In this document: positions 1-32,000 of the stretch, one piece after another | How positions within the stretch are numbered: the stretch's first letter is position 1 | Layout: each line of letters begins with the position of its first letter | Source: an uncultured Chloroflexia bacterium | Lineage (GTDB): Bacteria; Chloroflexota; Ktedonobacteria; Ktedonobacterales; JADMIN01 | Reading direction: 5' to 3' | DNA: 32,000 bases | NCBI GenBank assembly: GCA_963718915.1 | Contig: CAVRAI010000001.1 | Span: 390,001 to 422,000, forward strand | The notes under the pieces: model-generated | Told to the model about the DNA's origin: nothing | Databases searched by the model: none | Seen by the model: the letters and a program-made list of their open reading frames with translations, nothing else | Program-made: the position numbers and the translations under genes

Positions 1-529
1 ACGCCACACGCGGACATTCCGCCGCCTGCGCCGCCGCCGACCGCGCCTGCTCGATACGCGCCTCCAGCGAGGTGACGAGCGTGCGGCTGGCCTTCAGGTG
101 GTTGGTGGCTTCGCCCAGCATCTCGATATCGCCCAGCATATCGCTCAGCGAGACCGGCTCCAGATTGATGACTTCAGGGATATGGGGCAGGTCGCGGATG
201 GCGTCGAGCACGTCTTCCATATCCACCGCGCAGACCGCGCAGAGCTGTTGCGTGAGAACCAGGTCGGGCTTCAACTCGGCCAGCAACTCGCGATCAATCG
301 TGTAGAGCGAGTGCGCGTTGCTCGCAAGCTGCGCGCGCACGGCGGCGTCTATCTCACCGCTGGACATCTCGGGCTTGAGCCGCGAGCGCGTGATCTGCGG
401 CTTGCCGAGCACAACCGAGGGATAGTCGCACTCGTGGGTCACGGCGACCAGCAGCTCAGACAACCCTAGCGCGCAGATGATTTCGGTGGCGCTGGGCAGC
501 AGCGAGATAATACGCGGGGCGTGCAACAT
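1..529 (-). CDS. Periplasmic-binding-protein-like (BtuF/FecB type, cobalamin or Fe-siderophore ABC substrate-binding family) protein, N-terminal part; continues past window edge
   Basis: Absent from the ORF track because it stays open to position 1. Reverse-strand ATG at 529-527 is preceded by GAGGTG. My translation is MLHAPRIISLLPSATEIICALGLSELLVAVTHECDYPSVVLGKPQITRSRL..., which matches the conserved N-terminus of this family (RI.SL.PS.TE...ALG....LV.VT.ECDYP). Confidence 0.65.
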   Translation of the reverse strand, partial: MLHAPRIISLLPSATEIICALGLSELLVAVTHECDYPSVVLGKPQITRSRLKPEMSSGEIDAAVRAQLASNAHSLYTIDRELLAELKPDLVLTQQLCAVCAVDMEDVLDAIRDLPHIPEVINLEPVSLSDMLGDIEMLGEATNHLKASRTLVTSLEARIEQARSAAAQAAECPRVA

Positions 530-611
530 GGAACACCTCACAGGTACGCTATCGCGAACGAGCCAGCTATCCGCCGCCGCGTCTGGATGGCTCCAGGGGT
601 AACACGGGTGA

Positions 612-1007
612 TCAATTCGCGGTCATGACAATCTGTCTGGCCCAGCGCAGGACGACCCGCGCGTTATCCAGTAGTTGCTGCGCGGTGTCGGGGCCAACCG
701 CGTCGTCAGCCAGCTCGGCAGGCAGATCATCCGTCAGGAAATTGGCTGGATGATAGGGCGTCAGCGTATCCAGGATATCCAGCAGGTCGGGCGGCGCGTT
801 CACCAGCATACCCAGCGCGCGCAGGTCGTGATCGTAGGTGGCGCGCGCGTCGTGGCTGAGCACGTAGACCGCTTGCAGCGACTTCTCGGCCACCTGATTC
901 GCCAGGTCGGCGCAGTTATAGTAGTTGGAGGCAGCCAGCGCCAGACCCGCGCTGGAGTGATCCTGCGCCGCCTCCGCCCAGATGCCCAGCGCCTCATCGA
1001 GACTCAT
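612..1007 (-). CDS. HEPN domain protein (orphan; no adjacent nucleotidyltransferase partner seen)
   Basis: 131-aa helical ORF with an AAGGAGG RBS 9 nt upstream (revcomp of 1016-1022). It has AEKSLQAVYVL...HDARATYDHDLRAL, which gives an R-x4-H motif (R55, H60) at the position typical of HEPN domains. Confidence 0.7.
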   Translation of the reverse strand: MSLDEALGIWAEAAQDHSSAGLALAASNYYNCADLANQVAEKSLQAVYVLSHDARATYDHDLRALGMLVNAPPDLLDILDTLTPYHPANFLTDDLPAELADDAVGPDTAQQLLDNARVVLRWARQIVMTAN

Positions 1008-1053
1008 GCGAACCGCCTCCTTACCGATATGATGTAAATGGGCGCTGAAATCC

Positions 1054-1221
1054 CTGGCGGCTGAAGCCGCAGCTAAGGGCTAACGCCGCAAAGTCCGCCT
1101 GCGCGGACTCCAGATCAGCATAGGCATTAGCTTGCTCTCTGGAGCCTGTGTAGGCAGGCTTTGCGGACGCGCTTGCGCGTCCCCTAGGCGCGACTTTAGT
1201 CGCCAGCCATCGTGGCGCGCG
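1054..1221. repeat. Mosaic of short GC-rich hairpin units (BIME/REP-like), copy A
   Basis: Perfect small hairpins: GCGGC-tgaa-GCCGC (1057-1070), AGTCCGC-ctgc-GCGGACT (1092-1109), GGACGCG-cttg-CGCGTCC (1165-1182) and GCGACT-tt-AGTCGC (1190-1203). The same units occur in the same order at 20918-21113. Confidence 0.75.
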
Positions 1222-1252
1222 AACACATCACACCGCGACCACCTGCTCCATG

Positions 1253-2590
1253 TCAACTCGCCAGGTCGGCGGCCAGAATGGCAGGCAACTCGGCGATGGC
1301 GACGCGGCGCTGCGCCATGCTGTCGCGCTCGCGAATCGTCACCTGCTGATCCTCCAGGCTCTGGAAATCCACCGTGATGCAGTACGGCGTGCCGATCTCG
1401 TCCTGCCGCCGGTAGCGCTTGCCGATGTTGCCGCCGGTATCGTCGTACTGCGTCAGGCCCAGCCCGCGAATTGAATTGTGTACCTCGTGGGCCAGATTCA
1501 CCAGCGGCTCCTTGCGGGAGAGCGGCATCACCGCCGCCTTCACCGGGGCCAGCTTCTTGCTCAGCCGCAAGACCACGCGCTTCTCCCCCTCGACGATCTC
1601 TTCGTCGTAGGCGTCGCAGAGGAAGGCGAGCGAGGTACGGTCGGCGCCCGCGGACGTCTCGATAATGAACGGCACATAGCGCCGCTGAGTGGCGTCATCG
1701 AAGTAGCTCAGGTCTTTGCCGCTGAACTCGATGTGCCGCCGCAGGTCGAAGTCCGTCCGGTCGTGAATGCCCTCGATCTCGCGCGGGCCGAACGGGAACT
1801 CGTAATAGACATCCACCGCCGCGCGGGCATAGTGCGCCAGTTCGTCGGGGCCGTGCGGATGGAAGGTGAGATGGTCGCGCTTTATGCCGAGATTGAGATA
1901 CCACTGGAACCGCTGCTCACGCCAGTAGTCGAACCACTGCGTCTCGGACTCGGGGTCGATGAAAAACTGCATCTCCATCTGCTCGAACTCGCGCATGCGA
2001 TAGGTGAAGTTGCCGGGGCTAATCTCGTTGCGGAACGCCTTGCCGATCTGCGCGATGCCAAAGGGCAGCTTCCGGCGCATGCTCTGCTGCACGTTCTCGA
2101 AGTTGACGTAGATGCCCTGCGCCGTCTCTGGCCGCAGATAGACCAGCCCGGCATCCTCTTCGATTGGCCCCATGTACGTCTTGAACATCAGGTTGAACTG
2201 GCGCGGCGCGGTGAGCGTGCCACGCTTGCCGCAGGTGGGGCAGACATCTGGGTCGCCGCTCATCTCCTCCACATGGTCGGCGCGGAACCGGCCCTTGCAG
2301 TTGGTGCAGTCCACCATCGGGTCGGTGAAGACATCCTCATGGCCAGATGCCTGCCAGACACGGCGCGCCATCAGGATGCTGGCGTCCAGGCCCACCACAT
2401 CATCGCGCACGCGGGTCATTGTATCCCACCAGCTGCGCTTGACGTTGTTCTTGAACTCGACGCCGAGTGGGCCATAGTCGAAGACCGCGTTGATTCCGCC
2501 GTAGATTTCGCTGCTGGGGAAAATGTAACCGCGCCGTTTGCACAGCGAGATTATGTCCTGCATTCGGTCGTTGCTTGCGCTCTTATCCAT
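1253..2590 (-). CDS. glyQS: Glycine--tRNA ligase (class II, dimeric GlyQS type)
   Basis: MDKSASNDRMQDIISLCKRRGYIFPSSEIYGGINAVFDYGPLGVEFKNNVK... is the hallmark GlyRS N-terminus, and the C-terminal anticodon-binding region is present. I prefer the ATG at 2590 (RBS GGAGCGGGGGAAGG just upstream) over the GTG at 2614 given in the ORF track. Confidence 0.95.
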   Translation of the reverse strand: MDKSASNDRMQDIISLCKRRGYIFPSSEIYGGINAVFDYGPLGVEFKNNVKRSWWDTMTRVRDDVVGLDASILMARRVWQASGHEDVFTDPMVDCTNCKGRFRADHVEEMSGDPDVCPTCGKRGTLTAPRQFNLMFKTYMGPIEEDAGLVYLRPETAQGIYVNFENVQQSMRRKLPFGIAQIGKAFRNEISPGNFTYRMREFEQMEMQFFIDPESETQWFDYWREQRFQWYLNLGIKRDHLTFHPHGPDELAHYARAAVDVYYEFPFGPREIEGIHDRTDFDLRRHIEFSGKDLSYFDDATQRRYVPFIIETSAGADRTSLAFLCDAYDEEIVEGEKRVVLRLSKKLAPVKAAVMPLSRKEPLVNLAHEVHNSIRGLGLTQYDDTGGNIGKRYRRQDEIGTPYCITVDFQSLEDQQVTIRERDSMAQRRVAIAELPAILAADLAS

Positions 2591-2693
2591 ACGTACCTTC
2601 CCCCGCTCCATCACAGCGATGAGCCACGGCTACCATGTGGCTATGCCTCGCCAGAGTGTCCTCGTGATCCTCGCTGGCAGAGACGCGATGCGC

Positions 2694-2729
2694 AAAAAAA
2701 GGAAGGCGGGGGAACTCGCCCCTGCCTTC
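2694..2729 (-). terminator. Intrinsic-terminator-like hairpin plus U7 tract inside the glyQS 5' leader
   Basis: Minus strand reads GAAGGCAGGGG-cgaguu-CCCCCGCCUUC followed by C and UUUUUUU. That is an 11-position stem with one C.A mismatch. It lies about 60 nt after the predicted TSS and about 100 nt before the glyQS ATG. Confidence 0.6.
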
Positions 2730-2793
2730 GCGGCGTCTACTCTGCACAGCGACATAGCTGAACTGATGTCTGGCTGGGCCACACTTCAACGGA

Positions 2794-2822
2794 ATTCTAT
2801 CCCGTGCGGGGAGGGCTGTCAA
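2794..2822 (-). promoter_or_regulatory. Sigma70-type promoter for glyQS leader (TTGACA-17-TAGAAT)
   Basis: Minus strand has TTGACA (2822-2817), a 17-nt spacer and TAGAAT (2799-2794). This is a near-consensus match by eye. Confidence 0.6.
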
Positions 2823-2831
2823 TGACGGTAC

Positions 2832-2913
2832 CTGGCACGAATAGTGTTGCGTGAACCCGTATCTACGGTATAATGCGCGCGGCACTACCCGGCACATCAG
2901 GAGGCGTCCGGTG
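2832..2913 (+). promoter_or_regulatory. 82-bp repeat copy 1: TTGCGT-16-TATAAT promoter plus conserved 40-nt leader, pointing into the 3' end of the minus-strand TIR gene
   Basis: 76/82 identical to 4880-4961 by hand alignment. -35 at 2847-2852 and -10 at 2869-2874. The 50 nt TACGGTATAATGCGCGCGGCACTACCCGGCACATCAGGAGGCGTCCGGTG are identical in both copies. Confidence 0.6.
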
Positions 2914-3037
2914 TTGAGCTTTGCTCTCACGCGCTGATCATCCTGAAACGAATTGCACCTCATTGTACTCATGCCCAGCCATCGCATAGCAGAACATGGA
3001 TTCGCATCTTCACAAAGTTTATATGATCCACTTAAAA

Positions 3038-4681
3038 CTAGGCACTCTCTGTTAGCCTACTCAAAAGGCCACGCATTTCAAGCTCCCTCTTATGGAGAAG
3101 ATCTGCCATATCATAATCTTGATGTTGTAAGGCAATGTCTTTCTCGAACATAAGGGCTTCTAGCGCTTGCGGGATTGATAGTTTTTCGGCGTTTTCAGAG
3201 CTTCCAGAATTCTTAAGCGCTTCGATAACAGCTGCCCGCACCCTTTCGAGATTGACACCTAGAGCTTCCAGCACTCCAGCGGCGATGCCCTCACCCTCCC
3301 GCACCATTCCCAAGAGCAAATGCTCGGTACCAACGTAGTGATGGTTCAGTCGCCGTGCCTCATCAACTGCAAGCTGGAGTATTGTTTTGGAGCGTGGCGT
3401 CAACCCTATCTGGCTCGATTCAACATGGTCGCCACGCCCAATGATAAATTCGACAGCACTACGCACCTTGCCAAGTTCGATTCCCAACTTGGCCAATACC
3501 CTGCCAGCTACTCCGTTGCCTTCACGTACCAGTCCTAGCAATAGATGTTCGGACCCAATGTAGTTATGCTCGAAGCGCCGCGCTTCATTCTCTGCCAGGT
3601 GCAACACAGAGTGAGCACGCTCAGTAAAAAAGTCTAATTTGTCAATATCACCAGGCGTACGGTATGATTCAAACGACATGTCTGGCAAGCTTCTCTTCAT
3701 TAACAGTGATTTGCCAGCAATCCCATCTTCCGCTTGCCGTTTCCATCCCTGCCATTCGACACTTGTGGCATCGAATTGGACCCCACGCTGACAGACTTTC
3801 AACGCTTTGTCCCATTGGCCGAGCGCGAGTAACCACTGCACCTGTTCTCGCAAGATTTGTTCGCGCTTCTCTCGTCCATGGGTGCAGACATAGGCATTCT
3901 CCCAGGCCAATTGGGCTGCTTCAATATCTGGTGCGTCCTGGGCCATCAGCCATCGTGCCAATATTTGCCAGTAATCGCCCCTGAATTCATTTATTTCTAG
4001 CGCGTGCCGCAGATTCGCAAGCGCATTTTGCTGTTCGCCAAGCCTATATTGGGCTTGAGCCAATTCTGCATAAATGCGCTCATCGCGCGTGTTATCAGAA
4101 AATACGAGCGCCCTTTGCGCAAAGAGCATTACATCGTGCCACAGTTCCTGGTGAAAAGCCTCATGCACCTCATTGGCCAATGCAAGTGAACGTTCTGCCT
4201 GAGGGGCTAGTGCTAATGCATCTTTATCAGTTGCGCGCTCTGAAGCGGTTCCACTAATTACGCGTCCTGAGCTCTGCCAGTGAGCTTCCAGGATGTCTGG
4301 CGGCTGTTCTGGTGAGAGATCCACCTGTTGGAATAGATGCAGGAACGAGGAAAGTCTGCTGATGTCGGTCCGTGTCAGGGTTGGATCAATACTTATAGGG
4401 ATAATGCGATGAGTACGGACCGAAAAGGTTAGATCAAGCGCGAGGCGTGTTTCTGCGCGAACCCAGGTCGCCACGACACTATGTTTAGAGAGGACAAGAA
4501 GAAAGATTGGACGACCCTCCAACTCCGTCTGTATACGGTCGAGCCAATCATCTCCGCTCTGCAGTTGCTCGCGGTCATAGAATGCGTCCATGCCCATAGT
4601 CGCTGTAAGCCACGTGTAAAGACGTTCACAAAAAGGGGTATCGAAATGCGAGTGGCTAATGAAGATTTTTTCCCCTGCCAT
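3038..4681 (-). CDS. TIR - TPR-like repeats - double Clp_N repeat - UVR-like motif fusion protein (547 aa)
   Basis: TIR: KIFISHSHFD and LLVLSKHSVVATWVRAE (Glu77). TPR-like helices span aa ~165-315. Clp_N x2: ARRFEHNYIGSEHLLLGLVREGNGVAGRVLAKLGI and ARRLNHHYVGTEHLLLGMVREGEGIAAGVLEALGV. UVR-like: KDIALQHQDYDMADLLHKRELEMRGLL. RBS GAAGGGA lies 7 nt before the ATG. Confidence 0.85.
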   Translation of the reverse strand: MAGEKIFISHSHFDTPFCERLYTWLTATMGMDAFYDREQLQSGDDWLDRIQTELEGRPIFLLVLSKHSVVATWVRAETRLALDLTFSVRTHRIIPISIDPTLTRTDISRLSSFLHLFQQVDLSPEQPPDILEAHWQSSGRVISGTASERATDKDALALAPQAERSLALANEVHEAFHQELWHDVMLFAQRALVFSDNTRDERIYAELAQAQYRLGEQQNALANLRHALEINEFRGDYWQILARWLMAQDAPDIEAAQLAWENAYVCTHGREKREQILREQVQWLLALGQWDKALKVCQRGVQFDATSVEWQGWKRQAEDGIAGKSLLMKRSLPDMSFESYRTPGDIDKLDFFTERAHSVLHLAENEARRFEHNYIGSEHLLLGLVREGNGVAGRVLAKLGIELGKVRSAVEFIIGRGDHVESSQIGLTPRSKTILQLAVDEARRLNHHYVGTEHLLLGMVREGEGIAAGVLEALGVNLERVRAAVIEALKNSGSSENAEKLSIPQALEALMFEKDIALQHQDYDMADLLHKRELEMRGLLSRLTESA

Positions 4682-4719
4682 GGATAAATCCCTTCAGAAC
4701 GCTTTTGCGGTTCATGGCA

Positions 4720-4748
4720 ATTGTAACTCTAGTAGCTTCCTACGTCAA
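4720..4748 (-). promoter_or_regulatory. Sigma70-type promoter of the TIR-Clp_N gene (TTGACG-17-TACAAT)
   Basis: Minus strand has TTGACG (4748-4743), a 17-nt spacer and TACAAT (4725-4720), about 40 nt upstream of the ATG at 4681. Confidence 0.55.
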
Positions 4749-4879
4749 ACATGCATTAATCACTTTTTGGAAGATGGTTGGCTACCTAATCTGCATAAGT
4801 CTCTTGGGACAGGAGGTGCCGCATCGTGAAGACTGGCAGCGTAAAACCTAACTTGCCTTTGTACGACAAGGCTGTGCAG

Positions 4880-4961
4880 CTGGCACGAATAGTGTTGCAT
4901 GGATGCGCATGTACGGTATAATGCGCGCGGCACTACCCGGCACATCAGGAGGCGTCCGGTG
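4880..4961 (+). promoter_or_regulatory. 82-bp repeat copy 2: TTGCAT-16-TATAAT promoter plus conserved leader upstream of the 5011 gene
   Basis: Direct repeat of 2832-2913. -35 at 4895-4900 and -10 at 4917-4922. The leader continues about 50 nt to the ATG at 5011. Confidence 0.6.
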
Positions 4962-5010
4962 AACGGGGCATGCGGGGACACGCGGGGGCGCGTGAAGAAA
5001 AGGCAGGGGC

Positions 5011-5793
5011 ATGGGCGAGGATACAGAACAACGCGATGTCATGGTCGAACCGGAAGAGACGCCCAGAGAGAGCAAGAACCCATCGTCGCCCACCGCATCG
5101 GATCAGGCGGCTGATGAGCCGCGACTGGTGCGGCGAATCGCTCCGTGGGCGATGGCGGTCATCGCGCTGATCCTCGTCGGTATGCTGGCGTTGCTCTTCG
5201 CGGACACACACTCGACCGACGCCGCCGTGCGCCTAACGCCGACCGCCACGCCCGCGCCGACGATTACCCCCGCGCCGACGGCGACGCCAGAGCCAATCGA
5301 TGGCTTCCAATTCTATCGCGATCCCGCGAGCCACTTTATCATCCAGTATCCCCTGAACTGGGAGGTCTCCTCCGATAACACGAGCCAGGGCATCGAGTTT
5401 TGCGACGACTGCACGAATCCCGGCTATATCGTTCAGGTCAACACGCCGAGCAATCTGGGCGATGTTGGGCCGCCACCCAACCAGAGCTCCGCCGCCGACT
5501 GGGTGACCTATGCGTTGAATGGACTCGCCTCGCATCTACAATCCGGCACCCTGACGGTGCAAGGCCCACAGCAGGCCATCGTGATCGGCGGGGTGGTCTG
5601 GCAGAGCGGCGGCGCGACGGTCTCTGACAGCAGTGGCGGCGCGCGCTTCCGGGTGCAGGTCTATGCGACGGTCTATGAAGGGAAGCCCTACATTCTGGTA
5701 CTCTCTACCACAGAGGATCGCTTCACCGCCGGAACCATTCAGTTCTTTGGGCCAATGCTGCAGAGCTTCGAGTTTATTCCGCAGACGCCGTAG
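5011..5793 (+). CDS. Membrane-anchored hypothetical protein: acidic N-terminus, one TM helix, Pro/Thr linker, extracytoplasmic alpha/beta domain
   Basis: 260-aa ORF. TM helix WAMAVIALILVGMLALLF and linker TPTATPAPTITPAPTATPEP. The C-terminal domain (FIIQYPLNWEV...YILVLSTTEDRF) resembles PsbP/DcrB-like folds, but I cannot confirm that. Confidence 0.6.
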   Translation: MGEDTEQRDVMVEPEETPRESKNPSSPTASDQAADEPRLVRRIAPWAMAVIALILVGMLALLFADTHSTDAAVRLTPTATPAPTITPAPTATPEPIDGFQFYRDPASHFIIQYPLNWEVSSDNTSQGIEFCDDCTNPGYIVQVNTPSNLGDVGPPPNQSSAADWVTYALNGLASHLQSGTLTVQGPQQAIVIGGVVWQSGGATVSDSSGGARFRVQVYATVYEGKPYILVLSTTEDRFTAGTIQFFGPMLQSFEFIPQTP

Positions 5794-5828
5794 CCTCGGT
5801 ATGTCCCGCTAGAGGAGCCAGATTCGCC

Positions 5829-7490
5829 ATGGCATTTACCCCACGCCGTCGCGCCGACGCCGCGCCCGGAGCGCAGTCCGCTGAGCCAAACGAGCCAAAT
5901 GAGCCAGCCGGGACAACGGGCAACACGAAGAGCATAGCCACCACCGCTGTGCGTCCCGTTGCCATGCTGCCGTTGCGCATCCTCGTCTTCGTCGGCGGCA
6001 TGGTCTCTATGCTGCTGGAGATGTCGGCCTCGCGGCTGCTCGCGCCCTATTTTGGGACGTCGCTCTTTATCTGGGCCAACCTGATTGGACTGGTGCTGAT
6101 CTACCTCTCGGCGGGCTACTTCGTCGGCGGCAGGCTGGCGGACCGCTACCCCAGCATGCGGCTGCTCTCGATTCTGACGACCATCGCCGCGTTGGCGACT
6201 GGACTGATCCCGTTCATTAGCAAGCCCGTCCTCGACTGGTCCATCAGCGGGATGACCGAGGTCAACGCCAGCGTCTTCTATAGCTCGCTGGTGGCGGTCA
6301 TTCTGCTCTTCGGCGTGCCGATTACGCTGCTGGGCATGGTCTCGCCATTCGCCGTTCGCCTGAGTACTCGCTCCGTCGGCAGCACCGGGCGCAGCGCGGG
6401 CGGCCTCTATGCGCTCTCCACCGTCGGCAGCATCGTCGGCACCTTCCTGCCGGTGCTACTCCTCATCCCCCACATCGGCGTCAAACGCACGATTATCACT
6501 GGCTGCGTCGCGCTGCTGGCGGCCTCGCTCTACGGCCTGCGCTTCTGGGAGCGTATCGGCGCCGCTATACCCGGCGTCATTCTGCTCCTGCCGCTCTTGC
6601 TGCCGCAGGTGGCCCCGCTGGGCGCGCTCAAGACAACGCCGGGCATGATCTTTTCGCAGGAGTCGTTCTACAACTACATCCAGGTAGTGCAGACAGCCGA
6701 CGGCACGCGCCAGCTCGTGCTCAACGAGGGCGAGGCGATCCATTCCGTCTATAACCCCAATCACATTCTGACCGGCTGGTACTGGGACTATTTCTTGGCC
6801 ATGCCCTATTTCAATCAGGGCGAGAACGCGGGCAAGGTCAAGCGTGTCGCCATCATCGGGCTGGCGGCGGGCACAATCGCGCGCCAGTTCACCGCCGTCT
6901 ATGGCCCCGTGCCAATCGATGGCGTCGAGATCGATCCGGCGATTGTGGATGTGGGACGCCGCTACTTCGATATGACCGAGCCAAACCTGCATGTCCATAC
7001 CGATGATGGCCGCACCTTCATGCGCGTCACGCATAACACCTACGATGTGGTGGCGATTGACGCTTTTCAGCAGCCCTATATCCCCTTCCAGCTGACGACC
7101 AAAGAGTTCTTCGAGGAGGTGCGCGCGCATATGTCGCCAACCGGCGTCCTCGTCCTGAACACTGGCCACACCCGCACGGATTACCGGCTGGCGCAGGCGT
7201 TTATCAATACGCTGAGCCAGGTCTTCCCCAGCGTCTATGCCTTCGATGTGCCAGACACCTTCAATACCGAGATCGTTGCGACAAATAGCCCTACCACTCT
7301 CACCACATTCCGTGATAACCTTAGCCGGGTCCCGTCAAGCTCACTCCTTGGTCGAGTCGCGGCGGAGGTGTTGCCTGTGGCGCGTGTGGCAAAGGCGGAG
7401 CCGGGCGGCATCGTCTTCACCGACGATCAGGCGCCCGTCGAGCAGTTGACGGACCAGTTGATTCTGAACTATATCCAGCAGGGCGGGTAA
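5829..7490 (+). CDS. Fused polytopic membrane domain plus spermidine-synthase-like (SpeE-type) methyltransferase-fold protein
   Basis: The N-terminal ~230 aa contain multiple TM helices. The C-terminus has VAIIGLAAGTIARQF, VEIDPAIVDVGRRYF, HTDDGRTFM and YDVVAIDAFQQPYIPFQLTTKEFF, typical of spermidine synthase family proteins. The start is uncertain (5829 or Met46 at 5964). Confidence 0.7.
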   Translation: MAFTPRRRADAAPGAQSAEPNEPNEPAGTTGNTKSIATTAVRPVAMLPLRILVFVGGMVSMLLEMSASRLLAPYFGTSLFIWANLIGLVLIYLSAGYFVGGRLADRYPSMRLLSILTTIAALATGLIPFISKPVLDWSISGMTEVNASVFYSSLVAVILLFGVPITLLGMVSPFAVRLSTRSVGSTGRSAGGLYALSTVGSIVGTFLPVLLLIPHIGVKRTIITGCVALLAASLYGLRFWERIGAAIPGVILLLPLLLPQVAPLGALKTTPGMIFSQESFYNYIQVVQTADGTRQLVLNEGEAIHSVYNPNHILTGWYWDYFLAMPYFNQGENAGKVKRVAIIGLAAGTIARQFTAVYGPVPIDGVEIDPAIVDVGRRYFDMTEPNLHVHTDDGRTFMRVTHNTYDVVAIDAFQQPYIPFQLTTKEFFEEVRAHMSPTGVLVLNTGHTRTDYRLAQAFINTLSQVFPSVYAFDVPDTFNTEIVATNSPTTLTTFRDNLSRVPSSSLLGRVAAEVLPVARVAKAEPGGIVFTDDQAPVEQLTDQLILNYIQQGG

Positions 7491-7504
7491 GGAGCAGGCG
7501 GCGC

Positions 7505-8791
7505 ATGAGCGTTATGGCGATTGTCGGCGCACAGTGGGGCGACGAGGGCAAGGGCAAGATCATCGACGAGCTAGCCGACCGGGCGGCATATGTCGCGCGC
7601 TATCAGGGCGGCGGCAACGCGGGCCATCGCGTGCTCCACGGCGAGAAGGAGTTCGCATTCCATCTGGTGCCCGCGGGCATTCTGCACGATGGCGTCACCT
7701 GTATCATCGGCAACGGCGTCGTGGTGGATCCGCGCGGGCTGCTCAAGGAGATGGATGACCTGCGCCAGCTTGGCGTTGACCTGACGCGGCTGTTCATCAG
7801 CGAGCGCGCCCATGTCGTCATGCCCTATCACTTCACGCTGGATCGCCTGGAGGAAGAGAGCCGCGGCGCCGAACGCATCGGCACAGTGCTGCGGGGCATC
7901 GGTCCCGCCTATGTCGATAAATACGCGCGCAACGGCATCCGCATGGCTGACCTGCTGGATGTTGACGCCTTTCGCTCCAAGCTCTCCGCCGTCCTCGACC
8001 AGAAGAACCGGCTGATTACACAGATTTATGGCCAGCAGCCGCTCTCGCTCGAAGAGATCCACACCGAGTACGTCGGCTACGCGCAGCAGCTTCGCCCGTA
8101 CATCACCGATACGCAGGCGATGCTCCAGTCGGCCTACGAGCAGGGCAAGCCGATCCTGCTGGAGGGCGCTCAGGGCGCACTGCTGGATGTGGACTTCGGC
8201 ACCTATCCGTTCGTGACCTCCTCCTCGACCATCGCGGGCAACGCCTCGACCGGCTCCGGTCTCTCGCCGCGCTGCATCGAGCATGTGTTGGGCGTCTATA
8301 AGGCGTATATCACCCGCGTCGGCAGTGGGCCAATGCCTACCGAACTCTTCGACGATGACGGCGACAAGCTCCGTGAGTCCGGACACGAGTATGGGACGAC
8401 GACGGGACGCCCGCGCCGCTGCGGCTGGTTCGACGCTGTGGCGGGCCGCTTCGTCGCCAAGCTCAACGGCTTCGACGGCATGGCGATCATGAAGCTGGAC
8501 GTGCTCGACGACTTCGACACGATCCGCATCGCGACATCCTATCGCATGGGCGACCGCGAGCTACACGCGCCCCCCGCCAATCTGAACGATCTAGCCGCCT
8601 GCGAGCCGGTCTACGAGGAGTGGCCCGGCTGGAAGACCTCGACCGCTGGCGCGACGACGATGGACGAGCTACCCGAGGCCGCCCGCCGCTATCTCCACCG
8701 CCTGGAAGAGTTGCTCGATACGCCGCTGACGCTGGTCTCGGTCGGCCCAGGTCGCGGCCAGACGATCCACCTCCGCGAACTGAGTTTGTAG
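7505..8791 (+). CDS. purA: Adenylosuccinate synthase
   Basis: GAQWGDEGKGK P-loop, GGNAGH, TTGRGIGP-like GIGPAY and YGTTTGRPRRCGW. The length is complete at 428 aa. Confidence 0.95.
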   Translation: MSVMAIVGAQWGDEGKGKIIDELADRAAYVARYQGGGNAGHRVLHGEKEFAFHLVPAGILHDGVTCIIGNGVVVDPRGLLKEMDDLRQLGVDLTRLFISERAHVVMPYHFTLDRLEEESRGAERIGTVLRGIGPAYVDKYARNGIRMADLLDVDAFRSKLSAVLDQKNRLITQIYGQQPLSLEEIHTEYVGYAQQLRPYITDTQAMLQSAYEQGKPILLEGAQGALLDVDFGTYPFVTSSSTIAGNASTGSGLSPRCIEHVLGVYKAYITRVGSGPMPTELFDDDGDKLRESGHEYGTTTGRPRRCGWFDAVAGRFVAKLNGFDGMAIMKLDVLDDFDTIRIATSYRMGDRELHAPPANLNDLAACEPVYEEWPGWKTSTAGATTMDELPEAARRYLHRLEELLDTPLTLVSVGPGRGQTIHLRELSL

Positions 8792-8797
8792 GGAGTG

Positions 8798-8835
8798 CCC
8801 TCTCCGCCAGCCCCTCCGCGCGTCGGGGAGGAGAG
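8798..8835. repeat. CCCTCTCC-type hairpin repeat, copy a (terminator-like, directly after purA stop)
   Basis: CTCTCC (8800-8805) pairs with GGAGAG (8830-8835), and an inner CCCC (8811-8814) pairs with GGGG (8825-8828). This is a divergent member of the family listed below. Confidence 0.5.
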
Positions 8836-8890
8836 CCAGATACACCTCTTGGGGCGAATAGCATGTCACACGATAGATAGGAACGCGCAA

Positions 8891-9142
8891 ATGATGGAGT
8901 CGCTTTCCCAGGTCGTGTTGCTCGTTGATATGCCAGAGCATCGATTGCGCGTAGGTGACGTGGGCGTTGTGGTTGATGTGCATCCGGGCACACCTGCAAC
9001 GGGTAATGTCGCAGGCTATAGCGTCGAGTTCGTTACCATGAGTGGGGAAACGATGGCAGTACTCGAACTTGAAGAAACACAGATACGCCCTGTCCGCTCA
9101 ACCGATATTGCCCATGTGCGCGAGCTTGCCAGCGCCTCGTAA
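8891..9142 (+). CDS. DUF4926-like small protein (83 aa)
   Basis: MMESLSQVVLLVDMPEHRLRVGDVGVVVDVH...YSVEFVTMSGETMAVLELEETQIRP fits the DUF4926 pattern (V.L..DLPE.GL..GD.G.VV.V......Y.VEF....G.T.A...L...Q). The internal ATG at 8891 is preferred because the longer ORF from 8795 starts inside the hairpin repeat. Confidence 0.6.
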   Translation: MMESLSQVVLLVDMPEHRLRVGDVGVVVDVHPGTPATGNVAGYSVEFVTMSGETMAVLELEETQIRPVRSTDIAHVRELASAS

Positions 9143-9165
9143 AGCGTACCCGATAAGGAAAACCT

Positions 9166-9897
9166 GTGACGCCCAACGCCTATTCTTCGCTATGGTTTCG
9201 CCTCTTCATGCCCTTGCAGACAGACGAATCCACCGAGAAGGATGTTGCCTTTCTCGCCCGCCAGCTCCCGCTCCCGCGCTATGTGCGTCTGCTAGACCTC
9301 TGCTGCGGATATGGGCGTCATGCGCTGCGGCTGGCGGAACGTGGCTATCAAATGACAGGGCTGGATCGCGACCCGGAGGCCACCGCCGAGGCTGAGCGCC
9401 GCACGCGCGCGGCAAATCAGCAGGTGACATATCTCGTCGGCGATATGCGCGAGGTAGGCGAATTACCCGGAACGTTCGACGGGGTCATCAACATGTGGCA
9501 GAGCCTGCCCTATTTCGATGAGGCAACCAATGCCGAGGTGCTGCGCCAGGTACGCGGCAAGCTGACGCCAGGCGGGCGCTTCATCGTGGATATCTACAAT
9601 CGCGAGTACTTCGAGCGCAACCAGGGCCAGCGACGCCAGGAGATCGACGGGACGGTAGTCGAATCCGACGGATATATGCAGGGCAATCGCTGGCACTCCG
9701 TGCTGACCTATCGCGATGCGGCTGGCGCAGTCATCGGCGGCGATCACATGGAGTGGCAGATGTTTACCCCGGACGAGTTCGTAGCCCTGGCGTCCGAATG
9801 TGACTTTACCTCGCGGTTGGCCTGCGCCTGGGCGGATGAGAACATCGCGCCAACCCCAGATGTCGCGCGGATGCAGGTCGTCCTTGAGCGCGTCTAA
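9166..9897 (+). CDS. Class I SAM-dependent methyltransferase
   Basis: GTG start with AAGGAA 5 nt upstream. Motif I is VRLLDLCCGYGRHALRLAERG, followed by GLDRD, YLVGDMRE, FDGVINMWQSL and LTPGGRFIVD. Confidence 0.85.
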   Translation: MTPNAYSSLWFRLFMPLQTDESTEKDVAFLARQLPLPRYVRLLDLCCGYGRHALRLAERGYQMTGLDRDPEATAEAERRTRAANQQVTYLVGDMREVGELPGTFDGVINMWQSLPYFDEATNAEVLRQVRGKLTPGGRFIVDIYNREYFERNQGQRRQEIDGTVVESDGYMQGNRWHSVLTYRDAAGAVIGGDHMEWQMFTPDEFVALASECDFTSRLACAWADENIAPTPDVARMQVVLERV

Positions 9898-9899
9898 TA

Positions 9900-10072
9900 C
9901 CGAACCTGGGTGGATTGCCGTCATACGGCGGCAGACCGTAGCGTGGACGCTCCGGCGCTCCGCCTCTCTGGTTTAATCGTCAGGGCCTTGCGCTCTCTCA
10001 GGCTCCGGCACGCTCCTCACAGACAACGGCCCAGCCGGACACGGCATTATTTTGGGTTCACCCGCCTCAACT
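9900..10072. repeat. Degenerate copy of the MITE-like element family
   Basis: The core GACCGTAGCGTGGACGCTCCGGCG..CCGCCTCTCTGG (9934-9972) matches GGCCGTAGCGTGAACGCTCCGGCG...CCGGCCTCTCTGG of the 11940-12098 element. CCGGACACGGCATT (~10035) resembles its arm. The boundaries are uncertain. Confidence 0.35.
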
Positions 10073-10195
10073 GAAGATCCCACATATGCATAATGGCGGG
10101 AACGGAATCTGCGAACAGACAACTGGTGAGCCCGCTAAGGTTGTGTGTCCACTAAGGTCACTGCTCAGCGGGAACTCCGCACGATTGGGGTAAGC

Positions 10196-11686
10196 ATGGC
10201 TACGAGCGCACGGCCCACGGGAACGGGGCTGACCCAAGCTGACGGCATGCGGGAGGCGCCGTTTGCGTCGTCGTGGCGGCGCGCGCACTTGTCGGTGGAC
10301 GAGCGCGTAGCCAGAGGCCACGCTGCGCGCCGGGAGGCGCCACGGTCCGAGCATGGCCGGTGGAAGGCGGCGCCGAATCGCCCAGACCCGGTGGCGCTGC
10401 TGGAGGAGCAAGCGGCGACCCGAGTGCCGGAGCTAGCGCCGATCCGGTACGGGCGGATGCTGGTCTCGCCGTTCACCTTCTACCGAGGGGCGGCGGCAAT
10501 CATGGCAGCCGACCTGGCGTCCACCCCGGTCGCGGGAATCACCGTGCAGCTATGCGGAGATGCGCACCTGTCGAACTTCGGGGTATTCGGCACCCCGGAG
10601 CGGCAGCTGATCTTCGACATCAACGATTTTGACGAGACCCTGCCCGGCCCGTGGGAGTGGGACGTCAAGCGGATGGCGGCCAGCTTCGAAATCATGGGTC
10701 GGTTTCGCGGTTTCTCCTCGGCTGACCGGCGTGTGATCGTCACCGCCGGGGTGCAAGAGTACCGGGAGCGGATGCGCCGGGCCGCCGGGATGGGCACGCT
10801 GGACGCCTGGTATGACCATCTCGAAGCTGAGGTGCTGCTCAACCTGACCCGTCAGCAGGTTCGCCTCAAGCATCTGGACAAAAAGTCCGCGCAGCAGGCG
10901 GAAAAGTATGTGGCCAAGGCCTATACCCGTGACAGCACCCAGGTGCTGGCCAGGCGGGCATCCAAGGTCGGCGGTGACCTGCGGATAGTAGCTGACCCGC
11001 CGCTGATCATCCCCATCGAAGACATGATCGTGGCTGGGACCGAGTGGGAGGACCCGGTTCCGCTGATCAAGAAACTGCTCGCCACCTACCGGCGCACCCT
11101 CGGCAGCCAGGGTCATCCGCTGGAAGAGTTCCGTTACGTGCACGCCGCGCGCAAGGTGGTCGGCGTGGGCAGTGTCGGTACCCGCTGCTACATCCTGCTG
11201 CTCATCGGCCGCGACGAGGACGACCCGCTGTTCTTGCAGGTGAAAGAGGCGCAGGCCTCGGTGCTGGAGGCGTATGCAGGCCGCAGTACCTATCCCCACC
11301 ACGGCCAGCGGGTGGTGATGGGCCAGCAGTTGATGCAGGCGGCCACCGACATTTTCCTCGGCTGGCAGCGGATCAAAGGCATTGACGGCGTGGCCCGTGA
11401 CTATTACGTGCGCCAGTTCCATGACTGGAAAGGTGGCATCGACGTGGAGCGAATCACCGTACCTGGCTCCACGCAATACGCGCGGTTTTGCGGGGCGACG
11501 CTGGCCAGGGCGCACGCCCGCTGGGGCGACCGGATCGCGATCGCGTCCTACCTCGGCAAGGGCGATATGTTCGACCGGGCCATCGCCGAGTTCTCCGTCG
11601 CGTACGCCGACCAAAACGAACGCGACTACCAGATGTTCGCAGAGGCCGTGAACTCCGGGCGGCTGATTGCTCAAACTGGCGTGTAG
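10196..11686 (+). CDS. DUF2252 family protein
   Basis: LLEEQAATRVPELAPIRYGRMLVSPFTFYRGAAAIMAADLA...VQLCGDAHLSNFG...ERQLIFDINDFDETLPGPWEWDVKRMAAS are the conserved blocks I recognise for DUF2252. The ATG at 10196 (GGGGTAAG upstream) is preferred over the GTG at 10145. Confidence 0.75.
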   Translation: MATSARPTGTGLTQADGMREAPFASSWRRAHLSVDERVARGHAARREAPRSEHGRWKAAPNRPDPVALLEEQAATRVPELAPIRYGRMLVSPFTFYRGAAAIMAADLASTPVAGITVQLCGDAHLSNFGVFGTPERQLIFDINDFDETLPGPWEWDVKRMAASFEIMGRFRGFSSADRRVIVTAGVQEYRERMRRAAGMGTLDAWYDHLEAEVLLNLTRQQVRLKHLDKKSAQQAEKYVAKAYTRDSTQVLARRASKVGGDLRIVADPPLIIPIEDMIVAGTEWEDPVPLIKKLLATYRRTLGSQGHPLEEFRYVHAARKVVGVGSVGTRCYILLLIGRDEDDPLFLQVKEAQASVLEAYAGRSTYPHHGQRVVMGQQLMQAATDIFLGWQRIKGIDGVARDYYVRQFHDWKGGIDVERITVPGSTQYARFCGATLARAHARWGDRIAIASYLGKGDMFDRAIAEFSVAYADQNERDYQMFAEAVNSGRLIAQTGV

Positions 11687-11784
11687 AGAGACCCGCGGTT
11701 GTGGGAGGCTGTCGTCCCCGCGCACAGCAGGATTCATACCTGTCTCAGACAACCTCTAATATGCGCTGCTACGTCCCTGCGTAG

Positions 11785-11838
11785 TTAATACACCGCATAG
11801 CCGCCGACGACCGCGCGGTGATAGCCCTCGTGCGGCAG
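11785..11838 (-). pseudogene. Remnant: last ~17 codons of a paralog/allele of the GT-C glycosyltransferase gene
   Basis: The minus-strand translation LPHEGYHRAVVGGYAVY* compares with LPHEGYTRAVVGGYVIYYYTG* at 13708-13770. The 39-nt core (11800-11838) is 34/39 identical by hand. There is no upstream gene body. Confidence 0.7.
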
Positions 11839-11939
11839 AGTGTGGCTTTGCCTCGCGACTGATCTGCGCCTGGGCGGATGAGGCCATTCCGCCATCCCCA
11901 GATGTCGCGCGGATGCAGGTTGTCCTTGAGCGAACCTAA
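11838..11939 (+). pseudogene. Remnant: last 33 codons plus stop of a diverged copy of the methyltransferase gene
   Basis: ECGFASRLICAWADEAIPPSPDVARMQVVLERT* compares with ECDFTSRLACAWADENIAPTPDVARMQVVLERV* (9796-9897). The length is the same, 86/102 nt are identical by hand count, and the stop is at the same position. There is no upstream gene body. Confidence 0.8.
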
Positions 11940-12098
11940 TGTGGTTTTACCATGTACGACGGACACGGGAATTGCGGTGGGGTGAGCAGGCCGTAGCGTG
12001 AACGCTCCGGCGAATTTCCCGGCCTCTCTGGCCCATGTGCTGGCAGGTCCCGGCAGGCCCACCCCAGCACGCTGTTCGGGGTTATTTCTAAAACCACA
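11940..12098. mobile_element. 159-bp MITE-like non-autonomous element
   Basis: Perfect 10-bp terminal inverted repeats TGTGGTTTTA (11940-11949) and TAAAACCACA (12089-12098). It is flanked by TAA on both sides (11937-11939 and 12099-12101) and has no coding capacity. Related copies occur at ~21121-21288 and, degenerate, at ~9900-10072. Confidence 0.7.
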
Positions 12099-12265
12099 TA
12101 AGGCGCAGGAACACAGCTCACATGCGCGAGCTTGCCAGCGCCTCGTACGCCGTGACCGTCGTGGATTGGGCCGTAATTACGAAGTCGTCCTGTGCGAACA
12201 TCTCAAGGGAAAGTCTTGCTCGCGCAGTGGGTCATCTCTGTGCTTGCGAAGCCTACGCCTCCATC

Positions 12266-12294
12266 TTGCACGCTATGGCGCCTGATGCTACACT
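12266..12294 (+). promoter_or_regulatory. Sigma70-type promoter of the TIR-FGS gene (TTGCAC-17-TACACT)
   Basis: TTGCAC at 12266-12271, a 17-nt spacer and TACACT at 12289-12294, about 50 nt upstream of the start. Confidence 0.45.
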
Positions 12295-12341
12295 GGCAGG
12301 GCAGCCAGACGGATTAGGCGCGCATTCGTAACAGAGAGGCG

Positions 12342-13655
12342 GTGGCCAGAGCCATGAGCGCATTTCATACGACCTTCGTCAGCCATGCCCACGTCGATAA
12401 CGACCTCTGCGACCGCTTCGTCGCCGCATTGCGGGCACGCGGGATAGACATCTGGTATGACCGCAACAACGCCCAGGCGGGCCATTTCCTCGACCGGGAG
12501 ATCGAGCAGCAACTGAAGCAGCGCTCCGCCTTCGTCCTGCTGATGACGCAGCAGGCGCTCGACTCCTTCTGGGTGCAACAGGAGCTAGACGCCTATCGCG
12601 GGCTGATGGCGCAAGATCGCGCGCGTCTGCTGTTGCCCGTGCGCATCGGCCCCTGCCAGGTGACGCCGTTTCTCAATGCCCTGCTCTGGATCGACGCGCT
12701 GGCGATGCCCTTCGACCAGGCGCTAGACGAGATCGCCGCCGCGCTGATGGTGCAGGGCGCTCCATCGGCTCAGCCGCCCGTTGTCACACCACCGCCCCGC
12801 GATAGCTTGCCGCCGCTCGGCCCTGCGCCCGCGCCTGCGAATAGCGCGCCCGCGCTGCATCTCACCCCCATGTCGCTTTATAATCTCGGCTTTCGTGGCT
12901 ACCGCGTGAACGGCGTCGAGTGCATCCTGCCACCGCTCTGCCCGGTACCCGGTGGCGTCTTCACGATGGGCAGCGACAAAACCCGTGACCAAGCGGCGTT
13001 TGACGGGGAGACGCCACAATATCCCGTCGAGGTGGATGGCTTCGCCATTGGCCAGCATCCCGTCACCGTCGCCGAGTACGCCTGCGCCGTGCGCGCCAAA
13101 GCGGTACGCGAGCCATCGAAAGTCGCCCACCCTGATGTGGATTGGACGAAGCAGCAGACACACCCCGATCACCCGGTGGTCTGCGTCTGGTGGAAAGATG
13201 TGCTTGCCTATGCGCAGTGGCTGGCCAAGACGACAGGGCAGCGCTGGCGACTGCCGAGTGAGGCGGAGTGGGAGAAGGCGGCGCGTGGGGATGACGGGCG
13301 TATCTATCCCTGGGGCGACACCTTCGACAAGGTTCGCTGCAACACCAGCGAAAGCGACATCAGAACGACGACGCCCGTAGGCAGCTACCCCAGTGGCGAG
13401 AGTCCGTATCACGTCCAGGATATGACTGGCAACGTCTGGGAGTGGACGAGTACGCTGTATCAGCCGTATCCCTACCGTAAAAACGATGGGAGAGAGAATC
13501 CAAATTCCATTGATAGTCGAGTGCTGCGTGGCAGTTCGTGGGTCGGCTACCAACAGAACATGCGCGCAGCCTATCGCCTCCTCGGCCGACCCGCCTTCCT
13601 CCACGTCTACAGCATTGGGGTTCGTCTGGCGGTCTCGGCGCCTGGTTCAGCATAA
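12342..13655 (+). CDS. TIR domain - Pro-rich linker - FGE-sulfatase (SUMF1/formylglycine-generating-enzyme-like) domain protein
   Basis: TIR: TTFVSHAHVDN, IWYD and AFVLLMTQQALDSFWVQQE (Glu81). FGE-sulfatase: GGVFTMGSD, HPVTVAEY, HPVVCVWWKDVLAYAQWL, RLPSEAEWEKAARG, YPWGD, GNVWEWT and RVLRGSSW. An alternative start is the ATG at 12354. Confidence 0.85.
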   Translation: MARAMSAFHTTFVSHAHVDNDLCDRFVAALRARGIDIWYDRNNAQAGHFLDREIEQQLKQRSAFVLLMTQQALDSFWVQQELDAYRGLMAQDRARLLLPVRIGPCQVTPFLNALLWIDALAMPFDQALDEIAAALMVQGAPSAQPPVVTPPPRDSLPPLGPAPAPANSAPALHLTPMSLYNLGFRGYRVNGVECILPPLCPVPGGVFTMGSDKTRDQAAFDGETPQYPVEVDGFAIGQHPVTVAEYACAVRAKAVREPSKVAHPDVDWTKQQTHPDHPVVCVWWKDVLAYAQWLAKTTGQRWRLPSEAEWEKAARGDDGRIYPWGDTFDKVRCNTSESDIRTTTPVGSYPSGESPYHVQDMTGNVWEWTSTLYQPYPYRKNDGRENPNSIDSRVLRGSSWVGYQQNMRAAYRLLGRPAFLHVYSIGVRLAVSAPGSA

Positions 13656-13663
13656 GGGCGCGA

Positions 13664-13698
13664 ACCTCACCCCCGTCCCCTCTCCTGTGGGAGAGGGG
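13664..13698. repeat. CCCCTCTCC hairpin repeat, copy b (reverse orientation; between convergent genes)
   Basis: ACCTCACCCC (13664-13673) is followed by a perfect 9-bp stem, CCCCTCTCC (13677-13685), loop tgtg, GGAGAGGGG (13690-13698). Confidence 0.8.
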
Positions 13699-13707
13699 AG
13701 CCAGAAT

Positions 13708-15606
13708 CTACCCCGTGTAATAGTAGATGACATACCCGCCGACGACTGCGCGGGTATAGCCCTCGTGTGGCAGCCCCGCAGCCTCCGCAAGTTGGGCGAA
13801 TTGGCGATCCTGCACGCTGCCGAGCGTCAGCAGATAGGCGGGATGAGGCGTCCATGCAAGCTCATCCACCCACGGCTGATAGCGGTTGGCGTTGAGCGTC
13901 AGATTCGGCTGACCGACCTCGCCACGAATCGCGCAGTACAGCCGCTCGTCCACCTCGAAGGCGACACGATAGCATGCCCAGTAGTCGTTGGTGTAGTAGG
14001 CCGTGACCTGATGGGCGTCGAAGAAGGCAATGATCGGGCGATCCACCGGCACAATCGGCTGAGCAAAGCGCGTGGCGTCGCCAGAATAGGCCAGCGTCTG
14101 CGCGCCACCATAGAGGCTGCTCGCCAGCATCCACACCAGCCCCAGCGCCGCTATAGCTGGGACGATCCAGCGTTTCCTTAAGGCGACCTTGCCAGTTGAA
14201 TGCAATGTTGTGCTGCGGCCCCTCCCCTCATAGGGGAGGGGGTAGGGGGAGAGGTTCTTCGCCGCTGACCACAACACGCCGACGAAGAGCGGCGTCGCCA
14301 GATAGAGCGGCAGCAGATAGCGCGCCGAGGTGAATTGGAAGTTGGCGGCGTCACGGCTGGTGAGGAAGAGCGCCAGCGTCAGCAGCGCGATGCCCAGCAG
14401 CATCGCCCGCAGCCAGCGCCGCGCATTTGCCTCAGTATTCGATTGCGCCGCCAGGCGCGCCACCTCGCCCTCTCCGGCCGATTGGATGCGCATGCCGCGT
14501 CGAGCCAGCCAGTCGCGCACGACGGCCAGTTGCGGCGTCAGTCGCAGCCAGAGCCAGAGCCAGCGTCCAAGCTGCCAGGCGACCACACCCAGCAGGAAGA
14601 GCGCGCCCAGCGAGATCATCACGTTCGGCGCCTGACACGCCAGATCGTTTCCGGCGGTGGAACGAGCCATTGCGGGCGGGTAGGAGTCCCAGATGTTGCC
14701 CTGGGTGATACAGACCTGTGGGCTGCCCGCCACCACTGGTAGCCCGGCGGTGAGCGCCCCGGAGGACTGGAGCAGCACGCCCGAAGGATTGCTCTGGTGC
14801 GAAAGCTGTTTGTAGGTGGCGTTGCCGGTCGCGAGATTGAAGCTGATGTAGGGCCACGCGCCGAGCAGCATCCCTACCACCAGCGCCACCCCGGCCAGCG
14901 AGAGCAGCTCGCGCCAGCGTCCGATGAGCAGCGCGCCCGCCGCCACCAGCAGAATCGGCGCGATCAGCATATCTGACCAGAGGCCCACCCCGGCGAGCAC
15001 GCCGAGCGCCGCATAGAACGCGATGCAGCGGAGCCAGCCCGCGCGGCTCGTCGGGCGTGTATAGGGCAGCCGCAGCCGCGACCAGACACCGAGCAGAATC
15101 AGCCCGCCAAGCAACAGCAGCTCCTGATAGCCGCCAATCGGCGCCAGTTGTCGCAGCGTGAAGATCGGCGGGCTGATGACCAGCCACGCGAGCGCCAGCA
15201 ATCCCACCGTCGGCCCGTAGGCGGCGCGCCCAATCCAGTAGACGGTGGCGAGGAAGCCGAGCGTCAGCAGCAGCGCGCTCAGTCCCAGCACGAAGGTGGA
15301 TGAGCCAAAGAGCGCGAAGAGCAGCGCGGCGAAATAGGCCTCGAACGGCCCCATGTAGTTCTGGCCCCAGAAGAAGGTGGGACGCTCGCCGTGCAGGATA
15401 TGGCGCGCCATCAGCCCAATGACCGCTTCATCGCTATCGAGCGCGGGCCAGCCACGCGCCAGCAGGATCAGGCGATAGATGGCCGCCAGCGCGAGCAGGA
15501 GCAGCGCCACGCGCCCCGGCGTCAGCGCGCGCATTGTGGTGCGCAGCAGCCCGCCAGATTGCTTGCCCGGTGCGGCTCGTGATTCGGTCGTCGCGCTCAT
15601 GCCCAT
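13708..15606 (-). CDS. GT-C fold glycosyltransferase, PMT/ArnT-like (GT39/GT83-like) polytopic membrane protein
   Basis: 632-aa ORF with many TM helices. The first loop, WPALDSDEAVIGLMARHILHGERPTFFWGQNYMGPFEAY, carries the acidic pair typical of GT-C enzymes. The C-terminal soluble domain is uncharacterised. The start could be 15606, 15600 or a later Met. Confidence 0.6.
   Translation of the reverse strand: MGMSATTESRAAPGKQSGGLLRTTMRALTPGRVALLLLALAAIYRLILLARGWPALDSDEAVIGLMARHILHGERPTFFWGQNYMGPFEAYFAALLFALFGSSTFVLGLSALLLTLGFLATVYWIGRAAYGPTVGLLALAWLVISPPIFTLRQLAPIGGYQELLLLGGLILLGVWSRLRLPYTRPTSRAGWLRCIAFYAALGVLAGVGLWSDMLIAPILLVAAGALLIGRWRELLSLAGVALVVGMLLGAWPYISFNLATGNATYKQLSHQSNPSGVLLQSSGALTAGLPVVAGSPQVCITQGNIWDSYPPAMARSTAGNDLACQAPNVMISLGALFLLGVVAWQLGRWLWLWLRLTPQLAVVRDWLARRGMRIQSAGEGEVARLAAQSNTEANARRWLRAMLLGIALLTLALFLTSRDAANFQFTSARYLLPLYLATPLFVGVLWSAAKNLSPYPLPYEGRGRSTTLHSTGKVALRKRWIVPAIAALGLVWMLASSLYGGAQTLAYSGDATRFAQPIVPVDRPIIAFFDAHQVTAYYTNDYWACYRVAFEVDERLYCAIRGEVGQPNLTLNANRYQPWVDELAWTPHPAYLLTLGSVQDRQFAQLAEAAGLPHEGYTRAVVGGYVIYYYTG
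14219..14255. repeat. Hairpin repeat, copy c, embedded in-frame in the glycosyltransferase CDS
   Basis: Perfect stem CCCCTCCCC (14219-14227), loop tcata, GGGGAGGGG (14233-14241), then GTAGGGGGAGAGGT. On the coding strand this encodes NLSPYPLPYEGRGRS. Confidence 0.75.
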
Positions 15607-15660
15607 CCTGTCGAGATTCTGCGGCTATCGTAATTTCAATATCTCTCAACCTCTTGTACT

Positions 15661-15697
15661 CCCTCTCCTCGTGGGAGAGGGGGCCAGGGGGTGAGGT
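15661..15697. repeat. CCCTCTCC hairpin repeat, copy d
   Basis: CCCTCTCC (15661-15668), loop tcgtg, GGAGAGGG (15674-15681), then GGCCAGGGGGTGAGGT. Confidence 0.8.
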
Positions 15698-15731
15698 CAT
15701 CCCGTTATTGTACCCCCATACGCGGGCCAGC

Positions 15732-16755
15732 TCAGTAATAGATGGTACGGGTGCGGTGATAGGGGACGCCATCGGGCGGCGCGGCCTGGCTTTCGAGCCA
15801 GATACGATAGTCAATCGCGCTGGCCGTCTGCTGGATGCCCACGCGCGCCAGCGCCCGACGCAGCAGCTCGACCGCCCAGACCGTCGCGGCGCGTATCTCC
15901 ACCTCGGCGTCCGCGCCCGGATGGAATCAGCGTGTAGCTCTCGATCAACTCGGCCAGCTCCGGCTCGTAGACCAGCACGCCCTCGCGCCGTAGCATCTGC
16001 GGCAGCTTATAGTCCGCGAAGGCGGTCAGCCGCTCGATGCCACGGAGCGCGCGCCAGTTGTTGCCACCGAAGGCCGTGTGGATATCGGCGACACATATCT
16101 GCGCGCGTTTGAGAAATGGCACGGATTGCTCGTTCCACTCGGCCACATCGGCAAAGGATGAGAAATCGCGCGCCAGCAGCAGCGCCAGCGCCACCGCGTC
16201 CCAATTCGCCGCCGCGAAGACGTGGCTCATATGGCCATCGTAGCGCTCACCCAGCACCTGCCCCACCTCACGCGCATTGGCCAGCCGCTCCACGAAGAGC
16301 GGGATGGTTGGGTAGCCCGGCGCTGGCCGCAAGACCTCCGCAAGCTGCTCGGCGGTGAGGTCCGCCAGAAAGGCCGCGTCGGCGAGCGGTACGCCGTCCT
16401 CCATGGCGCGCGTGCAGGCCGCCGCCAGCGCGTAATAGCCGTCCCACGTTTGCCCGCGCCACTCGACCGACCAGCGCGGTTCGCCCGGCTCGCCCCAGAA
16501 ACAGAAGTTGAGCGCGTCCACCAGCAGCATCCAATTCGCCGTGCGCTCCGTGCCGTCGTTGAAGTGCATCGCCGCGAAATCTGCCGCGACCGCTGGCCAC
16601 GGCTGCCTGACCCAGCGCTCGGCCAACCGTTCGGCAGCGTCGGCGTCGAGCGTCACTAGCGTCCCCTCGCGCACGACGGACGCCGTTCCGGTCAGCACGC
16701 CGAGGTCGTCGTTGTCTGGGACTGCGAGCGTCAGGTTCGGCGGAGCTATTGACAT
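15732..16755 (-). pseudogene. Queuosine-salvage family (DUF2419 / QNG1-like) gene with a +1 frameshift near 15916-15918
   Basis: ATG at 16755 with an AAAGGA RBS. The N-frame runs through ...YKLPQMLRREGVLVYEPELAELIESYTLIPSG and then turns into Arg/Gly junk. Shifting one base gives GADAEVEIRAATVWAVELLRRALARVGIQQTASAIDYRIWLESQ...PYHRTRTIYY*, ending at 15732, which is the canonical family C-terminus. 1021 nt separate the first base of the ATG from the first base of that stop codon, one more than a multiple of 3. Confidence 0.7.
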
Positions 16756-16825
16756 GGTGTTCCTTTGAGCAAGCCGACGGTTGAATACCATCCGCATCGA
16801 GTTCGCACGATAGTGTATGAAGTAC

Positions 16826-17314
16826 TTACTCCTGGGGCTGTCTGGCAGCTGCTTCAGGCATTGAACGGATCCGCGCCGCCTGCTCCACCTGCAAGCGATA
16901 GCCATCCTTGAGAAAATCGTACAGGAATTGCAGCTCGCTATCACTGAAGCGTGCGAGATGCTCCATGCCCATGCGTCCAATTGGGCCATAGACGGCCTCG
17001 ATACCTTCCCAGGCCTCGGACGTCGCCTCAACGAGTATAGCGCGTCGGTCTCCGTTGGCCCGAGTGCGCTGGACATATCCAACGCGTTCGAGTCGATCAA
17101 TGGCCACTGTTGTGGCGCCAGGGCTGAGTCCAGCCGCGCTAGCCAGACGTCCGGCGTTCATCGGCCCGTGGCTATACAGAAGCCCCAGCAGGCGCAGATC
17201 AGTACGGTTGATCCCCAGATGCGCCGCCGCCGCCTCATCGACGAGAGCCGTCGCGCTTTGGAGCTGGGCAATCGCCTGCGCCACCTCTCCGAGTAGAGCT
17301 TCACGTGCTTTCAT
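16826..17314 (-). CDS. MarR family transcriptional regulator
   Basis: 162 aa counted from the ATG at 17314. The winged-helix region is LGINRTDLRLLGLLYSHGPMNAGRLASAAGLSPGATTVAIDRLERVGYVQRTRANGDRRAILVEAT. The longer 268-aa ORF in the track has an implausible N-terminus. Confidence 0.85.
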   Translation of the reverse strand: MKAREALLGEVAQAIAQLQSATALVDEAAAAHLGINRTDLRLLGLLYSHGPMNAGRLASAAGLSPGATTVAIDRLERVGYVQRTRANGDRRAILVEATSEAWEGIEAVYGPIGRMGMEHLARFSDSELQFLYDFLKDGYRLQVEQAARIRSMPEAAARQPQE

Positions 17315-17323
17315 TGTCACCCA

Positions 17324-17348
17324 GATATTTTTATGGTAAAAACATATC
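17324..17348. promoter_or_regulatory. Imperfect inverted repeat in the MarR/oxidoreductase divergent region (candidate MarR operator)
   Basis: GATATTTTTA-tgg-TAAAAAcATATC. The arms are complementary except for one inserted C. The repeat lies 10 nt upstream of the MarR ATG. Confidence 0.4.
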
Positions 17349-17449
17349 ACTGTCAAAACAAATGCTGCCCGCGTGTGCTCCTTCAGTATAGCGCAACACG
17401 CCTCTATCGTCTTGGGCCGGGCAGCACTACAGCAGAAGGGATATCTCCT

Positions 17450-17926
17450 ATGGCGCCCACGAGCGCTCACAATTTGCTCCCGCGCTGGCTCAAGTCTGCC
17501 AACCGTCTCGTCATGATGCTTCAGCGTCTGGGCCTGCCAACTGGCACTATCTATGTGCTGACGGTTCCAGGCCGCACGTCCGGGAATCTGCGAAGCACGC
17601 CCGTTTCCGCGCTCACGGTGGACAACAGGCAATATATCGTCGGGGGAATGGCCGACATGGACTGGGTGCGGAATGTCCGCGCGGCAGGATGGGGCATACT
17701 CGCGAGTCGCCGCAGGCGCGAGCGCGTTACCCTGATCGAGCTACCCCCACAAGAGCGCGCGCCGATTCTGCACGAATTTCCACGACTGGTCCCAGGAGGA
17801 GTGCCTTTTTTCCGGCGACTCTATAGCCTCCCCGATGACCGAGCGGCCTTGCCCGATGCGTTTGCTGGCCTGGCGGATCGCGCGACCGTTTTCCGGGTCG
17901 AGCATGCCGAGCCAGCGCGGGAATAA
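17450..17926 (+). CDS. Nitroreductase-family deazaflavin (F420)-dependent oxidoreductase-like protein (DUF385/Ddn-like)
   Basis: The 158 aa from the ATG at 17450 (GAAGGG 9 nt upstream) read NRLVMMLQRLGLPTGTIYVLTVPGRTSGNLRSTPVSALTVDNRQYIVGG...WVRNVRAAG. This fits the split-barrel Ddn-like pattern. Confidence 0.6.
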   Translation: MAPTSAHNLLPRWLKSANRLVMMLQRLGLPTGTIYVLTVPGRTSGNLRSTPVSALTVDNRQYIVGGMADMDWVRNVRAAGWGILASRRRRERVTLIELPPQERAPILHEFPRLVPGGVPFFRRLYSLPDDRAALPDAFAGLADRATVFRVEHAEPARE

Positions 17927-18058
17927 CGCGGCGCGATTCATGCGGGTGCTGCTCGTGGTCGCGGTCATCAATCCGCCGCCATCGTATGGTACAATGCCCG
18001 TCATTGGCGCTGTCAACGGCGATAGCGCTTCATCTCCTCACTTTGAAGGAGGCTTGCT

Positions 18059-18538
18059 ATGCTCGCGCGCGACATCATGACCCGCCAGGTTATCAGCATT
18101 TCCCCAACCACCGCTCTGCAGGAGATAGCGGACCTGCTCGCGGAATACCGCATCAGTGGCGTCCCGGTGGTCGATGACAAGGGCCATCTCCTGGGATTAG
18201 TGACCGAGGCCGACCTCATCAGCAAGCGTGGCGCGACCGCCGCCGACATCCTGAGCAGCCGCGTCGTCACGGTGCGGGAGACGACGCCCGTGGACGAGAT
18301 CGCGCAGATTCTCACCAGCAATCGTTTCAAGCGCGTGCCGGTCGTGCGCGAAGACAGGGTGGTTGGCATCGTCAGCCGCGCCGACATCGTGCGCATGATG
18401 GCCAGCCGCTGGGCTTGTGATGTCTGCGGCGCGATTCAGCACGGGCGTATGCCCACGGTCTGTGAGAGCTGCGGCGCCGATGGCAGCCACTTCGAGCGCG
18501 AACTCGACCCGCGCCCAGAGGTCACCCAGCACCAGTAA
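18059..18538 (+). CDS. CBS-pair domain protein with C-terminal CxxC...CxxC zinc-ribbon
   Basis: GAAGGAGG RBS. There are two CBS motifs (DIMTRQVISISP...ISGVPVVDDKGHLLGLVTEADL and VVTVRETTPVDEIAQ...RVPVVREDRVVGIVSRADIV), followed by CDVCGAIQHGRMPTVCESCG. Confidence 0.85.
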   Translation: MLARDIMTRQVISISPTTALQEIADLLAEYRISGVPVVDDKGHLLGLVTEADLISKRGATAADILSSRVVTVRETTPVDEIAQILTSNRFKRVPVVREDRVVGIVSRADIVRMMASRWACDVCGAIQHGRMPTVCESCGADGSHFERELDPRPEVTQHQ

Positions 18539-18587
18539 AATCAACAGTGAGAGTAGCAGAGGAAGCGCTCTCAACCACTCCCGCAGT

Positions 18588-18634
18588 CCCCTCTCCCACA
18601 AGGAGAGGGGGTGGCCGCAGGCCGGGGGTGAGGT
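18588..18634. repeat. CCCCTCTCC hairpin repeat, copy e (after CBS gene)
   Basis: CCCCTCTCC (18588-18596), loop cacaa, GGAGAGGGG (18602-18610), then GTGGCCGCAGGCCGGGGGTGAGGT. Confidence 0.8.
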
Positions 18635-18964
18635 CCGACGACACGGACATCTATCCCCATAGACCCCCACAACTTGACGGGAAGAGTAGCCAAAACAGGC
18701 AGACATCCCGGCTATATTCTTGTGCCTGCTTCCTCTCATCGGGTACAATGGCATCCGTCTCAAACTAGATTTCTGGCTATTATCGCATGGCTGCCGAACC
18801 GCTGCCCGCCCTCATTGGCAGGCGGGTGGCCGCTGGCGCAGCCAGGAACGATAGCGCGCCGCACTCATCGCATGCAAACGACATACTAAAACAGTAGATG
18901 ACATCGCACGACTGCATAGTCAAGCATAGTCAAACATACACAAGGACAAAGGGGGCGATTGCCA

Positions 18965-19756
18965 GTGACGACACGGGTATTTGCGATCGCGAATCAAAAG
19001 GGTGGCGTAGGCAAGACCACCTCGACGATAAATCTGGGGGCATATCTGGCGAAAGCGGGCCGCAGAACGCTCATCATCGACCTTGACCCACAGTCCAACA
19101 CGACGACCGGCCTCGGCGTGGATTCTCACGCGGTTGGAACCTCCATCTACGAGGTGCTCGTAGATGTGAGCGTTAACCCCGCCGATGTCATCCGCAAGGA
19201 GATCCGCCCCAACCTCGCGCTCCTCCCGGCCAAGGTCGATCTCTACGCCGCCGATATCGAACTGGTCTATCTGGATAACCGTGAGTACCGGATGCGGCAT
19301 ATCCTCGACCAGATCCGCGACGACTACGAGTTCATCTTGATCGACTGTCCACCGTCGCTCGGCCTACTGACCGTGAACGCGCTGACCGCCGCCGATGGGG
19401 TAATTCTGCCCCTCCAATGCGAATACTTCGCCCTCGAAGGTATGCAACAGTTGCTCAATACCATTCGGCTGGTGCGCGACCGCCTGAACAACAAGGTGAT
19501 GTTGTTTGGCGTGGTGCTGACGATGTTTGACTCGCGGACCAACCTCGCCACAGAGGTGGTCAATGAGGTCAGCCAGCACTTCCCCAAGGAGAAGTTCGAA
19601 ACACTGATCCCGCGCAACGTGCGGCTTTCGGAGGCGCCAAGCTTTGGCCTCACTGTGCTGGAGCACGATCCGCGCTCTCCGGGCGCGCTGGCCTATCAGA
19701 AACTGGCAGAGGAAGTAATCGCTCGCGCAGAAATCATGGAGTCGCTCTATGCCTAA
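18965..19756 (+). CDS. parA: ParA/Soj chromosome-partitioning ATPase
   Basis: VFAIANQKGGVGKTT deviant Walker A, then IIDLDPQSN and LIDCPPSLG. The GTG at 18965 (AAAGGGGG 9 nt upstream) is preferred over the TTG at 18959 in the track. Confidence 0.9.
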   Translation: MTTRVFAIANQKGGVGKTTSTINLGAYLAKAGRRTLIIDLDPQSNTTTGLGVDSHAVGTSIYEVLVDVSVNPADVIRKEIRPNLALLPAKVDLYAADIELVYLDNREYRMRHILDQIRDDYEFILIDCPPSLGLLTVNALTAADGVILPLQCEYFALEGMQQLLNTIRLVRDRLNNKVMLFGVVLTMFDSRTNLATEVVNEVSQHFPKEKFETLIPRNVRLSEAPSFGLTVLEHDPRSPGALAYQKLAEEVIARAEIMESLYA

Positions 19757-20834
19757 ACAACGATTCGGTCTCGGTCGTGGCCTGGATGCGCTGATTCCCG
19801 GCGCCAGCCTCGCCGATGTCGCGCCCCTCTCGGAAGATACGCCGCTCGATTCGAGCCTCTCGCCCTCGTCGGTCTTTGAGGCGCCGATAGACGCCATCTC
19901 GCCGAACCCACAGCAGCCACGCGCCGTGGTGGATGACGATCCGCAACTGCGCGAACTGGCCGCCTCGATCCGCGAGTATGGGCTGCTCCAGCCGTTGCTG
20001 GTGACGATCAGCGGGCAGGACGACCACGGTCCGCTCTTCCAGCTGATCGCGGGCGAGCGCCGCTGGCGGGCCGCGCGACTGGCGGAACTGCGGATGGTTC
20101 CGGTGGTGATTCGCGAGGCAACGCCGCAACTGATGCTGGAGATGGCGCTGATCGAAAACCTCCAGCGCACCGACCTCAACCCGCTGGAAGAGGCGCAGGG
20201 CTATCTGATGCTGATGGATGAGTATGGGCTGACGCAGGAAATGGTCGCCCAGCGCATCGGACGTAACCGCGCCACGGTTGCGAATACGGTGCGGCTGCTC
20301 CAACTGCCCGACGAGGTGCGCGAGGCGCTGGTGACGATGCCCCGCGCGTTCACCGAGGGCCACGCCCGCGCCGTCTTACAGATCAATGGCGACGCGGCGC
20401 GCATCAACGCGATGAAGATGATTATCGCGCAGGGGATGAGTGTGCGGCAGGCCGAAGAACTGGCGCGCCGGTTAAATGAGCGGGCGCTGGGTATCGCCAA
20501 CGACCGCCGCGGCTCGGTGACGCGCACCCAGAGTGGCGAGACGCGCGCGCTGGAGGAGGAGTTCACCCGCGCCGTCGAGATGAAGGTACGGCTCCAGCGG
20601 ACGACCCGCGGCAAGGGCCAGCTTACGCTCTACTTCACCAACGACCAGCAACTCGAAACGCTCTACTCGCGGCTGGTCGGCGCGATGCGCGCCGGGCAGA
20701 ACGGCCACGACGCCTACGCCCTGCTGGACGGCAGCGAGCCATTGAACCTGTCGTACGACGACCTCGCCGACGAAGACGACGACCTGATCGACGACGAGGA
20801 TGACGGAGACGACGGAGATGACGCTGGCGAGTAG
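19749..20834 (+). CDS. parB: ParB/Spo0J partition protein with strongly acidic C-terminal tail
   Basis: GLGRGLDALIP, ISPNPQQPR, LLQPLLV, LIAGERRWRAARLA, the HTH LTQEMVAQRIGRNRATVANTVRLLQLP, and the tail DDLADEDDDLIDDEDDGDDGDDAGE. It overlaps parA by 8 nt. Confidence 0.9.
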   Translation: MPKQRFGLGRGLDALIPGASLADVAPLSEDTPLDSSLSPSSVFEAPIDAISPNPQQPRAVVDDDPQLRELAASIREYGLLQPLLVTISGQDDHGPLFQLIAGERRWRAARLAELRMVPVVIREATPQLMLEMALIENLQRTDLNPLEEAQGYLMLMDEYGLTQEMVAQRIGRNRATVANTVRLLQLPDEVREALVTMPRAFTEGHARAVLQINGDAARINAMKMIIAQGMSVRQAEELARRLNERALGIANDRRGSVTRTQSGETRALEEEFTRAVEMKVRLQRTTRGKGQLTLYFTNDQQLETLYSRLVGAMRAGQNGHDAYALLDGSEPLNLSYDDLADEDDDLIDDEDDGDDGDDAGE

Positions 20835-20917
20835 GTCGCCAGAAGCGGCTGGCGGCCAGTGTGTTTTTACTTGTTCTTACGTAGTTTTGAAATTACCAGG
20901 GACAGGCGCTGGGGAGC

Positions 20918-21113
20918 GCGGGCGGTTGAAACCGCGCCTTTGGGGCCTGCGGCCACCAAGTCCGCCGTCGCGGACTCCCAGATCGTGTCCCAACGCGCGA
21001 CCCGTTGGCGAGCGGTTCTGGGCAACCCGCGCAGGCGGGTTTCGTGGCGGAGCGTGCGCAGCAGGCGAGGCCCACAAGGCGCGACTTCAGTCGCCCGCCG
21101 CCGTGGCGGTCCG
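20918..21113. repeat. Mosaic of short GC-rich hairpin units (BIME/REP-like), copy B
   Basis: GCGG-ttgaaa-CCGC (20922-20935), AGTCCGC-cgtc-GCGGACT (20959-20976), AACCCGC-gcag-GCGGGTT (21024-21041) and GCGACT-tc-AGTCGC (21081-21094). The unit order is colinear with copy A at 1054-1221. Confidence 0.75.
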
Positions 21114-21120
21114 TCGTAAT

Positions 21121-21288
21121 TAGTAAAACGACATCAGAACACCCTACGTCGTGGTGGGCGAGGCAGGCCGTAGCATACATGCATCAATGCTACGGCGAGT
21201 TTCCCGGCCTCTCTGGCCATTTGCTGGCAGGCCCCGGCTTGCTCGCCTCACCGCAATGCCCGTGTCCGTCGTACATGGTAAAAGTACA
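21121..21288. mobile_element. Second copy of the MITE-like element (left boundary uncertain)
   Basis: The core CCGTAGC...GCGAGTTTCCCGGCCTCTCTGGCCATTTGCTGGCAGGCCCCGGC matches 11990-12055. The right arm CACCGCAATGCCCGTGTCCGTCGTACATGGTAAAAGTACA is the reverse complement of the left arm of the 11940 copy. Confidence 0.6.
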
Positions 21289-21437
21289 TCAACCGCCCGT
21301 CTTCACGCGCCCGCCAGCGCGCCGACGCTATAGCAGAAGCGCGGCGATACGCGGTACAATGCGGCGCGGTGCAATGCGGCATCTGGGTACGTTCCCTCCC
21401 CTTGCTGGCCCCGCTGTGCATAGAAGGAGAAGCCGCC

Positions 21438-21917
21438 ATGCTGGTCGATGGATGCCTTGCCTGTGACGTCCTTGCCGGGAAAGTGACACCGCCCGGCGGC
21501 GTCATCTATGACGACCAGTACTGGCGCGTGGATCATTCGACCAGTCCGGTTGTGCTCCCTGGCTTTCTCATCGTCAAGCCGCGCCGCCACGTCGAACACA
21601 TCGCCCTGCTCACCGCCGAGGAGATGGCCGCCTTTGGGCCGTTGCTGCGCAACACCTGCCGCGCGCTGGCCCATGTGCTGCATCCCGCCAAGATCTACGC
21701 GACCTCCTTTGGCGAGGCGGTTGCGCACGTGCATTTCTATGTGCTCCCACGCATGCCAGATATGCCCGCCAATGGCATCGAGGTACTCAGCCGCCTCTTC
21801 AGCGAGAAGCCCTGGGCGGGCAGCGACGAGGAGGCCGCCGCCATCGCCGATCAGGTGCGGCCCATCCTCACTGAAATGATGCGCCAGGACATCGCGCGCG
21901 GCATGGATCATCCCTGA
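21438..21917 (+). CDS. HIT family protein (variant histidine triad)
   Basis: GAAGGAG RBS 8 nt before the ATG at 21438. CLACDVLAGK, PGFLIVKPRRHV and AHVHFYVLPR are present. The motif reads H-V-H-F-Y, with Tyr at the third His position. Confidence 0.75.
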   Translation: MLVDGCLACDVLAGKVTPPGGVIYDDQYWRVDHSTSPVVLPGFLIVKPRRHVEHIALLTAEEMAAFGPLLRNTCRALAHVLHPAKIYATSFGEAVAHVHFYVLPRMPDMPANGIEVLSRLFSEKPWAGSDEEAAAIADQVRPILTEMMRQDIARGMDHP

Positions 21918-21997
21918 CGTAGCCTCACCAATAGGTAAAACCCTGGCGCGCCGTGCGTCGTGACTGACAACGACGACAGCATGGAGGGAGCGGCGGC

Positions 21998-23569
21998 GTG
22001 AGTGACTCGGCCCAGCGGCGGCCTTCCTGGCGGATGGCGCTGATCGTCCTGGCGGTTGCGGTGGTGCTAGCGAGCGTAGGCGCGTTTGCCCTCGTGCGCC
22101 TGCGCCAGCCAGACGCCCCTCAGCCGCGCACAGCACGGACGGCCCAGCGGACGCCCGCTCCGACGTGCGCGCAGCAATCGCCATCATCGTCGTCATCGTC
22201 ATCCTCGGCATCATCGTCATCCTCGGCAACGGCGACGAATATCCGCGTCAGCAACGACGCTTACAGGGCGCACAGCGAGCCGATGCTTGCGATCAACCCC
22301 GCGAATCCGCTCAATCTGGTCGGCGGATCGAAGTTCTTCACCGACCCGGCGCGCTACCGCTTCCAGATTGGCACGTACACCTCCTTCGACGGCGGCTGCA
22401 CCTGGATTGATAACGGCGTATTGCCCGGCTTTGCGCCCGGCGAGACGACCTCCGACGTGACGGTCGCCTTCGGGCCGGAGAATCGCGTCTATATCGCGGT
22501 GCTCTACACCGACAATGTGAGCGATAGCGGCATCGCCGTTTTCACCTCCACCGATGGCGGCAAGACCTTTGGCAAGGCGGTGCCCGCCTATGATGACCCG
22601 ACCGGCGCGGTCTTCAGCGACAAGCCGTGGATCACCGTGGATATGAGCAGCGGCCCGTATCGTGGCAGCGTCTATGTCGTCTGGTCGTATGACTATGGCG
22701 GTACCTGCGGCTTCGAGAACTCCTGCAAACAGGGGGTTGGCTTCGCGCGCTCGGTTGATGGTGGCGCAACGTTTTCGGCGGCGCGTCAGGTGGAGGGCGA
22801 TGCGCCATTCTGCACGAATCCCGCACCGGGGCGCTCGTCCGATGATCGCGCGTGTGACGCTGCGCTGGGCGCGGTTCCAGCGGTTCTGCCCGATGGCACG
22901 CTGGCGGTAGCCTATGACTACATGGATGTCACCAGCAGCGGCAAAATCCCTACGCGCCTCGCGGTCATCACCTCGCCCGATGGCGGCGCGACCTGGACAG
23001 CGCCCGTGTTGATTGCCACCATCTCCGATATTCTCGGCGTCTTTCGGCCAGACCGCTATCGTAACGCCTCGCTGCTCGCCTTCGCCGCCGGTCCAGCGCG
23101 TGGCAGGCTCTACGTCGCCTGGGCGGATAAGCGGATTGGCGATAGCGATATCCTGTTCGCCTCGTCCAGCGATCAGGGTCGGACGTGGTCAGCGCCCGCG
23201 CGCGTCAACGACGATGCCACCAGGGACGGCGCCAACCAGTTCCAGCCGCAGCTTGCCGTCGCACCCAATGGTGTCGTGACCGTCTCATTCTTCGATACCC
23301 GCCGCGATAGCCACCACCATCTGATCGATGTCTACCTGGCCCAGTCGGTGGATGGCGGCGCGAGCTTCCTGCCAAATGTGCGCGTGACCACGCAGAGCTG
23401 GGACCCGACGGTGGACGCGCCTGTCGATGGCAGCGGCCTGCAATTCATCGGCGATTATCAGGGGCTGGCGGTGAGCGACCAGTACGCCCTCCCCTTCTGG
23501 AACGATACGCGCACCGGCAGCCAGGAGATCTTCATAGCGCTGTTCCCGAGCGCCCAACCGCAACACTGA
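21998..23569 (+). CDS. Membrane-anchored BNR/Asp-box repeat beta-propeller protein (sialidase-like fold)
   Basis: GTG start with a GGAGGGAG RBS, an N-terminal TM helix and a poly-Ser linker. Five Asp-boxes are present: STDGGKTF, SVDGGATF, SPDGGATW, SSDQGRTW and SVDGGASF. Confidence 0.8.
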   Translation: MSDSAQRRPSWRMALIVLAVAVVLASVGAFALVRLRQPDAPQPRTARTAQRTPAPTCAQQSPSSSSSSSSASSSSSATATNIRVSNDAYRAHSEPMLAINPANPLNLVGGSKFFTDPARYRFQIGTYTSFDGGCTWIDNGVLPGFAPGETTSDVTVAFGPENRVYIAVLYTDNVSDSGIAVFTSTDGGKTFGKAVPAYDDPTGAVFSDKPWITVDMSSGPYRGSVYVVWSYDYGGTCGFENSCKQGVGFARSVDGGATFSAARQVEGDAPFCTNPAPGRSSDDRACDAALGAVPAVLPDGTLAVAYDYMDVTSSGKIPTRLAVITSPDGGATWTAPVLIATISDILGVFRPDRYRNASLLAFAAGPARGRLYVAWADKRIGDSDILFASSSDQGRTWSAPARVNDDATRDGANQFQPQLAVAPNGVVTVSFFDTRRDSHHHLIDVYLAQSVDGGASFLPNVRVTTQSWDPTVDAPVDGSGLQFIGDYQGLAVSDQYALPFWNDTRTGSQEIFIALFPSAQPQH

Positions 23570-23865
23570 CTTCGGCCATCAAGTCCAACGTCCATAGGCT
23601 GGTCGGAACTAAAGACCAAGCGGGTGCGTTTCAAGCGAACGTGCTTTCGCGTCCCAAACAGATGTAGGGGGCTTACCCGCTGATGCAATGCTTGCCAGCC
23701 TACAAATTTGGCGCCCAGGCTAGCATTGTCCTCAACACCCCCAACAAAAAAACCAGCTACGGCATATAACACTATGAGAGGCATTCAACACTTCGAGCGT
23801 TGCACTTCTCAACACTCGACCGACCCACCATTGGCGAAACGCTCGGCCAGGGCAAGAAGGAAGGG

Positions 23866-24513
23866 ATGGAAAGCGTGATCTCCCGAGAGGATGCTGATGA
23901 TGCCCTGGCATTGCGCCGCTGTCAGCAAGGTGATGTTTCAGGGCTAGAAGTGCTCGCAGCGCGCTACCAACTGCGAGCCATCCGTATCGCTTATCTGCTA
24001 CTGCGGGACCACGCTGCTGCAGAAGATGTAGCACAAGACAGTTTCCTTCGCGTCTTTCAGGCAAGCGCGCAGTTTCACGAGGGAACGCAATTCGCCCCAT
24101 GGTTCTACCGCATTGTGTTAAATACTGCGCGTCAATACCAGCGCACATTGCGTCGGCGGCGAGAGAGCAGCCTTGATATTCTAATGCTCTCGGATGCCAC
24201 CAGCCCCCAGCTGCCTCTCGCGGAAGATCCCTTTGTGAGTGCGGAACAGACAGAGAGGCGCGCTGCCGTGCTAGATGTGCTCATGGCATTAACGATCAAA
24301 CAGCGTGAGGCGCTTGTCCTCCGATACTTCTGCGGCCTGAGTGACAGCGTCATTGCGCAGATCCTTAATTGCCCTCACGGCACAGTTCGCTGGCGCCTGC
24401 ATGCGGCGCATCGCGCGTTTGAGCGCGCCGCATCTACCAGATACCCGTGGCTCCTTGACCGTGAGAGCCCACTTTCCCAGGTATTAGCACGAGTTGAAGG
24501 AGGAACGAACTGA
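23866..24513 (+). CDS. ECF-type sigma-70 family RNA polymerase sigma factor
   Basis: Region 2: AEDVAQDSFLRVFQASAQFHEGTQFAPWFYRIVLNTARQYQR. Region 4: LTIKQREALVLRYFCGLSDSVIAQILNCPHGTVRWRLHAAHRAFE. The start at ATG 23866 is tentative. Confidence 0.85.
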   Translation: MESVISREDADDALALRRCQQGDVSGLEVLAARYQLRAIRIAYLLLRDHAAAEDVAQDSFLRVFQASAQFHEGTQFAPWFYRIVLNTARQYQRTLRRRRESSLDILMLSDATSPQLPLAEDPFVSAEQTERRAAVLDVLMALTIKQREALVLRYFCGLSDSVIAQILNCPHGTVRWRLHAAHRAFERAASTRYPWLLDRESPLSQVLARVEGGTN

Positions 24514-25688
24514 TGTCACGGCATGACGACGAGCGCCTCATTGCATGCCTATTGCAGGATGCCGCGCAGAGCGTGCCATCGGATGTCGATCTTACACCTC
24601 GCCTGCGTCCCCGATTGGCGCAAACCCAGGAAGAGACGAAGGGCACTATGTTCGCAACACGTCAGATGTCTTCTAAGGCACATCGAAGCGTTCCAATCAT
24701 TGCCATCGCCTTGGTGGCCATCCTCGCGATCTCAGCCTTTGCATTCGCCCGGCCGCTGATCTCCTCTTGGCTTGGCGATACCGGTATGAAAGGGTTAGTG
24801 TTGGGAAATGGTTCACTCATCAATCAGAGCGTGACTGTCAACGGCATTACCCTTCGATTGGAGCAGGGGTATGCTGATGCTGCTCGCACCGCACTGACGA
24901 TGCAGATTAGTTCGACGGGATCAGATGCGCAAAGCCTAGTCACGCCAATGCTAGACCAAACCCATCTGGTCGACAGCCAAGGCCGCATCTACACTGCGCT
25001 GGTTGGCACACAGGTCCAGAACGATGGATTAATGGAATTCACGCCGTTGCCCAGCAGTGCATTGAGTACTCAGCAAAGCTTTACACTTGTGGTGACGCAG
25101 ATGAATCGTCCCTCTAGCACCGAGCTGATCCCAGGCAACTGGCAGATCACGTTCAAGCTTCATCCTCACGCTATCCGCTCGATTGAATACAATCTGCCAA
25201 GCGCCATCATCGATGGCGTATCCGTTCAACCAGAACGCCTTGATGTGACACCAGCAGGAGCTCGCCTGTTCGTAAAAATCAGTGGTCTGAAGCCAAGTAC
25301 CTCACTATTTGGCCTGACCAATTTCGCCCAAACCGGCGGAGATAGCATTACCGGGTGCAACCCTGATTCCCGCTCTTGTGTTGGCGCGAGCAGCACCAGT
25401 GGGGGGGCAACTCTTAACCTCCAAGAGCCAGATGGGCAACGTCTCGAGTTGAGCGCTGTGGAAGTGGTGGATATGGCAACCGGCGTTGGCAGTATGCCGA
25501 CCGCAGACCAGATCGTGGGTCCAAGTGGCTCCGTCGTTTTGGAGTTTCTCTTTTGGGAGCCCTTCCACAGAACCCAAGGGACGGCGCATCTCACCATCAA
25601 TCAGATCAGGCTTAGCTCAGGCATAGGGTCCTCCTCACAAGACCAGATGCTTAATGGCCCCTGGGCATTTGATCTGGCTCTCCAATGA
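24513..25688 (+). CDS. Putative anti-sigma factor (single-pass membrane protein, DUF4179-like layout)
   Basis: It is translationally coupled to the sigma gene (TGATG overlap). It has a short cytoplasmic N-terminus, the TM helix VPIIAIALVAILAISAFAFA and a large extracytoplasmic domain. The function is inferred from position only. Confidence 0.55.
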   Translation: MSRHDDERLIACLLQDAAQSVPSDVDLTPRLRPRLAQTQEETKGTMFATRQMSSKAHRSVPIIAIALVAILAISAFAFARPLISSWLGDTGMKGLVLGNGSLINQSVTVNGITLRLEQGYADAARTALTMQISSTGSDAQSLVTPMLDQTHLVDSQGRIYTALVGTQVQNDGLMEFTPLPSSALSTQQSFTLVVTQMNRPSSTELIPGNWQITFKLHPHAIRSIEYNLPSAIIDGVSVQPERLDVTPAGARLFVKISGLKPSTSLFGLTNFAQTGGDSITGCNPDSRSCVGASSTSGGATLNLQEPDGQRLELSAVEVVDMATGVGSMPTADQIVGPSGSVVLEFLFWEPFHRTQGTAHLTINQIRLSSGIGSSSQDQMLNGPWAFDLALQ

Positions 25689-25852
25689 GAGTGAGTGCTG
25701 AGGTTCACGCTCTCCATCGGAGCGGAGCCGACACCCCGATTCCCATCGAGGCCAACACACATTTCAGCAAGAGAAAGAAGCATGCGCCTGCGTAGAAATG
25801 CGAATAGCTCCCGTGCTCAGGCACACCAGATAGACAGCTGCCGGAATCGCCA

Positions 25853-26279
25853 TCAGCGCTGGTTACGATGCGCGAGCAAACCGACCAGCAAACTCGCGCA
25901 GGCAAGCACGATGCCAGTAATTGTCACACACAAGCCTTCGCCGATCAGTCGTGAAGTAGCATTCCCCTCTGCAACGGATATTCGGATTCCGCAGGACGGT
26001 TGAGCATGGGGCGCCTGAATCCAGAGCCAGATCGTCGCGATAAGCATCAGGGTCACCGCGCCGACGATGCTGATTCGCAAACTGCCGAGCAGCCGTCCCA
26101 TGCATACAGATACCCCAGTGCTGGCGCCCATTGCAGGTCGACAAACAGGCAACCGGATGATAACAAAATACGCCTAGCGCCACCGTCACCAGCGCCGTGG
26201 TCAGCGACAGAATTACGGCCTCAATCACGAGCGGGTTTGGACCAGCGCCTACGCAGTGAAACGGCGCAAAGCCTTTCAT
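25853..26279 (-). pseudogene. Small 3-TM membrane protein, apparently split by a frameshift
   Basis: Strong AAAGGAG RBS 5 nt before the ATG at 26279. Frame 1 gives MKGFAPFHCVGAGPNPLVIEAVILSLTTALVTVALGVF and then Arg/Cys-rich junk. An overlapping frame, open from 26173, gives ...RISIVGAVTLMLIATIWLWI...LCVTITGIVLACASLLVGLLAHRNQR*. The T4/A4 run at 26165-26168 is a plausible slip site. Confidence 0.4.
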
Positions 26280-26551
26280 GGACGCTCCTTTCAGTGCATG
26301 GCATCATGACTTCAAAATGCAAGTATGACGCTCAATGAGGCTGACACGTTTTGCGTACACGAAGCCAACTCAAGAATTCGCGACTCTCACCGGTGATGTT
26401 GGTCGTGGCGTTCGTTAGCAGGAGGCATTCAGAGACAGAGCCAATCTAGGAGATCGCACTTATCGGCGCAGTTCTGACGGGACTGGGCCAGAGTACTGGC
26501 GCTTTCAAAGATTCTCAAAACCAATACGTACGTCAGCATGGTCGAGAAATT

Positions 26552-26803
26552 TTGAGACGCTTCACACTATGCCTCTATTCAAGTTCTTACTCCACTGGTT
26601 ATGGTTGGTCCCTTGCCGGCGCGAACGCCTTCAATTATGGTCTTTACGGTTACCCGCCCTCGACCGCGTACGAGGCGGACGGCTTTTTCCGGTTCAACGG
26701 GCCATTCGGGATTGGCTGCGTCTCGGGAGACAACTATATCGATTTCTATGGCAGCGGGTCATACCAAGTGTCATATGACCAAGCCTCCGAATATGGCTGT
26801 TAG
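26552..26803 (+). CDS. Hypothetical Gly/Tyr/Ser-rich small protein (weak call)
   Basis: 83-aa ORF from a TTG, reading YSSSYSTGYGWSLAGANAFNYGLYGYPPSTAYEADGFFRFNGPFGIGCVSGDNYIDFYGSGSYQVSYDQASEYGC. The frame is open back to 26450 and there encodes a hydrophobic stretch (IALIGAVLTGLGQSTGAF), but no canonical start codon is present in that part. Confidence 0.25.
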   Translation: MRRFTLCLYSSSYSTGYGWSLAGANAFNYGLYGYPPSTAYEADGFFRFNGPFGIGCVSGDNYIDFYGSGSYQVSYDQASEYGC

Positions 26804-26959
26804 CCTAAGGCGCGCTCAAGACGTGCATCAAGCGCACGAGAGAAGATAAAACGTGCACTAATCAAGCGCCTGAGAATAGGTGCAAACGTCTCTGTCTAAG
26901 TGGATGGACAGTGACCTGTTATGGTCGACGTCACTCGCGGCCGCACTCGCTGCTCTGCC

Positions 26960-26995
26960 CCCCTCTCCTCCCAGGAGAGGGGCTGGAGGTGAGGT
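26960..26995. repeat. CCCCTCTCC hairpin repeat, copy f
   Basis: CCCCTCTCC (26960-26968), loop tccca, GGAGAGGGG (26974-26982), then CTGGAGGTGAGGT. Confidence 0.8.
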
Positions 26996-27073
26996 CTCAC
27001 CGGACGCCTCAAGACGTTGTTGACCACTCACGTAGCGCATTTACAAAGGGGTAGACATCTACAAGAGGCGCCA

Positions 27074-27517
27074 TCATTTCAAGAGATAGTACACCTCGGT
27101 CCATACTTTGGCGGGATCGTCATCATGTGGGCCGTATACTTCCCACCGCGTACCGACTCGTTGCCGCCCCTCTGCGGCACACCAGTCGATCACGGCCTGA
27201 TGCGCCGCCGCCAGCCCCGCGTACGGTCCGTAGTGAGTGGTCATCGCCACCTGCCCCGTCGGCAGGGCTGAGGCTACCACCCGACCGGTAAGCGGACACG
27301 GAACCAGCAACTCGACCCCTACCTCGACACGCGGCGTGTCATCCCAGTAGAGCATGATATTACGGCAACCGCGAGTGATTCCGCCCGCATGCAGGCACGT
27401 CCACACCTCGTCGAGGAGCGTCCTCCACAGTGTGGGAAACTCCTGCCAGGTGGTGGTCGCGGCGACCACTGCGGTCGGGCGGGCTGCGACATCCACCACC
27501 GTCACGTCATAGCGCAT
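27074..27517 (-). CDS. GyrI-like small-molecule-binding domain protein
   Basis: 147 aa with a GAAGGAGGG RBS. The pattern VVDVAARPTAVV...FPTLWRTLLDEVW...ALPTGQVAMTTHYGPYAGLAAAHQAVIDWCAAEGRQRVGTRWEVYG is typical of GyrI-like/AraC effector-binding folds. No HTH is attached. Confidence 0.65.
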   Translation of the reverse strand: MRYDVTVVDVAARPTAVVAATTTWQEFPTLWRTLLDEVWTCLHAGGITRGCRNIMLYWDDTPRVEVGVELLVPCPLTGRVVASALPTGQVAMTTHYGPYAGLAAAHQAVIDWCAAEGRQRVGTRWEVYGPHDDDPAKVWTEVYYLLK

Positions 27518-27655
27518 GGTCCCTCCTTCATGTGAACGAACCGTCTGTGCTCTTCATTCCCCGCTCGCCCTTGCGCCGTCTGCTCGATGCTCCCCAACTC
27601 TACCACGTTTCCACACAAGGTCTTCGGCGCGGCTTCAGTCGCCAGCCGCTATCAG

Positions 27656-27685
27656 TTGACGCACCGCCCAACCACCTGCTATGCT
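27656..27685 (+). promoter_or_regulatory. Candidate promoter for the LysE leader (TTGACG-18-TATGCT)
   Basis: TTGACG at 27656-27661 and TATGCT at 27680-27685. This would give a ~220-nt leader before the LysE ATG. Confidence 0.35.
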
Positions 27686-27716
27686 GGCGTCAGCATATCG
27701 CGCTGAGGAGACGAAC

Positions 27717-27785
27717 ATGGCCAGGCACGCGCACGCCGCACGTCATACCGAAAACCAGCAGCAGCCGAACTCACGGTTCGGCTAG
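27717..27785 (+). CDS. Candidate 22-codon upstream ORF (leader peptide) MARHAHAARHTENQQQPNSRFG
   Basis: ATG preceded by GAGGAG at a 6-nt spacing. Three His and two Arg codons lie in the first 10 codons. The stop falls inside an 8-bp hairpin (AGCCGAAC-tcacg-GTTCGGCT, 27764-27784). It is too short for the ORF track. Confidence 0.3.
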   Translation: MARHAHAARHTENQQQPNSRFG

Positions 27786-27909
27786 TCGCGCCTGCATTTC
27801 ACGCATGTTCCCTATTGCGCCCGCCGGACTGACAGACAGGTTCGGTGGGCGCACTGTTTTCCTCCTGTCTTTCGCGTATCTGTGACACGACGCAGAGGAG
27901 GAGAGACCA

Positions 27910-28548
27910 ATGGACCTTTCAGGAGTGACCTGGCTGGCGAGGGGACTGCTCATGGGCTTCGCCATTGCCGCGCCGGTCGGGCCAATCGGCGTGTTGTGCA
28001 TCCGACGCTCGTTGGCCGAGGGCTGGCTGACTGGCTTTCTAACCGGGCTAGGCGCGGCCACCGCCGATGGCTTCTATGGCGGAGTCGCCGCCTTTGGGCT
28101 GACGGCGATCTCCGGCGCGCTGGTGGCGGAACAGGGCGTCATCCGCGTCGTGGGTGGGCTGCTGCTCTGTTATCTCGGCGCGCGCACGTTGCTGGCGAAA
28201 CCCGCGTTGGAGGCGGCGTCGGCGCGGCGCGGGCGTGGACTGCTGGGGGCGTATGCCACGACCGTTGGCCTGACGCTGACCAATCCCGCCACCATCATCT
28301 CGTTCGCCACGGTCTTTGCCGCGCTGGGGCTGGCGGGCGCGGTGGGTAGCGCTGTCGCGGCGCCGGGGCTGCTGACGCTCGGCGTCTTTCTCGGCTCGAC
28401 GTGTTGGTGGCTGCTGCTCAGCGGCGGCGTGAGCCTGTTACGGGCGCGGCTGACGACTGGCGCGCTGCGCTGGGTGAACCGACTCTCGGGCGTCGTGCTG
28501 CTGGGCTTTGGCGTGGTGGCGCTGGTCAGCGGCGTCATGGGGCGGTAG
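27910..28548 (+). CDS. LysE/RhtB family amino-acid exporter
   Basis: GAGGAGGAG RBS. GFAIAAPVGPIGVLCIRRSLAEGWLTGFLTGLGAATADGFY is the family N-terminal signature. About six TM helices, 212 aa. Confidence 0.85.
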   Translation: MDLSGVTWLARGLLMGFAIAAPVGPIGVLCIRRSLAEGWLTGFLTGLGAATADGFYGGVAAFGLTAISGALVAEQGVIRVVGGLLLCYLGARTLLAKPALEAASARRGRGLLGAYATTVGLTLTNPATIISFATVFAALGLAGAVGSAVAAPGLLTLGVFLGSTCWWLLLSGGVSLLRARLTTGALRWVNRLSGVVLLGFGVVALVSGVMGR

Positions 28549-28630
28549 GACGCTTCGCCGTCGCGCTCCCATGTCGTCCTGGGTGGCGCCACACGTCATT
28601 GCTATCCTGGTTGGAGCCACACCCGGGATG

Positions 28631-29032
28631 TCAATGAGCGTCGGAGTCATCAGATCCAGACGAATCAGACGAATCAGACCAGTAGGCTTCCGCCGCTTCT
28701 GCCGCGTCCTGCTGGCGGAAATACCGTTTGATCATCTCCACGCGATGCCGTACGGCAGGATCACCATTGTCAAGGGTGATAGCTCCTTCACCGCCATGGA
28801 TGTCCTCCAAGGCATTGCTGAACTGCGCGAGCGCTATTTCCTGATCCAATTGTTCCCATGAGGCGATGCCAAGATAGGCCATTTGCTCCTCTGTGGTGAA
28901 TTGCTGCTGCATGTGCATAAAGAAAGTGGTATCATCCACCTCCTCAAGTGGGATACCCTGGCTAAGAAAGTGCGCCTCAGTCGCAGCCATGAGTGCGGGA
29001 ATACGTTGTTCAACCGCTTTCTTGTCGAGCAT
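28631..29032 (-). CDS. Acidic hypothetical protein (133 aa) downstream of dinD
   Basis: ATG at 29032 with an AGGAGAGGAAGC RBS. MLDKKAVEQRIPALMAATEAHFLSQGIPLEEVDD...YWSDSSDSSGSDDSDAH. In the ORF track it is fused to dinD only because of the dinD frameshift. Confidence 0.6.
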   Translation of the reverse strand: MLDKKAVEQRIPALMAATEAHFLSQGIPLEEVDDTTFFMHMQQQFTTEEQMAYLGIASWEQLDQEIALAQFSNALEDIHGGEGAITLDNGDPAVRHRVEMIKRYFRQQDAAEAAEAYWSDSSDSSGSDDSDAH

Positions 29033-29054
29033 GCTTCCTCTCCTGAGCGGTACC

Positions 29055-29971
29055 CTATTTATCATCTCCACCCGCGGTGTCGTCTCCATCCGACGTGAAG
29101 AGGGGCGATTGTCCCGCGCCTGCCTTCTCCGCCTCGATGCGCCTCTGCTCCTGGCGCTGAATCTGCTTGATGGATTGCGCTGGGGTTGCGCTGGGGTTGG
29201 CAGTTGCTCGGGAGGCGTTGCGCCCTGCTCGATGATGAACTGACGTACCGCGGCGCCGACATCGTAATGGGTCTGATTCGCCGCGCCCTGCCCTTGAATG
29301 CTCGGGTCGTTGCGGAGCTTCTGCGTCGTGACGCTGCTTTTAAACAAATTGGCCGCCAGTTCGTCAGAGTTCATCCAGTCGAGAGAAGATTGCCCCTTTT
29401 TTAGTCCCTTCCTGGCGGCGATATCGCGCGCCGTCTCACCCGCATACAGCCCCCGGTAGCCATGATCCTGGAAGGCAGCAAAACCACTGCTAGGAACACC
29501 TGCCGCATAGGCAGCGTCGGCGAGTTGCTTGTTGTAGTCGGTCAGTTTCGCGCGGACGAAGAGGCGCCGTTGATCTTCTCCCATGCCCGCCTGGAGCGCC
29601 TGCTCGGTCAACTCCGCCTCGCGCGTGCGGACGGCAAAATACGTCTGCCCCAACGCCACAATCGGCTTTTCTGGATCGGCATTCTGGACGATCAGGTAGC
29701 ATGCATAGCGGGACAGTTGAACATCCTCAATCTCGCGGCTGGCTCCTGAGCCGATTTCGACCATATCGCTCACATGGGCGAAATGGTCTGAAACGGCATA
29801 TCCACTGCCCTCGCAGGCTGTTTCCGCCTTCTTGATCGTGTTGCGGAACTTACCATATTCGGTGTAGCCGAGCACCTTCGCTAATTCGCGCGCGCTCCAA
29901 TACTCTGTGCCGTCGTCGGTTGTGTGTCGGATCGTCTCGAATGGGCTGCTGGTAGTTTGCTGATCGCTCAT
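29055..29971 (-). pseudogene. dinD: DinD-like (DNA-damage-inducible protein D family) gene disrupted by an 11-bp tandem duplication
   Basis: SPFETIRHTTDDGTEYWSARELAKVLGYTEYGKFRNTIKKAETACEGSGYAVSDHF...GSGASREIEDVQLSRYACYLIVQNADP matches the DinD family as I remember it. GCGCTGGGGTT occurs twice in tandem at 29177-29198. The span is 917 nt, and 917-11 = 906 = 302 codons. That restores ...EQLPTPAQSIKQIQRQEQRRIEAEKAGAGQSPLFTSDGDDTAGGDDK*, with the stop at 29055-29057. Confidence 0.7.
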
Positions 29972-30066
29972 GATCTTCCCCTGTGCTGACTGTTGTCCAT
30001 CATGTACTATGGGTATGTCCTGTAGGCGCTCACACCGCCTTCAGGCACAGGCAGTCTAGGCCTCTT

Positions 30067-30276
30067 CTAGGCTGCCTGCTCGACTTTTCCCCAGCGCTCC
30101 GATTGTTGCGCCAGCTTCTCTACTTCCGCGCGGGGAATGAGTTTCACCCGCTTGTCGAGCGGATCCACCTTCACGGTAAAGGCGTTCTCCTCGATCAACG
30201 CCGCCATTTTGCGCGGACTAATGCCCAGGTATTCACGTACCTCTTTGGCGGTCATCATTTCGCTGTCGGCTGTCAT
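30067..30276 (-). CDS. Small helix-turn-helix DNA-binding protein (excisionase/MerR-like HTH_17 type)
   Basis: 69 aa from the ATG at 30276 (GAAGGAGGG RBS). MMTAKEVREYLGISPRKMAALIEENAFTVKVDPLDKRVKLIPRAEVEKL. The upstream part of the 175-aa track ORF is implausible. Confidence 0.65.
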   Translation of the reverse strand: MTADSEMMTAKEVREYLGISPRKMAALIEENAFTVKVDPLDKRVKLIPRAEVEKLAQQSERWGKVEQAA

Positions 30277-30921
30277 ATGTCCCCTGTCCCTCCTTCGCGT
30301 CATGCGCACGTGTGGATGCCGATTGCTTTCACAGCATATCAGATGTGTGTCTATAATGCAAGTAAGATCATCTTTGCTATTGGATACTTCTGATAGTTGG
30401 CAATCAACACATAATATGAGGCAATAAGTTACGGTCGATACACGGCCAGGCGGGAGCAGGACAATACAGAAGCATCGCCTTGATGTCGGCGGCGGTTGTA
30501 TAGCTTGCCATCGAGCGGTGAGCGCATTTTCAGTTGTTGACGAACTATTAACGACCGAAAGGTGTATGCGGTGGACGGTTATGTTCATGCGCATGCAGGT
30601 GTGCGCTCTTCACTGGCGATGCGGCGTTGCATCGAGCAACGAATCGCGCAATAACCACGAATAATCACAGTCTCCAGCCCGATAGATAGGTGCGAGGAAA
30701 ACCCATAGAAGCCCGGTAAATCCGGGGCACGGGCTGCCCAAGATCGTTAGATCACTATCGCTGGCACATATCTTGCGCGCTCTAAAACGCCGTGACGATG
30801 TTTGGTAGGTATACCATCGATACCATCGTCGCTCAATCGCTTACCGGGCTACGAATGACGACATATGCATGTGCATGTCACATATGCCGCGTAGTCGGGA
30901 CACTGAAAGGAGAGGACATTA

Positions 30922-31194
30922 GTGCTTAACATCCTTGCATGGATTATAGTGGGTGGCATCGCCGGCTGGCTGGCCAGTCTTGTCGTGGAAGGCACAGGTC
31001 TGGGCATCCTGGGCGATATCATCGTCGGCATTGTCGGCGCGCTCATCGGCGGGTTTGTGCTCTCGCTGGTATTGCCAGGCACATTCGGCTTCACTGGCTT
31101 CAGCATCGGCAGCCTGATTGTCGCCTTCATCGGCGCGATCATCCTGCTGCTCATTCTGCGACTGCTGGGCGTTGGCCGTCGCCGCACCGCGTAA
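30922..31194 (+). CDS. GlsB/YeaQ/YmgE family (transglycosylase-associated) stress membrane protein
   Basis: GTG start with an AAAGGAGAGG RBS. LAWIIVGGIAGWLASLVV...LGDIIVGIVGALIGGFV...LIVAFIGAIILLLILRLL is the typical family sequence. Confidence 0.85.
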   Translation: MLNILAWIIVGGIAGWLASLVVEGTGLGILGDIIVGIVGALIGGFVLSLVLPGTFGFTGFSIGSLIVAFIGAIILLLILRLLGVGRRRTA

Positions 31195-31332
31195 CGAACG
31201 GCAACAAAGTATAACGGGTGAGATGTGCTCGCCATATAACCTGTGATAGTGGCAAAGCCGCTGGTTCAGTGCCAGCGGCTTTCGTCGTCCAGGGGGAAGA
31301 TGGCGATCAGATCGAACGATCACCGTGTCATA

Positions 31333-31896
31333 TCAGGACGCGCGACGAAGAGGAGTGATGCTCACACCGAGATGGCTCAACTGGAGCAGGGCCGTGCGAC
31401 GCACCTCCTCCGCCGACTGCTCGCCCAGCAACTCGTGCCGCCAGGGATAGCCGCCCGTGCCATCGGGATCGATGGAGACACGCAGCCCGCGCATCAACGC
31501 CTCGCGCGCCGTCGTCGAGACGCACATATGCGCGAAGAAGCCGACGATCAGCACATCGTCAGACCCCTGCTGCTCCAGCCAGGAGCCAATATCCGTCCCG
31601 GTGAACGCGCCAAACACGTCTTTGACGAACTCGGCCTCCTCGCTCCGGTCCGCCAGCGGCCCCAGACCGGGCGAGAATTCCGCGCCCCATGTGCCGGGAA
31701 TGAAGGCTGGTGGTGATTTTGGTGTGACCTCGCCGGGCCTGTTGTGGTGGCGCACCCAGGCGATTGGCCTGCCTTCACGGCGCGCCTCATCCACCCGGCG
31801 CAGAATCGTCTCCAGCGCCTGGGCGTGGTTGAGTACGGGCCGGTTGCCCTCTGCTGAGAATTCGTTCTGCGCGTCGACAACGATCAGCGTTTGCAT
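31333..31896 (-). CDS. Isochorismatase-family cysteine hydrolase
   Basis: GGAGGAAGG RBS. LIVVDAQNEF, KDVFGAFTGTDIGSWLEQQGSDDVLIVGFFAHMCVSTTAREA (catalytic Cys context). Confidence 0.8.
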   Translation of the reverse strand: MQTLIVVDAQNEFSAEGNRPVLNHAQALETILRRVDEARREGRPIAWVRHHNRPGEVTPKSPPAFIPGTWGAEFSPGLGPLADRSEEAEFVKDVFGAFTGTDIGSWLEQQGSDDVLIVGFFAHMCVSTTAREALMRGLRVSIDPDGTGGYPWRHELLGEQSAEEVRRTALLQLSHLGVSITPLRRAS

Positions 31897-31982
31897 GACC
31901 TTCCTCCGATTCGGGTGTGTTGCCAGAAAATTGACGGATATCTACCGGCACAAGTATGATACCTTTCGGAGGAATACGCAAA

Positions 31983-32000
31983 ATGACCGAAAATATTTCG
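31983..32000 (+). CDS. Possible start of a gene running off the window (MTENIS...)
   Basis: ATG at 31983 preceded by GGAGG (31968-31972) and by TTGACG-18-TATGAT (31931-31960). Only 6 codons are visible. Confidence 0.3.

Follow-up and report, generated by a model that had tools for sequence, protein, structure and literature searches.

Homology-facilitated illegitimate recombination, with homology on one side and microhomology on the other, adds foreign DNA without a dedicated recombinase and leaves duplicated host stubs as direct repeats. It is known from natural transformation in Acinetobacter, Pseudomonas stutzeri and Streptococcus pneumoniae, and T6SS effector-immunity, Rhs and CDI loci contain additive 'orphan' arrays that retain leftover stubs; both are described in PMC5361080. 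The locus described here, in a 32-kb window (the whole stretch of DNA that we analyzed) of a soil Chloroflexota genome, resembles these cases. Its insert is missing from relatives and is flanked by duplicated sequence homologous to the recipient; the same holds for a second locus, which shows the combination of homology and microhomology directly. It differs from the orphan arrays in what has been duplicated: there it is the conserved part of a toxin gene, here an intergenic segment containing a housekeeping-type gene's promoter and leader.

Direct repeats also flank other kinds of insertion. Like tyrosine-recombinase islands, including cargo-only satellites mobilised in trans, this locus combines a foreign insert with repeats of tens of base pairs and a single-copy empty site. 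Unlike them, it has no integrase, does not target a tRNA or tmRNA gene, carries a single 2-kb gene and was not found to recur. Transposons, too, leave purely target-derived direct duplications on both sides of the insert, typically of a few to about 14 bp. Here the duplication measures 82 bp, and we found no terminal inverted repeats or transposon ends at the insert. Pfam scans of the larger open reading frames returned no integrase, recombinase or transposase in the insert or elsewhere in the window, which also contains no tRNA genes, and there was no phage or plasmid match. The coordinates of all features are collected below.

Features of the two TIR loci and their surroundings, in window coordinates
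Feature	Coordinates	Strand	Remarks
glyQS, class II glycyl-tRNA synthetase	1253..2614	-	left core neighbour
glyQS promoter-like site, TTGACA-17-TAGAAT	2794..2822	-	both hexamers conserved in relatives
Left repeat copy	2832..2913	+	duplicated promoter and 5' leader of the PsbP-like gene
Left-copy promoter	-35 TTGCGT 2847-2852, -10 TATAAT 2869-2874	+	faces the 3' end of the TIR gene
13-nt patch	2851..2863	+	all six mismatches; left version GTGAACCCGTATC in no relative
Inserted foreign DNA	2914..4879	.	1,966 bp, GC 0.499, missing from all 12 related contigs
TIR-TPR-ClpC-N cargo gene	3038..4681	-	547 aa; Pfam
Promoter-like site, TTGACG-17-TACAAT	4720..4748	-	within the insert, 39 nt before the TIR start codon; consensus match only
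Terminator-like hairpin and T-run	4852..4870	-	upstream edge of the insert; consensus match only
Right repeat copy	4880..4961	+	native promoter and leader of the 5011 gene; spacer as in relatives
Right-copy promoter	-35 4895-4900, -10 4917-4922	+	read from the sequence
PsbP-like membrane-anchored protein gene	5011..5793	+	served by the right copy
Fused stubs	11776..11940	+	3' end of a 632-aa gene (11776-11838) joined to a methyltransferase 3' end (11822-11940)
TIR_2 and FGE-sulfatase gene	12342..13655	+	437 aa; within an additive insertion

A preliminary description of this DNA had proposed acquisition of the cassette by a recombination event in which the divergent promoter region between glyQS and the 5011 gene was duplicated, and had predicted that relatives would carry an empty site with a single copy of the block. 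Every relative that we found does. The site is empty in 12 of 12 related Ktedonobacterales contigs (L001, L002 and L005-L014), which represent at least five lineages at 83-91% nucleotide identity; in these, glyQS and the PsbP-like gene lie divergently, 340-390 bp apart, with one block copy. None has two copies, so the arrangement named beforehand as speaking against acquisition, both copies without the TIR gene, does not occur among them. BLAST homology to the relatives breaks off at 2913/2914 and starts again at 4879-4881, with the two flanks aligning to the same 82 nt of each relative. Together, the empty sites and the break in homology at the repeat edges indicate that the right copy is native and that the left copy is the integration duplicate.

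The composition of the insert is foreign. Its GC content is 0.499, compared with 0.628 and 0.631 in the flanks and 63% in the genome, and the TIR gene has a GC3 of 0.50 against 0.77-0.86 in five neighbouring genes. The drop had first been suggested from hand counts of 25 G+C at 3061-3120 and 44 at 1261-1320, both of which are exact, and the break across the insert is real. Sliding identity to four relatives stays flat across the junction, at the resolution given by sampled relatives no closer than about 91%, and shows no sign of a recent replacement of the flank.

A repeat search of the window returned the 82-nt pair at 93% identity and a spacing of 2048. Recomputing the alignment gave the same 76 of 82 identities as the earlier hand count and the same layout of 19 identical nucleotides, a 13-nt patch and 50 identical nucleotides. 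The promoter claimed for each copy, TTGC(G/A)T-16-TATAAT, is likewise there when the sequence is read, with its 16-nt spacer; the promoter scan omits both because their -35 elements match the consensus at only three of six positions. All six mismatches (2851, 2854, 2856, 2857, 2860 and 2863) do fall within the patch, but the patch is not confined to the spacer as had been thought, since the first of them (G at 2851, A at 4899) is position 5 of the -35 hexamer. The left copy thus keeps a perfect TATAAT, five of the six native -35 positions and the 16-nt spacing. Clustering of this kind within the repeat has a probability of about 3e-4, and the mismatches avoid the -10 element. The repeat edges are sharp: the similarity does not extend beyond the 82 nt, with Smith-Waterman scores no better than those of shuffles.

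The right copy serves the 5011 gene, as had been proposed, with the TATAAT, a TGGCAC and much of the leader invariant across eight aligned sequences. Its spacer agrees with the relatives. The spacer of the left copy has no match elsewhere in the window or in any fetched locus, and three of the six divergent left-copy states (2851, 2860 and 2863) also occur in the more distant relatives L005 and L006. For the origin of the patch we considered a hairpin template, but the two copies fold to a similar degree, neither of them significantly; a diversity-generating retroelement is unlikely because the mismatches are not adenine-specific. By eye, TGGCAC...TTGC has 3 nt too many between its elements to be read as a sigma-54 promoter. 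The window contains exactly two copies of the 50-nt block; 100 shuffles gave 0 matches. It had been suggested as a dispersed regulatory motif, which we reject: exact and degenerate scans of metagenome and genome collections hit six contigs, all of them orthologous single-copy sites.

The minus-strand TIR gene is the only credible gene between the repeats, as first described, and its stop codon starts 124 nt after the left copy, close to the earlier estimate of about 125 nt. Pfam places a TIR_2 domain at residues 6-123 and TPR repeats at about 200-310, followed by two Clp_N repeats that are predicted to form a complete ClpC-type N-terminal domain. The C-terminal tail looks UVR-like by eye only, and Pfam returned no UVR match for this protein. 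An alignment with PDB chains 9m0n_A and 3h16_A sets W73-V-R-A-E77 of TIR_2 against their W-x3-E stretch, which we take to be the catalytic-glutamate motif. The domain therefore has the conserved glutamate expected of an NADase and is predicted to be competent as one.

In these features the cargo resembles bacterial TIR immune effectors, in which TIR_2 with W-x3-E is fused to repeat or ligand-binding modules, here TPR and ClpN. It also belongs to families that are expanded in this filamentous lineage, which recalls the catalogue of TIR/FGS/ClpN conflict-system domains compiled for multicellular bacteria (PMC7159879). Its matches to PADLOC TIR models are weak. A ThsB profile gives a weak, partial match (E = 3.6e-4, residues 5-37), but unlike Thoeris the locus has no ThsA (SIR2/Macro-SLOG) partner, its neighbours being glyQS and the PsbP-like gene. 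The TIR-NLR match covers the TIR domain only. Pfam finds no domain in the protein other than TIR_2, TPR and Clp_N, and hence no NTPase; in contrast to TIR-NLR/STAND and TIR-SAVED systems, the cargo has neither a STAND/NACHT NTPase nor SAVED, and the gene stands alone. Beyond the TIR domain, the TIR-TPR-ClpC N-domain fusion fits no PADLOC system model. The architecture is uncharacterised, and we regard it as a candidate sensor-effector fusion.

The closest full-length TIR-TPR-ClpN homologues share 58-60% protein identity and about 68% nucleotide identity with the cargo. They are 63% GC genes that sit in high-GC hosts, in unrelated contexts and without flanking repeats, and a TIR-TPR-FGE relative (P0116) is also high-GC. 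No donor of the cassette was found among the homologues or by phage and plasmid matching. At the upstream edge of the insert, the terminator-like hairpin resembles the end of a donor gene, which suggests that an arbitrary piece of chromosome became the cassette.

A second TIR locus lies 7 kb away. Its insertion is missing from all four relatives whose contigs span the site (L006, L007, L009 and L012). The two fused stubs beside it, one of 109 nt from the methyltransferase 3' end (83%) and one of 43-63 nt from the 3' end of the 632-aa gene (88%), overlap in a 17-nt imperfect microhomology, TAGCCCTCGTGCGGCAG (11822-11838). We read this arrangement as the mark that an illegitimate junction leaves when it is coupled to homologous pairing. 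The junction contains no common att core. From repeat to repeat the unit measures 1,935 bp, and the corresponding unit at the first locus 2,048 bp. The GC content of the second cargo is native-like, and the closest TIR-FGE homologues with readable context (P0176, 77%; P0180, 72%) sit in unrelated contexts.

On balance, the first locus was probably formed when a horizontally acquired TIR unit integrated additively, independently of a recombinase, and duplicated the promoter block, the left copy being a by-product. A foreign expression unit of 1,966 bp and 50% GC, made up of a donor terminator, promoter, ribosome-binding site and the TIR-TPR-ClpC-N-domain gene, would have landed in the short divergent region between glyQS and the PsbP-like gene. 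Its integration would have duplicated the 82-bp native block in which the PsbP-like gene has its promoter and conserved leader. The duplication leaves glyQS with its upstream context in the left copy (9 nt separate its -35 hexamer at 2817-2822 from the repeat edge at 2832) and the PsbP-like gene with its full promoter in the right copy. When DNA inserts into a tight divergent promoter region, duplication of the promoter can thus safeguard the core genes on either side.

Such a duplication would be a structural by-product of additive recombination by either of two routes. In homology-facilitated illegitimate recombination, a homologous anchor would pair with the chromosome and an illegitimate joint would form on the anchor's far side. 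Alternatively, a circularised fragment of roughly 2 kb carrying a copy of the block could integrate by a Campbell-type single crossover. With its stubs and microhomology, the second TIR locus points to recombination with one illegitimate junction or to a circular-fragment crossover, and from it we infer the route at the first. The support is one of analogy, and the second cargo, being native-like in GC, is not an exact counterpart.

Some observations count against this explanation. No donor was found, and any microhomology at the first-locus junctions would show only against the donor's sequence. Homology-facilitated illegitimate recombination usually deletes or replaces recipient DNA, and duplication, the outcome here, is the rarer one. 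A homologous anchor implies a relative as donor and the cassette is foreign, so at least two steps would be needed, entry into a relative and then transfer. Finally, six clustered mismatches beside 69 identical positions are predicted by no simple version of the model. If the explanation is right, the locus provides an unusually clean, base-pair-resolved record of a soil Chloroflexota genome gaining an immune-type gene without mobile-element machinery. Were the same pattern to hold widely, it would shed light on the diversification and movement of the TIR, FGE-sulfatase and Clp_N gene families, which are very large in Ktedonobacterales.

We also considered that the duplication arose during break repair, when two nicks 82 bp apart produced a staggered break whose overhangs were filled in as end joining captured a foreign fragment. 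This would explain the sharp edges and the purely native duplication without any homology in the incoming DNA, and it suits the cassette, which has the look of an arbitrary piece of chromosome with a terminator at one end and a 3' UTR at the other. A local cluster of mutations could, in principle, also come from error-prone fill-in, but six errors within 13 nt and none in the next 50 are unlike the work of a low-fidelity polymerase. To our knowledge, an 82-nt stagger far exceeds the footprints of transposases and end joining. Moreover, the second locus used homologous stubs from incoming DNA, demonstrating that a homology-based route is active in this genome. Break repair is therefore an unlikely origin.

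Site-specific integration also predicts sharp repeat edges. Here the 82-bp block would be the att site of a 2,048-bp circular, cargo-only element, and a tyrosine or serine recombinase encoded elsewhere would have left attL and attR. A foreign island between repeats of tens of base pairs is the classic att signature, and a copy that differs internally is what one would see if the element brought its own version of the target. We nevertheless doubt this origin. In addition to the lack of a recombinase gene in the insert or window and of a tRNA or tmRNA target, the 12 relatives are all empty and none holds other cargo, indicating that the site is not a recurrent hotspot. The block scans found no further copies, and the second insertion has a microhomology junction in place of a common att core.

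The preliminary description offered a second interpretation, in which the left promoter supplies an antisense RNA that restrains a potentially toxic TIR effector. Under this functional reading, the duplicated promoter would be kept as an antisense or convergent brake on a toxic TIR NADase, with the spacer patch as adaptive tuning. Several observations speak for it: the promoter elements of the left copy are largely intact and aimed at the nearby TIR 3' end, our scan found no plus-strand terminator between the two, the W-x3-E stretch aligns with two TIR structures, and the mismatches are significantly clustered while sparing the -10. If active, the left promoter would give a transcript that first covers an 8-codon ORF and then enters the TIR gene in antisense. 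A promoter facing the 3' end of a potentially toxic gene also recalls the logic of type I toxin-antitoxin systems and cis-antisense control. Unlike those systems, this locus has no terminator or defined small RNA downstream of the left copy, and its promoter was copied from a neighbour by the insertion itself.

The history of the repeats argues against long maintenance. Both copies had been thought to be maintained because their -35, -10 and leader are intact. This view is weakened by position 1 and four sites in the leader, five places at which the closest relatives vary but the two copies agree. Such agreement indicates recent duplication or gene conversion rather than long purifying selection. 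Nor does the leader behave like a structured RNA or riboswitch. It had no Rfam match at the gathering threshold or at E <= 1, folds of single sequences do not beat those of shuffles (z-scores of -0.7 and +0.7), and an alifold of eight sequences gave a weak hairpin with a consensus energy of only -6.9 kcal/mol. Changes on both sides of a predicted pair occur at three of ten pairs, in two or three of only eight sequences, which are too few to establish covariation.

Comparable arrangements are not seen at homologous TIR-TPR-ClpN genes elsewhere, and the cassette has its own promoter-like site and would be expressed regardless. We consider a functional brake improbable. As a putative promoter, the left copy still looks functional and is best described as a relic that probably lacks an evolved function. 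Gene acquisition has left a clean scar here, and nothing marks the locus as a regulatory device.

A broader scenario combines the additive mechanism with such a brake. Single-gene TIR cassettes of about 2 kb could spread among Ktedonobacterales without recombinases, the duplicated promoter doubling as a convergent brake. Fragments excised or circularised at microhomologies would carry stubs of the previous host's flanks and would re-integrate by single crossover at the next host's homologous site. Immune genes would then pile up additively, with promoters or gene ends duplicated, and a duplicated host promoter acting as a brake would make a newly arrived NADase tolerable. This is a long shot.

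Least probable by far is an ancestral TIR gene with both repeat copies: deletion between direct repeats would leave exactly the one copy seen in relatives, but at least five lineages at 83-91% identity would need to have lost the gene, either independently or once and very early, and the repeats would need to have stayed 100% identical at otherwise variable positions. Composition effectively refutes it, as the gene would have held its GC3 at 0.50 where that of the genome is near 0.8.

A repeat search of the window recovered an 82-nt direct repeat at 2832-2913 (left copy) and 4880-4961 (right copy), the two being 93% identical and spaced 2,048 nt apart. The copies are identical for 19 nt, diverge across a 13-nt patch and are identical again for 50 nt, reproducing the layout in the preliminary description. 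All six mismatches (2851, 2854, 2856, 2857, 2860 and 2863) fall in the patch; the chance of six mismatches clustering in any one 13-nt stretch of the 82 nt is about 3e-4. The 50-nt block, TACGGTATAATGCGCGCGGCACTACCCGGCACATCAGGAGGCGTCCGGTG, has two exact occurrences in the 32-kb window and no matches in 100 shuffles. Outside the repeat, the flanks show no more Smith-Waterman similarity than shuffled sequences do, so the edges of the repeat are sharp. Both copies contain TTGC(G/A)T and TATAAT separated by 16 nt. A generic promoter scan did not list these sites because the -35 hexamer matches the consensus at 3 of 6 positions. Divergence had been described as confined to the promoter spacer; it is indeed clustered, but the first mismatch lies inside the -35 hexamer.

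Promoter, terminator and second-locus features of the window
Feature	Coordinates	Strand	Basis or remark
Left copy promoter	-35 2847-2852, -10 2869-2874	+	sequence read
Right copy promoter	-35 4895-4900, -10 4917-4922	+	sequence read
glyQS promoter-like hexamers	2822..2794	-	promoter scan; likewise conserved in the 8-sequence alignment
Terminator-like hairpin	4870..4852	-	upstream edge of insert, sequence scan
Promoter-like TTGACG-17-TACAAT	4748..4720	-	sequence scan; followed by ribosome-binding site and TIR gene
Second TIR gene, TIR_2 + FGE-sulfatase	12342-13655		domain search; flanked by duplicated stubs

The DNA between the repeats differs sharply in composition from its surroundings. GC content is 49.9% across the insert (2914-4879) compared to 62.8% and 63.1% in the flanks, and the hand counts of G+C made earlier were exact. 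The only credible gene there, at 3038-4681 on the minus strand, has a GC3 of 0.50 versus 0.77-0.86 for the HEPN, glyQS, PsbP-like, spermidine-synthase-like and purA genes, confirming a low-GC insert with a single minus-strand TIR gene.

Through homologues of the PsbP-like protein encoded at 5011 we reached related contigs of soil metagenomes and of Ktedonobacterales bins (L001, L002, L005-L008), as well as one further JGI contig known as a gene map only; L009-L014 came from scanning metagenome and genome collections with the block. In every related contig, glyQS is the divergently oriented neighbour of the PsbP-like gene, approximately 340-390 bp away, and the block is single-copy. BLAST homology between the window and its relatives ends at 2913/2914 and restarts at 4879-4881, with both window flanks aligning to the same 82 nt of each relative. 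Since identity between the window and each of them is only 83-91%, the relatives represent at least five separate lineages. Given these empty-site lineages and the foreign composition, insertion in the window's lineage is the only reasonable reading; loss of the TIR gene in all other lineages is far less parsimonious. The single repeat copy at the relatives' empty site is what the preliminary description had predicted for an acquisition that duplicated the promoter, and it confirms that alternative.

An alignment of eight sequences shows no variation in TATAAT, TGGCAC, TGTT or in much of the leader. Together with the single copy at orthologous sites, this conservation identifies the block as the native promoter and conserved leader belonging to the PsbP-like gene. 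Of the two copies, the right one has the relatives' spacer and is the working promoter. The collection scans returned orthologous sites alone, which rules out a dispersed motif.

The inserted gene encodes a 547-residue protein with a TIR_2 domain (residues 6-123), TPR motifs and two Clp_N domains. Its TIR domain matches several PADLOC TIR models weakly, and no partner of a PADLOC defence system is present. The stretch W73-x3-E77 aligns with a W-x3-E stretch of two PDB TIR chains and is presumably the catalytic-Glu motif. The C-terminal 140 residues form a complete ClpC-type N-domain (E = 2e-43 to ClpC1 N-domain structures). Full-length homologues in other Ktedonobacteria share 58-60% identity and are high-GC genes in unrelated contexts without flanking repeats. 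One homologue, P0116, is 66% identical to the TIR-TPR front and ends in an FGE-sulfatase domain in place of Clp_N, which indicates C-terminal module swapping. A catalogue of conflict systems in multicellular bacteria (PMC7159879) lists TIR, FGS (FGE-sulfatase) and ClpN modules among their components, and the cargo is best described as a putative, uncharacterised immune-type sensor-effector fusion. In Ktedonobacterales, Clp_N proteins and TIR/FGE-sulfatase proteins are very large families (P0054-P0173, P0174-P0293), with several paralogues on single contigs and many different partner domains (kinase, GerE, DinB, UVR).

The insert resembles a random fragment of some other chromosome, with the features of a designed mobile element absent. 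We found no terminal inverted repeats at the insert, no tRNA genes or integrase or transposase ORFs in the window, and no phage or plasmid similarity. A donor for the 50% GC gene copy was not found among the full-length homologues, which are high-GC, or in the phage and plasmid searches.

A second TIR gene 7 kb away, flanked by stubs, gives a decisive hint to how the duplication arose. There, 11832-11940 is a second copy of the 3' end of a methyltransferase gene (9790-9898; 109 nt, 83%), and 11796-11838 is one of the 3' end of a 632-aa gene (13731-13773; 88%). In relative L007 the methyltransferase gene is followed by a 650-aa gene and both cargo genes are absent; in L009, a DUF2252 gene is the only cargo between them. 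The window order is methyltransferase, DUF2252, 650-gene stub joined to methyltransferase stub, the new TIR_2 + FGE-sulfatase gene and 632-aa gene. The stubs are fused in a 17-nt imperfect microhomology, TAGCCCTCGTGCGGCAG, at 11822-11838. The TIR domains of the two loci are 30% identical. The incoming DNA came from a relative with the TIR-FGE gene between the same two host genes, and was added, not swapped: it paired by homology once and was joined once at a microhomology. An equivalent description is that a circle of approximately 1.9 kb, closed at the microhomology, entered by a single crossover. The same logic underlies homology-facilitated illegitimate recombination and the additive "orphan" arrays treated in PMC5361080.

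Repeat-to-repeat units at the second locus measure 2,042 and 1,935 bp, near the 2,048 bp of the first. Like the second locus, the first has a unit of about 2 kb, direct repeats of native sequence and no recombinase. On the strength of this shared anatomy, we propose with moderate confidence that the TIR-ClpN insertion arose by the same route. Sliding identity to four relatives shows affinity unchanged across the junction. Possible alternatives are site-specific integration by a recombinase acting in trans and capture of the DNA at a staggered break.

The feature is of a kind already known, in which an islet with an immune-type gene has been acquired horizontally and lies between duplicated copies of its target. 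What is unusual is the length of the duplication, 82 bp holding a complete promoter and leader; the second stub-flanked TIR insertion 7 kb off, with a readable microhomology junction; and the uncharacterised TIR-TPR-ClpC-N-domain architecture. If stub-carrying 2-kb cassettes prove general, they would represent recombinase-free spread of immune genes in Ktedonobacterales, raising the interest of the locus.

The interval from purA to the 632-aa gene differs in content among L001, L006, L007 and L009. Upstream of the second TIR gene, 12116-12158 is a 43-nt stub of the 3' end of a DUF4926 gene (9110-9152; 81% identical, 25-nt perfect core) that precedes the methyltransferase gene. It is a further relic of past rearrangement and suggests that additive events were layered in this interval.

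The left promoter had been suggested to persist as a regulator restraining the TIR gene by antisense transcription, which would make the locus more interesting. If it fires, transcription would start near 2881, pass through an 8-codon ORF (VLSFALTR, starting at the left copy's GTG) and run antisense into the TIR gene after approximately 157 nt; a sequence scan found no plus-strand terminator on the way. The 124 nt of 3' sequence after the TIR gene likewise contain no recognisable terminator. However, at five positions where the closest relatives vary (position 1 plus four in the leader), left and right agree. The identity of the copies therefore reflects a recent duplication or a gene conversion, and not purifying selection over a long time. 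The regulatory alternative, though possible, is unsupported.

The six clustered differences sit at positions nearly constant among close relatives, the reverse of what neutral decay produces. The left patch, GTGAACCCGTATC, has no other occurrence in the window or fetched loci, and three of its six derived states (2851, 2860 and 2863) also appear in the more distant L005 and L006. Both versions allow alternative small hairpins of similar, non-significant stability. Possible origins of the patch are survival of part of a diverged allele that came in and whose flanks were homogenised afterwards, one templated event, or tuning of the promoter.

The repeat leader has no Rfam match and folds no better than shuffled sequence; alifold on eight sequences gave a weak hairpin only (consensus energy -6.9 kcal/mol). 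The repeat ends in a GTG preceded by AGGAGG (AGGAGG-N5-GTG). This GTG is in frame with the conserved ATG in L001, L002 and L013 (17-20 extra codons in some relatives), out of frame in the window and L011, and missing from L005, so we rejected it as a conserved start codon. The variable frame explains why gene callers disagree (260 versus 277 aa). A G-rich stretch of hypervariable length separates leader and ATG (4959-5013 and homologues in L001, L002, L011 and L013).

On the other side, the glyQS leader (2614-2794, minus strand, approximately 180 nt) is conserved in relatives and carries a terminator-like hairpin with a T-run (2722..2703) that looks attenuator-like in sequence; neither T-box nor any other Rfam family matched, even at E <= 1. 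A HEPN-domain gene (612-1007, minus strand) lies just downstream of glyQS and keeps this position in relatives.

Elsewhere in the window, 11939-12054, 21186-21289 (two halves in rearranged/inverted order, 89% identity) and 9931-9971 share a short intergenic element, about 50-115 nt long. It shows no significant hairpin folding and may be a small dispersed repeat. GC is also lowered (0.51-0.58) at 23400-27000, which encodes an ECF sigma factor and a DUF4179 protein, and at 28600-31000, with a Bro-N protein and an HTH_17 (excisionase-like) protein; both may be other acquired DNA. ParA and ParB are encoded at 18959-20834.

Follow-up and report, generated by a model that had tools for sequence, protein, structure and literature searches.

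Phospho-arginine (pArg) pockets and residue K85 have been functionally defined in ClpC (PMC12583610, PMC13345244), and in the resting state of ClpC the N-domain pArg pockets contact the M-domains, which pair head to head (PMC12583610). ClpC2 is a pArg- and cyclomarin/rufomycin-responsive repressor and an antibiotic sponge (PMC13345244, PMC10030653); the roles of the residues contacting antibiotics (CymA/Ruf, ecumicin) are taken from PMC10030653 and PMC13345244. Gp53 of phage SPO1 has been described as an adaptor mimic that engages ClpC (PMC6873191). ClpN repeats have been recorded in the repeat/binding-domain slot of the vWA-MoxR FtsH ternary conflict systems of multicellular bacteria (Kaur et al. 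2020, PMC7159879). FGE-sulfatase (FGS) domains have been described as terminal modules that bind or sense, both in conflict systems and in STAND receptors (PMC7159879, PMC13581612), and they act as the sensor in bacterial STANDs (PMC13581612).

The gene described here lies in a window (the whole stretch of DNA analysed, 32,000 nucleotides) of a genome that, judged by the homologues, is Ktedonobacteria-like, and encodes a protein with the architecture TIR - TPR - linker - Clp_N x2 - UVR-like tail (Table 1). It shares its chassis and an invariant glutamate with the TIR-TPR-FGE-sulfatase proteins (e.g. P0063, P0123-P0134), which are also single genes without partners; these end in FGE-sulfatase or TPRs, whereas the window protein ends in two Clp_N repeats and a UVR-like tail. 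Mycobacterial and actinobacterial ClpC2 ties an ATPase-less ClpC-N-like module, as ligand input, to an output, as the window protein would, and the pArg pocket is common to both. However, ClpC2 responds by binding DNA and derepressing itself, whereas the output of the window protein would be the TIR; ClpC2 retains the F2/F80/E89 antibiotic pocket, which the window protein does not have; and the pArg sites are one in ClpC2 as compared to two. Similarity to ClpC2 (PDB 9p2p, 8ad9; E~1e-12 to 1e-15) is also much weaker than that to ClpC (1e-42), and, where ClpC2-type repressors have a DNA-binding or dimerisation domain at the N-terminus and a single Clp_N-like domain at the C-terminus, the N-terminus of the window protein is TIR-TPR and the Pfam scan revealed no HTH.

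ClpC/ClpC1 shares the N-domain, with its pockets and K85, followed by a putative UVR-type hairpin as in the M-domain. It has AAA+ modules, whereas no AAA or P-loop family was detected in the Pfam or NCBIfam scans of the window protein, and the UVR is degenerate; in the absence of AAA+ modules, the window protein therefore cannot unfold or deliver substrates. ClpB/ClpC/ClpK models match the N-domain only (57 bits vs cut-offs >1200). With SPARTA TIR-APAZ, AbTir, TcpB/BtpA, Thoeris ThsB and Cat1 the protein has in common its TIR fold and the motif of the catalytic Glu. Unlike those TIR NADases, the window protein is without APAZ/pAgo, a ThsA-type gene, a CRISPR link or a secretion context, and activation would have to be brought about by the TPR and Clp_N regions of the protein itself. 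The order of effector, repeat/scaffold and terminal sensor, as well as the idea of a bait in the form of a domain borrowed from the host, is shared with TIR-NLR/Avs-like STANDs and the integrated decoys of plant NLRs. The window protein has no NTPase domain and is therefore not a STAND, as no NACHT or NB-ARC NTPase was found with Pfam or NCBIfam. The vWA/MoxR system is multi-gene, and no such genes occur at the window locus.

Table 1. Features of the TIR-Clp_N gene and its surroundings, in positions of the window
Feature	Position	Strand	Basis or remark
Complete gene	3038..4681	-	547 aa, ATG start; ORF list and Pfam
Promoter-like TTGACG-17-TACAAT	4720..4748	-	Consensus scan 10/12 and sequence read
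Shine-Dalgarno-like GAAGGGA	4689..4695	-	7 nt 5' of ATG, read from sequence
Low-GC insert, single gene inside	2914..4879	.	Composition; bounded by direct repeat
82-nt direct repeat, left copy	2832..2913	+	Repeat search: 93% identity, spacing 2048
82-nt direct repeat, right copy	4880..4961	+	Same repeat search; flanks insert
TIR domain, aa 5-143, five beta-alpha units	4253..4669	-	Pfam, AF2 model, Foldseek, profile matches
E77 codon, predicted catalytic glutamate (W73-x-x-x-E77)	4451..4453	-	Start of helix alpha-C
TPR-like helical repeat domain, aa 153-330	3692..4225	-	Profile and model
Low-confidence linker, aa 331-346	3644..3691	-	Relatives switch to other C-terminal modules here
Double Clp_N module, aa 347-492, ClpC N-domain-like	3206..3643	-	Pfam and PDB matches
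C-terminal helical hairpin, aa 503-546, probable degenerate UVR (ClpC M-domain-type)	3044..3175	-	

The open reading frame claimed in an earlier note on this DNA is complete and unbroken, and its product is identical to the database protein P0001. The near-consensus promoter and ribosome-binding site claimed with it are both present; the promoter, however, is not distinctive, as three promoter-like matches lie around the gene vs 1.9 +/- 1.3 in shuffles, and a count no higher than in shuffles leaves the site with little weight. A duplicated promoter in the left repeat copy, reading antisense into the gene, was considered and rejected, its -35 matching at only 3/6 positions and being missed by the consensus scan.

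The TIR-Clp_N gene is foreign and horizontally acquired. The insert has a GC content of 0.50 vs 0.63 in the flanks, and the GC3 of the gene is 0.50 vs 0.83-0.85 for the neighbours GlyRS and PurA, which bears out the compositionally foreign insert proposed earlier. The 46-nt identical core of the flanking repeat occurs twice in the window, where no occurrence is expected; the core gave 0 matches in the metagenome scan, in which neither an empty site nor a further copy was seen. Rfam returned no match at the gathering threshold over the whole window and none at E<=1 over 2400-5100; in particular, no T-box in the GlyRS leader marks a native intergenic region, and no tRNA was available as an integration site.

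The TIR domain, placed by the earlier note at aa 4-120, was recovered by Pfam TIR_2 (PF13676) over aa 6-123 with E=3.8e-19 (69.8 bits vs a cut-off of 28), and PF01582 scored 23.5 bits vs a cut-off of 21.3. In the AF2 model (mean pLDDT 84) the TIR strands 5-9, 32-35, 59-64, 92-97 and 119-121 alternate with helices. The best TIR matches in Foldseek are SPARTA TIR-APAZ proteins (probability 1.00), and profile matches of the domain include TcpB, PdTIR, AbTIR and Cat1. The W-x-x-x-E glutamate is catalytic in AbTir, TcpB and PdTIR. In the window protein the motif reads W73-V-R-A-E77; E77 lies within helix 72-88 of the AF2 model and aligns with the motif glutamate of AbTir, TcpB/BtpA, PdTIR and 9m0n, in agreement with the catalytic position assigned to it earlier. 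It is invariant in 21/21 TIR-TPR chassis relatives. The TIR is a probable NAD-destroying enzyme.

Helices resembling TPRs had been claimed at about aa 165-315. Single-sequence TPR matches fall under the Pfam cut-offs, and the claim was established by the chassis-family profile, which matches consensus TPR proteins with E down to 1e-50, and by the AF2 model, in which aa 153-330 are all-helical (pLDDT about 90) and superpose on the TPRs of CTPR, OGT and MamA (Foldseek). The pLDDT drops to <50 at 332-345, and the family alignment diverges past about aa 320.

With phmmer, 22 representatives below E 1e-30 (range 1e-54 to 1e-30) cover the chassis from aa 1 to about 315, the TIR-TPR-FGE-sulfatase proteins being 32-66% identical to it, and members of the family come from Ktedonobacteria and Chloroflexota alone. 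Word-indexed searches with the chassis returned 3 proteins for the single sequence and 6 for the profile, the family becoming visible by exhaustive HMMER search. The C-termini of the relatives are FGE-sulfatase in 13/20 and TPR arrays in 5/20, and in P0063, the nearest relative at 66% identity, FGE-sulfatase occupies the Clp_N slot. Clp_N-UVR was found on this chassis in only three proteins among 5.8 billion clusters searched, which marks Clp_N as a swapped terminal module. These three proteins come from three different samples, are only 58-62% identical and yet have the same whole architecture, with conservation of E77, of W73, of the SHSH motif and of the residues of the pArg pockets. A metagenome scan with the chassis gave one distant locus only, a scan of viral contigs gave no match, and the phage and plasmid tblastn matches cover the Clp_N part only. 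Other fusions of Clp_N arrays in the same lineage are to GerE HTH, to BFN plus Ser/Thr kinase, to DinB and to nuclease; Clp_N and TIR modules are freely shuffled there. The window protein is not an isolated invention but one member, altered by a module swap, of a small TIR-TPR-X family.

The double Clp_N, previously read at aa 351-489, was detected by Pfam (PF02861) as two repeats with E=2e-35, and aa 350-490 match the N-domains of ClpC1/ClpC in the PDB with E about 1e-42 to 1e-43. Identity of the module is 57% with the N-domain of ClpC1, 55-57% with those of genuine ClpC proteins from different phyla, and 66-68% with local Clp_N paralogues, to which it is as close as to its own orthologues. 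Thr7/Glu32 of pArg pocket 1 and Thr81/Glu106 of pocket 2 (B. subtilis numbering) are retained as T353/E378 and T428/E453, respectively, and ClpC K85 is retained as K432; all five residues are also conserved in P0002 and P0004. Both phospho-arginine pockets are therefore predicted to be intact. The cyclomarin/rufomycin pocket is altered (F2 to L349, F80 to L427 and E89 to Q436), and the ecumicin positions L92/L96 are V439 and R443. Clp_N-only genes also occur in the mycobacteriophages Myrna and Phabba. The proposal that Clp_N is the sensing module gains from its position in the FGE-sulfatase slot of the relatives, from the two predicted pArg pockets, from the precedent of ClpC2, which senses pArg or antibiotics (PMC13345244, PMC10030653), and from the phage adaptor mimic engaging ClpC (PMC6873191) together with the phage Clp_N-only proteins.

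The UVR assignment of the tail stands in part. PF02151 (UVR) gave no Pfam match to the tail even at E<=10; the tail, however, aligns to a segment of the paralogue P0013 that itself matches PF02151 at E=5.5e-7, and hhalign of the tail against UVR-positive paralogue segments gave 97.3% probability with E=1.8e-11. Its predicted helices (503-519 and 523-546) are from a full-length AF2 run on a 4-sequence alignment, with a mean pLDDT of 56 and a TIR below 50; this model served for tail secondary structure only and is too poor to show intramolecular docking. The aromatic tip residue of the hairpin, Y523, is not conserved in P0002 or P0004.

The neighbours of the gene are GlyRS and a PsbP-like protein, and neither partner genes nor a defence island was found at the window locus. 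The homologues are stand-alone genes adjoining unrelated metabolic or housekeeping genes, with no recognisable defence islands at their loci, which counts against a conflict effector. Only P0063 has a Fic/VbhA pair nearby, together with a gene for a phage portal. None of the PADLOC and NCBIfam defence models matches past the TIR part. For Thoeris, ThsB_TIR scored 13.8 bits vs a cut-off of 21.2, and no ThsA-type effector gene (SIR2, SLOG or Macro) is a neighbour; for SPARTA/short pAgo, PADLOC Aga_TIR matched at profile positions 4-113 of 430 only, with no pAgo nearby; and the match of the PADLOC TIR-NLR model is limited to positions 3-108 of 824. The earlier remark that no characterised defence system is known with this architecture agrees with the PADLOC models, which cover the TIR part only; the architecture is extremely rare.

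We give an even chance to the reading of the protein as an effector of conflict or stress that stands alone as a single chain, with a TIR NADase on a TPR chassis and Clp_N-UVR as the ligand-gated input. The enzymatic activity, the trigger, the autoinhibition and the biological role in the following scheme are those that we infer. The N-terminal TIR would be a glutamate-dependent NAD+ glycohydrolase, the TPR array a scaffold controlling self-association, and the C-terminal module, on a flexible linker, the input; here a ClpC-type N-domain and an M-domain-like UVR hairpin have taken the place of the usual FGE-sulfatase (C-type-lectin-like). The Clp_N and UVR pair is the counterpart of the surfaces on which ClpC docks adaptors and substrates, minus the ATPase. 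In the resting state the UVR hairpin may occupy the Clp_N pockets intramolecularly, much as M-domains are contacted by the pArg pockets in resting ClpC, or the module may otherwise separate the TIR domains. Release could be brought about by a pArg-marked protein or by a factor targeting the ClpC N-domain, such as a phage adaptor mimic or a peptide, and would lead to TIR-TIR assembly, NAD+ cleavage, and growth arrest, abortive infection or a nucleotide signal. The arrangement suggests, without proving it, a switch to cell arrest that is set off by signals of protein quality control or by attacks on Clp.

A narrower reading, the guard or decoy model of the earlier note, is in our view rather unlikely; it regards the protein as an integrated decoy, whose Clp_N-UVR mimics the docking surface of host ClpC and which fires only on a phage protein or antibiotic that targets ClpC. 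The level of identity to genuine ClpC N-domains (55-57%) is as expected of a mimic kept like its model; a ClpC-engaging phage adaptor-like protein is known (PMC6873191), Clp_N-only genes exist in phages, ClpC2 senses and sponges antibiotics that target ClpC1 (PMC10030653), and the gene is horizontally acquired. Against this, no phage or defence-island association was detected for the three family members, the antibiotic-pocket residues are changed, and the module is equally near to local Clp_N paralogues and to its own orthologues; it may therefore derive from the paralogue pool and not from ClpC. In its broader form, also put forward with much reservation, a prokaryotic integrated-decoy receptor would consist of a copy of the ClpC docking surface wired to an NTPase-less TIR NADase, so that an attack on Clp by a phage or antibiotic, or a pArg surge, would deplete NAD+. 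This would be the first connection of pArg/Clp proteostasis with TIR immunity, and would define a modular TIR-TPR-X receptor family with an exchangeable bait domain.

Somewhat less likely than the decoy is a physiological switch for proteotoxic stress, in which pArg proteins would lead through NAD+ depletion or a TIR signal to dormancy or cell death in a filamentous multicellular bacterium. The apparent integrity of both pArg pockets is consistent with it, as are the proposal of ClpC2 as such a pArg-responsive regulator (PMC13345244), the limitation of the chassis family to Ktedonobacteria and Chloroflexota, the housekeeping neighbours, and the regulatory outputs (HTH, kinase) of other Clp_N fusions. 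However, the window copy was recently acquired from outside, which one would not usually expect of a core stress circuit, and the variant, with 3 proteins, is very rare.

It is improbable that the protein is a ClpC-associated adaptor, regulator or substrate, docking through Clp_N-UVR on ClpC M-domains or adaptors, with the TIR secondary; the versions in which the TIR-TPR part is brought to ClpCP and a toxin thereby kept low by constant degradation, or in which ClpC assembly is modulated, share this low standing jointly with it. The N-domain pockets do contact M-domains in ClpC (PMC12583610), the protein bears both element types, and ClpC2 has been proposed to compete for N-domain ligands (PMC10030653). 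The invariant predicted catalytic glutamate and the conserved TIR core nevertheless favour an enzymatic role, the sister proteins have FGE-sulfatase, with no Clp connection, in the same slot, and the residue at the UVR tip varies. Very improbable is a chimera without function or of neutral effect, be it a recent accident of domain shuffling or an inactive TIR serving as a mere interaction domain. The variant is extremely rare, and shuffling of Clp_N and TIR modules is free in its lineage, but the gene has an unbroken frame, and three proteins from independent samples, at 58-62% identity, share the complete architecture as well as E77, W73, the SHSH motif and the residues of the pArg pockets.

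If the reading as a stand-alone TIR effector with a Clp_N-UVR input is true, the protein would be a minimal receptor in one polypeptide, with no NTPase and no partner gene, and with an input module that is readable from sequence and exchangeable. The FGE-sulfatase/TPR/Clp_N swaps would then offer a convenient system for studies of TIR gating. It would be the first link of pArg/ClpC-adaptor biology to NAD+-based immunity or cell death, and would extend to a lethal output the ClpC2 idea of Clp_N as a small-molecule or pArg sensor. It would also put a spotlight on the very large, essentially unstudied expansion of Clp_N proteins in Ktedonobacteria, which, together with the phage Clp_N-only genes, would point to a contest over the docking surface of ClpC. 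Should the model be wrong, the locus would still be a clean case of module swapping and of horizontal transfer of a TIR gene. Elsewhere in the window, the strong AT-skew at 14.5-15.5 kb belongs to an ordinary polytopic membrane protein.

The reading frame of the focal protein, 547 aa from an ATG start, was confirmed exactly as the earlier note had described it, and the claimed TIR domain was recovered as a Pfam TIR_2 match over aa 6-123 (E=3.8e-19, 69.8 bits; curated cut-off 28). Full-length AlphaFold prediction from only four aligned sequences gave a poor model (mean pLDDT 56); prediction of the N-terminal 345 aa with seven homologues reached a mean pLDDT of 84 and a pTM of 0.73, and this model displays five strand-helix units at aa 5-143, an all-helical repeat domain at aa 153-330 and disorder from aa 332 onwards. 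Foldseek against the PDB matched its first half to SPARTA TIR-APAZ TIR domains (21-26% identity, ~155 columns, probability 1.00) and its second half to consensus TPR, OGT and MamA arrays. The Glu of the W-x-x-x-E motif is the catalytic residue in AbTir, TcpB/BtpA and PdTIR. HMMER alignments pair E77 with the same-motif Glu of AbTir, TcpB/BtpA, PdTIR and the TIR of PDB 9m0n, as had been proposed, and the residue is unchanged in all 21 aligned family members. In both sequence and fold, the focal TIR shows every hallmark of the NADase class, and catalysis is predicted.

Single-sequence Pfam matches to TPR stayed under the cut-offs; the family profile matches consensus TPR proteins with E down to 1e-50, which, together with the Foldseek matches, bears out the TPR-like helices. 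This part is a scaffold, and a flexible linker separates it from the terminal module. The near-consensus promoter and RBS attributed to the gene are both present, but promoter-like sites in the focal region are no more frequent than in shuffles, and little weight is therefore placed on them.

Pfam recognizes the claimed two Clp_N repeats (E=2e-35), and aa 350-490 align over their full length to the N-domains of ClpC1 (M. tuberculosis) and ClpC (B. subtilis) (E~1e-42), with 57 and 55% identity, respectively. The ClpC1 sequence used for residue mapping was checked against the PDB alignment, and the ClpC sequence of B. subtilis is consistent with it. Judged from the mapped residues, both phospho-arginine (pArg) pockets are intact, T353/E378 corresponding to T7/E32 (B. 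subtilis numbering) in pocket 1 and T428/E453 to T81/E106 in pocket 2, while K432 corresponds to ClpC K85; all five residues are likewise kept in P0002 and P0004, the two database proteins of the same architecture. Roles of the ClpC pocket residues are documented through E32A/E106A, T7D and K85 (PMC12583610), and the pocket Thr is needed for pArg binding by ClpC2 (PMC13345244). Positions critical to cyclomarin, rufomycin and ecumicin binding (PMC10030653, PMC13345244) are altered in the focal protein (F2 to L349, F80 to L427, E89 to Q436, L92 to V439 and L96 to R443).

The UVR assignment of the tail stood in part: Pfam gives no match even at E<=10, but the tail aligns with a segment of the related protein P0013 that matches PF02151 (E=5.5e-7), and profile-profile comparison returns 97.3% probability (E=1.8e-11). 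The full-length AlphaFold run (mean pLDDT 56) predicts a two-helix hairpin at 503-519 and 523-546, and the tail appears to be a degenerate M-domain-type hairpin. Module and tail together (aa 347-547) share 56% identity with the leading Clp_N-UVR unit in multi-Clp_N paralogues; for the Clp_N core alone, identity is 66-68% with paralogue units and 65-67% with its own orthologues.

Searching with the whole protein returned mostly Clp_N proteins, in thousands, and the full architecture was found elsewhere only in P0002 and P0004 (534 aa each, 58-62% identical). The sources of these two are an ENA assembly of forest soil and a metagenome from JGI. With aa 1-345 as query, an exhaustive HMMER search gave 22 cluster representatives (E<1e-30) spanning the whole TIR-TPR chassis (aa 1 to ~315); the C-termini of the 20 scanned comprise FGE-sulfatase domains (13), long TPR arrays (5) and unassigned sequence (2). 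The nearest chassis relative, P0063, is 66% identical over aa 1 to ~320 and carries an FGE-sulfatase at the exact position of Clp_N, the alignment breaking at ~aa 320-345. Chassis-profile scans of genomes and metagenomes yielded only six loci; the five from genomes are all MAGs, four Ktedonobacteria, Chloroflexota or unclassified and one labelled Proteobacteria. On this lineage-specific chassis, Clp_N-UVR is therefore a rare substitute for the terminal module that relatives usually carry. The terminal module is swappable, here a ClpC-type N-domain with intact pArg pockets, and the whole arrangement is under purifying conservation across three diverged copies.

The second TIR gene of the window, 7.7 kb from the focal gene, lies in DNA of native composition (GC3 0.76). 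It retains the W-x-x-x-E Glu in a TIR that shares 30% identity with the focal one, and its FGE domain shares 56% identity with the P0063 domain. The lineage evidently recombines TIR, TPR and FGE modules. In two MAGs (L002 and L006), a TIR-TPR-FGE gene lies downstream of a shared block, inferred from ORF sizes and order, of a Peptidase_M24 gene, a fused shikimate kinase/DHQ synthase gene and a small gene; that member would then have been inherited vertically, unlike the transferred window copy.

The foreign composition reported for the insert was reproduced, GC being 0.50 across it vs 0.63 on either side, and GC3 0.50 in the focal gene vs 0.85 in GlyRS, 0.83 in PurA and 0.76 in the resident TIR-FGE gene. 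Since the two homologues with readable loci have host-like GC (62-65%), it is the focal copy that was recently acquired. The 46-nt identical core of the flanking repeat is absent elsewhere in the window and had zero matches in a metagenome scan; no tRNA, integrase, Rfam element or inverted repeats were found at the insert. The repeat far exceeds the normal length of a target-site duplication, its mismatches are confined to a 15-nt cluster, and it includes a TATAAT box and AGGAGG on the plus strand.

Coordinates of the features (window positions, except the phage gene)
Feature	Position	Strand	Remarks
Focal gene	3038-4681	-	ORF list; 547 aa, ATG start
E77 codon	4451-4453	-	within W73-V-R-A-E77, start of third helix
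Promoter-like site TTGACG-17-TACAAT	4748-4720	-	consensus scan 10 of 12; upstream of focal gene
SD-like GAAGGGA	7 nt before ATG of focal gene	-	from sequence
Low-GC insert	2914-4879		1966 bp; focal gene is its only gene
82-nt direct repeat	2832-2913 and 4880-4961		93% identity, spacing 2048
GlyRS gene	1253-2614	-	flank of insert
PsbP-like gene	5011-5793	+	flank of insert
Second TIR gene	12342-13655	+	TIR_2 and FGE-sulfatase, 437 aa, without TPR
Phabba gene 260	2489-3154 of locus L009		Clp_N-only

TIR NADases form active sites through self-association. With about even confidence, the focal protein can be read as a single-chain TIR NADase gated by a ligand: the terminal Clp_N-UVR module would serve as input and TIR-TIR assembly as output, and a ligand at Clp_N would lift an inhibited state. 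In resting ClpC, the N-domain pockets touch the M-domains until pArg, MecA or cyclic peptides displace these contacts (PMC12583610), and gating may resemble a miniature of this switch, with the contacts displaced by pArg-substrates, adaptors or peptides. ClpC2 offers a precedent for a Clp_N sensor tied to an output (PMC13345244, PMC10030653). Either proteins marked by pArg or factors aimed at the ClpC N-domain, such as the phage factor SPO1 Gp53 (PMC6873191), would be candidates for the ligand. A strict decoy version of the gated NADase is unlikely. A physiological pArg-stress switch, with the pockets as its putative receptor, is slightly less probable still. The protein is least likely to be an adaptor or substrate that docks on ClpC, or a chimera without function. 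The gated NADase is of interest mainly because the sequence poses a specific hypothesis that can readily be tested, namely gating of a TIR NADase by pArg or by ligands of the ClpC N-domain.

The protein is neither a Clp unfoldase nor a ClpC2-type repressor, as it lacks the AAA+ module of the former and the DNA-binding part of the latter; nor is it Thoeris, SPARTA or STAND, since ThsA, APAZ/pAgo and an NTPase, respectively, are missing. It belongs to an uncharacterised TIR-TPR-X family, in which it is a rare variant whose terminal module is new, and more widely to the effector-scaffold-sensor TIR proteins of multicellular bacteria. No description of TIR joined to Clp_N was found in the literature searched.

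Matches to PADLOC and NCBIfam defence models are confined to the TIR part, no defence-island context was found for the gene or family in the loci read, and no chassis was found on phage, plasmid or viral contigs. The focal gene is a single-gene unit, and no conserved neighbour of the chassis family was found among the loci read. Its neighbours are GlyRS, PsbP-like, spermidine-synthase-like, PurA and parAB genes; P0004 lies near the genes of an Fe-dependent repressor and of a small DUF5615 protein; P0063 is flanked by aroB/aroK and pepQ and, on its other side, by a Fic/VbhA pair plus a phage portal gene; the neighbours in L005 and L006 are a histidine phosphatase, GT2 glycosyltransferase, FAD monooxygenase, pentapeptide-repeat protein and S9 peptidase.

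Ktedonobacteria and Chloroflexia hold a very large set of Clp_N-only or multi-Clp_N proteins (P0003-P0120), typically with three double repeats and often UVR linkers, many mis-named 'ClpA ATP-binding subunit' despite having no ATPase. Clp_N arrays in the lineage are joined to GerE HTH, BFN nuclease and Ser/Thr kinase, and DinB (P0015, P0027, P0048, P0062); for a conflict system of vWA-MoxR type, a computational study reported ClpN repeats in place of a beta-propeller (PMC7159879). Mycobacteriophages Myrna (gp251) and Phabba encode Clp_N-only proteins of ~220 aa, 44-54% identical to the focal module, which may mimic the docking domain of ClpC1; their annotation reads 'Clp family protein, ATPase domain', although the match is limited to the N-domain.

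Elsewhere in the window, a parA/parB pair (18959-20834, +) confirms a chromosomal, possibly origin-proximal context, and toxin-antitoxin-type small genes, a HEPN-domain gene (612-1007, -; E=1.6e-5) and a DUF4926 gene (8795-9142, +; E=1.2e-15), lie amid housekeeping genes. Further low-GC patches (0.53-0.58) at ~23500-27000 and ~28600-31000 hold an ECF sigma factor with a DUF4179 protein (23800-25688) and a Bro-N protein (28631-29971, -) with an HTH_17 protein (30067-30594, -), respectively, the Bro-N and HTH_17 genes suggesting mobile-element remnants.

Follow-up and report, generated by a model that had tools for sequence, protein, structure and literature searches.

The stretch of DNA analysed here (32,000 nt, referred to as the window) contains an interval bordered on the left by a methyltransferase gene (MT) and on the right by the gene of a polytopic membrane protein (GT). 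Between them lie two cargo genes, separated by two gene-end remnants which stand back to back and by a MITE (Table 1). Orthologs of the MT protein are of 243 aa with 86–91% identity in Ktedonobacterales. The initial annotation had named the right border gene a GT-C glycosyltransferase, a label which found no support, as searches of the intact GT protein against Pfam (even at E ≤ 5), NCBIfam and PDB sequences gave no match. No integrase, transposase or tRNA was detected in the MT-GT interval, the tRNA and Rfam searches of the window gave no matches, and in a scan of 9.8–13.8 kb for promoter and terminator consensus sequences nothing exceeded shuffle expectation.

Table 1. Features of the MT-GT interval and of other loci in the window discussed in the text.
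Feature	Position	Strand	Description
Second insertion with the same signature	2832..4961		Direct repeats R1 2832–2913 and R2 4880–4961, insert 2914–4879
DUF4926 gene	8795..9142	+	Pfam DUF4926, E 1e-15; variable cargo too, of the adjacent purA-MT interval
MT	9166..9897	+	Class I SAM-dependent methyltransferase, intact; Pfam Methyltransf_25, E 6e-18; left border gene
Resident MT 3' end	9796..9897	+	102 nt; 86/102 identical to 11838–11939
Degenerate MITE-family sequence	9898..10060 (right end approximate)		Directly after the MT stop
DUF2252 gene	10145..11686	+	First-allele cargo; Pfam DUF2252, E 7e-138
GT 3' remnant	11769..11838	-	Last 23 codons, long-form class; colinear with intact GT ends of relatives
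MT 3' remnant	11838..11939	+	Diverged allele, 34 codons including the stop; 86/102 against the resident copy
MITE with target duplication	11937..12101		Body 11940–12098, 159 nt
25-nt exact copy of the DUF4926 gene 3' end	12123..12147	+	Source or partner 9117–9141
TIR-FGS gene	12342..13655	+	Second-allele cargo; fusion of TIR and FGE-sulfatase (SUMF1/EgtB-like); Pfam TIR_2 E 1e-20, FGE-sulfatase E 3e-50
REP-like palindromic repeat	13664..13701		Between TIR-FGS and the GT stop codon
GT 3' end, second copy of the GT repeat	13708–13773	-	Short-form class, by C-terminus comparison with relatives
GT	13708..15606	-	Intact, 632 aa, polytopic membrane protein; right border gene, conserved in all relatives

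The interval was compared with 17 related Ktedonobacterales loci. MT and GT border an interval in L001, L003, L014/15, L017, L019, L021, L022, L023, L039, L040/41 and L043, with a content that differs between loci: the site is empty in L003, L022 and L039, holds DUF2252 in most, GNAT in L014/15 and an IS together with DUF2252 in L016, and in the window it holds DUF2252 together with TIR-FGS. With these five states the interval qualifies as a genuinely variable slot, i.e., a hotspot of horizontal gene transfer flanked by core genes. The DUF2252 gene of the window is colinear with those of L001, L017, L019, L021 and L023 at 89–90% and with that of L016 at 92.7%, the latter showing mosaic similarity as its backbone stands at 85.8%. 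Neither TIR-FGS in this slot nor the pair of remnants, a GT end and an MT end, was found in any of the 17 loci. A donor allele of the order MT-MITE-TIR-FGS-GT was not found by a protein search with TIR-FGS, by MT scans of genome and metagenome contigs or by context look-ups.

As the initial annotation had it, the two parts of the interval hold different cargo, DUF2252 and TIR-FGS being unrelated both by Pfam and in self-comparison of the window. Slot content does vary among the relatives, but TIR-FGS was found as the sole cargo of the slot in none of them, so that it is the remnants which carry the suggestion that the two are alternative cargos of one hotspot. TIR-FGS belongs to a large multi-copy Ktedonobacterales family, with a best match of 78% amino acid identity in a search of 5.8 billion proteins, and its relatives lie in unrelated contexts (L009–L013). 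In paralogs elsewhere, homology stops about 60–100 nt upstream of the gene. Flanking duplications were considered as a trait of the TIR-FGS family and rejected, as paralogs at other loci are without flanking repeats. Similarity to Thoeris was restricted to domain-level TIR matches (PADLOC ThsB models at E 1e-9; NCBIfam matches well under the cut-offs) and no gene for a ThsA-type effector partner was found in the MT-GT interval; TIR-FGS was for both reasons not assigned to Thoeris, and a role in defence is a guess. It should also be noted that the interval to the left of MT varies among relatives: DUF4926 is missing in L001, is accompanied by DUF6883 in L014/L043 and is replaced by other genes in L022/L040.

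Both remnants described in the initial annotation were recovered by self-BLASTN and by a repeat search of the window. The copy of the MT 3' end, which had been aligned by hand, was confirmed at equal length, with a gapless alignment of 86/102 nt and the stop at the same position (9796–9897 against 11838–11939, E 2e-27); the repeat search recovered this pair independently as family D1. The nearest relative of the resident MT end is L044 (94/102), that of the remnant L017 (85/95, best 89%). The accompanying statement that most changes are synonymous or conservative was overstated and the argument drawn from it is weak: six of the 16 nucleotide changes are synonymous and the other ten fall across seven non-synonymous codons, with changes by codon position of 7/4/5. 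The differences extend along the whole length of the remnant (positions 3–98) with no indels. Twelve of the 16 correspond to states present in functional relatives and four are remnant-specific, with 6–7 of the 16 being the majority state among relatives. Such a pattern of allele-pool states, and not of decay, agrees with the earlier view that the remnant came from a diverged functional allele, and by these states it is one of the alleles of the pool and has not decayed.

The GT copy was confirmed with 88% identity across 43 nt between 11796–11838 and 13731–13773 (E 2e-8). The similarity is real, but its left limit had been set at 11785, which is too short; the colinearity of the remnant with relatives extends as far as the original stop (CTA, 11769–11771). 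A 1-nt insertion in the remnant causes a frameshift and a premature stop at 11785–11787, as would be expected of a dead fragment, with a translation of LPHEGYHRAVVGGYAVY before the stop as compared to LPHEGYTRAVVGGYVIYYYTG in the intact GT. The remnant is identical at 65/70 positions to L019 and to L043 and has the long form seen in all DUF2252 and GNAT alleles. The intact GT 3' end has a best relative match of only 86%, and its C-terminus is 3 nt shorter, a form otherwise found only in the empty-site alleles L003, L022 and L039. The two GT 3' ends belong to different allele classes. DUF2252-type alleles provide close matches for the GT remnant and for the resident MT end, but not for the MT remnant or the intact GT end.

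The remnants do abut, with GT-type sequence ending and MT-type sequence starting at 11838. Relative to the MT and GT genes of the window and of the relatives, the overlap at this novel joint (11822–11839) is 1 nt. A TAGCCCT block common to both parental sequences lies 8–10 nt upstream of the joint and 2 nt out of register; this shared block of 7–8 nt is outside the crossover point. On the left, 10091–11838 is colinear with L001, L019, L021 and L023 right into their intact GT 3' end, and past the joint homology to the DUF2252 alleles restarts at 13708/13711, where the position in GT is the same, which makes the window 1.87 kb longer than these alleles. The joint is one between a non-homologous GT 3' end and MT 3' end, and with its overlap of only 1 nt it falls short of the microhomology of 3–10 bp which is characteristic of classical homology-facilitated illegitimate recombination (HFIR). 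It looks more like the product of end joining.

The element following the MT remnant (11940–12098) is a MITE, having inverted repeats, a target duplication, a small non-coding size and further copies. Its terminal inverted repeats (TGTGGTTTTA / TAAAACCACA) are 10–15 nt, the inverted arms (11935–11949 and 12089–12103, 15 nt) being 93% complementary, and it is flanked by a 3-bp TAA target duplication at 11937–11939, which is the stop codon of the MT remnant, and at 12099–12101. A related copy at about 90% lies at 21186–21289, with further ones at 9898 to about 10060 and in L017 (1064–1099). Predicted folds were not more stable than those of shuffled sequences, so that what identifies the element as a MITE is its terminal repeats, its target duplication and its further copies. 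The initial annotation placed the same MITE family after both MT ends; this holds for the remnant, which is followed by a good MITE, but on the resident side there is only a degenerate relative (80% match between 9931–9971 and 11986–12031). This degenerate sequence is common to L017 only, with L001 and L019 being unrelated there. Shortly beyond the good MITE lies the 25-nt copy of the DUF4926 gene end, a third fragment missed in the first reading of the sequence. It has two exact matches in the window and none in 100 shuffles, and it carries a window-specific T where all nine relatives have G. The REP-like repeat has copies at 26957–26995 and about 15661–15697 and is present too in L012 and L013.

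The best explanation for the region is that it represents a recombination scar rather than a functional element, with two alleles of the MT-GT slot arranged head to tail. The initial annotation had offered the joining of two alleles of a single convergent hotspot as one of two possible origins, and this is supported by the variation of the slot, the lack of the remnant pair in relatives, the GT classes and the states of the MT remnant. The first allele is of the common DUF2252 type, comprising MT, the degenerate MITE, DUF2252 and a long-form GT 3' end. The second, derived from an allele without DUF2252, comprises an MT 3' end, the MITE inserted at its TAA stop, TIR-FGS and the short-form GT. 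The data themselves show this two-allele make-up, the hotspot, the place of the joint and the lack of such an arrangement in the relatives. We consider it probable that the scar arose by additive integration of a foreign allele, with one side homologous and the other an illegitimate end-join at 1 nt of microhomology. DNA from a diverged Ktedonobacterales lineage would have been added to the resident slot; such a source is supported by the remnant being a distinct MT allele and the GT end being of the other class. Homologous recombination would have taken place inside a border gene, in GT if TIR-FGS was incoming or in MT if DUF2252 was incoming, and the other broken end would have been joined illegitimately, essentially without microhomology, 70 nt into the recipient GT (or 102 nt into MT). 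With a border-gene end of its own supplied by the incoming DNA, both border genes would be left intact with two orphan 3' fragments back to back. The direct repeats so formed are diverged (84% over 102 nt and about 85% over some 70 nt), and in principle the structure could resolve through them to either single-cargo allele. A point of crossover or allele switching in GT or in MT/DUF2252 was sought by sliding-window identity and none was located, both genes being intact and colinear with relatives, so we infer the homologous side of the event rather than see it. The direction in which the transfer ran and the route by which the DNA entered are likewise inferred. The 25-mer from the window's own DUF4926 gene is unexplained by this simple model and may point to an event of greater complexity or of several steps.

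Integration of the Campbell type is the alternative that survives best, although it is unlikely. Here a circularised foreign MT-GT piece of ~1.9–2.0 kb, end-joined between GT and MT, would have entered by a single crossover in GT (70 nt) or MT (102 nt). This yields the observed product exactly and in one integration step, it would fit the finding that both units of the window are single-gene units of ~2 kb lying between direct repeats that have diverged and are spaced by 1935/2042 and 2048 nt, and it would account for no crossover being detectable deeper within GT or MT. However, the homology available is very short, 84–88% identical with a longest exact run of ~25 nt, and is a poor substrate for RecA; with differences between remnant and resident MT spanning positions 3–98 no crossover is visible in the MT repeat, and the unit is without a replication or excision function.

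It is improbable that the joint is an artefact of assembly in which two strain or species alleles of one sample were concatenated, through a chimeric read or false haplotype duplication. Both duplications of the window do join two population alleles, as a mixed sample could supply. However, the joint has an overlap of 1 nt and no shared k-mer, and a graph assembler would thus be unable to create it. Furthermore, the similarity of the backbone to relatives is unchanged across the joint, the GT remnant bears its own frameshift and the contig from which the window comes measures 510 kb or more.

The first origin proposed in the initial annotation, an in situ tandem duplication from the MT 3' end to the GT 3' end, here with subsequent divergence and cargo replacement in one copy, is disfavoured as the contents of the units are unrelated and the GT classes differ, and we regard it as slightly less probable still than an artefact. 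A GT end followed by an MT end is the geometry that such a duplication makes, but the units have in common only the gene ends and the MITE-family element, and the two GT ends are of different allele classes. Although identity between the MT copies is 84%, the remnant shows functional-allele states and not random decay, and the close relatives of DUF2252 type are without any duplication. Homologous replacement of the second unit would also require a crossover no further than 2 nt into the remnant. Least probable by far is a site-specific integrative or cis-mobilisable element with the MT or GT 3' end as its target and a replacement gene end on board, the repeats being its att sites: gene 3'-end direct repeats do surround a cargo unit of ~2 kb and both targets are intact, but no integrase or recombinase lies within or beside either unit, the GT-repeat-flanked unit includes an MT fragment obtainable only from an MT-GT locus, the TIR-FGS paralogs elsewhere are without such repeats, and the DUF2252 alleles of relatives have no second MT end.

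Additive integration has counterparts in known systems. Hotspots of gene content between conserved genes (2017, PMC5635113) and core defence hotspots (PMC10250203) have been described, and the MT-GT slot resembles these in having two conserved border genes, content that varies among close relatives, no integrase, and cargo and border segments that are mosaic in similarity. In the standard model of such hotspots a double homologous exchange replaces the cargo and leaves no scar, whereas here cargo has been added; with one side non-homologous, cargo would be added and not replaced, and the orphan gene ends remain. Experiments summarised in PMC6382021 have documented integration in which one side is homologous and the second joint illegitimate, and the HFIR events covered by that summary have joints at microhomologies of 3–10 bp (de Vries and Wackernagel in 2002, and Prudhomme et al. 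in the same year). The scar is similar to HFIR with respect to one putative homologous anchor and one illegitimate joint, heterologous DNA beside the anchor and the lack of mobile-element functions; it differs in the 1-nt microhomology of its joint. As with tandem duplication joints and att-flanked islands, gene-end direct repeats surround the unit and the border genes are intact; unlike in these, the repeats are 84–93% identical and stem from different alleles, a recombinase is absent and the content of the unit is not duplicated. The scar is a clear but ordinary footprint of the stacking of acquired genes, a known kind of event and no new system. The turnover of hotspots through recombination at their bordering core genes leaves no physical trace and is as a rule deduced from statistics; here the trace is preserved. 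The orphan border-gene ends pinpoint where a second allele was added, which shows that hotspots can expand through added cargo and not only have it replaced, and they provide a dated, sequence-level example from a soil bacterium of a phylum that has received little study (Chloroflexota, Ktedonobacterales). Among the cargo are genes with TIR domains, candidates for a part in immunity.

A second event with the same signature was found upstream in the window, at 2.8–5.0 kb. The two direct repeats are of 82 nt each and 92.7% identical, R1 being L014-like and R2 L020/L021-like, i.e., two different population alleles. The insert between them is of 1966 nt with 49.9% GC and carries a TIR_2+TPR+Clp_N gene at 3038–4681 on the minus strand; the relatives have a single copy of the 82-mer and no insert. 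There are two such independent events in the 32-kb window as against none across about 300 kb of related loci. It is conceivable, if doubtful, that in this lineage a recurrent integrase-free route stacks single-gene cassettes of ~2 kb instead of replacing cargo, one possible form being small circles with captured host border-gene ends that integrate through those ends. If such a route were real, it would generate two-allele intermediates resolvable between diverged repeats, and the two events within 32 kb and the templated 25-mer would be its traces. Both cassettes, that with TIR-FGS and that with TIR_2+TPR+Clp_N, encode TIR-domain proteins.

Self-BLASTN of the window recovered both similarities reported in the initial annotation for the slot bordered on the left by the methyltransferase gene (MT) and on the right by the membrane-protein gene (GT). 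The end of MT (9782–9898) matched 11822–11940 (E 2e-27), the core of this match (9796–9897 against 11838–11939) being gap-free, identical at 86 of 102 positions and closed by a stop codon at the same place. The second match, 11796–11838 against 13731–13773 in the GT end, showed 88% identity over 43 nt (E 2e-8). This GT copy was confirmed, but its placement at 11785–11838 was too short, as the true span is 11769–11838 with a 1-nt insertion leading to a premature stop at 11785–11787.

Coordinates of genes, repeats and the MITE in the window
Feature	Position	Strand	Description
MT	9166–9897		class I SAM methyltransferase
DUF2252 gene	10145–11686
MITE right of MT remnant	11940–12098 (body)		inverted ends TGTGGTTTTA / TAAAACCACA; target duplication TAA
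TIR-FGS	12342–13655		TIR_2 + FGE-sulfatase fusion
GT	13708–15606	-	632-aa membrane protein
Direct repeat R1	2832–2913		82 nt; 92.7% identical to R2
Direct repeat R2	4880–4961		82 nt; 92.7% identical to R1
TIR_2+TPR+Clp_N gene	3038–4681	-	in the insert between R1 and R2

The sequence from 10091 to 11838 is colinear with four related loci (L001, L019, L021 and L023); this colinearity extends from a point upstream of DUF2252 into the 3' end of their intact GT, and homology to these loci restarts at 13708/13711, at the same GT position. The window thus carries 1.87 kb more than the common DUF2252 allele, namely an MT 3' fragment, the MITE, TIR-FGS and a second GT 3' end. The GT remnant is identical to L019 and L043 at 65 of 70 positions and has the long C-terminal form of all DUF2252 and GNAT alleles. 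The intact GT 3' end has a best identity of 86% to any relative, and its C-terminus is one codon shorter, a form found elsewhere only in three empty-site alleles. The resident MT end is closest to L044 (94/102 identical), with the MT remnant best matched by L017 (85/95) and 79–85% identical to other relatives. Twelve of the 16 differences between remnant and resident are states present in functional genes (12 distinct functional relatives), 6–7 of them being the majority state there; only four are private to the remnant (46/47, one codon; 96/98, adjoining the MITE) and no indels separate the two ends. This indicates that the remnant belongs to the allele pool and is undecayed, rather than being derived from the resident end by decay, in line with the functional diverged allele proposed earlier as its source. 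The accompanying argument from synonymous changes was weaker than claimed, six changes being synonymous and the other 10 nt changes falling in seven non-synonymous codons. The comparison of MT and GT ends indicates that a DUF2252-type allele is joined to the descendant of a slot without DUF2252, which supports the earlier proposal of two alleles joined in a hotspot.

The slot is variable among the 17 related Ktedonobacterales loci (79–92% nucleotide identity) obtained from MT-based scans and context look-ups. The MT–GT interval is empty in L003, L022 and L039, holds DUF2252 only in L001, L017, L018, L019, L021, L023, L040/41, L043 and probably L044, a GNAT acetyltransferase in L014/15, and two IS elements with DUF2252 and a truncated GT in L016. 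None of the 17 loci has TIR-FGS in this interval, and a second MT end or GT remnant is absent from all of them. The neighbouring purA–MT interval (window 8792–9165) is a second variable slot, containing nothing, DUF4926, DUF6883 with DUF4926, VanZ, or a pentapeptide-repeat gene plus small ORFs, depending on the locus (L001, L014, L022, L040 and L043 compared). The DUF2252 cargo (10047–11701) is 92.7% identical to L016 (10553–12206) against only ~86% for the flanking backbone, which suggests that it moves among lineages independently of the backbone. In L016 (13765–14600), GT is truncated after ~800 nt and followed by a NADH dehydrogenase gene, and L023 has an in-frame stop in MT at ~9660 (CT*ADES); these reflect either more decay or rearrangement near the slot or sequencing errors.

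In the usual hotspot model (PMC5635113), double homologous exchange at the border genes, cargo would be replaced without a scar. The scar in the window requires one non-homologous joint. By the simplest route, a foreign fragment would have been anchored by homology in one border gene and its other, broken end joined within the 3' end of the opposite border gene, adding the incoming allele and keeping both border genes intact. The incoming cargo would have been TIR-FGS if the anchor lay in GT, or DUF2252 if it lay in MT; identities computed in sliding windows gave no clear allele switch point. GT-type sequence runs up to 11838 and MT-type sequence from 11838, an overlap of 1 nt, and a TAGCCCT block (7–8 nt) present in both parental sequences 8–10 nt upstream of the joint is 2 nt out of register. 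The joint thus resembles end joining rather than classical microhomology of 3–10 bp (PMC6382021). The event as a whole is a good, well-documented example of an already known process. An identical product would arise if a fragment of ~2 kb had been circularised and inserted by a Campbell-type event; this would need recombination within 70–102 nt at 84–88% identity. In situ tandem duplication, the other alternative in the initial annotation, is disfavoured since the two units have no common cargo, their ends belong to distinct allele classes and no duplication of any sort is present in close relatives. A site-specific element is also disfavoured, given the lack of a recombinase and the MT fragment inside the unit. 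An assembly chimera is unlikely, as no k-mer is shared at the joint, the backbone shows no switch in similarity from one side of it to the other, the GT remnant has a frameshift of its own and the source contig measures at least 510 kb.

In the second of the two joined alleles, the left TAA of the MITE target duplication is the stop codon of the MT remnant, and the MITE is ~90% identical to a copy at 21186–21289. MITEs of one family had been described after both MT ends; a good MITE follows the remnant, but only a degenerate relative, common to L017 only, follows the resident stop. The family copy at 21115–21290 is rearranged relative to 11940–12098 (B segment, then inverted A segment) with an extra AAAACGACA-type end upstream, and could represent two copies, nested or partial. 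To the right of the MITE, 22 nt from its TAA and upstream of TIR-FGS, lies an exact 25-mer copy (12123–12147) of the 3' end of the DUF4926 gene in the window itself (9117–9141). It includes a window-specific T absent in 9/9 relatives and must have been copied within this lineage, possibly as templated filler at another breakpoint or as a short conversion patch. Its presence suggests that the second allele did not arise in one clean step.

A second TIR cargo lies between R1 and R2, in an insert of 1966 nt with a GC content of 49.9% (61.1% for the window); relatives have a single copy of the 82-mer without the insert. In the variable spacer R1 is L014-like and R2 is identical to L020/L021, again two population alleles. 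The 82-mer resembles a promoter (TTGCGT-17-TATAAT) with AGGAGG and GTG downstream. Self-BLAST of all loci obtained (~327 kb besides the window) gave no comparable repeat pair among the Ktedonobacterales relatives; the sole exception was a repeat at 78% in L016, the locus with IS elements.

MT, DUF2252 and TIR-FGS are as first described; GT has no sequence match in Pfam, NCBIfam or PDB, so its "GT-C" label stays a guess. No tRNA or Rfam families were detected in the window. TIR-FGS is a member of a large, multi-copy family in Ktedonobacterales, and the proteins closest to it are 78% identical and lie in unrelated contexts; nucleotide homology to paralogs covers only the gene and 60–100 nt upstream, and the paralogs have no flanking repeats. 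PADLOC and NCBIfam gave TIR matches at domain level only and no partner gene was found beside it; a role in defence is conjecture. A REP-like palindromic repeat (CCCCTCTCC..GGGAGAGGGG) is present in intergenic positions 13664–13701, 15661–15697, 26957–26995 and 8813–8839, and also near the TIR-FGS paralogs of L012 and L013. Within the GT coding sequence, a patch of ~95 nt (14165–14260) is not alignable to relatives and partly matches short palindromic repeats of L020, L021 and L023. The 61–69 nt of relatives at this site (e.g. L001 7084–7144) match window 20916–20976 (within 20912–20980) at 80–90%, and the patch looks like an in-frame exchange of a repeat element within the gene.

What the first reader, a model, noticed from the sequence alone, without database searches (positions are those of the whole stretch)
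12342..13655. Second, unrelated TIR effector fused to an FGE-sulfatase (SUMF1-like) domain
Seen: an N-terminal TIR (TTFVSHAHVDN; AFVLLMTQQALDSFWVQQE with Glu81), a Pro-rich linker, and a C-terminal FGE-sulfatase domain with many family motifs (HPVVCVWWKDVLAYAQWL, RLPSEAEWEKAARG, YPWGD, GNVWEWT, RVLRGSSW). The gene has its own TTGCAC-17-TACACT promoter.

Established knowledge: FGE-sulfatase-type (C-type-lectin-like fold) domains recur next to TIR, caspase-like and other effector domains in computational surveys of bacterial conflict systems. To my knowledge no TIR-FGS protein has a demonstrated ligand or phenotype.

Inference: this is a ligand-sensing module coupled to a NADase effector. Two different TIR architectures lie within 9 kb of a housekeeping backbone. 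That suggests the lineage scatters single-gene immune sensors in small hotspots rather than in one island.
Basis: partly seen in the sequence, partly recalled or inferred. Interest (0 to 1): 0.65.

Follow-up and report, generated by a model that had tools for sequence, protein, structure and literature searches.

The report
TIR enzyme fused to hypervariable sensor
This gene encodes a small cytoplasmic protein that joins a TIR "alarm" enzyme domain to a lectin-like binding domain whose tip carries the mutational signature of a bacterial hypermutation system (a diversity-generating retroelement), making it a likely antibody-like invader sensor of a kind already predicted by computational surveys but never tested.

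Summary
An intact ORF (12342/12354–13655, +) encodes TIR_2 (1.3e-20) plus FGE-sulfatase (2.6e-50). The TIR catalytic Glu (E81) is invariant across relatives. Both FGE catalytic cysteines are absent, so the C-terminal domain is a binding module, not an enzyme.

Residues 401–425 form a hypervariable block between the conserved anchors RGGSW and GFRLA, and it carries the signature of a diversity-generating retroelement (DGR) variable region:
- NNC codons dominate, and K/E/Q/M/W are depleted (6% versus 21%).
- Third codon positions are more conserved than first and second.
- The variable columns line up with AAC codons in real DGR templates.
- Two near-identical Ktedonobacterales orthologs differ at 17 sites in this 68-nt block, all at codon positions 1–2.

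Homologous TIR–FGE genes are demonstrable DGR targets elsewhere (L024, L103). Truncated DGR reverse transcriptases sit beside close relatives.

The 32-kb window holds no RT, Avd or template repeat. This copy is therefore either a remote target or, more likely, an orphaned one with a frozen variable region.

Best reading: a single-chain sensor–effector in which ligand binding triggers TIR NADase activity. It is a new member of a kind already described computationally. Function is inferred, not shown.

The parts
12266..12294 (+). Putative promoter: -35 TTGCAC, 17-nt spacer, extended -10 TGcTACACT
   Evidence: The sequence is present. It matches 7 of 12 consensus positions and the scanner did not call it. 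Three homologs in unrelated contexts become alignable at the -35 box, and the -10 is invariant.
12342..13655 (+). TIR-FGE(CLec) coding sequence. The mechanical start is GTG 12342 (437 aa). The likely true start is ATG 12354 (433 aa).
   Evidence: ORF list, Pfam, homolog N-termini and conserved 5'UTR.
12375..12731 (+). TIR domain (aa 12-130), including the W77-x-x-x-E81 motif. The E81 codon is GAG at 12582-12584.
   Evidence: Pfam TIR_2 at 1.3e-20. Aligned to PdTIR and TcpB/BtpA. E81 is invariant. pLDDT is about 90 or higher across most of the domain.
12747..12911 (+). Pro-rich, largely disordered linker (aa 136-190)
   Evidence: 29% Pro over aa 136-180. pLDDT is below 50 at aa 140-152. Entropy is high.
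12942..13631 (+). FGE-sulfatase / C-type-lectin-fold domain (aa 201-430) lacking the FGE catalytic Cys pair
   Evidence: Pfam at 2.6e-50. Cys336 and Cys341 are absent. Foldseek hits include ToxD, CalU17, FGE, PvdO and the DGR variable protein TvpA 2y3c.
13542..13616 (+). DGR-type variable region (aa 401-425, VGYQQNMRAAYRLLGRPAFLHVYSI) between the anchors RG(G/S)SW and G(F/V)RLA
   Evidence: Highest entropy in the protein. NNC codon and K/E/Q/M/W-depletion signature. Third codon positions are more conserved than positions 1-2. The register matches AAC codons of real templates. Orthologs L171 and L172 differ only here.
13676..13699 (.). Perfect 10-bp hairpin (TCCCCTCTCC-TGTG-GGAGAGGGGA) between the convergent genes. 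Probably a bidirectional terminator; a role as a DGR target-recognition cruciform is undetermined.
   Evidence: A similar hairpin lies at 26954-26995, which favours a generic terminator or repeat.
11796..11943 (.). Recombination scar upstream of the gene. It holds a pseudo-fragment of the 3' end of the downstream membrane-protein gene (11796-11838; 88% identical to 13731-13773) and a pseudo-fragment of the 3' end of the methyltransferase gene (11832-11943; 83% identical to 9790-9898).
   Evidence: Repeats D1 and D5. The translations match the C-termini of the intact genes.

Best explanation
The gene encodes a cytoplasmic, single-chain sensor-effector protein.

N-terminal half: a TIR domain with the catalytic Glu intact, so it is a predicted NAD+-consuming enzyme.

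C-terminal half: an FGE-type C-type-lectin domain that has lost the FGE catalytic cysteines. In their place is a 25-residue ligand-binding loop that is a variable region (VR) written by a diversity-generating retroelement (DGR). A DGR makes an error-prone reverse transcript of a template repeat (TR) and copies it into the VR, randomising the adenine positions, mostly in AAC codons.

Proposed mechanism (inferred): the hypervariable surface binds an invader-derived molecule. Ligand-driven clustering brings TIR domains together, which switches on NAD+ cleavage (depletion or a cADPR-type signal) and arrests the infected cell.

Shown here: the domain architecture; Glu retention; Cys loss; the family-wide DGR mutational signature; recent VR-only change in orthologs; true DGR cassettes that target homologous TIR-FGE genes; RT relics beside close relatives.

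Inferred: NADase activity, the nature of the ligand, and the immune role.

The window has no RT, Avd or TR. This copy is therefore either served in trans by a DGR elsewhere in the genome or, more likely (about 2:1), an orphan whose VR is now frozen as a fixed-specificity receptor.
For: Architecture and residues.

No TM segment or signal peptide.

VR signature:
- Entropy is 2.69 in aa 401-424 against 1.25 in the rest of the FGE domain.
- K/E/Q/M/W make up 6.0% of residues at the variable columns against 20.6% at other high-entropy columns.
- Per-column spectra fit adenine-only changes: 411 Y/C/F = TAC, 420 L/F/I/V = ATC, 416 R/G/W = AGG, 418 D/G/V/A = GAC.
- Third-position C is 0.74 in the VR against 0.46 elsewhere (p=3e-11). 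After controlling for amino-acid composition, C/(C+T) is 0.93 against 0.67 (p=3e-6).
- In the VR, third-position identity is 0.71 while overall identity is 0.61, the reverse of the rest of the gene.
- The variable columns coincide with AAC codons of the bona fide templates in L024, L029 and L103.

Recent activity in the family:
- L171 and L172 show 4 differences in 2 kb upstream, 4 in the first 1220 nt of the gene, and 17 in the 68-nt VR, all at codon positions 1-2.
- In cluster 5, 15 of 24 VR columns vary against 9 of about 421 elsewhere.

Real DGRs with TIR-FGE targets: L024 (bAvd, RT, one TR, three VRs) and L103.

RT relics beside relatives: L086, L173 (a Ktedonobacterales MAG) and L174.

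Defence context of a relative: SspD/PbeA/PbeC sit next to the L174 cassette.

The window's own VR: 13 of 18 variable codons are NNC (p=0.008), and none of the AAC-type positions holds K/E/Q/M/W.

The proteins are under purifying selection outside the VR: overall identity is 0.7-0.8 against third-position identity of 0.5-0.67.
Against: - No TR, RT or Avd lies in the 32-kb window, nor within 10 kb of seven close relatives. A cognate DGR for this gene is therefore not demonstrated.
- The three RTs found beside the closest relatives (L086, L173, L174) are all truncated.
- Six of the eight clusters whose VR could be compared have a frozen VR while differences accumulate elsewhere.
- The window gene sits among housekeeping genes, not in a defence island.
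- There is no NTPase or other oligomerisation switch of the kind seen in most described effector-STAND-FGS proteins, so how TIR activation would be gated is unknown.
- No TIR-FGE protein has any experimental phenotype in the searched literature.
- Gene conversion between paralogous VRs could mimic part of the L171/L172 pattern.
Confidence: 0.65

Rival explanations
1. Active remote target. The window copy is still being diversified in trans by an intact DGR (RT, Avd, TR) located elsewhere in the same genome. That DGR services several dispersed TIR-FGE paralogs, as described for cyanobacterial 'remote variable proteins'.
For: The window VR keeps a clean NNC signature with no K/E/Q/M/W at AAC-type positions, and its scaffold deviations are typical for the family. 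L171/L172 and clusters 3 and 5 show recent VR-only change even though no TR lies within 10 kb. Remote targets are documented in cyanobacteria (PMC7517822), and metagenome surveys miss them (PMC8144416).
Against: The window has no TR, RT or Avd. The RTs next to relatives are truncated in three loci. Most clusters have a frozen VR. The downstream sequence conserved in the two closest homologs is not retained in the window copy.
Confidence: 0.3
2. A signalling or regulatory protein rather than an immune one. The variable lectin domain senses an endogenous or environmental ligand, and the TIR acts as an adaptor or signal generator for differentiation or stress pathways in a multicellular, differentiating actinomycete-like Chloroflexota lineage.
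For: The gene lies among housekeeping genes. The cyanobacterial precedent was interpreted as 'regulatory pathway tuning' (PMC7517822). No partner effector is present.
Against: The catalytic Glu is strictly conserved. A relative's cassette sits next to the Ssp/Pbe defence system and a TIR-only gene. Hypervariable receptors fit changing non-self ligands better than a fixed endogenous signal.
Confidence: 0.15
3. The hypervariable block arose by ordinary diversifying selection, or by gene conversion among paralogs, without any retroelement.
For: No TR was found near any close family member. Binding loops rich in Y/S/G/D/N can arise by selection. Conversion between paralog VRs that share a scaffold would also confine differences to the variable columns.
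Against: The excess of third-position C survives control for amino-acid composition. Column spectra such as D/G/V/A, Y/C/F and R/G/W reflect single-adenine changes, not chemical similarity. All 17 differences between L171 and L172 fall at codon positions 1-2. The register matches real TRs. DGR RT relics lie directly beside family members.
Confidence: 0.05
4. An enzyme of the SUMF1/EgtB/PvdO family, as public annotations of homologs say ('nonheme iron enzyme', 'formylglycine-generating enzyme', 'ToxD'), with an accessory N-terminal domain.
For: Names given by sources. The best PDB sequence and fold matches are ToxD, CalU17, EgtB and FGE.
Against: The FGE Cys336/Cys341 pair is absent. There is no DinB-type domain with the His triad. 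EgtB, SenA, PvdO and the other NCBIfam models score far below their cut-offs (for example 109 bits against 360). The loop at the FGE active-site position is the most variable part of the protein.
Confidence: 0.03

Closest known systems
DGR variable proteins with an FGE-type C-type-lectin fold (Treponema denticola TvpA, PDB 2y3c; Bordetella phage Mtd as the wider prototype)
   Same: Same fold (Foldseek E=3e-11 to 2y3c). The VR sits at the extreme C-terminus between RGGSW-like and GFR-like anchors. The NNC/AAC mutational signature is the same.
   Different: TvpA and Mtd are surface or phage-tail binding proteins with no effector domain. This protein is cytoplasmic and carries a TIR domain. No cognate TR or RT lies in the window.
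FGS/CLec sensor proteins of bacterial 'conflict systems' (effector-STAND NTPase-FGS, VMAP ternary systems; Kaur et al. 2020/2021, PMC7159879, PMC8195603; Dore et al. 2024, PMC10907252)
   Same: The syntax is an N-terminal effector, TIR among them, with a C-terminal DGR-diversified FGS sensor. The predicted role is an intracellular invader sensor, and these proteins are enriched in multicellular bacteria. L024 shows nSTAND1-FGE and TIR-FGE sharing one TR.
   Different: There is no NTPase switch, vWA/MoxR partner or EAD adaptor. This is a minimal two-domain protein, dispersed as solitary genes each with its own promoter.
Cyanobacterial CLec paralog families with grafted N-terminal signalling domains and 'remote variable proteins' (Vallota-Eastman et al. 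2020, PMC7517822)
   Same: Multi-copy, dispersed CLec genes with a 3'-terminal VR, many of them remote from the DGR. TIR-like domains are listed among the N-terminal partners.
   Different: A different phylum (Ktedonobacterales, Chloroflexota, judged from the best hits). Here TIR is the dominant partner rather than kinase or orthocaspase. The RTs found beside the closest relatives are decayed.
Bacterial TIR NADase effectors (AbTIR, TcpB/BtpA, PdTIR, Thoeris ThsB)
   Same: TIR_2 fold, the FxSHA strand motif and the W-x-x-x-E catalytic motif.
   Different: There is no ThsA partner. The ThsB_TIR profile scores below its cut-off (20.8 against 21.2 bits). The sensor is fused in cis.

Membership tests
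TIR domain NADase (Pfam TIR_2, PF13676) | Profile match above the curated cut-off | tested here: met
   74.6 bits against a cut-off of 28, aa 12-130. PdTIR 3h16 matches at E=5e-10.
TIR domain NADase (Pfam TIR_2, PF13676) | Catalytic Glu in the W-x-x-x-E motif | tested here: met
   E81 aligns with the conserved Glu of PdTIR, TcpB/BtpA and 7uxr. It is invariant in 30 sequences and is retained in the L024, L103, L174 and L172 proteins.
TIR domain NADase (Pfam TIR_2, PF13676) | NAD+ cleavage activity that depends on self-association | not testable with these tools
   Needs a biochemical assay of wild type against E81A.
Formylglycine-generating enzyme (SUMF1/FGE) | FGE-sulfatase fold | tested here: met
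   Pfam at 2.6e-50. Foldseek to human FGE at E=1e-13.
Formylglycine-generating enzyme (SUMF1/FGE) | Copper-binding catalytic Cys pair (human C336 and C341) | tested here: not met
   C336 falls in a 3-residue gap and C341 aligns with Q404. There is no Cys in aa 334-437.
EgtB/OvoA/SenA sulfoxide synthases ('SUMF1/EgtB/PvdO nonheme iron enzyme') | N-terminal DinB-type domain with an iron-binding His triad; equivalog score | tested here: not met
   The N-terminus is a TIR domain. EgtB scores 109 bits against a cut-off of 360, SenA 88.8 against 420, PvdO 80.5 against 500.
DGR variable protein (target of a diversity-generating retroelement) | C-terminal VR in a CLec/FGE fold, with variability confined to template-adenine positions (NNC signature; codon positions 1-2) | tested here: met
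   Met at family level. Met for orthologs L171/L172. In the window copy 13 of 18 variable codons are NNC.
DGR variable protein (target of a diversity-generating retroelement) | Cognate template repeat (TR) whose mismatches to the VR are adenine-specific | tested here: not met
   No TR lies in the 32-kb window or within 10 kb of seven close relatives. The rest of the genome is not available. TRs were found for homologous TIR-FGE genes in L024 and L103.
DGR variable protein (target of a diversity-generating retroelement) | DGR reverse transcriptase and Avd accessory gene in the genome | tested here: inconclusive
   Both are absent from the window. Truncated RTs lie beside relatives in L086, L173 and L174. 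Intact RT and bAvd accompany a TIR-FGE gene in L024.
DGR variable protein (target of a diversity-generating retroelement) | IMH and hairpin target-recognition elements at the 3' end of the VR | tested here: inconclusive
   A 10-bp hairpin lies 21 nt after the stop codon, but a similar one occurs elsewhere in the window. The downstream element conserved in P0003 and P0007 is not conserved here.
Thoeris (ThsA/ThsB) | ThsB-type TIR together with a ThsA (SIR2 or Macro-SLOG) partner | tested here: not met
   ThsB_TIR scores 20.8 bits, below the cut-off of 21.2. There is no ThsA-like gene among the neighbours.
STAND/Avs-type pattern-recognition receptors with FGE-like sensors | Central STAND NTPase between effector and sensor | tested here: not met
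   Only a disordered linker of about 60 aa separates TIR from FGE.

The most novel reading that the evidence does not exclude
Ktedonobacterales carry a dispersed 'germline repertoire' of minimal TIR receptors. Each genome holds several promoter-equipped TIR-CLec genes whose binding loops were written by a DGR. They are either still serviced in trans by one hidden retroelement or have been frozen after repeated loss of the RT. This would be a bacterial case of hypermutated receptors becoming fixed innate receptors. It would also be the simplest known wiring of an antibody-like variable domain directly to an NADase, with no NTPase switch.
Probability: 0.3. Interest if true: 0.75.

Novelty: new member of a known kind. 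Interest (0 to 1): 0.5.

Why it matters
What the cellular targets of DGRs recognise, and what they do once they bind, is an open question. Surveys predict that they are intracellular 'antigen sensors', but none has been tested.

Most described examples are large proteins of 700 to over 1500 aa with NTPase switches and several partners. This family reduces the idea to about 430 residues: one predicted enzymatic readout (TIR, with a single catalytic Glu) and one 25-residue variable loop, expressed from its own compact promoter.

That makes it a tractable model for three experiments:
- Swapping variable regions between natural paralogs to shift specificity.
- Selecting binders.
- Asking whether ligand-induced clustering alone can fire a TIR domain.

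The mix of actively varying and frozen variable regions, together with decayed reverse transcriptases, also gives a natural series for studying how hypermutated receptors become fixed.

Tried and rejected
- Exact look-ups of the window protein, with either start codon, found nothing. The source genome is not in the collection.
They returned only relatives at or below 54% identity and no close Ktedonobacterales loci. They did yield the DGR-positive loci used as controls.
- A search for a TR within 10 kb of the window gene and of seven close relatives was negative. L086 has no TR either.
- tblastn of six DGR RTs and two Avd proteins against the window and the close loci found nothing. The weak RT_L132 hits fall on the FGE C-terminus, probably because that query ORF overlaps a VR-bearing ORF.
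- Probing with the L086 RT fragment, then with a profile of the fragments, found a Ktedonobacterales RT piece (P0188/L173) and the L174 cassette. It found no intact RT on any contig that carries a listed TIR-FGE paralog.
- The consensus promoter and terminator scan found nothing.
- Rfam at gathering threshold found nothing in the window.
- PADLOC matched only the TIR part of other systems' models; there is no model for this architecture.
- I considered and rejected the FGE, EgtB and ToxD enzyme readings and Thoeris membership (see the membership tests).
Full report
OBSERVATION. Pfam places TIR_2 at residues 12-130 (E=1.3e-20, 74.6 bits against a cut-off of 28) and FGE-sulfatase at residues 201-430 (E=2.6e-50). 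PADLOC matches only the TIR portion of models built for other systems. No NCBIfam enzyme model comes near its cut-off; EgtB, for example, scores 109 bits against 360. An AlphaFold2 model built on a 30-sequence alignment is confident for both domains (mean pLDDT 82.6), with a disordered Pro-rich linker (pLDDT below 50 at residues 140-152). The protein has no transmembrane segment or signal peptide, so it is predicted to be cytoplasmic.

START CODON AND PROMOTER. The closest homologs begin at MSAFH, which corresponds to the window's ATG at 12354. I aligned the upstream regions of the window gene and of two homologs (P0003, P0007) that sit in unrelated genomic contexts. The three sequences share nothing until a TCTTG(CAC/ATT/AAC) box. 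From there a 17-nt spacer, an invariant CTGATGCTACACTG (an extended -10) and the 5'UTR down to the ATG are all conserved. By consensus alone it is weak: it matches 7 of 12 positions, the scanner does not call it, and 430 equally good matches occur in the window by chance. The practical consequences are that the gene travels with its own promoter, and that the true protein is probably 433 aa, making E81 into E77.

TIR DOMAIN. E81 (codon GAG, 12582-12584) lies in a W77-x-x-x-E81 motif. That motif aligns with the conserved WxxxE of the solved bacterial TIR proteins PdTIR (3h16), TcpB/BtpA (4c7m, 4lzp, 4lqc) and 7uxr; AbTIR chains (7uwg, 8g83) are also hits over the same region. The Glu is invariant in the 30-sequence alignment and at least 95% conserved among 93 full-length relatives. 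It is also retained in TIR-FGE proteins from other lineages. That this Glu is the catalytic residue of TIR NADases is established knowledge about the family; activity was not tested here.

THE FGE DOMAIN IS NOT AN ENZYME. I verified the human FGE C-terminal sequence against the PDB. Counting back from residue 374 places the copper-binding cysteines C336 and C341 in GGSYMCHRSYCYRYR. In the pairwise alignment C336 falls in a three-residue deletion of the target and C341 aligns with Q404. The target has no cysteine after residue 333. The fold is nevertheless clearly FGE-type C-type lectin. Foldseek's best hits are ToxD, CalU17, human FGE and PvdO, and the DGR variable protein TvpA (2y3c) matches at E=3e-11.

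THE KEY FEATURE IS A DGR-TYPE VARIABLE REGION. Among 93 full-length relatives, the stretch 401-425 is the most variable part of the protein. Its mean column entropy is 2.69, against 1.25 for the rest of the FGE domain. It lies between strongly conserved anchors, giving the layout RGGSW-xxxxxx-ARAA-x-R-xxxx-P-xxxxxxxx-GFRLA. Four independent tests show the footprint of adenine-specific, template-driven mutagenesis:
1. At the variable columns only 6.0% of residues are K/E/Q/M/W, the amino acids that NNC codons cannot encode. At other high-entropy columns the figure is 20.6%. Individual columns also show the spectra expected from mutating one adenine of a fixed codon: Y/C/F at 411, L/F/I/V at 420, S/A/P/T at 404, R/G/W at 416 and D/G/V/A at 418.
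2. In eight close-family genes, third-position C is 0.74 in variable codons against 0.46 elsewhere (p=3e-11). Restricting the test to amino acids with a C/T choice gives C/(C+T) of 0.93 against 0.67 (p=3e-6), so amino-acid composition does not explain the effect.
3. Across six genes the VR shows the highest third-position identity in the gene (0.71) together with the lowest overall identity (0.61). This is the reverse of every other segment.
4. The variable columns coincide, in register, with AAC codons in the template repeats of bona fide DGRs found in the fetched loci. The L024 template encodes RGGSW-NNKPNN-LRSA-N-R-NRNN-P-NQRNNNL-GFRLA. The L029 template, from a Chloroflexia MAG, encodes [33 protein letters not shown].
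In the window copy itself, 13 of 18 variable codons are NNC (p=0.008 against the gene's own C3 frequency), and none of the AAC-type positions holds K/E/Q/M/W.

DIRECT EVIDENCE OF RETROELEMENT ACTION ON THIS ARCHITECTURE. A scan of all fetched loci for repeats with adenine-biased mismatches found TR/VR pairs in eight loci. L024 (Methylococcaceae) is a complete cassette: nSTAND1-FGE, bAvd, RT, TR, a 384-aa TIR-FGE gene, a DNA methylase and a third FGE-domain target. One TR matches all three VRs, with 93-100% of mismatches at template adenines. L103 has a 421-aa TIR-FGE gene followed by bAvd and a TR, between ruvB and queA.

Within the close Ktedonobacterales family, two orthologous loci from different MAGs (L171, L172) differ at 4 positions in 2 kb upstream and at 4 in the first 1220 nt of the gene. 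In the 68-nt VR they differ at 17 positions, every one at codon position 1 or 2. At the protein level, cluster 5 (four proteins at least 90% identical) has 15 of 24 VR columns variable against 9 of about 421 elsewhere, and cluster 3 behaves similarly.

DECAY IS ALSO WIDESPREAD. Six other clusters have an invariant VR while 2-16 differences have accumulated elsewhere. No TR lies within 10 kb of the window gene or of seven close relatives. The window has no RT or Avd, not even as a degraded remnant. DGR-type RTs do lie directly beside relatives, but they are truncated after 77-148 of roughly 350 residues, with no continuation in any frame. The three cases are L086 (the closest metagenomic relative), L173 (a Ktedonobacterales MAG) and L174/L175. 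In L174/L175 the RT relic sits between a 671-aa and a 474-aa TIR-FGE gene, next to a transposase fragment and a TIR-only gene. That cassette adjoins SspD, PbeA and PbeC, a recognised phosphorothioate defence system. This is the best contextual support for an immune role.

FAMILY AND CONTEXT. Of the 120 best homologs, 106 carry both Pfam domains. The best is 78% identical, and every named one is from Ktedonobacterales. The window is therefore probably from that order, although its own protein is not in the collection. An exhaustive search of 1.84 billion cluster representatives found 5,284 proteins at E<=1e-30. Of the best 150, 28 match collinearly from the TIR N-terminus to the FGE C-terminus, so the fusion family is deep. 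Relatives are solitary genes in unrelated housekeeping contexts. One 5.07-Mb genome has at least three, at 1.04, 1.44 and 1.47 Mb.

In the window the gene lies between a DUF2252 gene and a convergent membrane-protein gene. The 655-nt upstream region contains pseudo-fragments of the 3' ends of both the methyltransferase gene (11832-11943, 83% identical) and the downstream membrane-protein gene (11796-11838, 88% identical). This looks like the scar of a recombination that brought in a diverged copy of the neighbourhood. The other TIR gene (3038-4681, TIR-TPR-Clp_N) lies in a low-GC insert flanked by 82-nt direct repeats.

MECHANISM. Shown: an intact TIR with its catalytic Glu; a non-catalytic lectin-fold domain whose tip is a DGR-type variable loop; purifying selection outside the loop. 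Inferred from established knowledge of TIR NADases and of DGR variable proteins: the loop binds a variable, probably invader-derived ligand; binding clusters the TIR domains; NAD+ is then cleaved. How activation is gated without an NTPase is unknown. From the frequencies above, I estimate about 2:1 that this copy is now an orphan with a fixed specificity rather than an active remote target.

COMPARISON WITH THE LITERATURE.
- FGS/CLec domains as DGR-diversified intracellular sensors fused to effectors, TIR included, are described computationally in PMC7159879, PMC8195603 and PMC10907252.
- Dispersed CLec paralogs with remote targets, and TIR-like N-terminal domains, are described in cyanobacteria (PMC7517822).
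- FGE-like sensors are noted in STAND receptors (PMC13581612).
- Metagenome surveys cannot see remote targets (PMC8144416).
- My searches found no description of this Ktedonobacterales family and no experiment on any TIR-FGE protein.
The finding is therefore a new member of a known, computationally defined kind. It is notable for its minimal architecture.

VERDICT. Interest is moderate (0.5): the gene is not a new principle, but it is an unusually simple test case for an untested one.

Noticed in passing
window 2832-2913 and 4880-4961 (flanking 3038-4681): An 82-nt direct repeat (93% identical) brackets the low-GC (~50%) TIR-TPR-Clp_N gene. The repeat contains a TATAAT box, a GGAGG and a GTG, which is the promoter and RBS of the next gene. 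It looks like an insertion that duplicated its target.
   Followed up: partly
window 11796-12158: The upstream intergenic region is a mosaic of diverged copies of neighbouring sequence. It holds the 3' end of the membrane-protein gene (11796-11838 matching 13731-13773), the 3' end of the methyltransferase plus its downstream sequence (11832-11943 and 11986-12012 matching 9790-9957), and the methyltransferase upstream sequence (12116-12158 matching 9110-9152).
   Followed up: partly
window 11939-12066 and 21181-21289: A repeated element of about 130 nt is made of two modules. They are arranged X-Y at one site and Y-X(reverse complement) at the other, at 82-85% identity. There is no Rfam match.
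   Followed up: no
window 13664-13705 and 26954-26995: Similar CCCCTCTCC/GGAGAGGGG hairpins occur at two intergenic sites. They may be a lineage-specific terminator or REP-like element.
   Followed up: no
window 23500-31000: Lower-GC stretches (0.53-0.58) contain an ECF sigma factor with a DUF4179 anti-sigma-like gene (23800-25688), a Bro-N domain gene (28631-29971, -) and an HTH_17 gene (30067-30594, -). These suggest a mobile-element or prophage remnant. ParA/ParB lie at 18959-20834.
   Followed up: no
L024 1953-10261: A Methylococcaceae DGR cassette in which one TR (5632-5755) matches three VRs, in nSTAND1-FGE, in TIR-FGE and in a 642-aa FGE protein. A DNA methylase gene is embedded between the targets.
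   Followed up: partly
L103 5977-7793: A TIR-FGE gene with bAvd and a TR, but no RT gene in the locus, wedged between the housekeeping genes ruvB and queA. It may be a DGR that depends on an RT supplied in trans.
   Followed up: no
L174 357-14368: A defence island holding SspD, PbeA and PbeC, two unannotated genes, TIR-FGE (671 aa), a truncated DGR RT, a DDE transposase fragment, a TIR-only gene (574 aa) and TIR-FGE (474 aa). The two FGE domains are 84% identical at the DNA level over 827 nt, in inverted orientation.
   Followed up: partly
proteins P0301, P0302, P0330, P0337, P0370: Among the closest cluster representatives are giant proteins of 2,987-4,448 aa that match the FGE domain in 6-11 separate stretches. 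These are tandem arrays of this lectin-type domain with unknown function.
   Followed up: no
L001 1421-1470 and L004 9308-9360: The two closest homologs share a conserved sequence just after the stop codon, GGCG..GGTT(G/A)AAACCGCGCCT, which can form a hairpin. It is a candidate DGR target-recognition element, and it is not retained downstream of the window gene.
   Followed up: no
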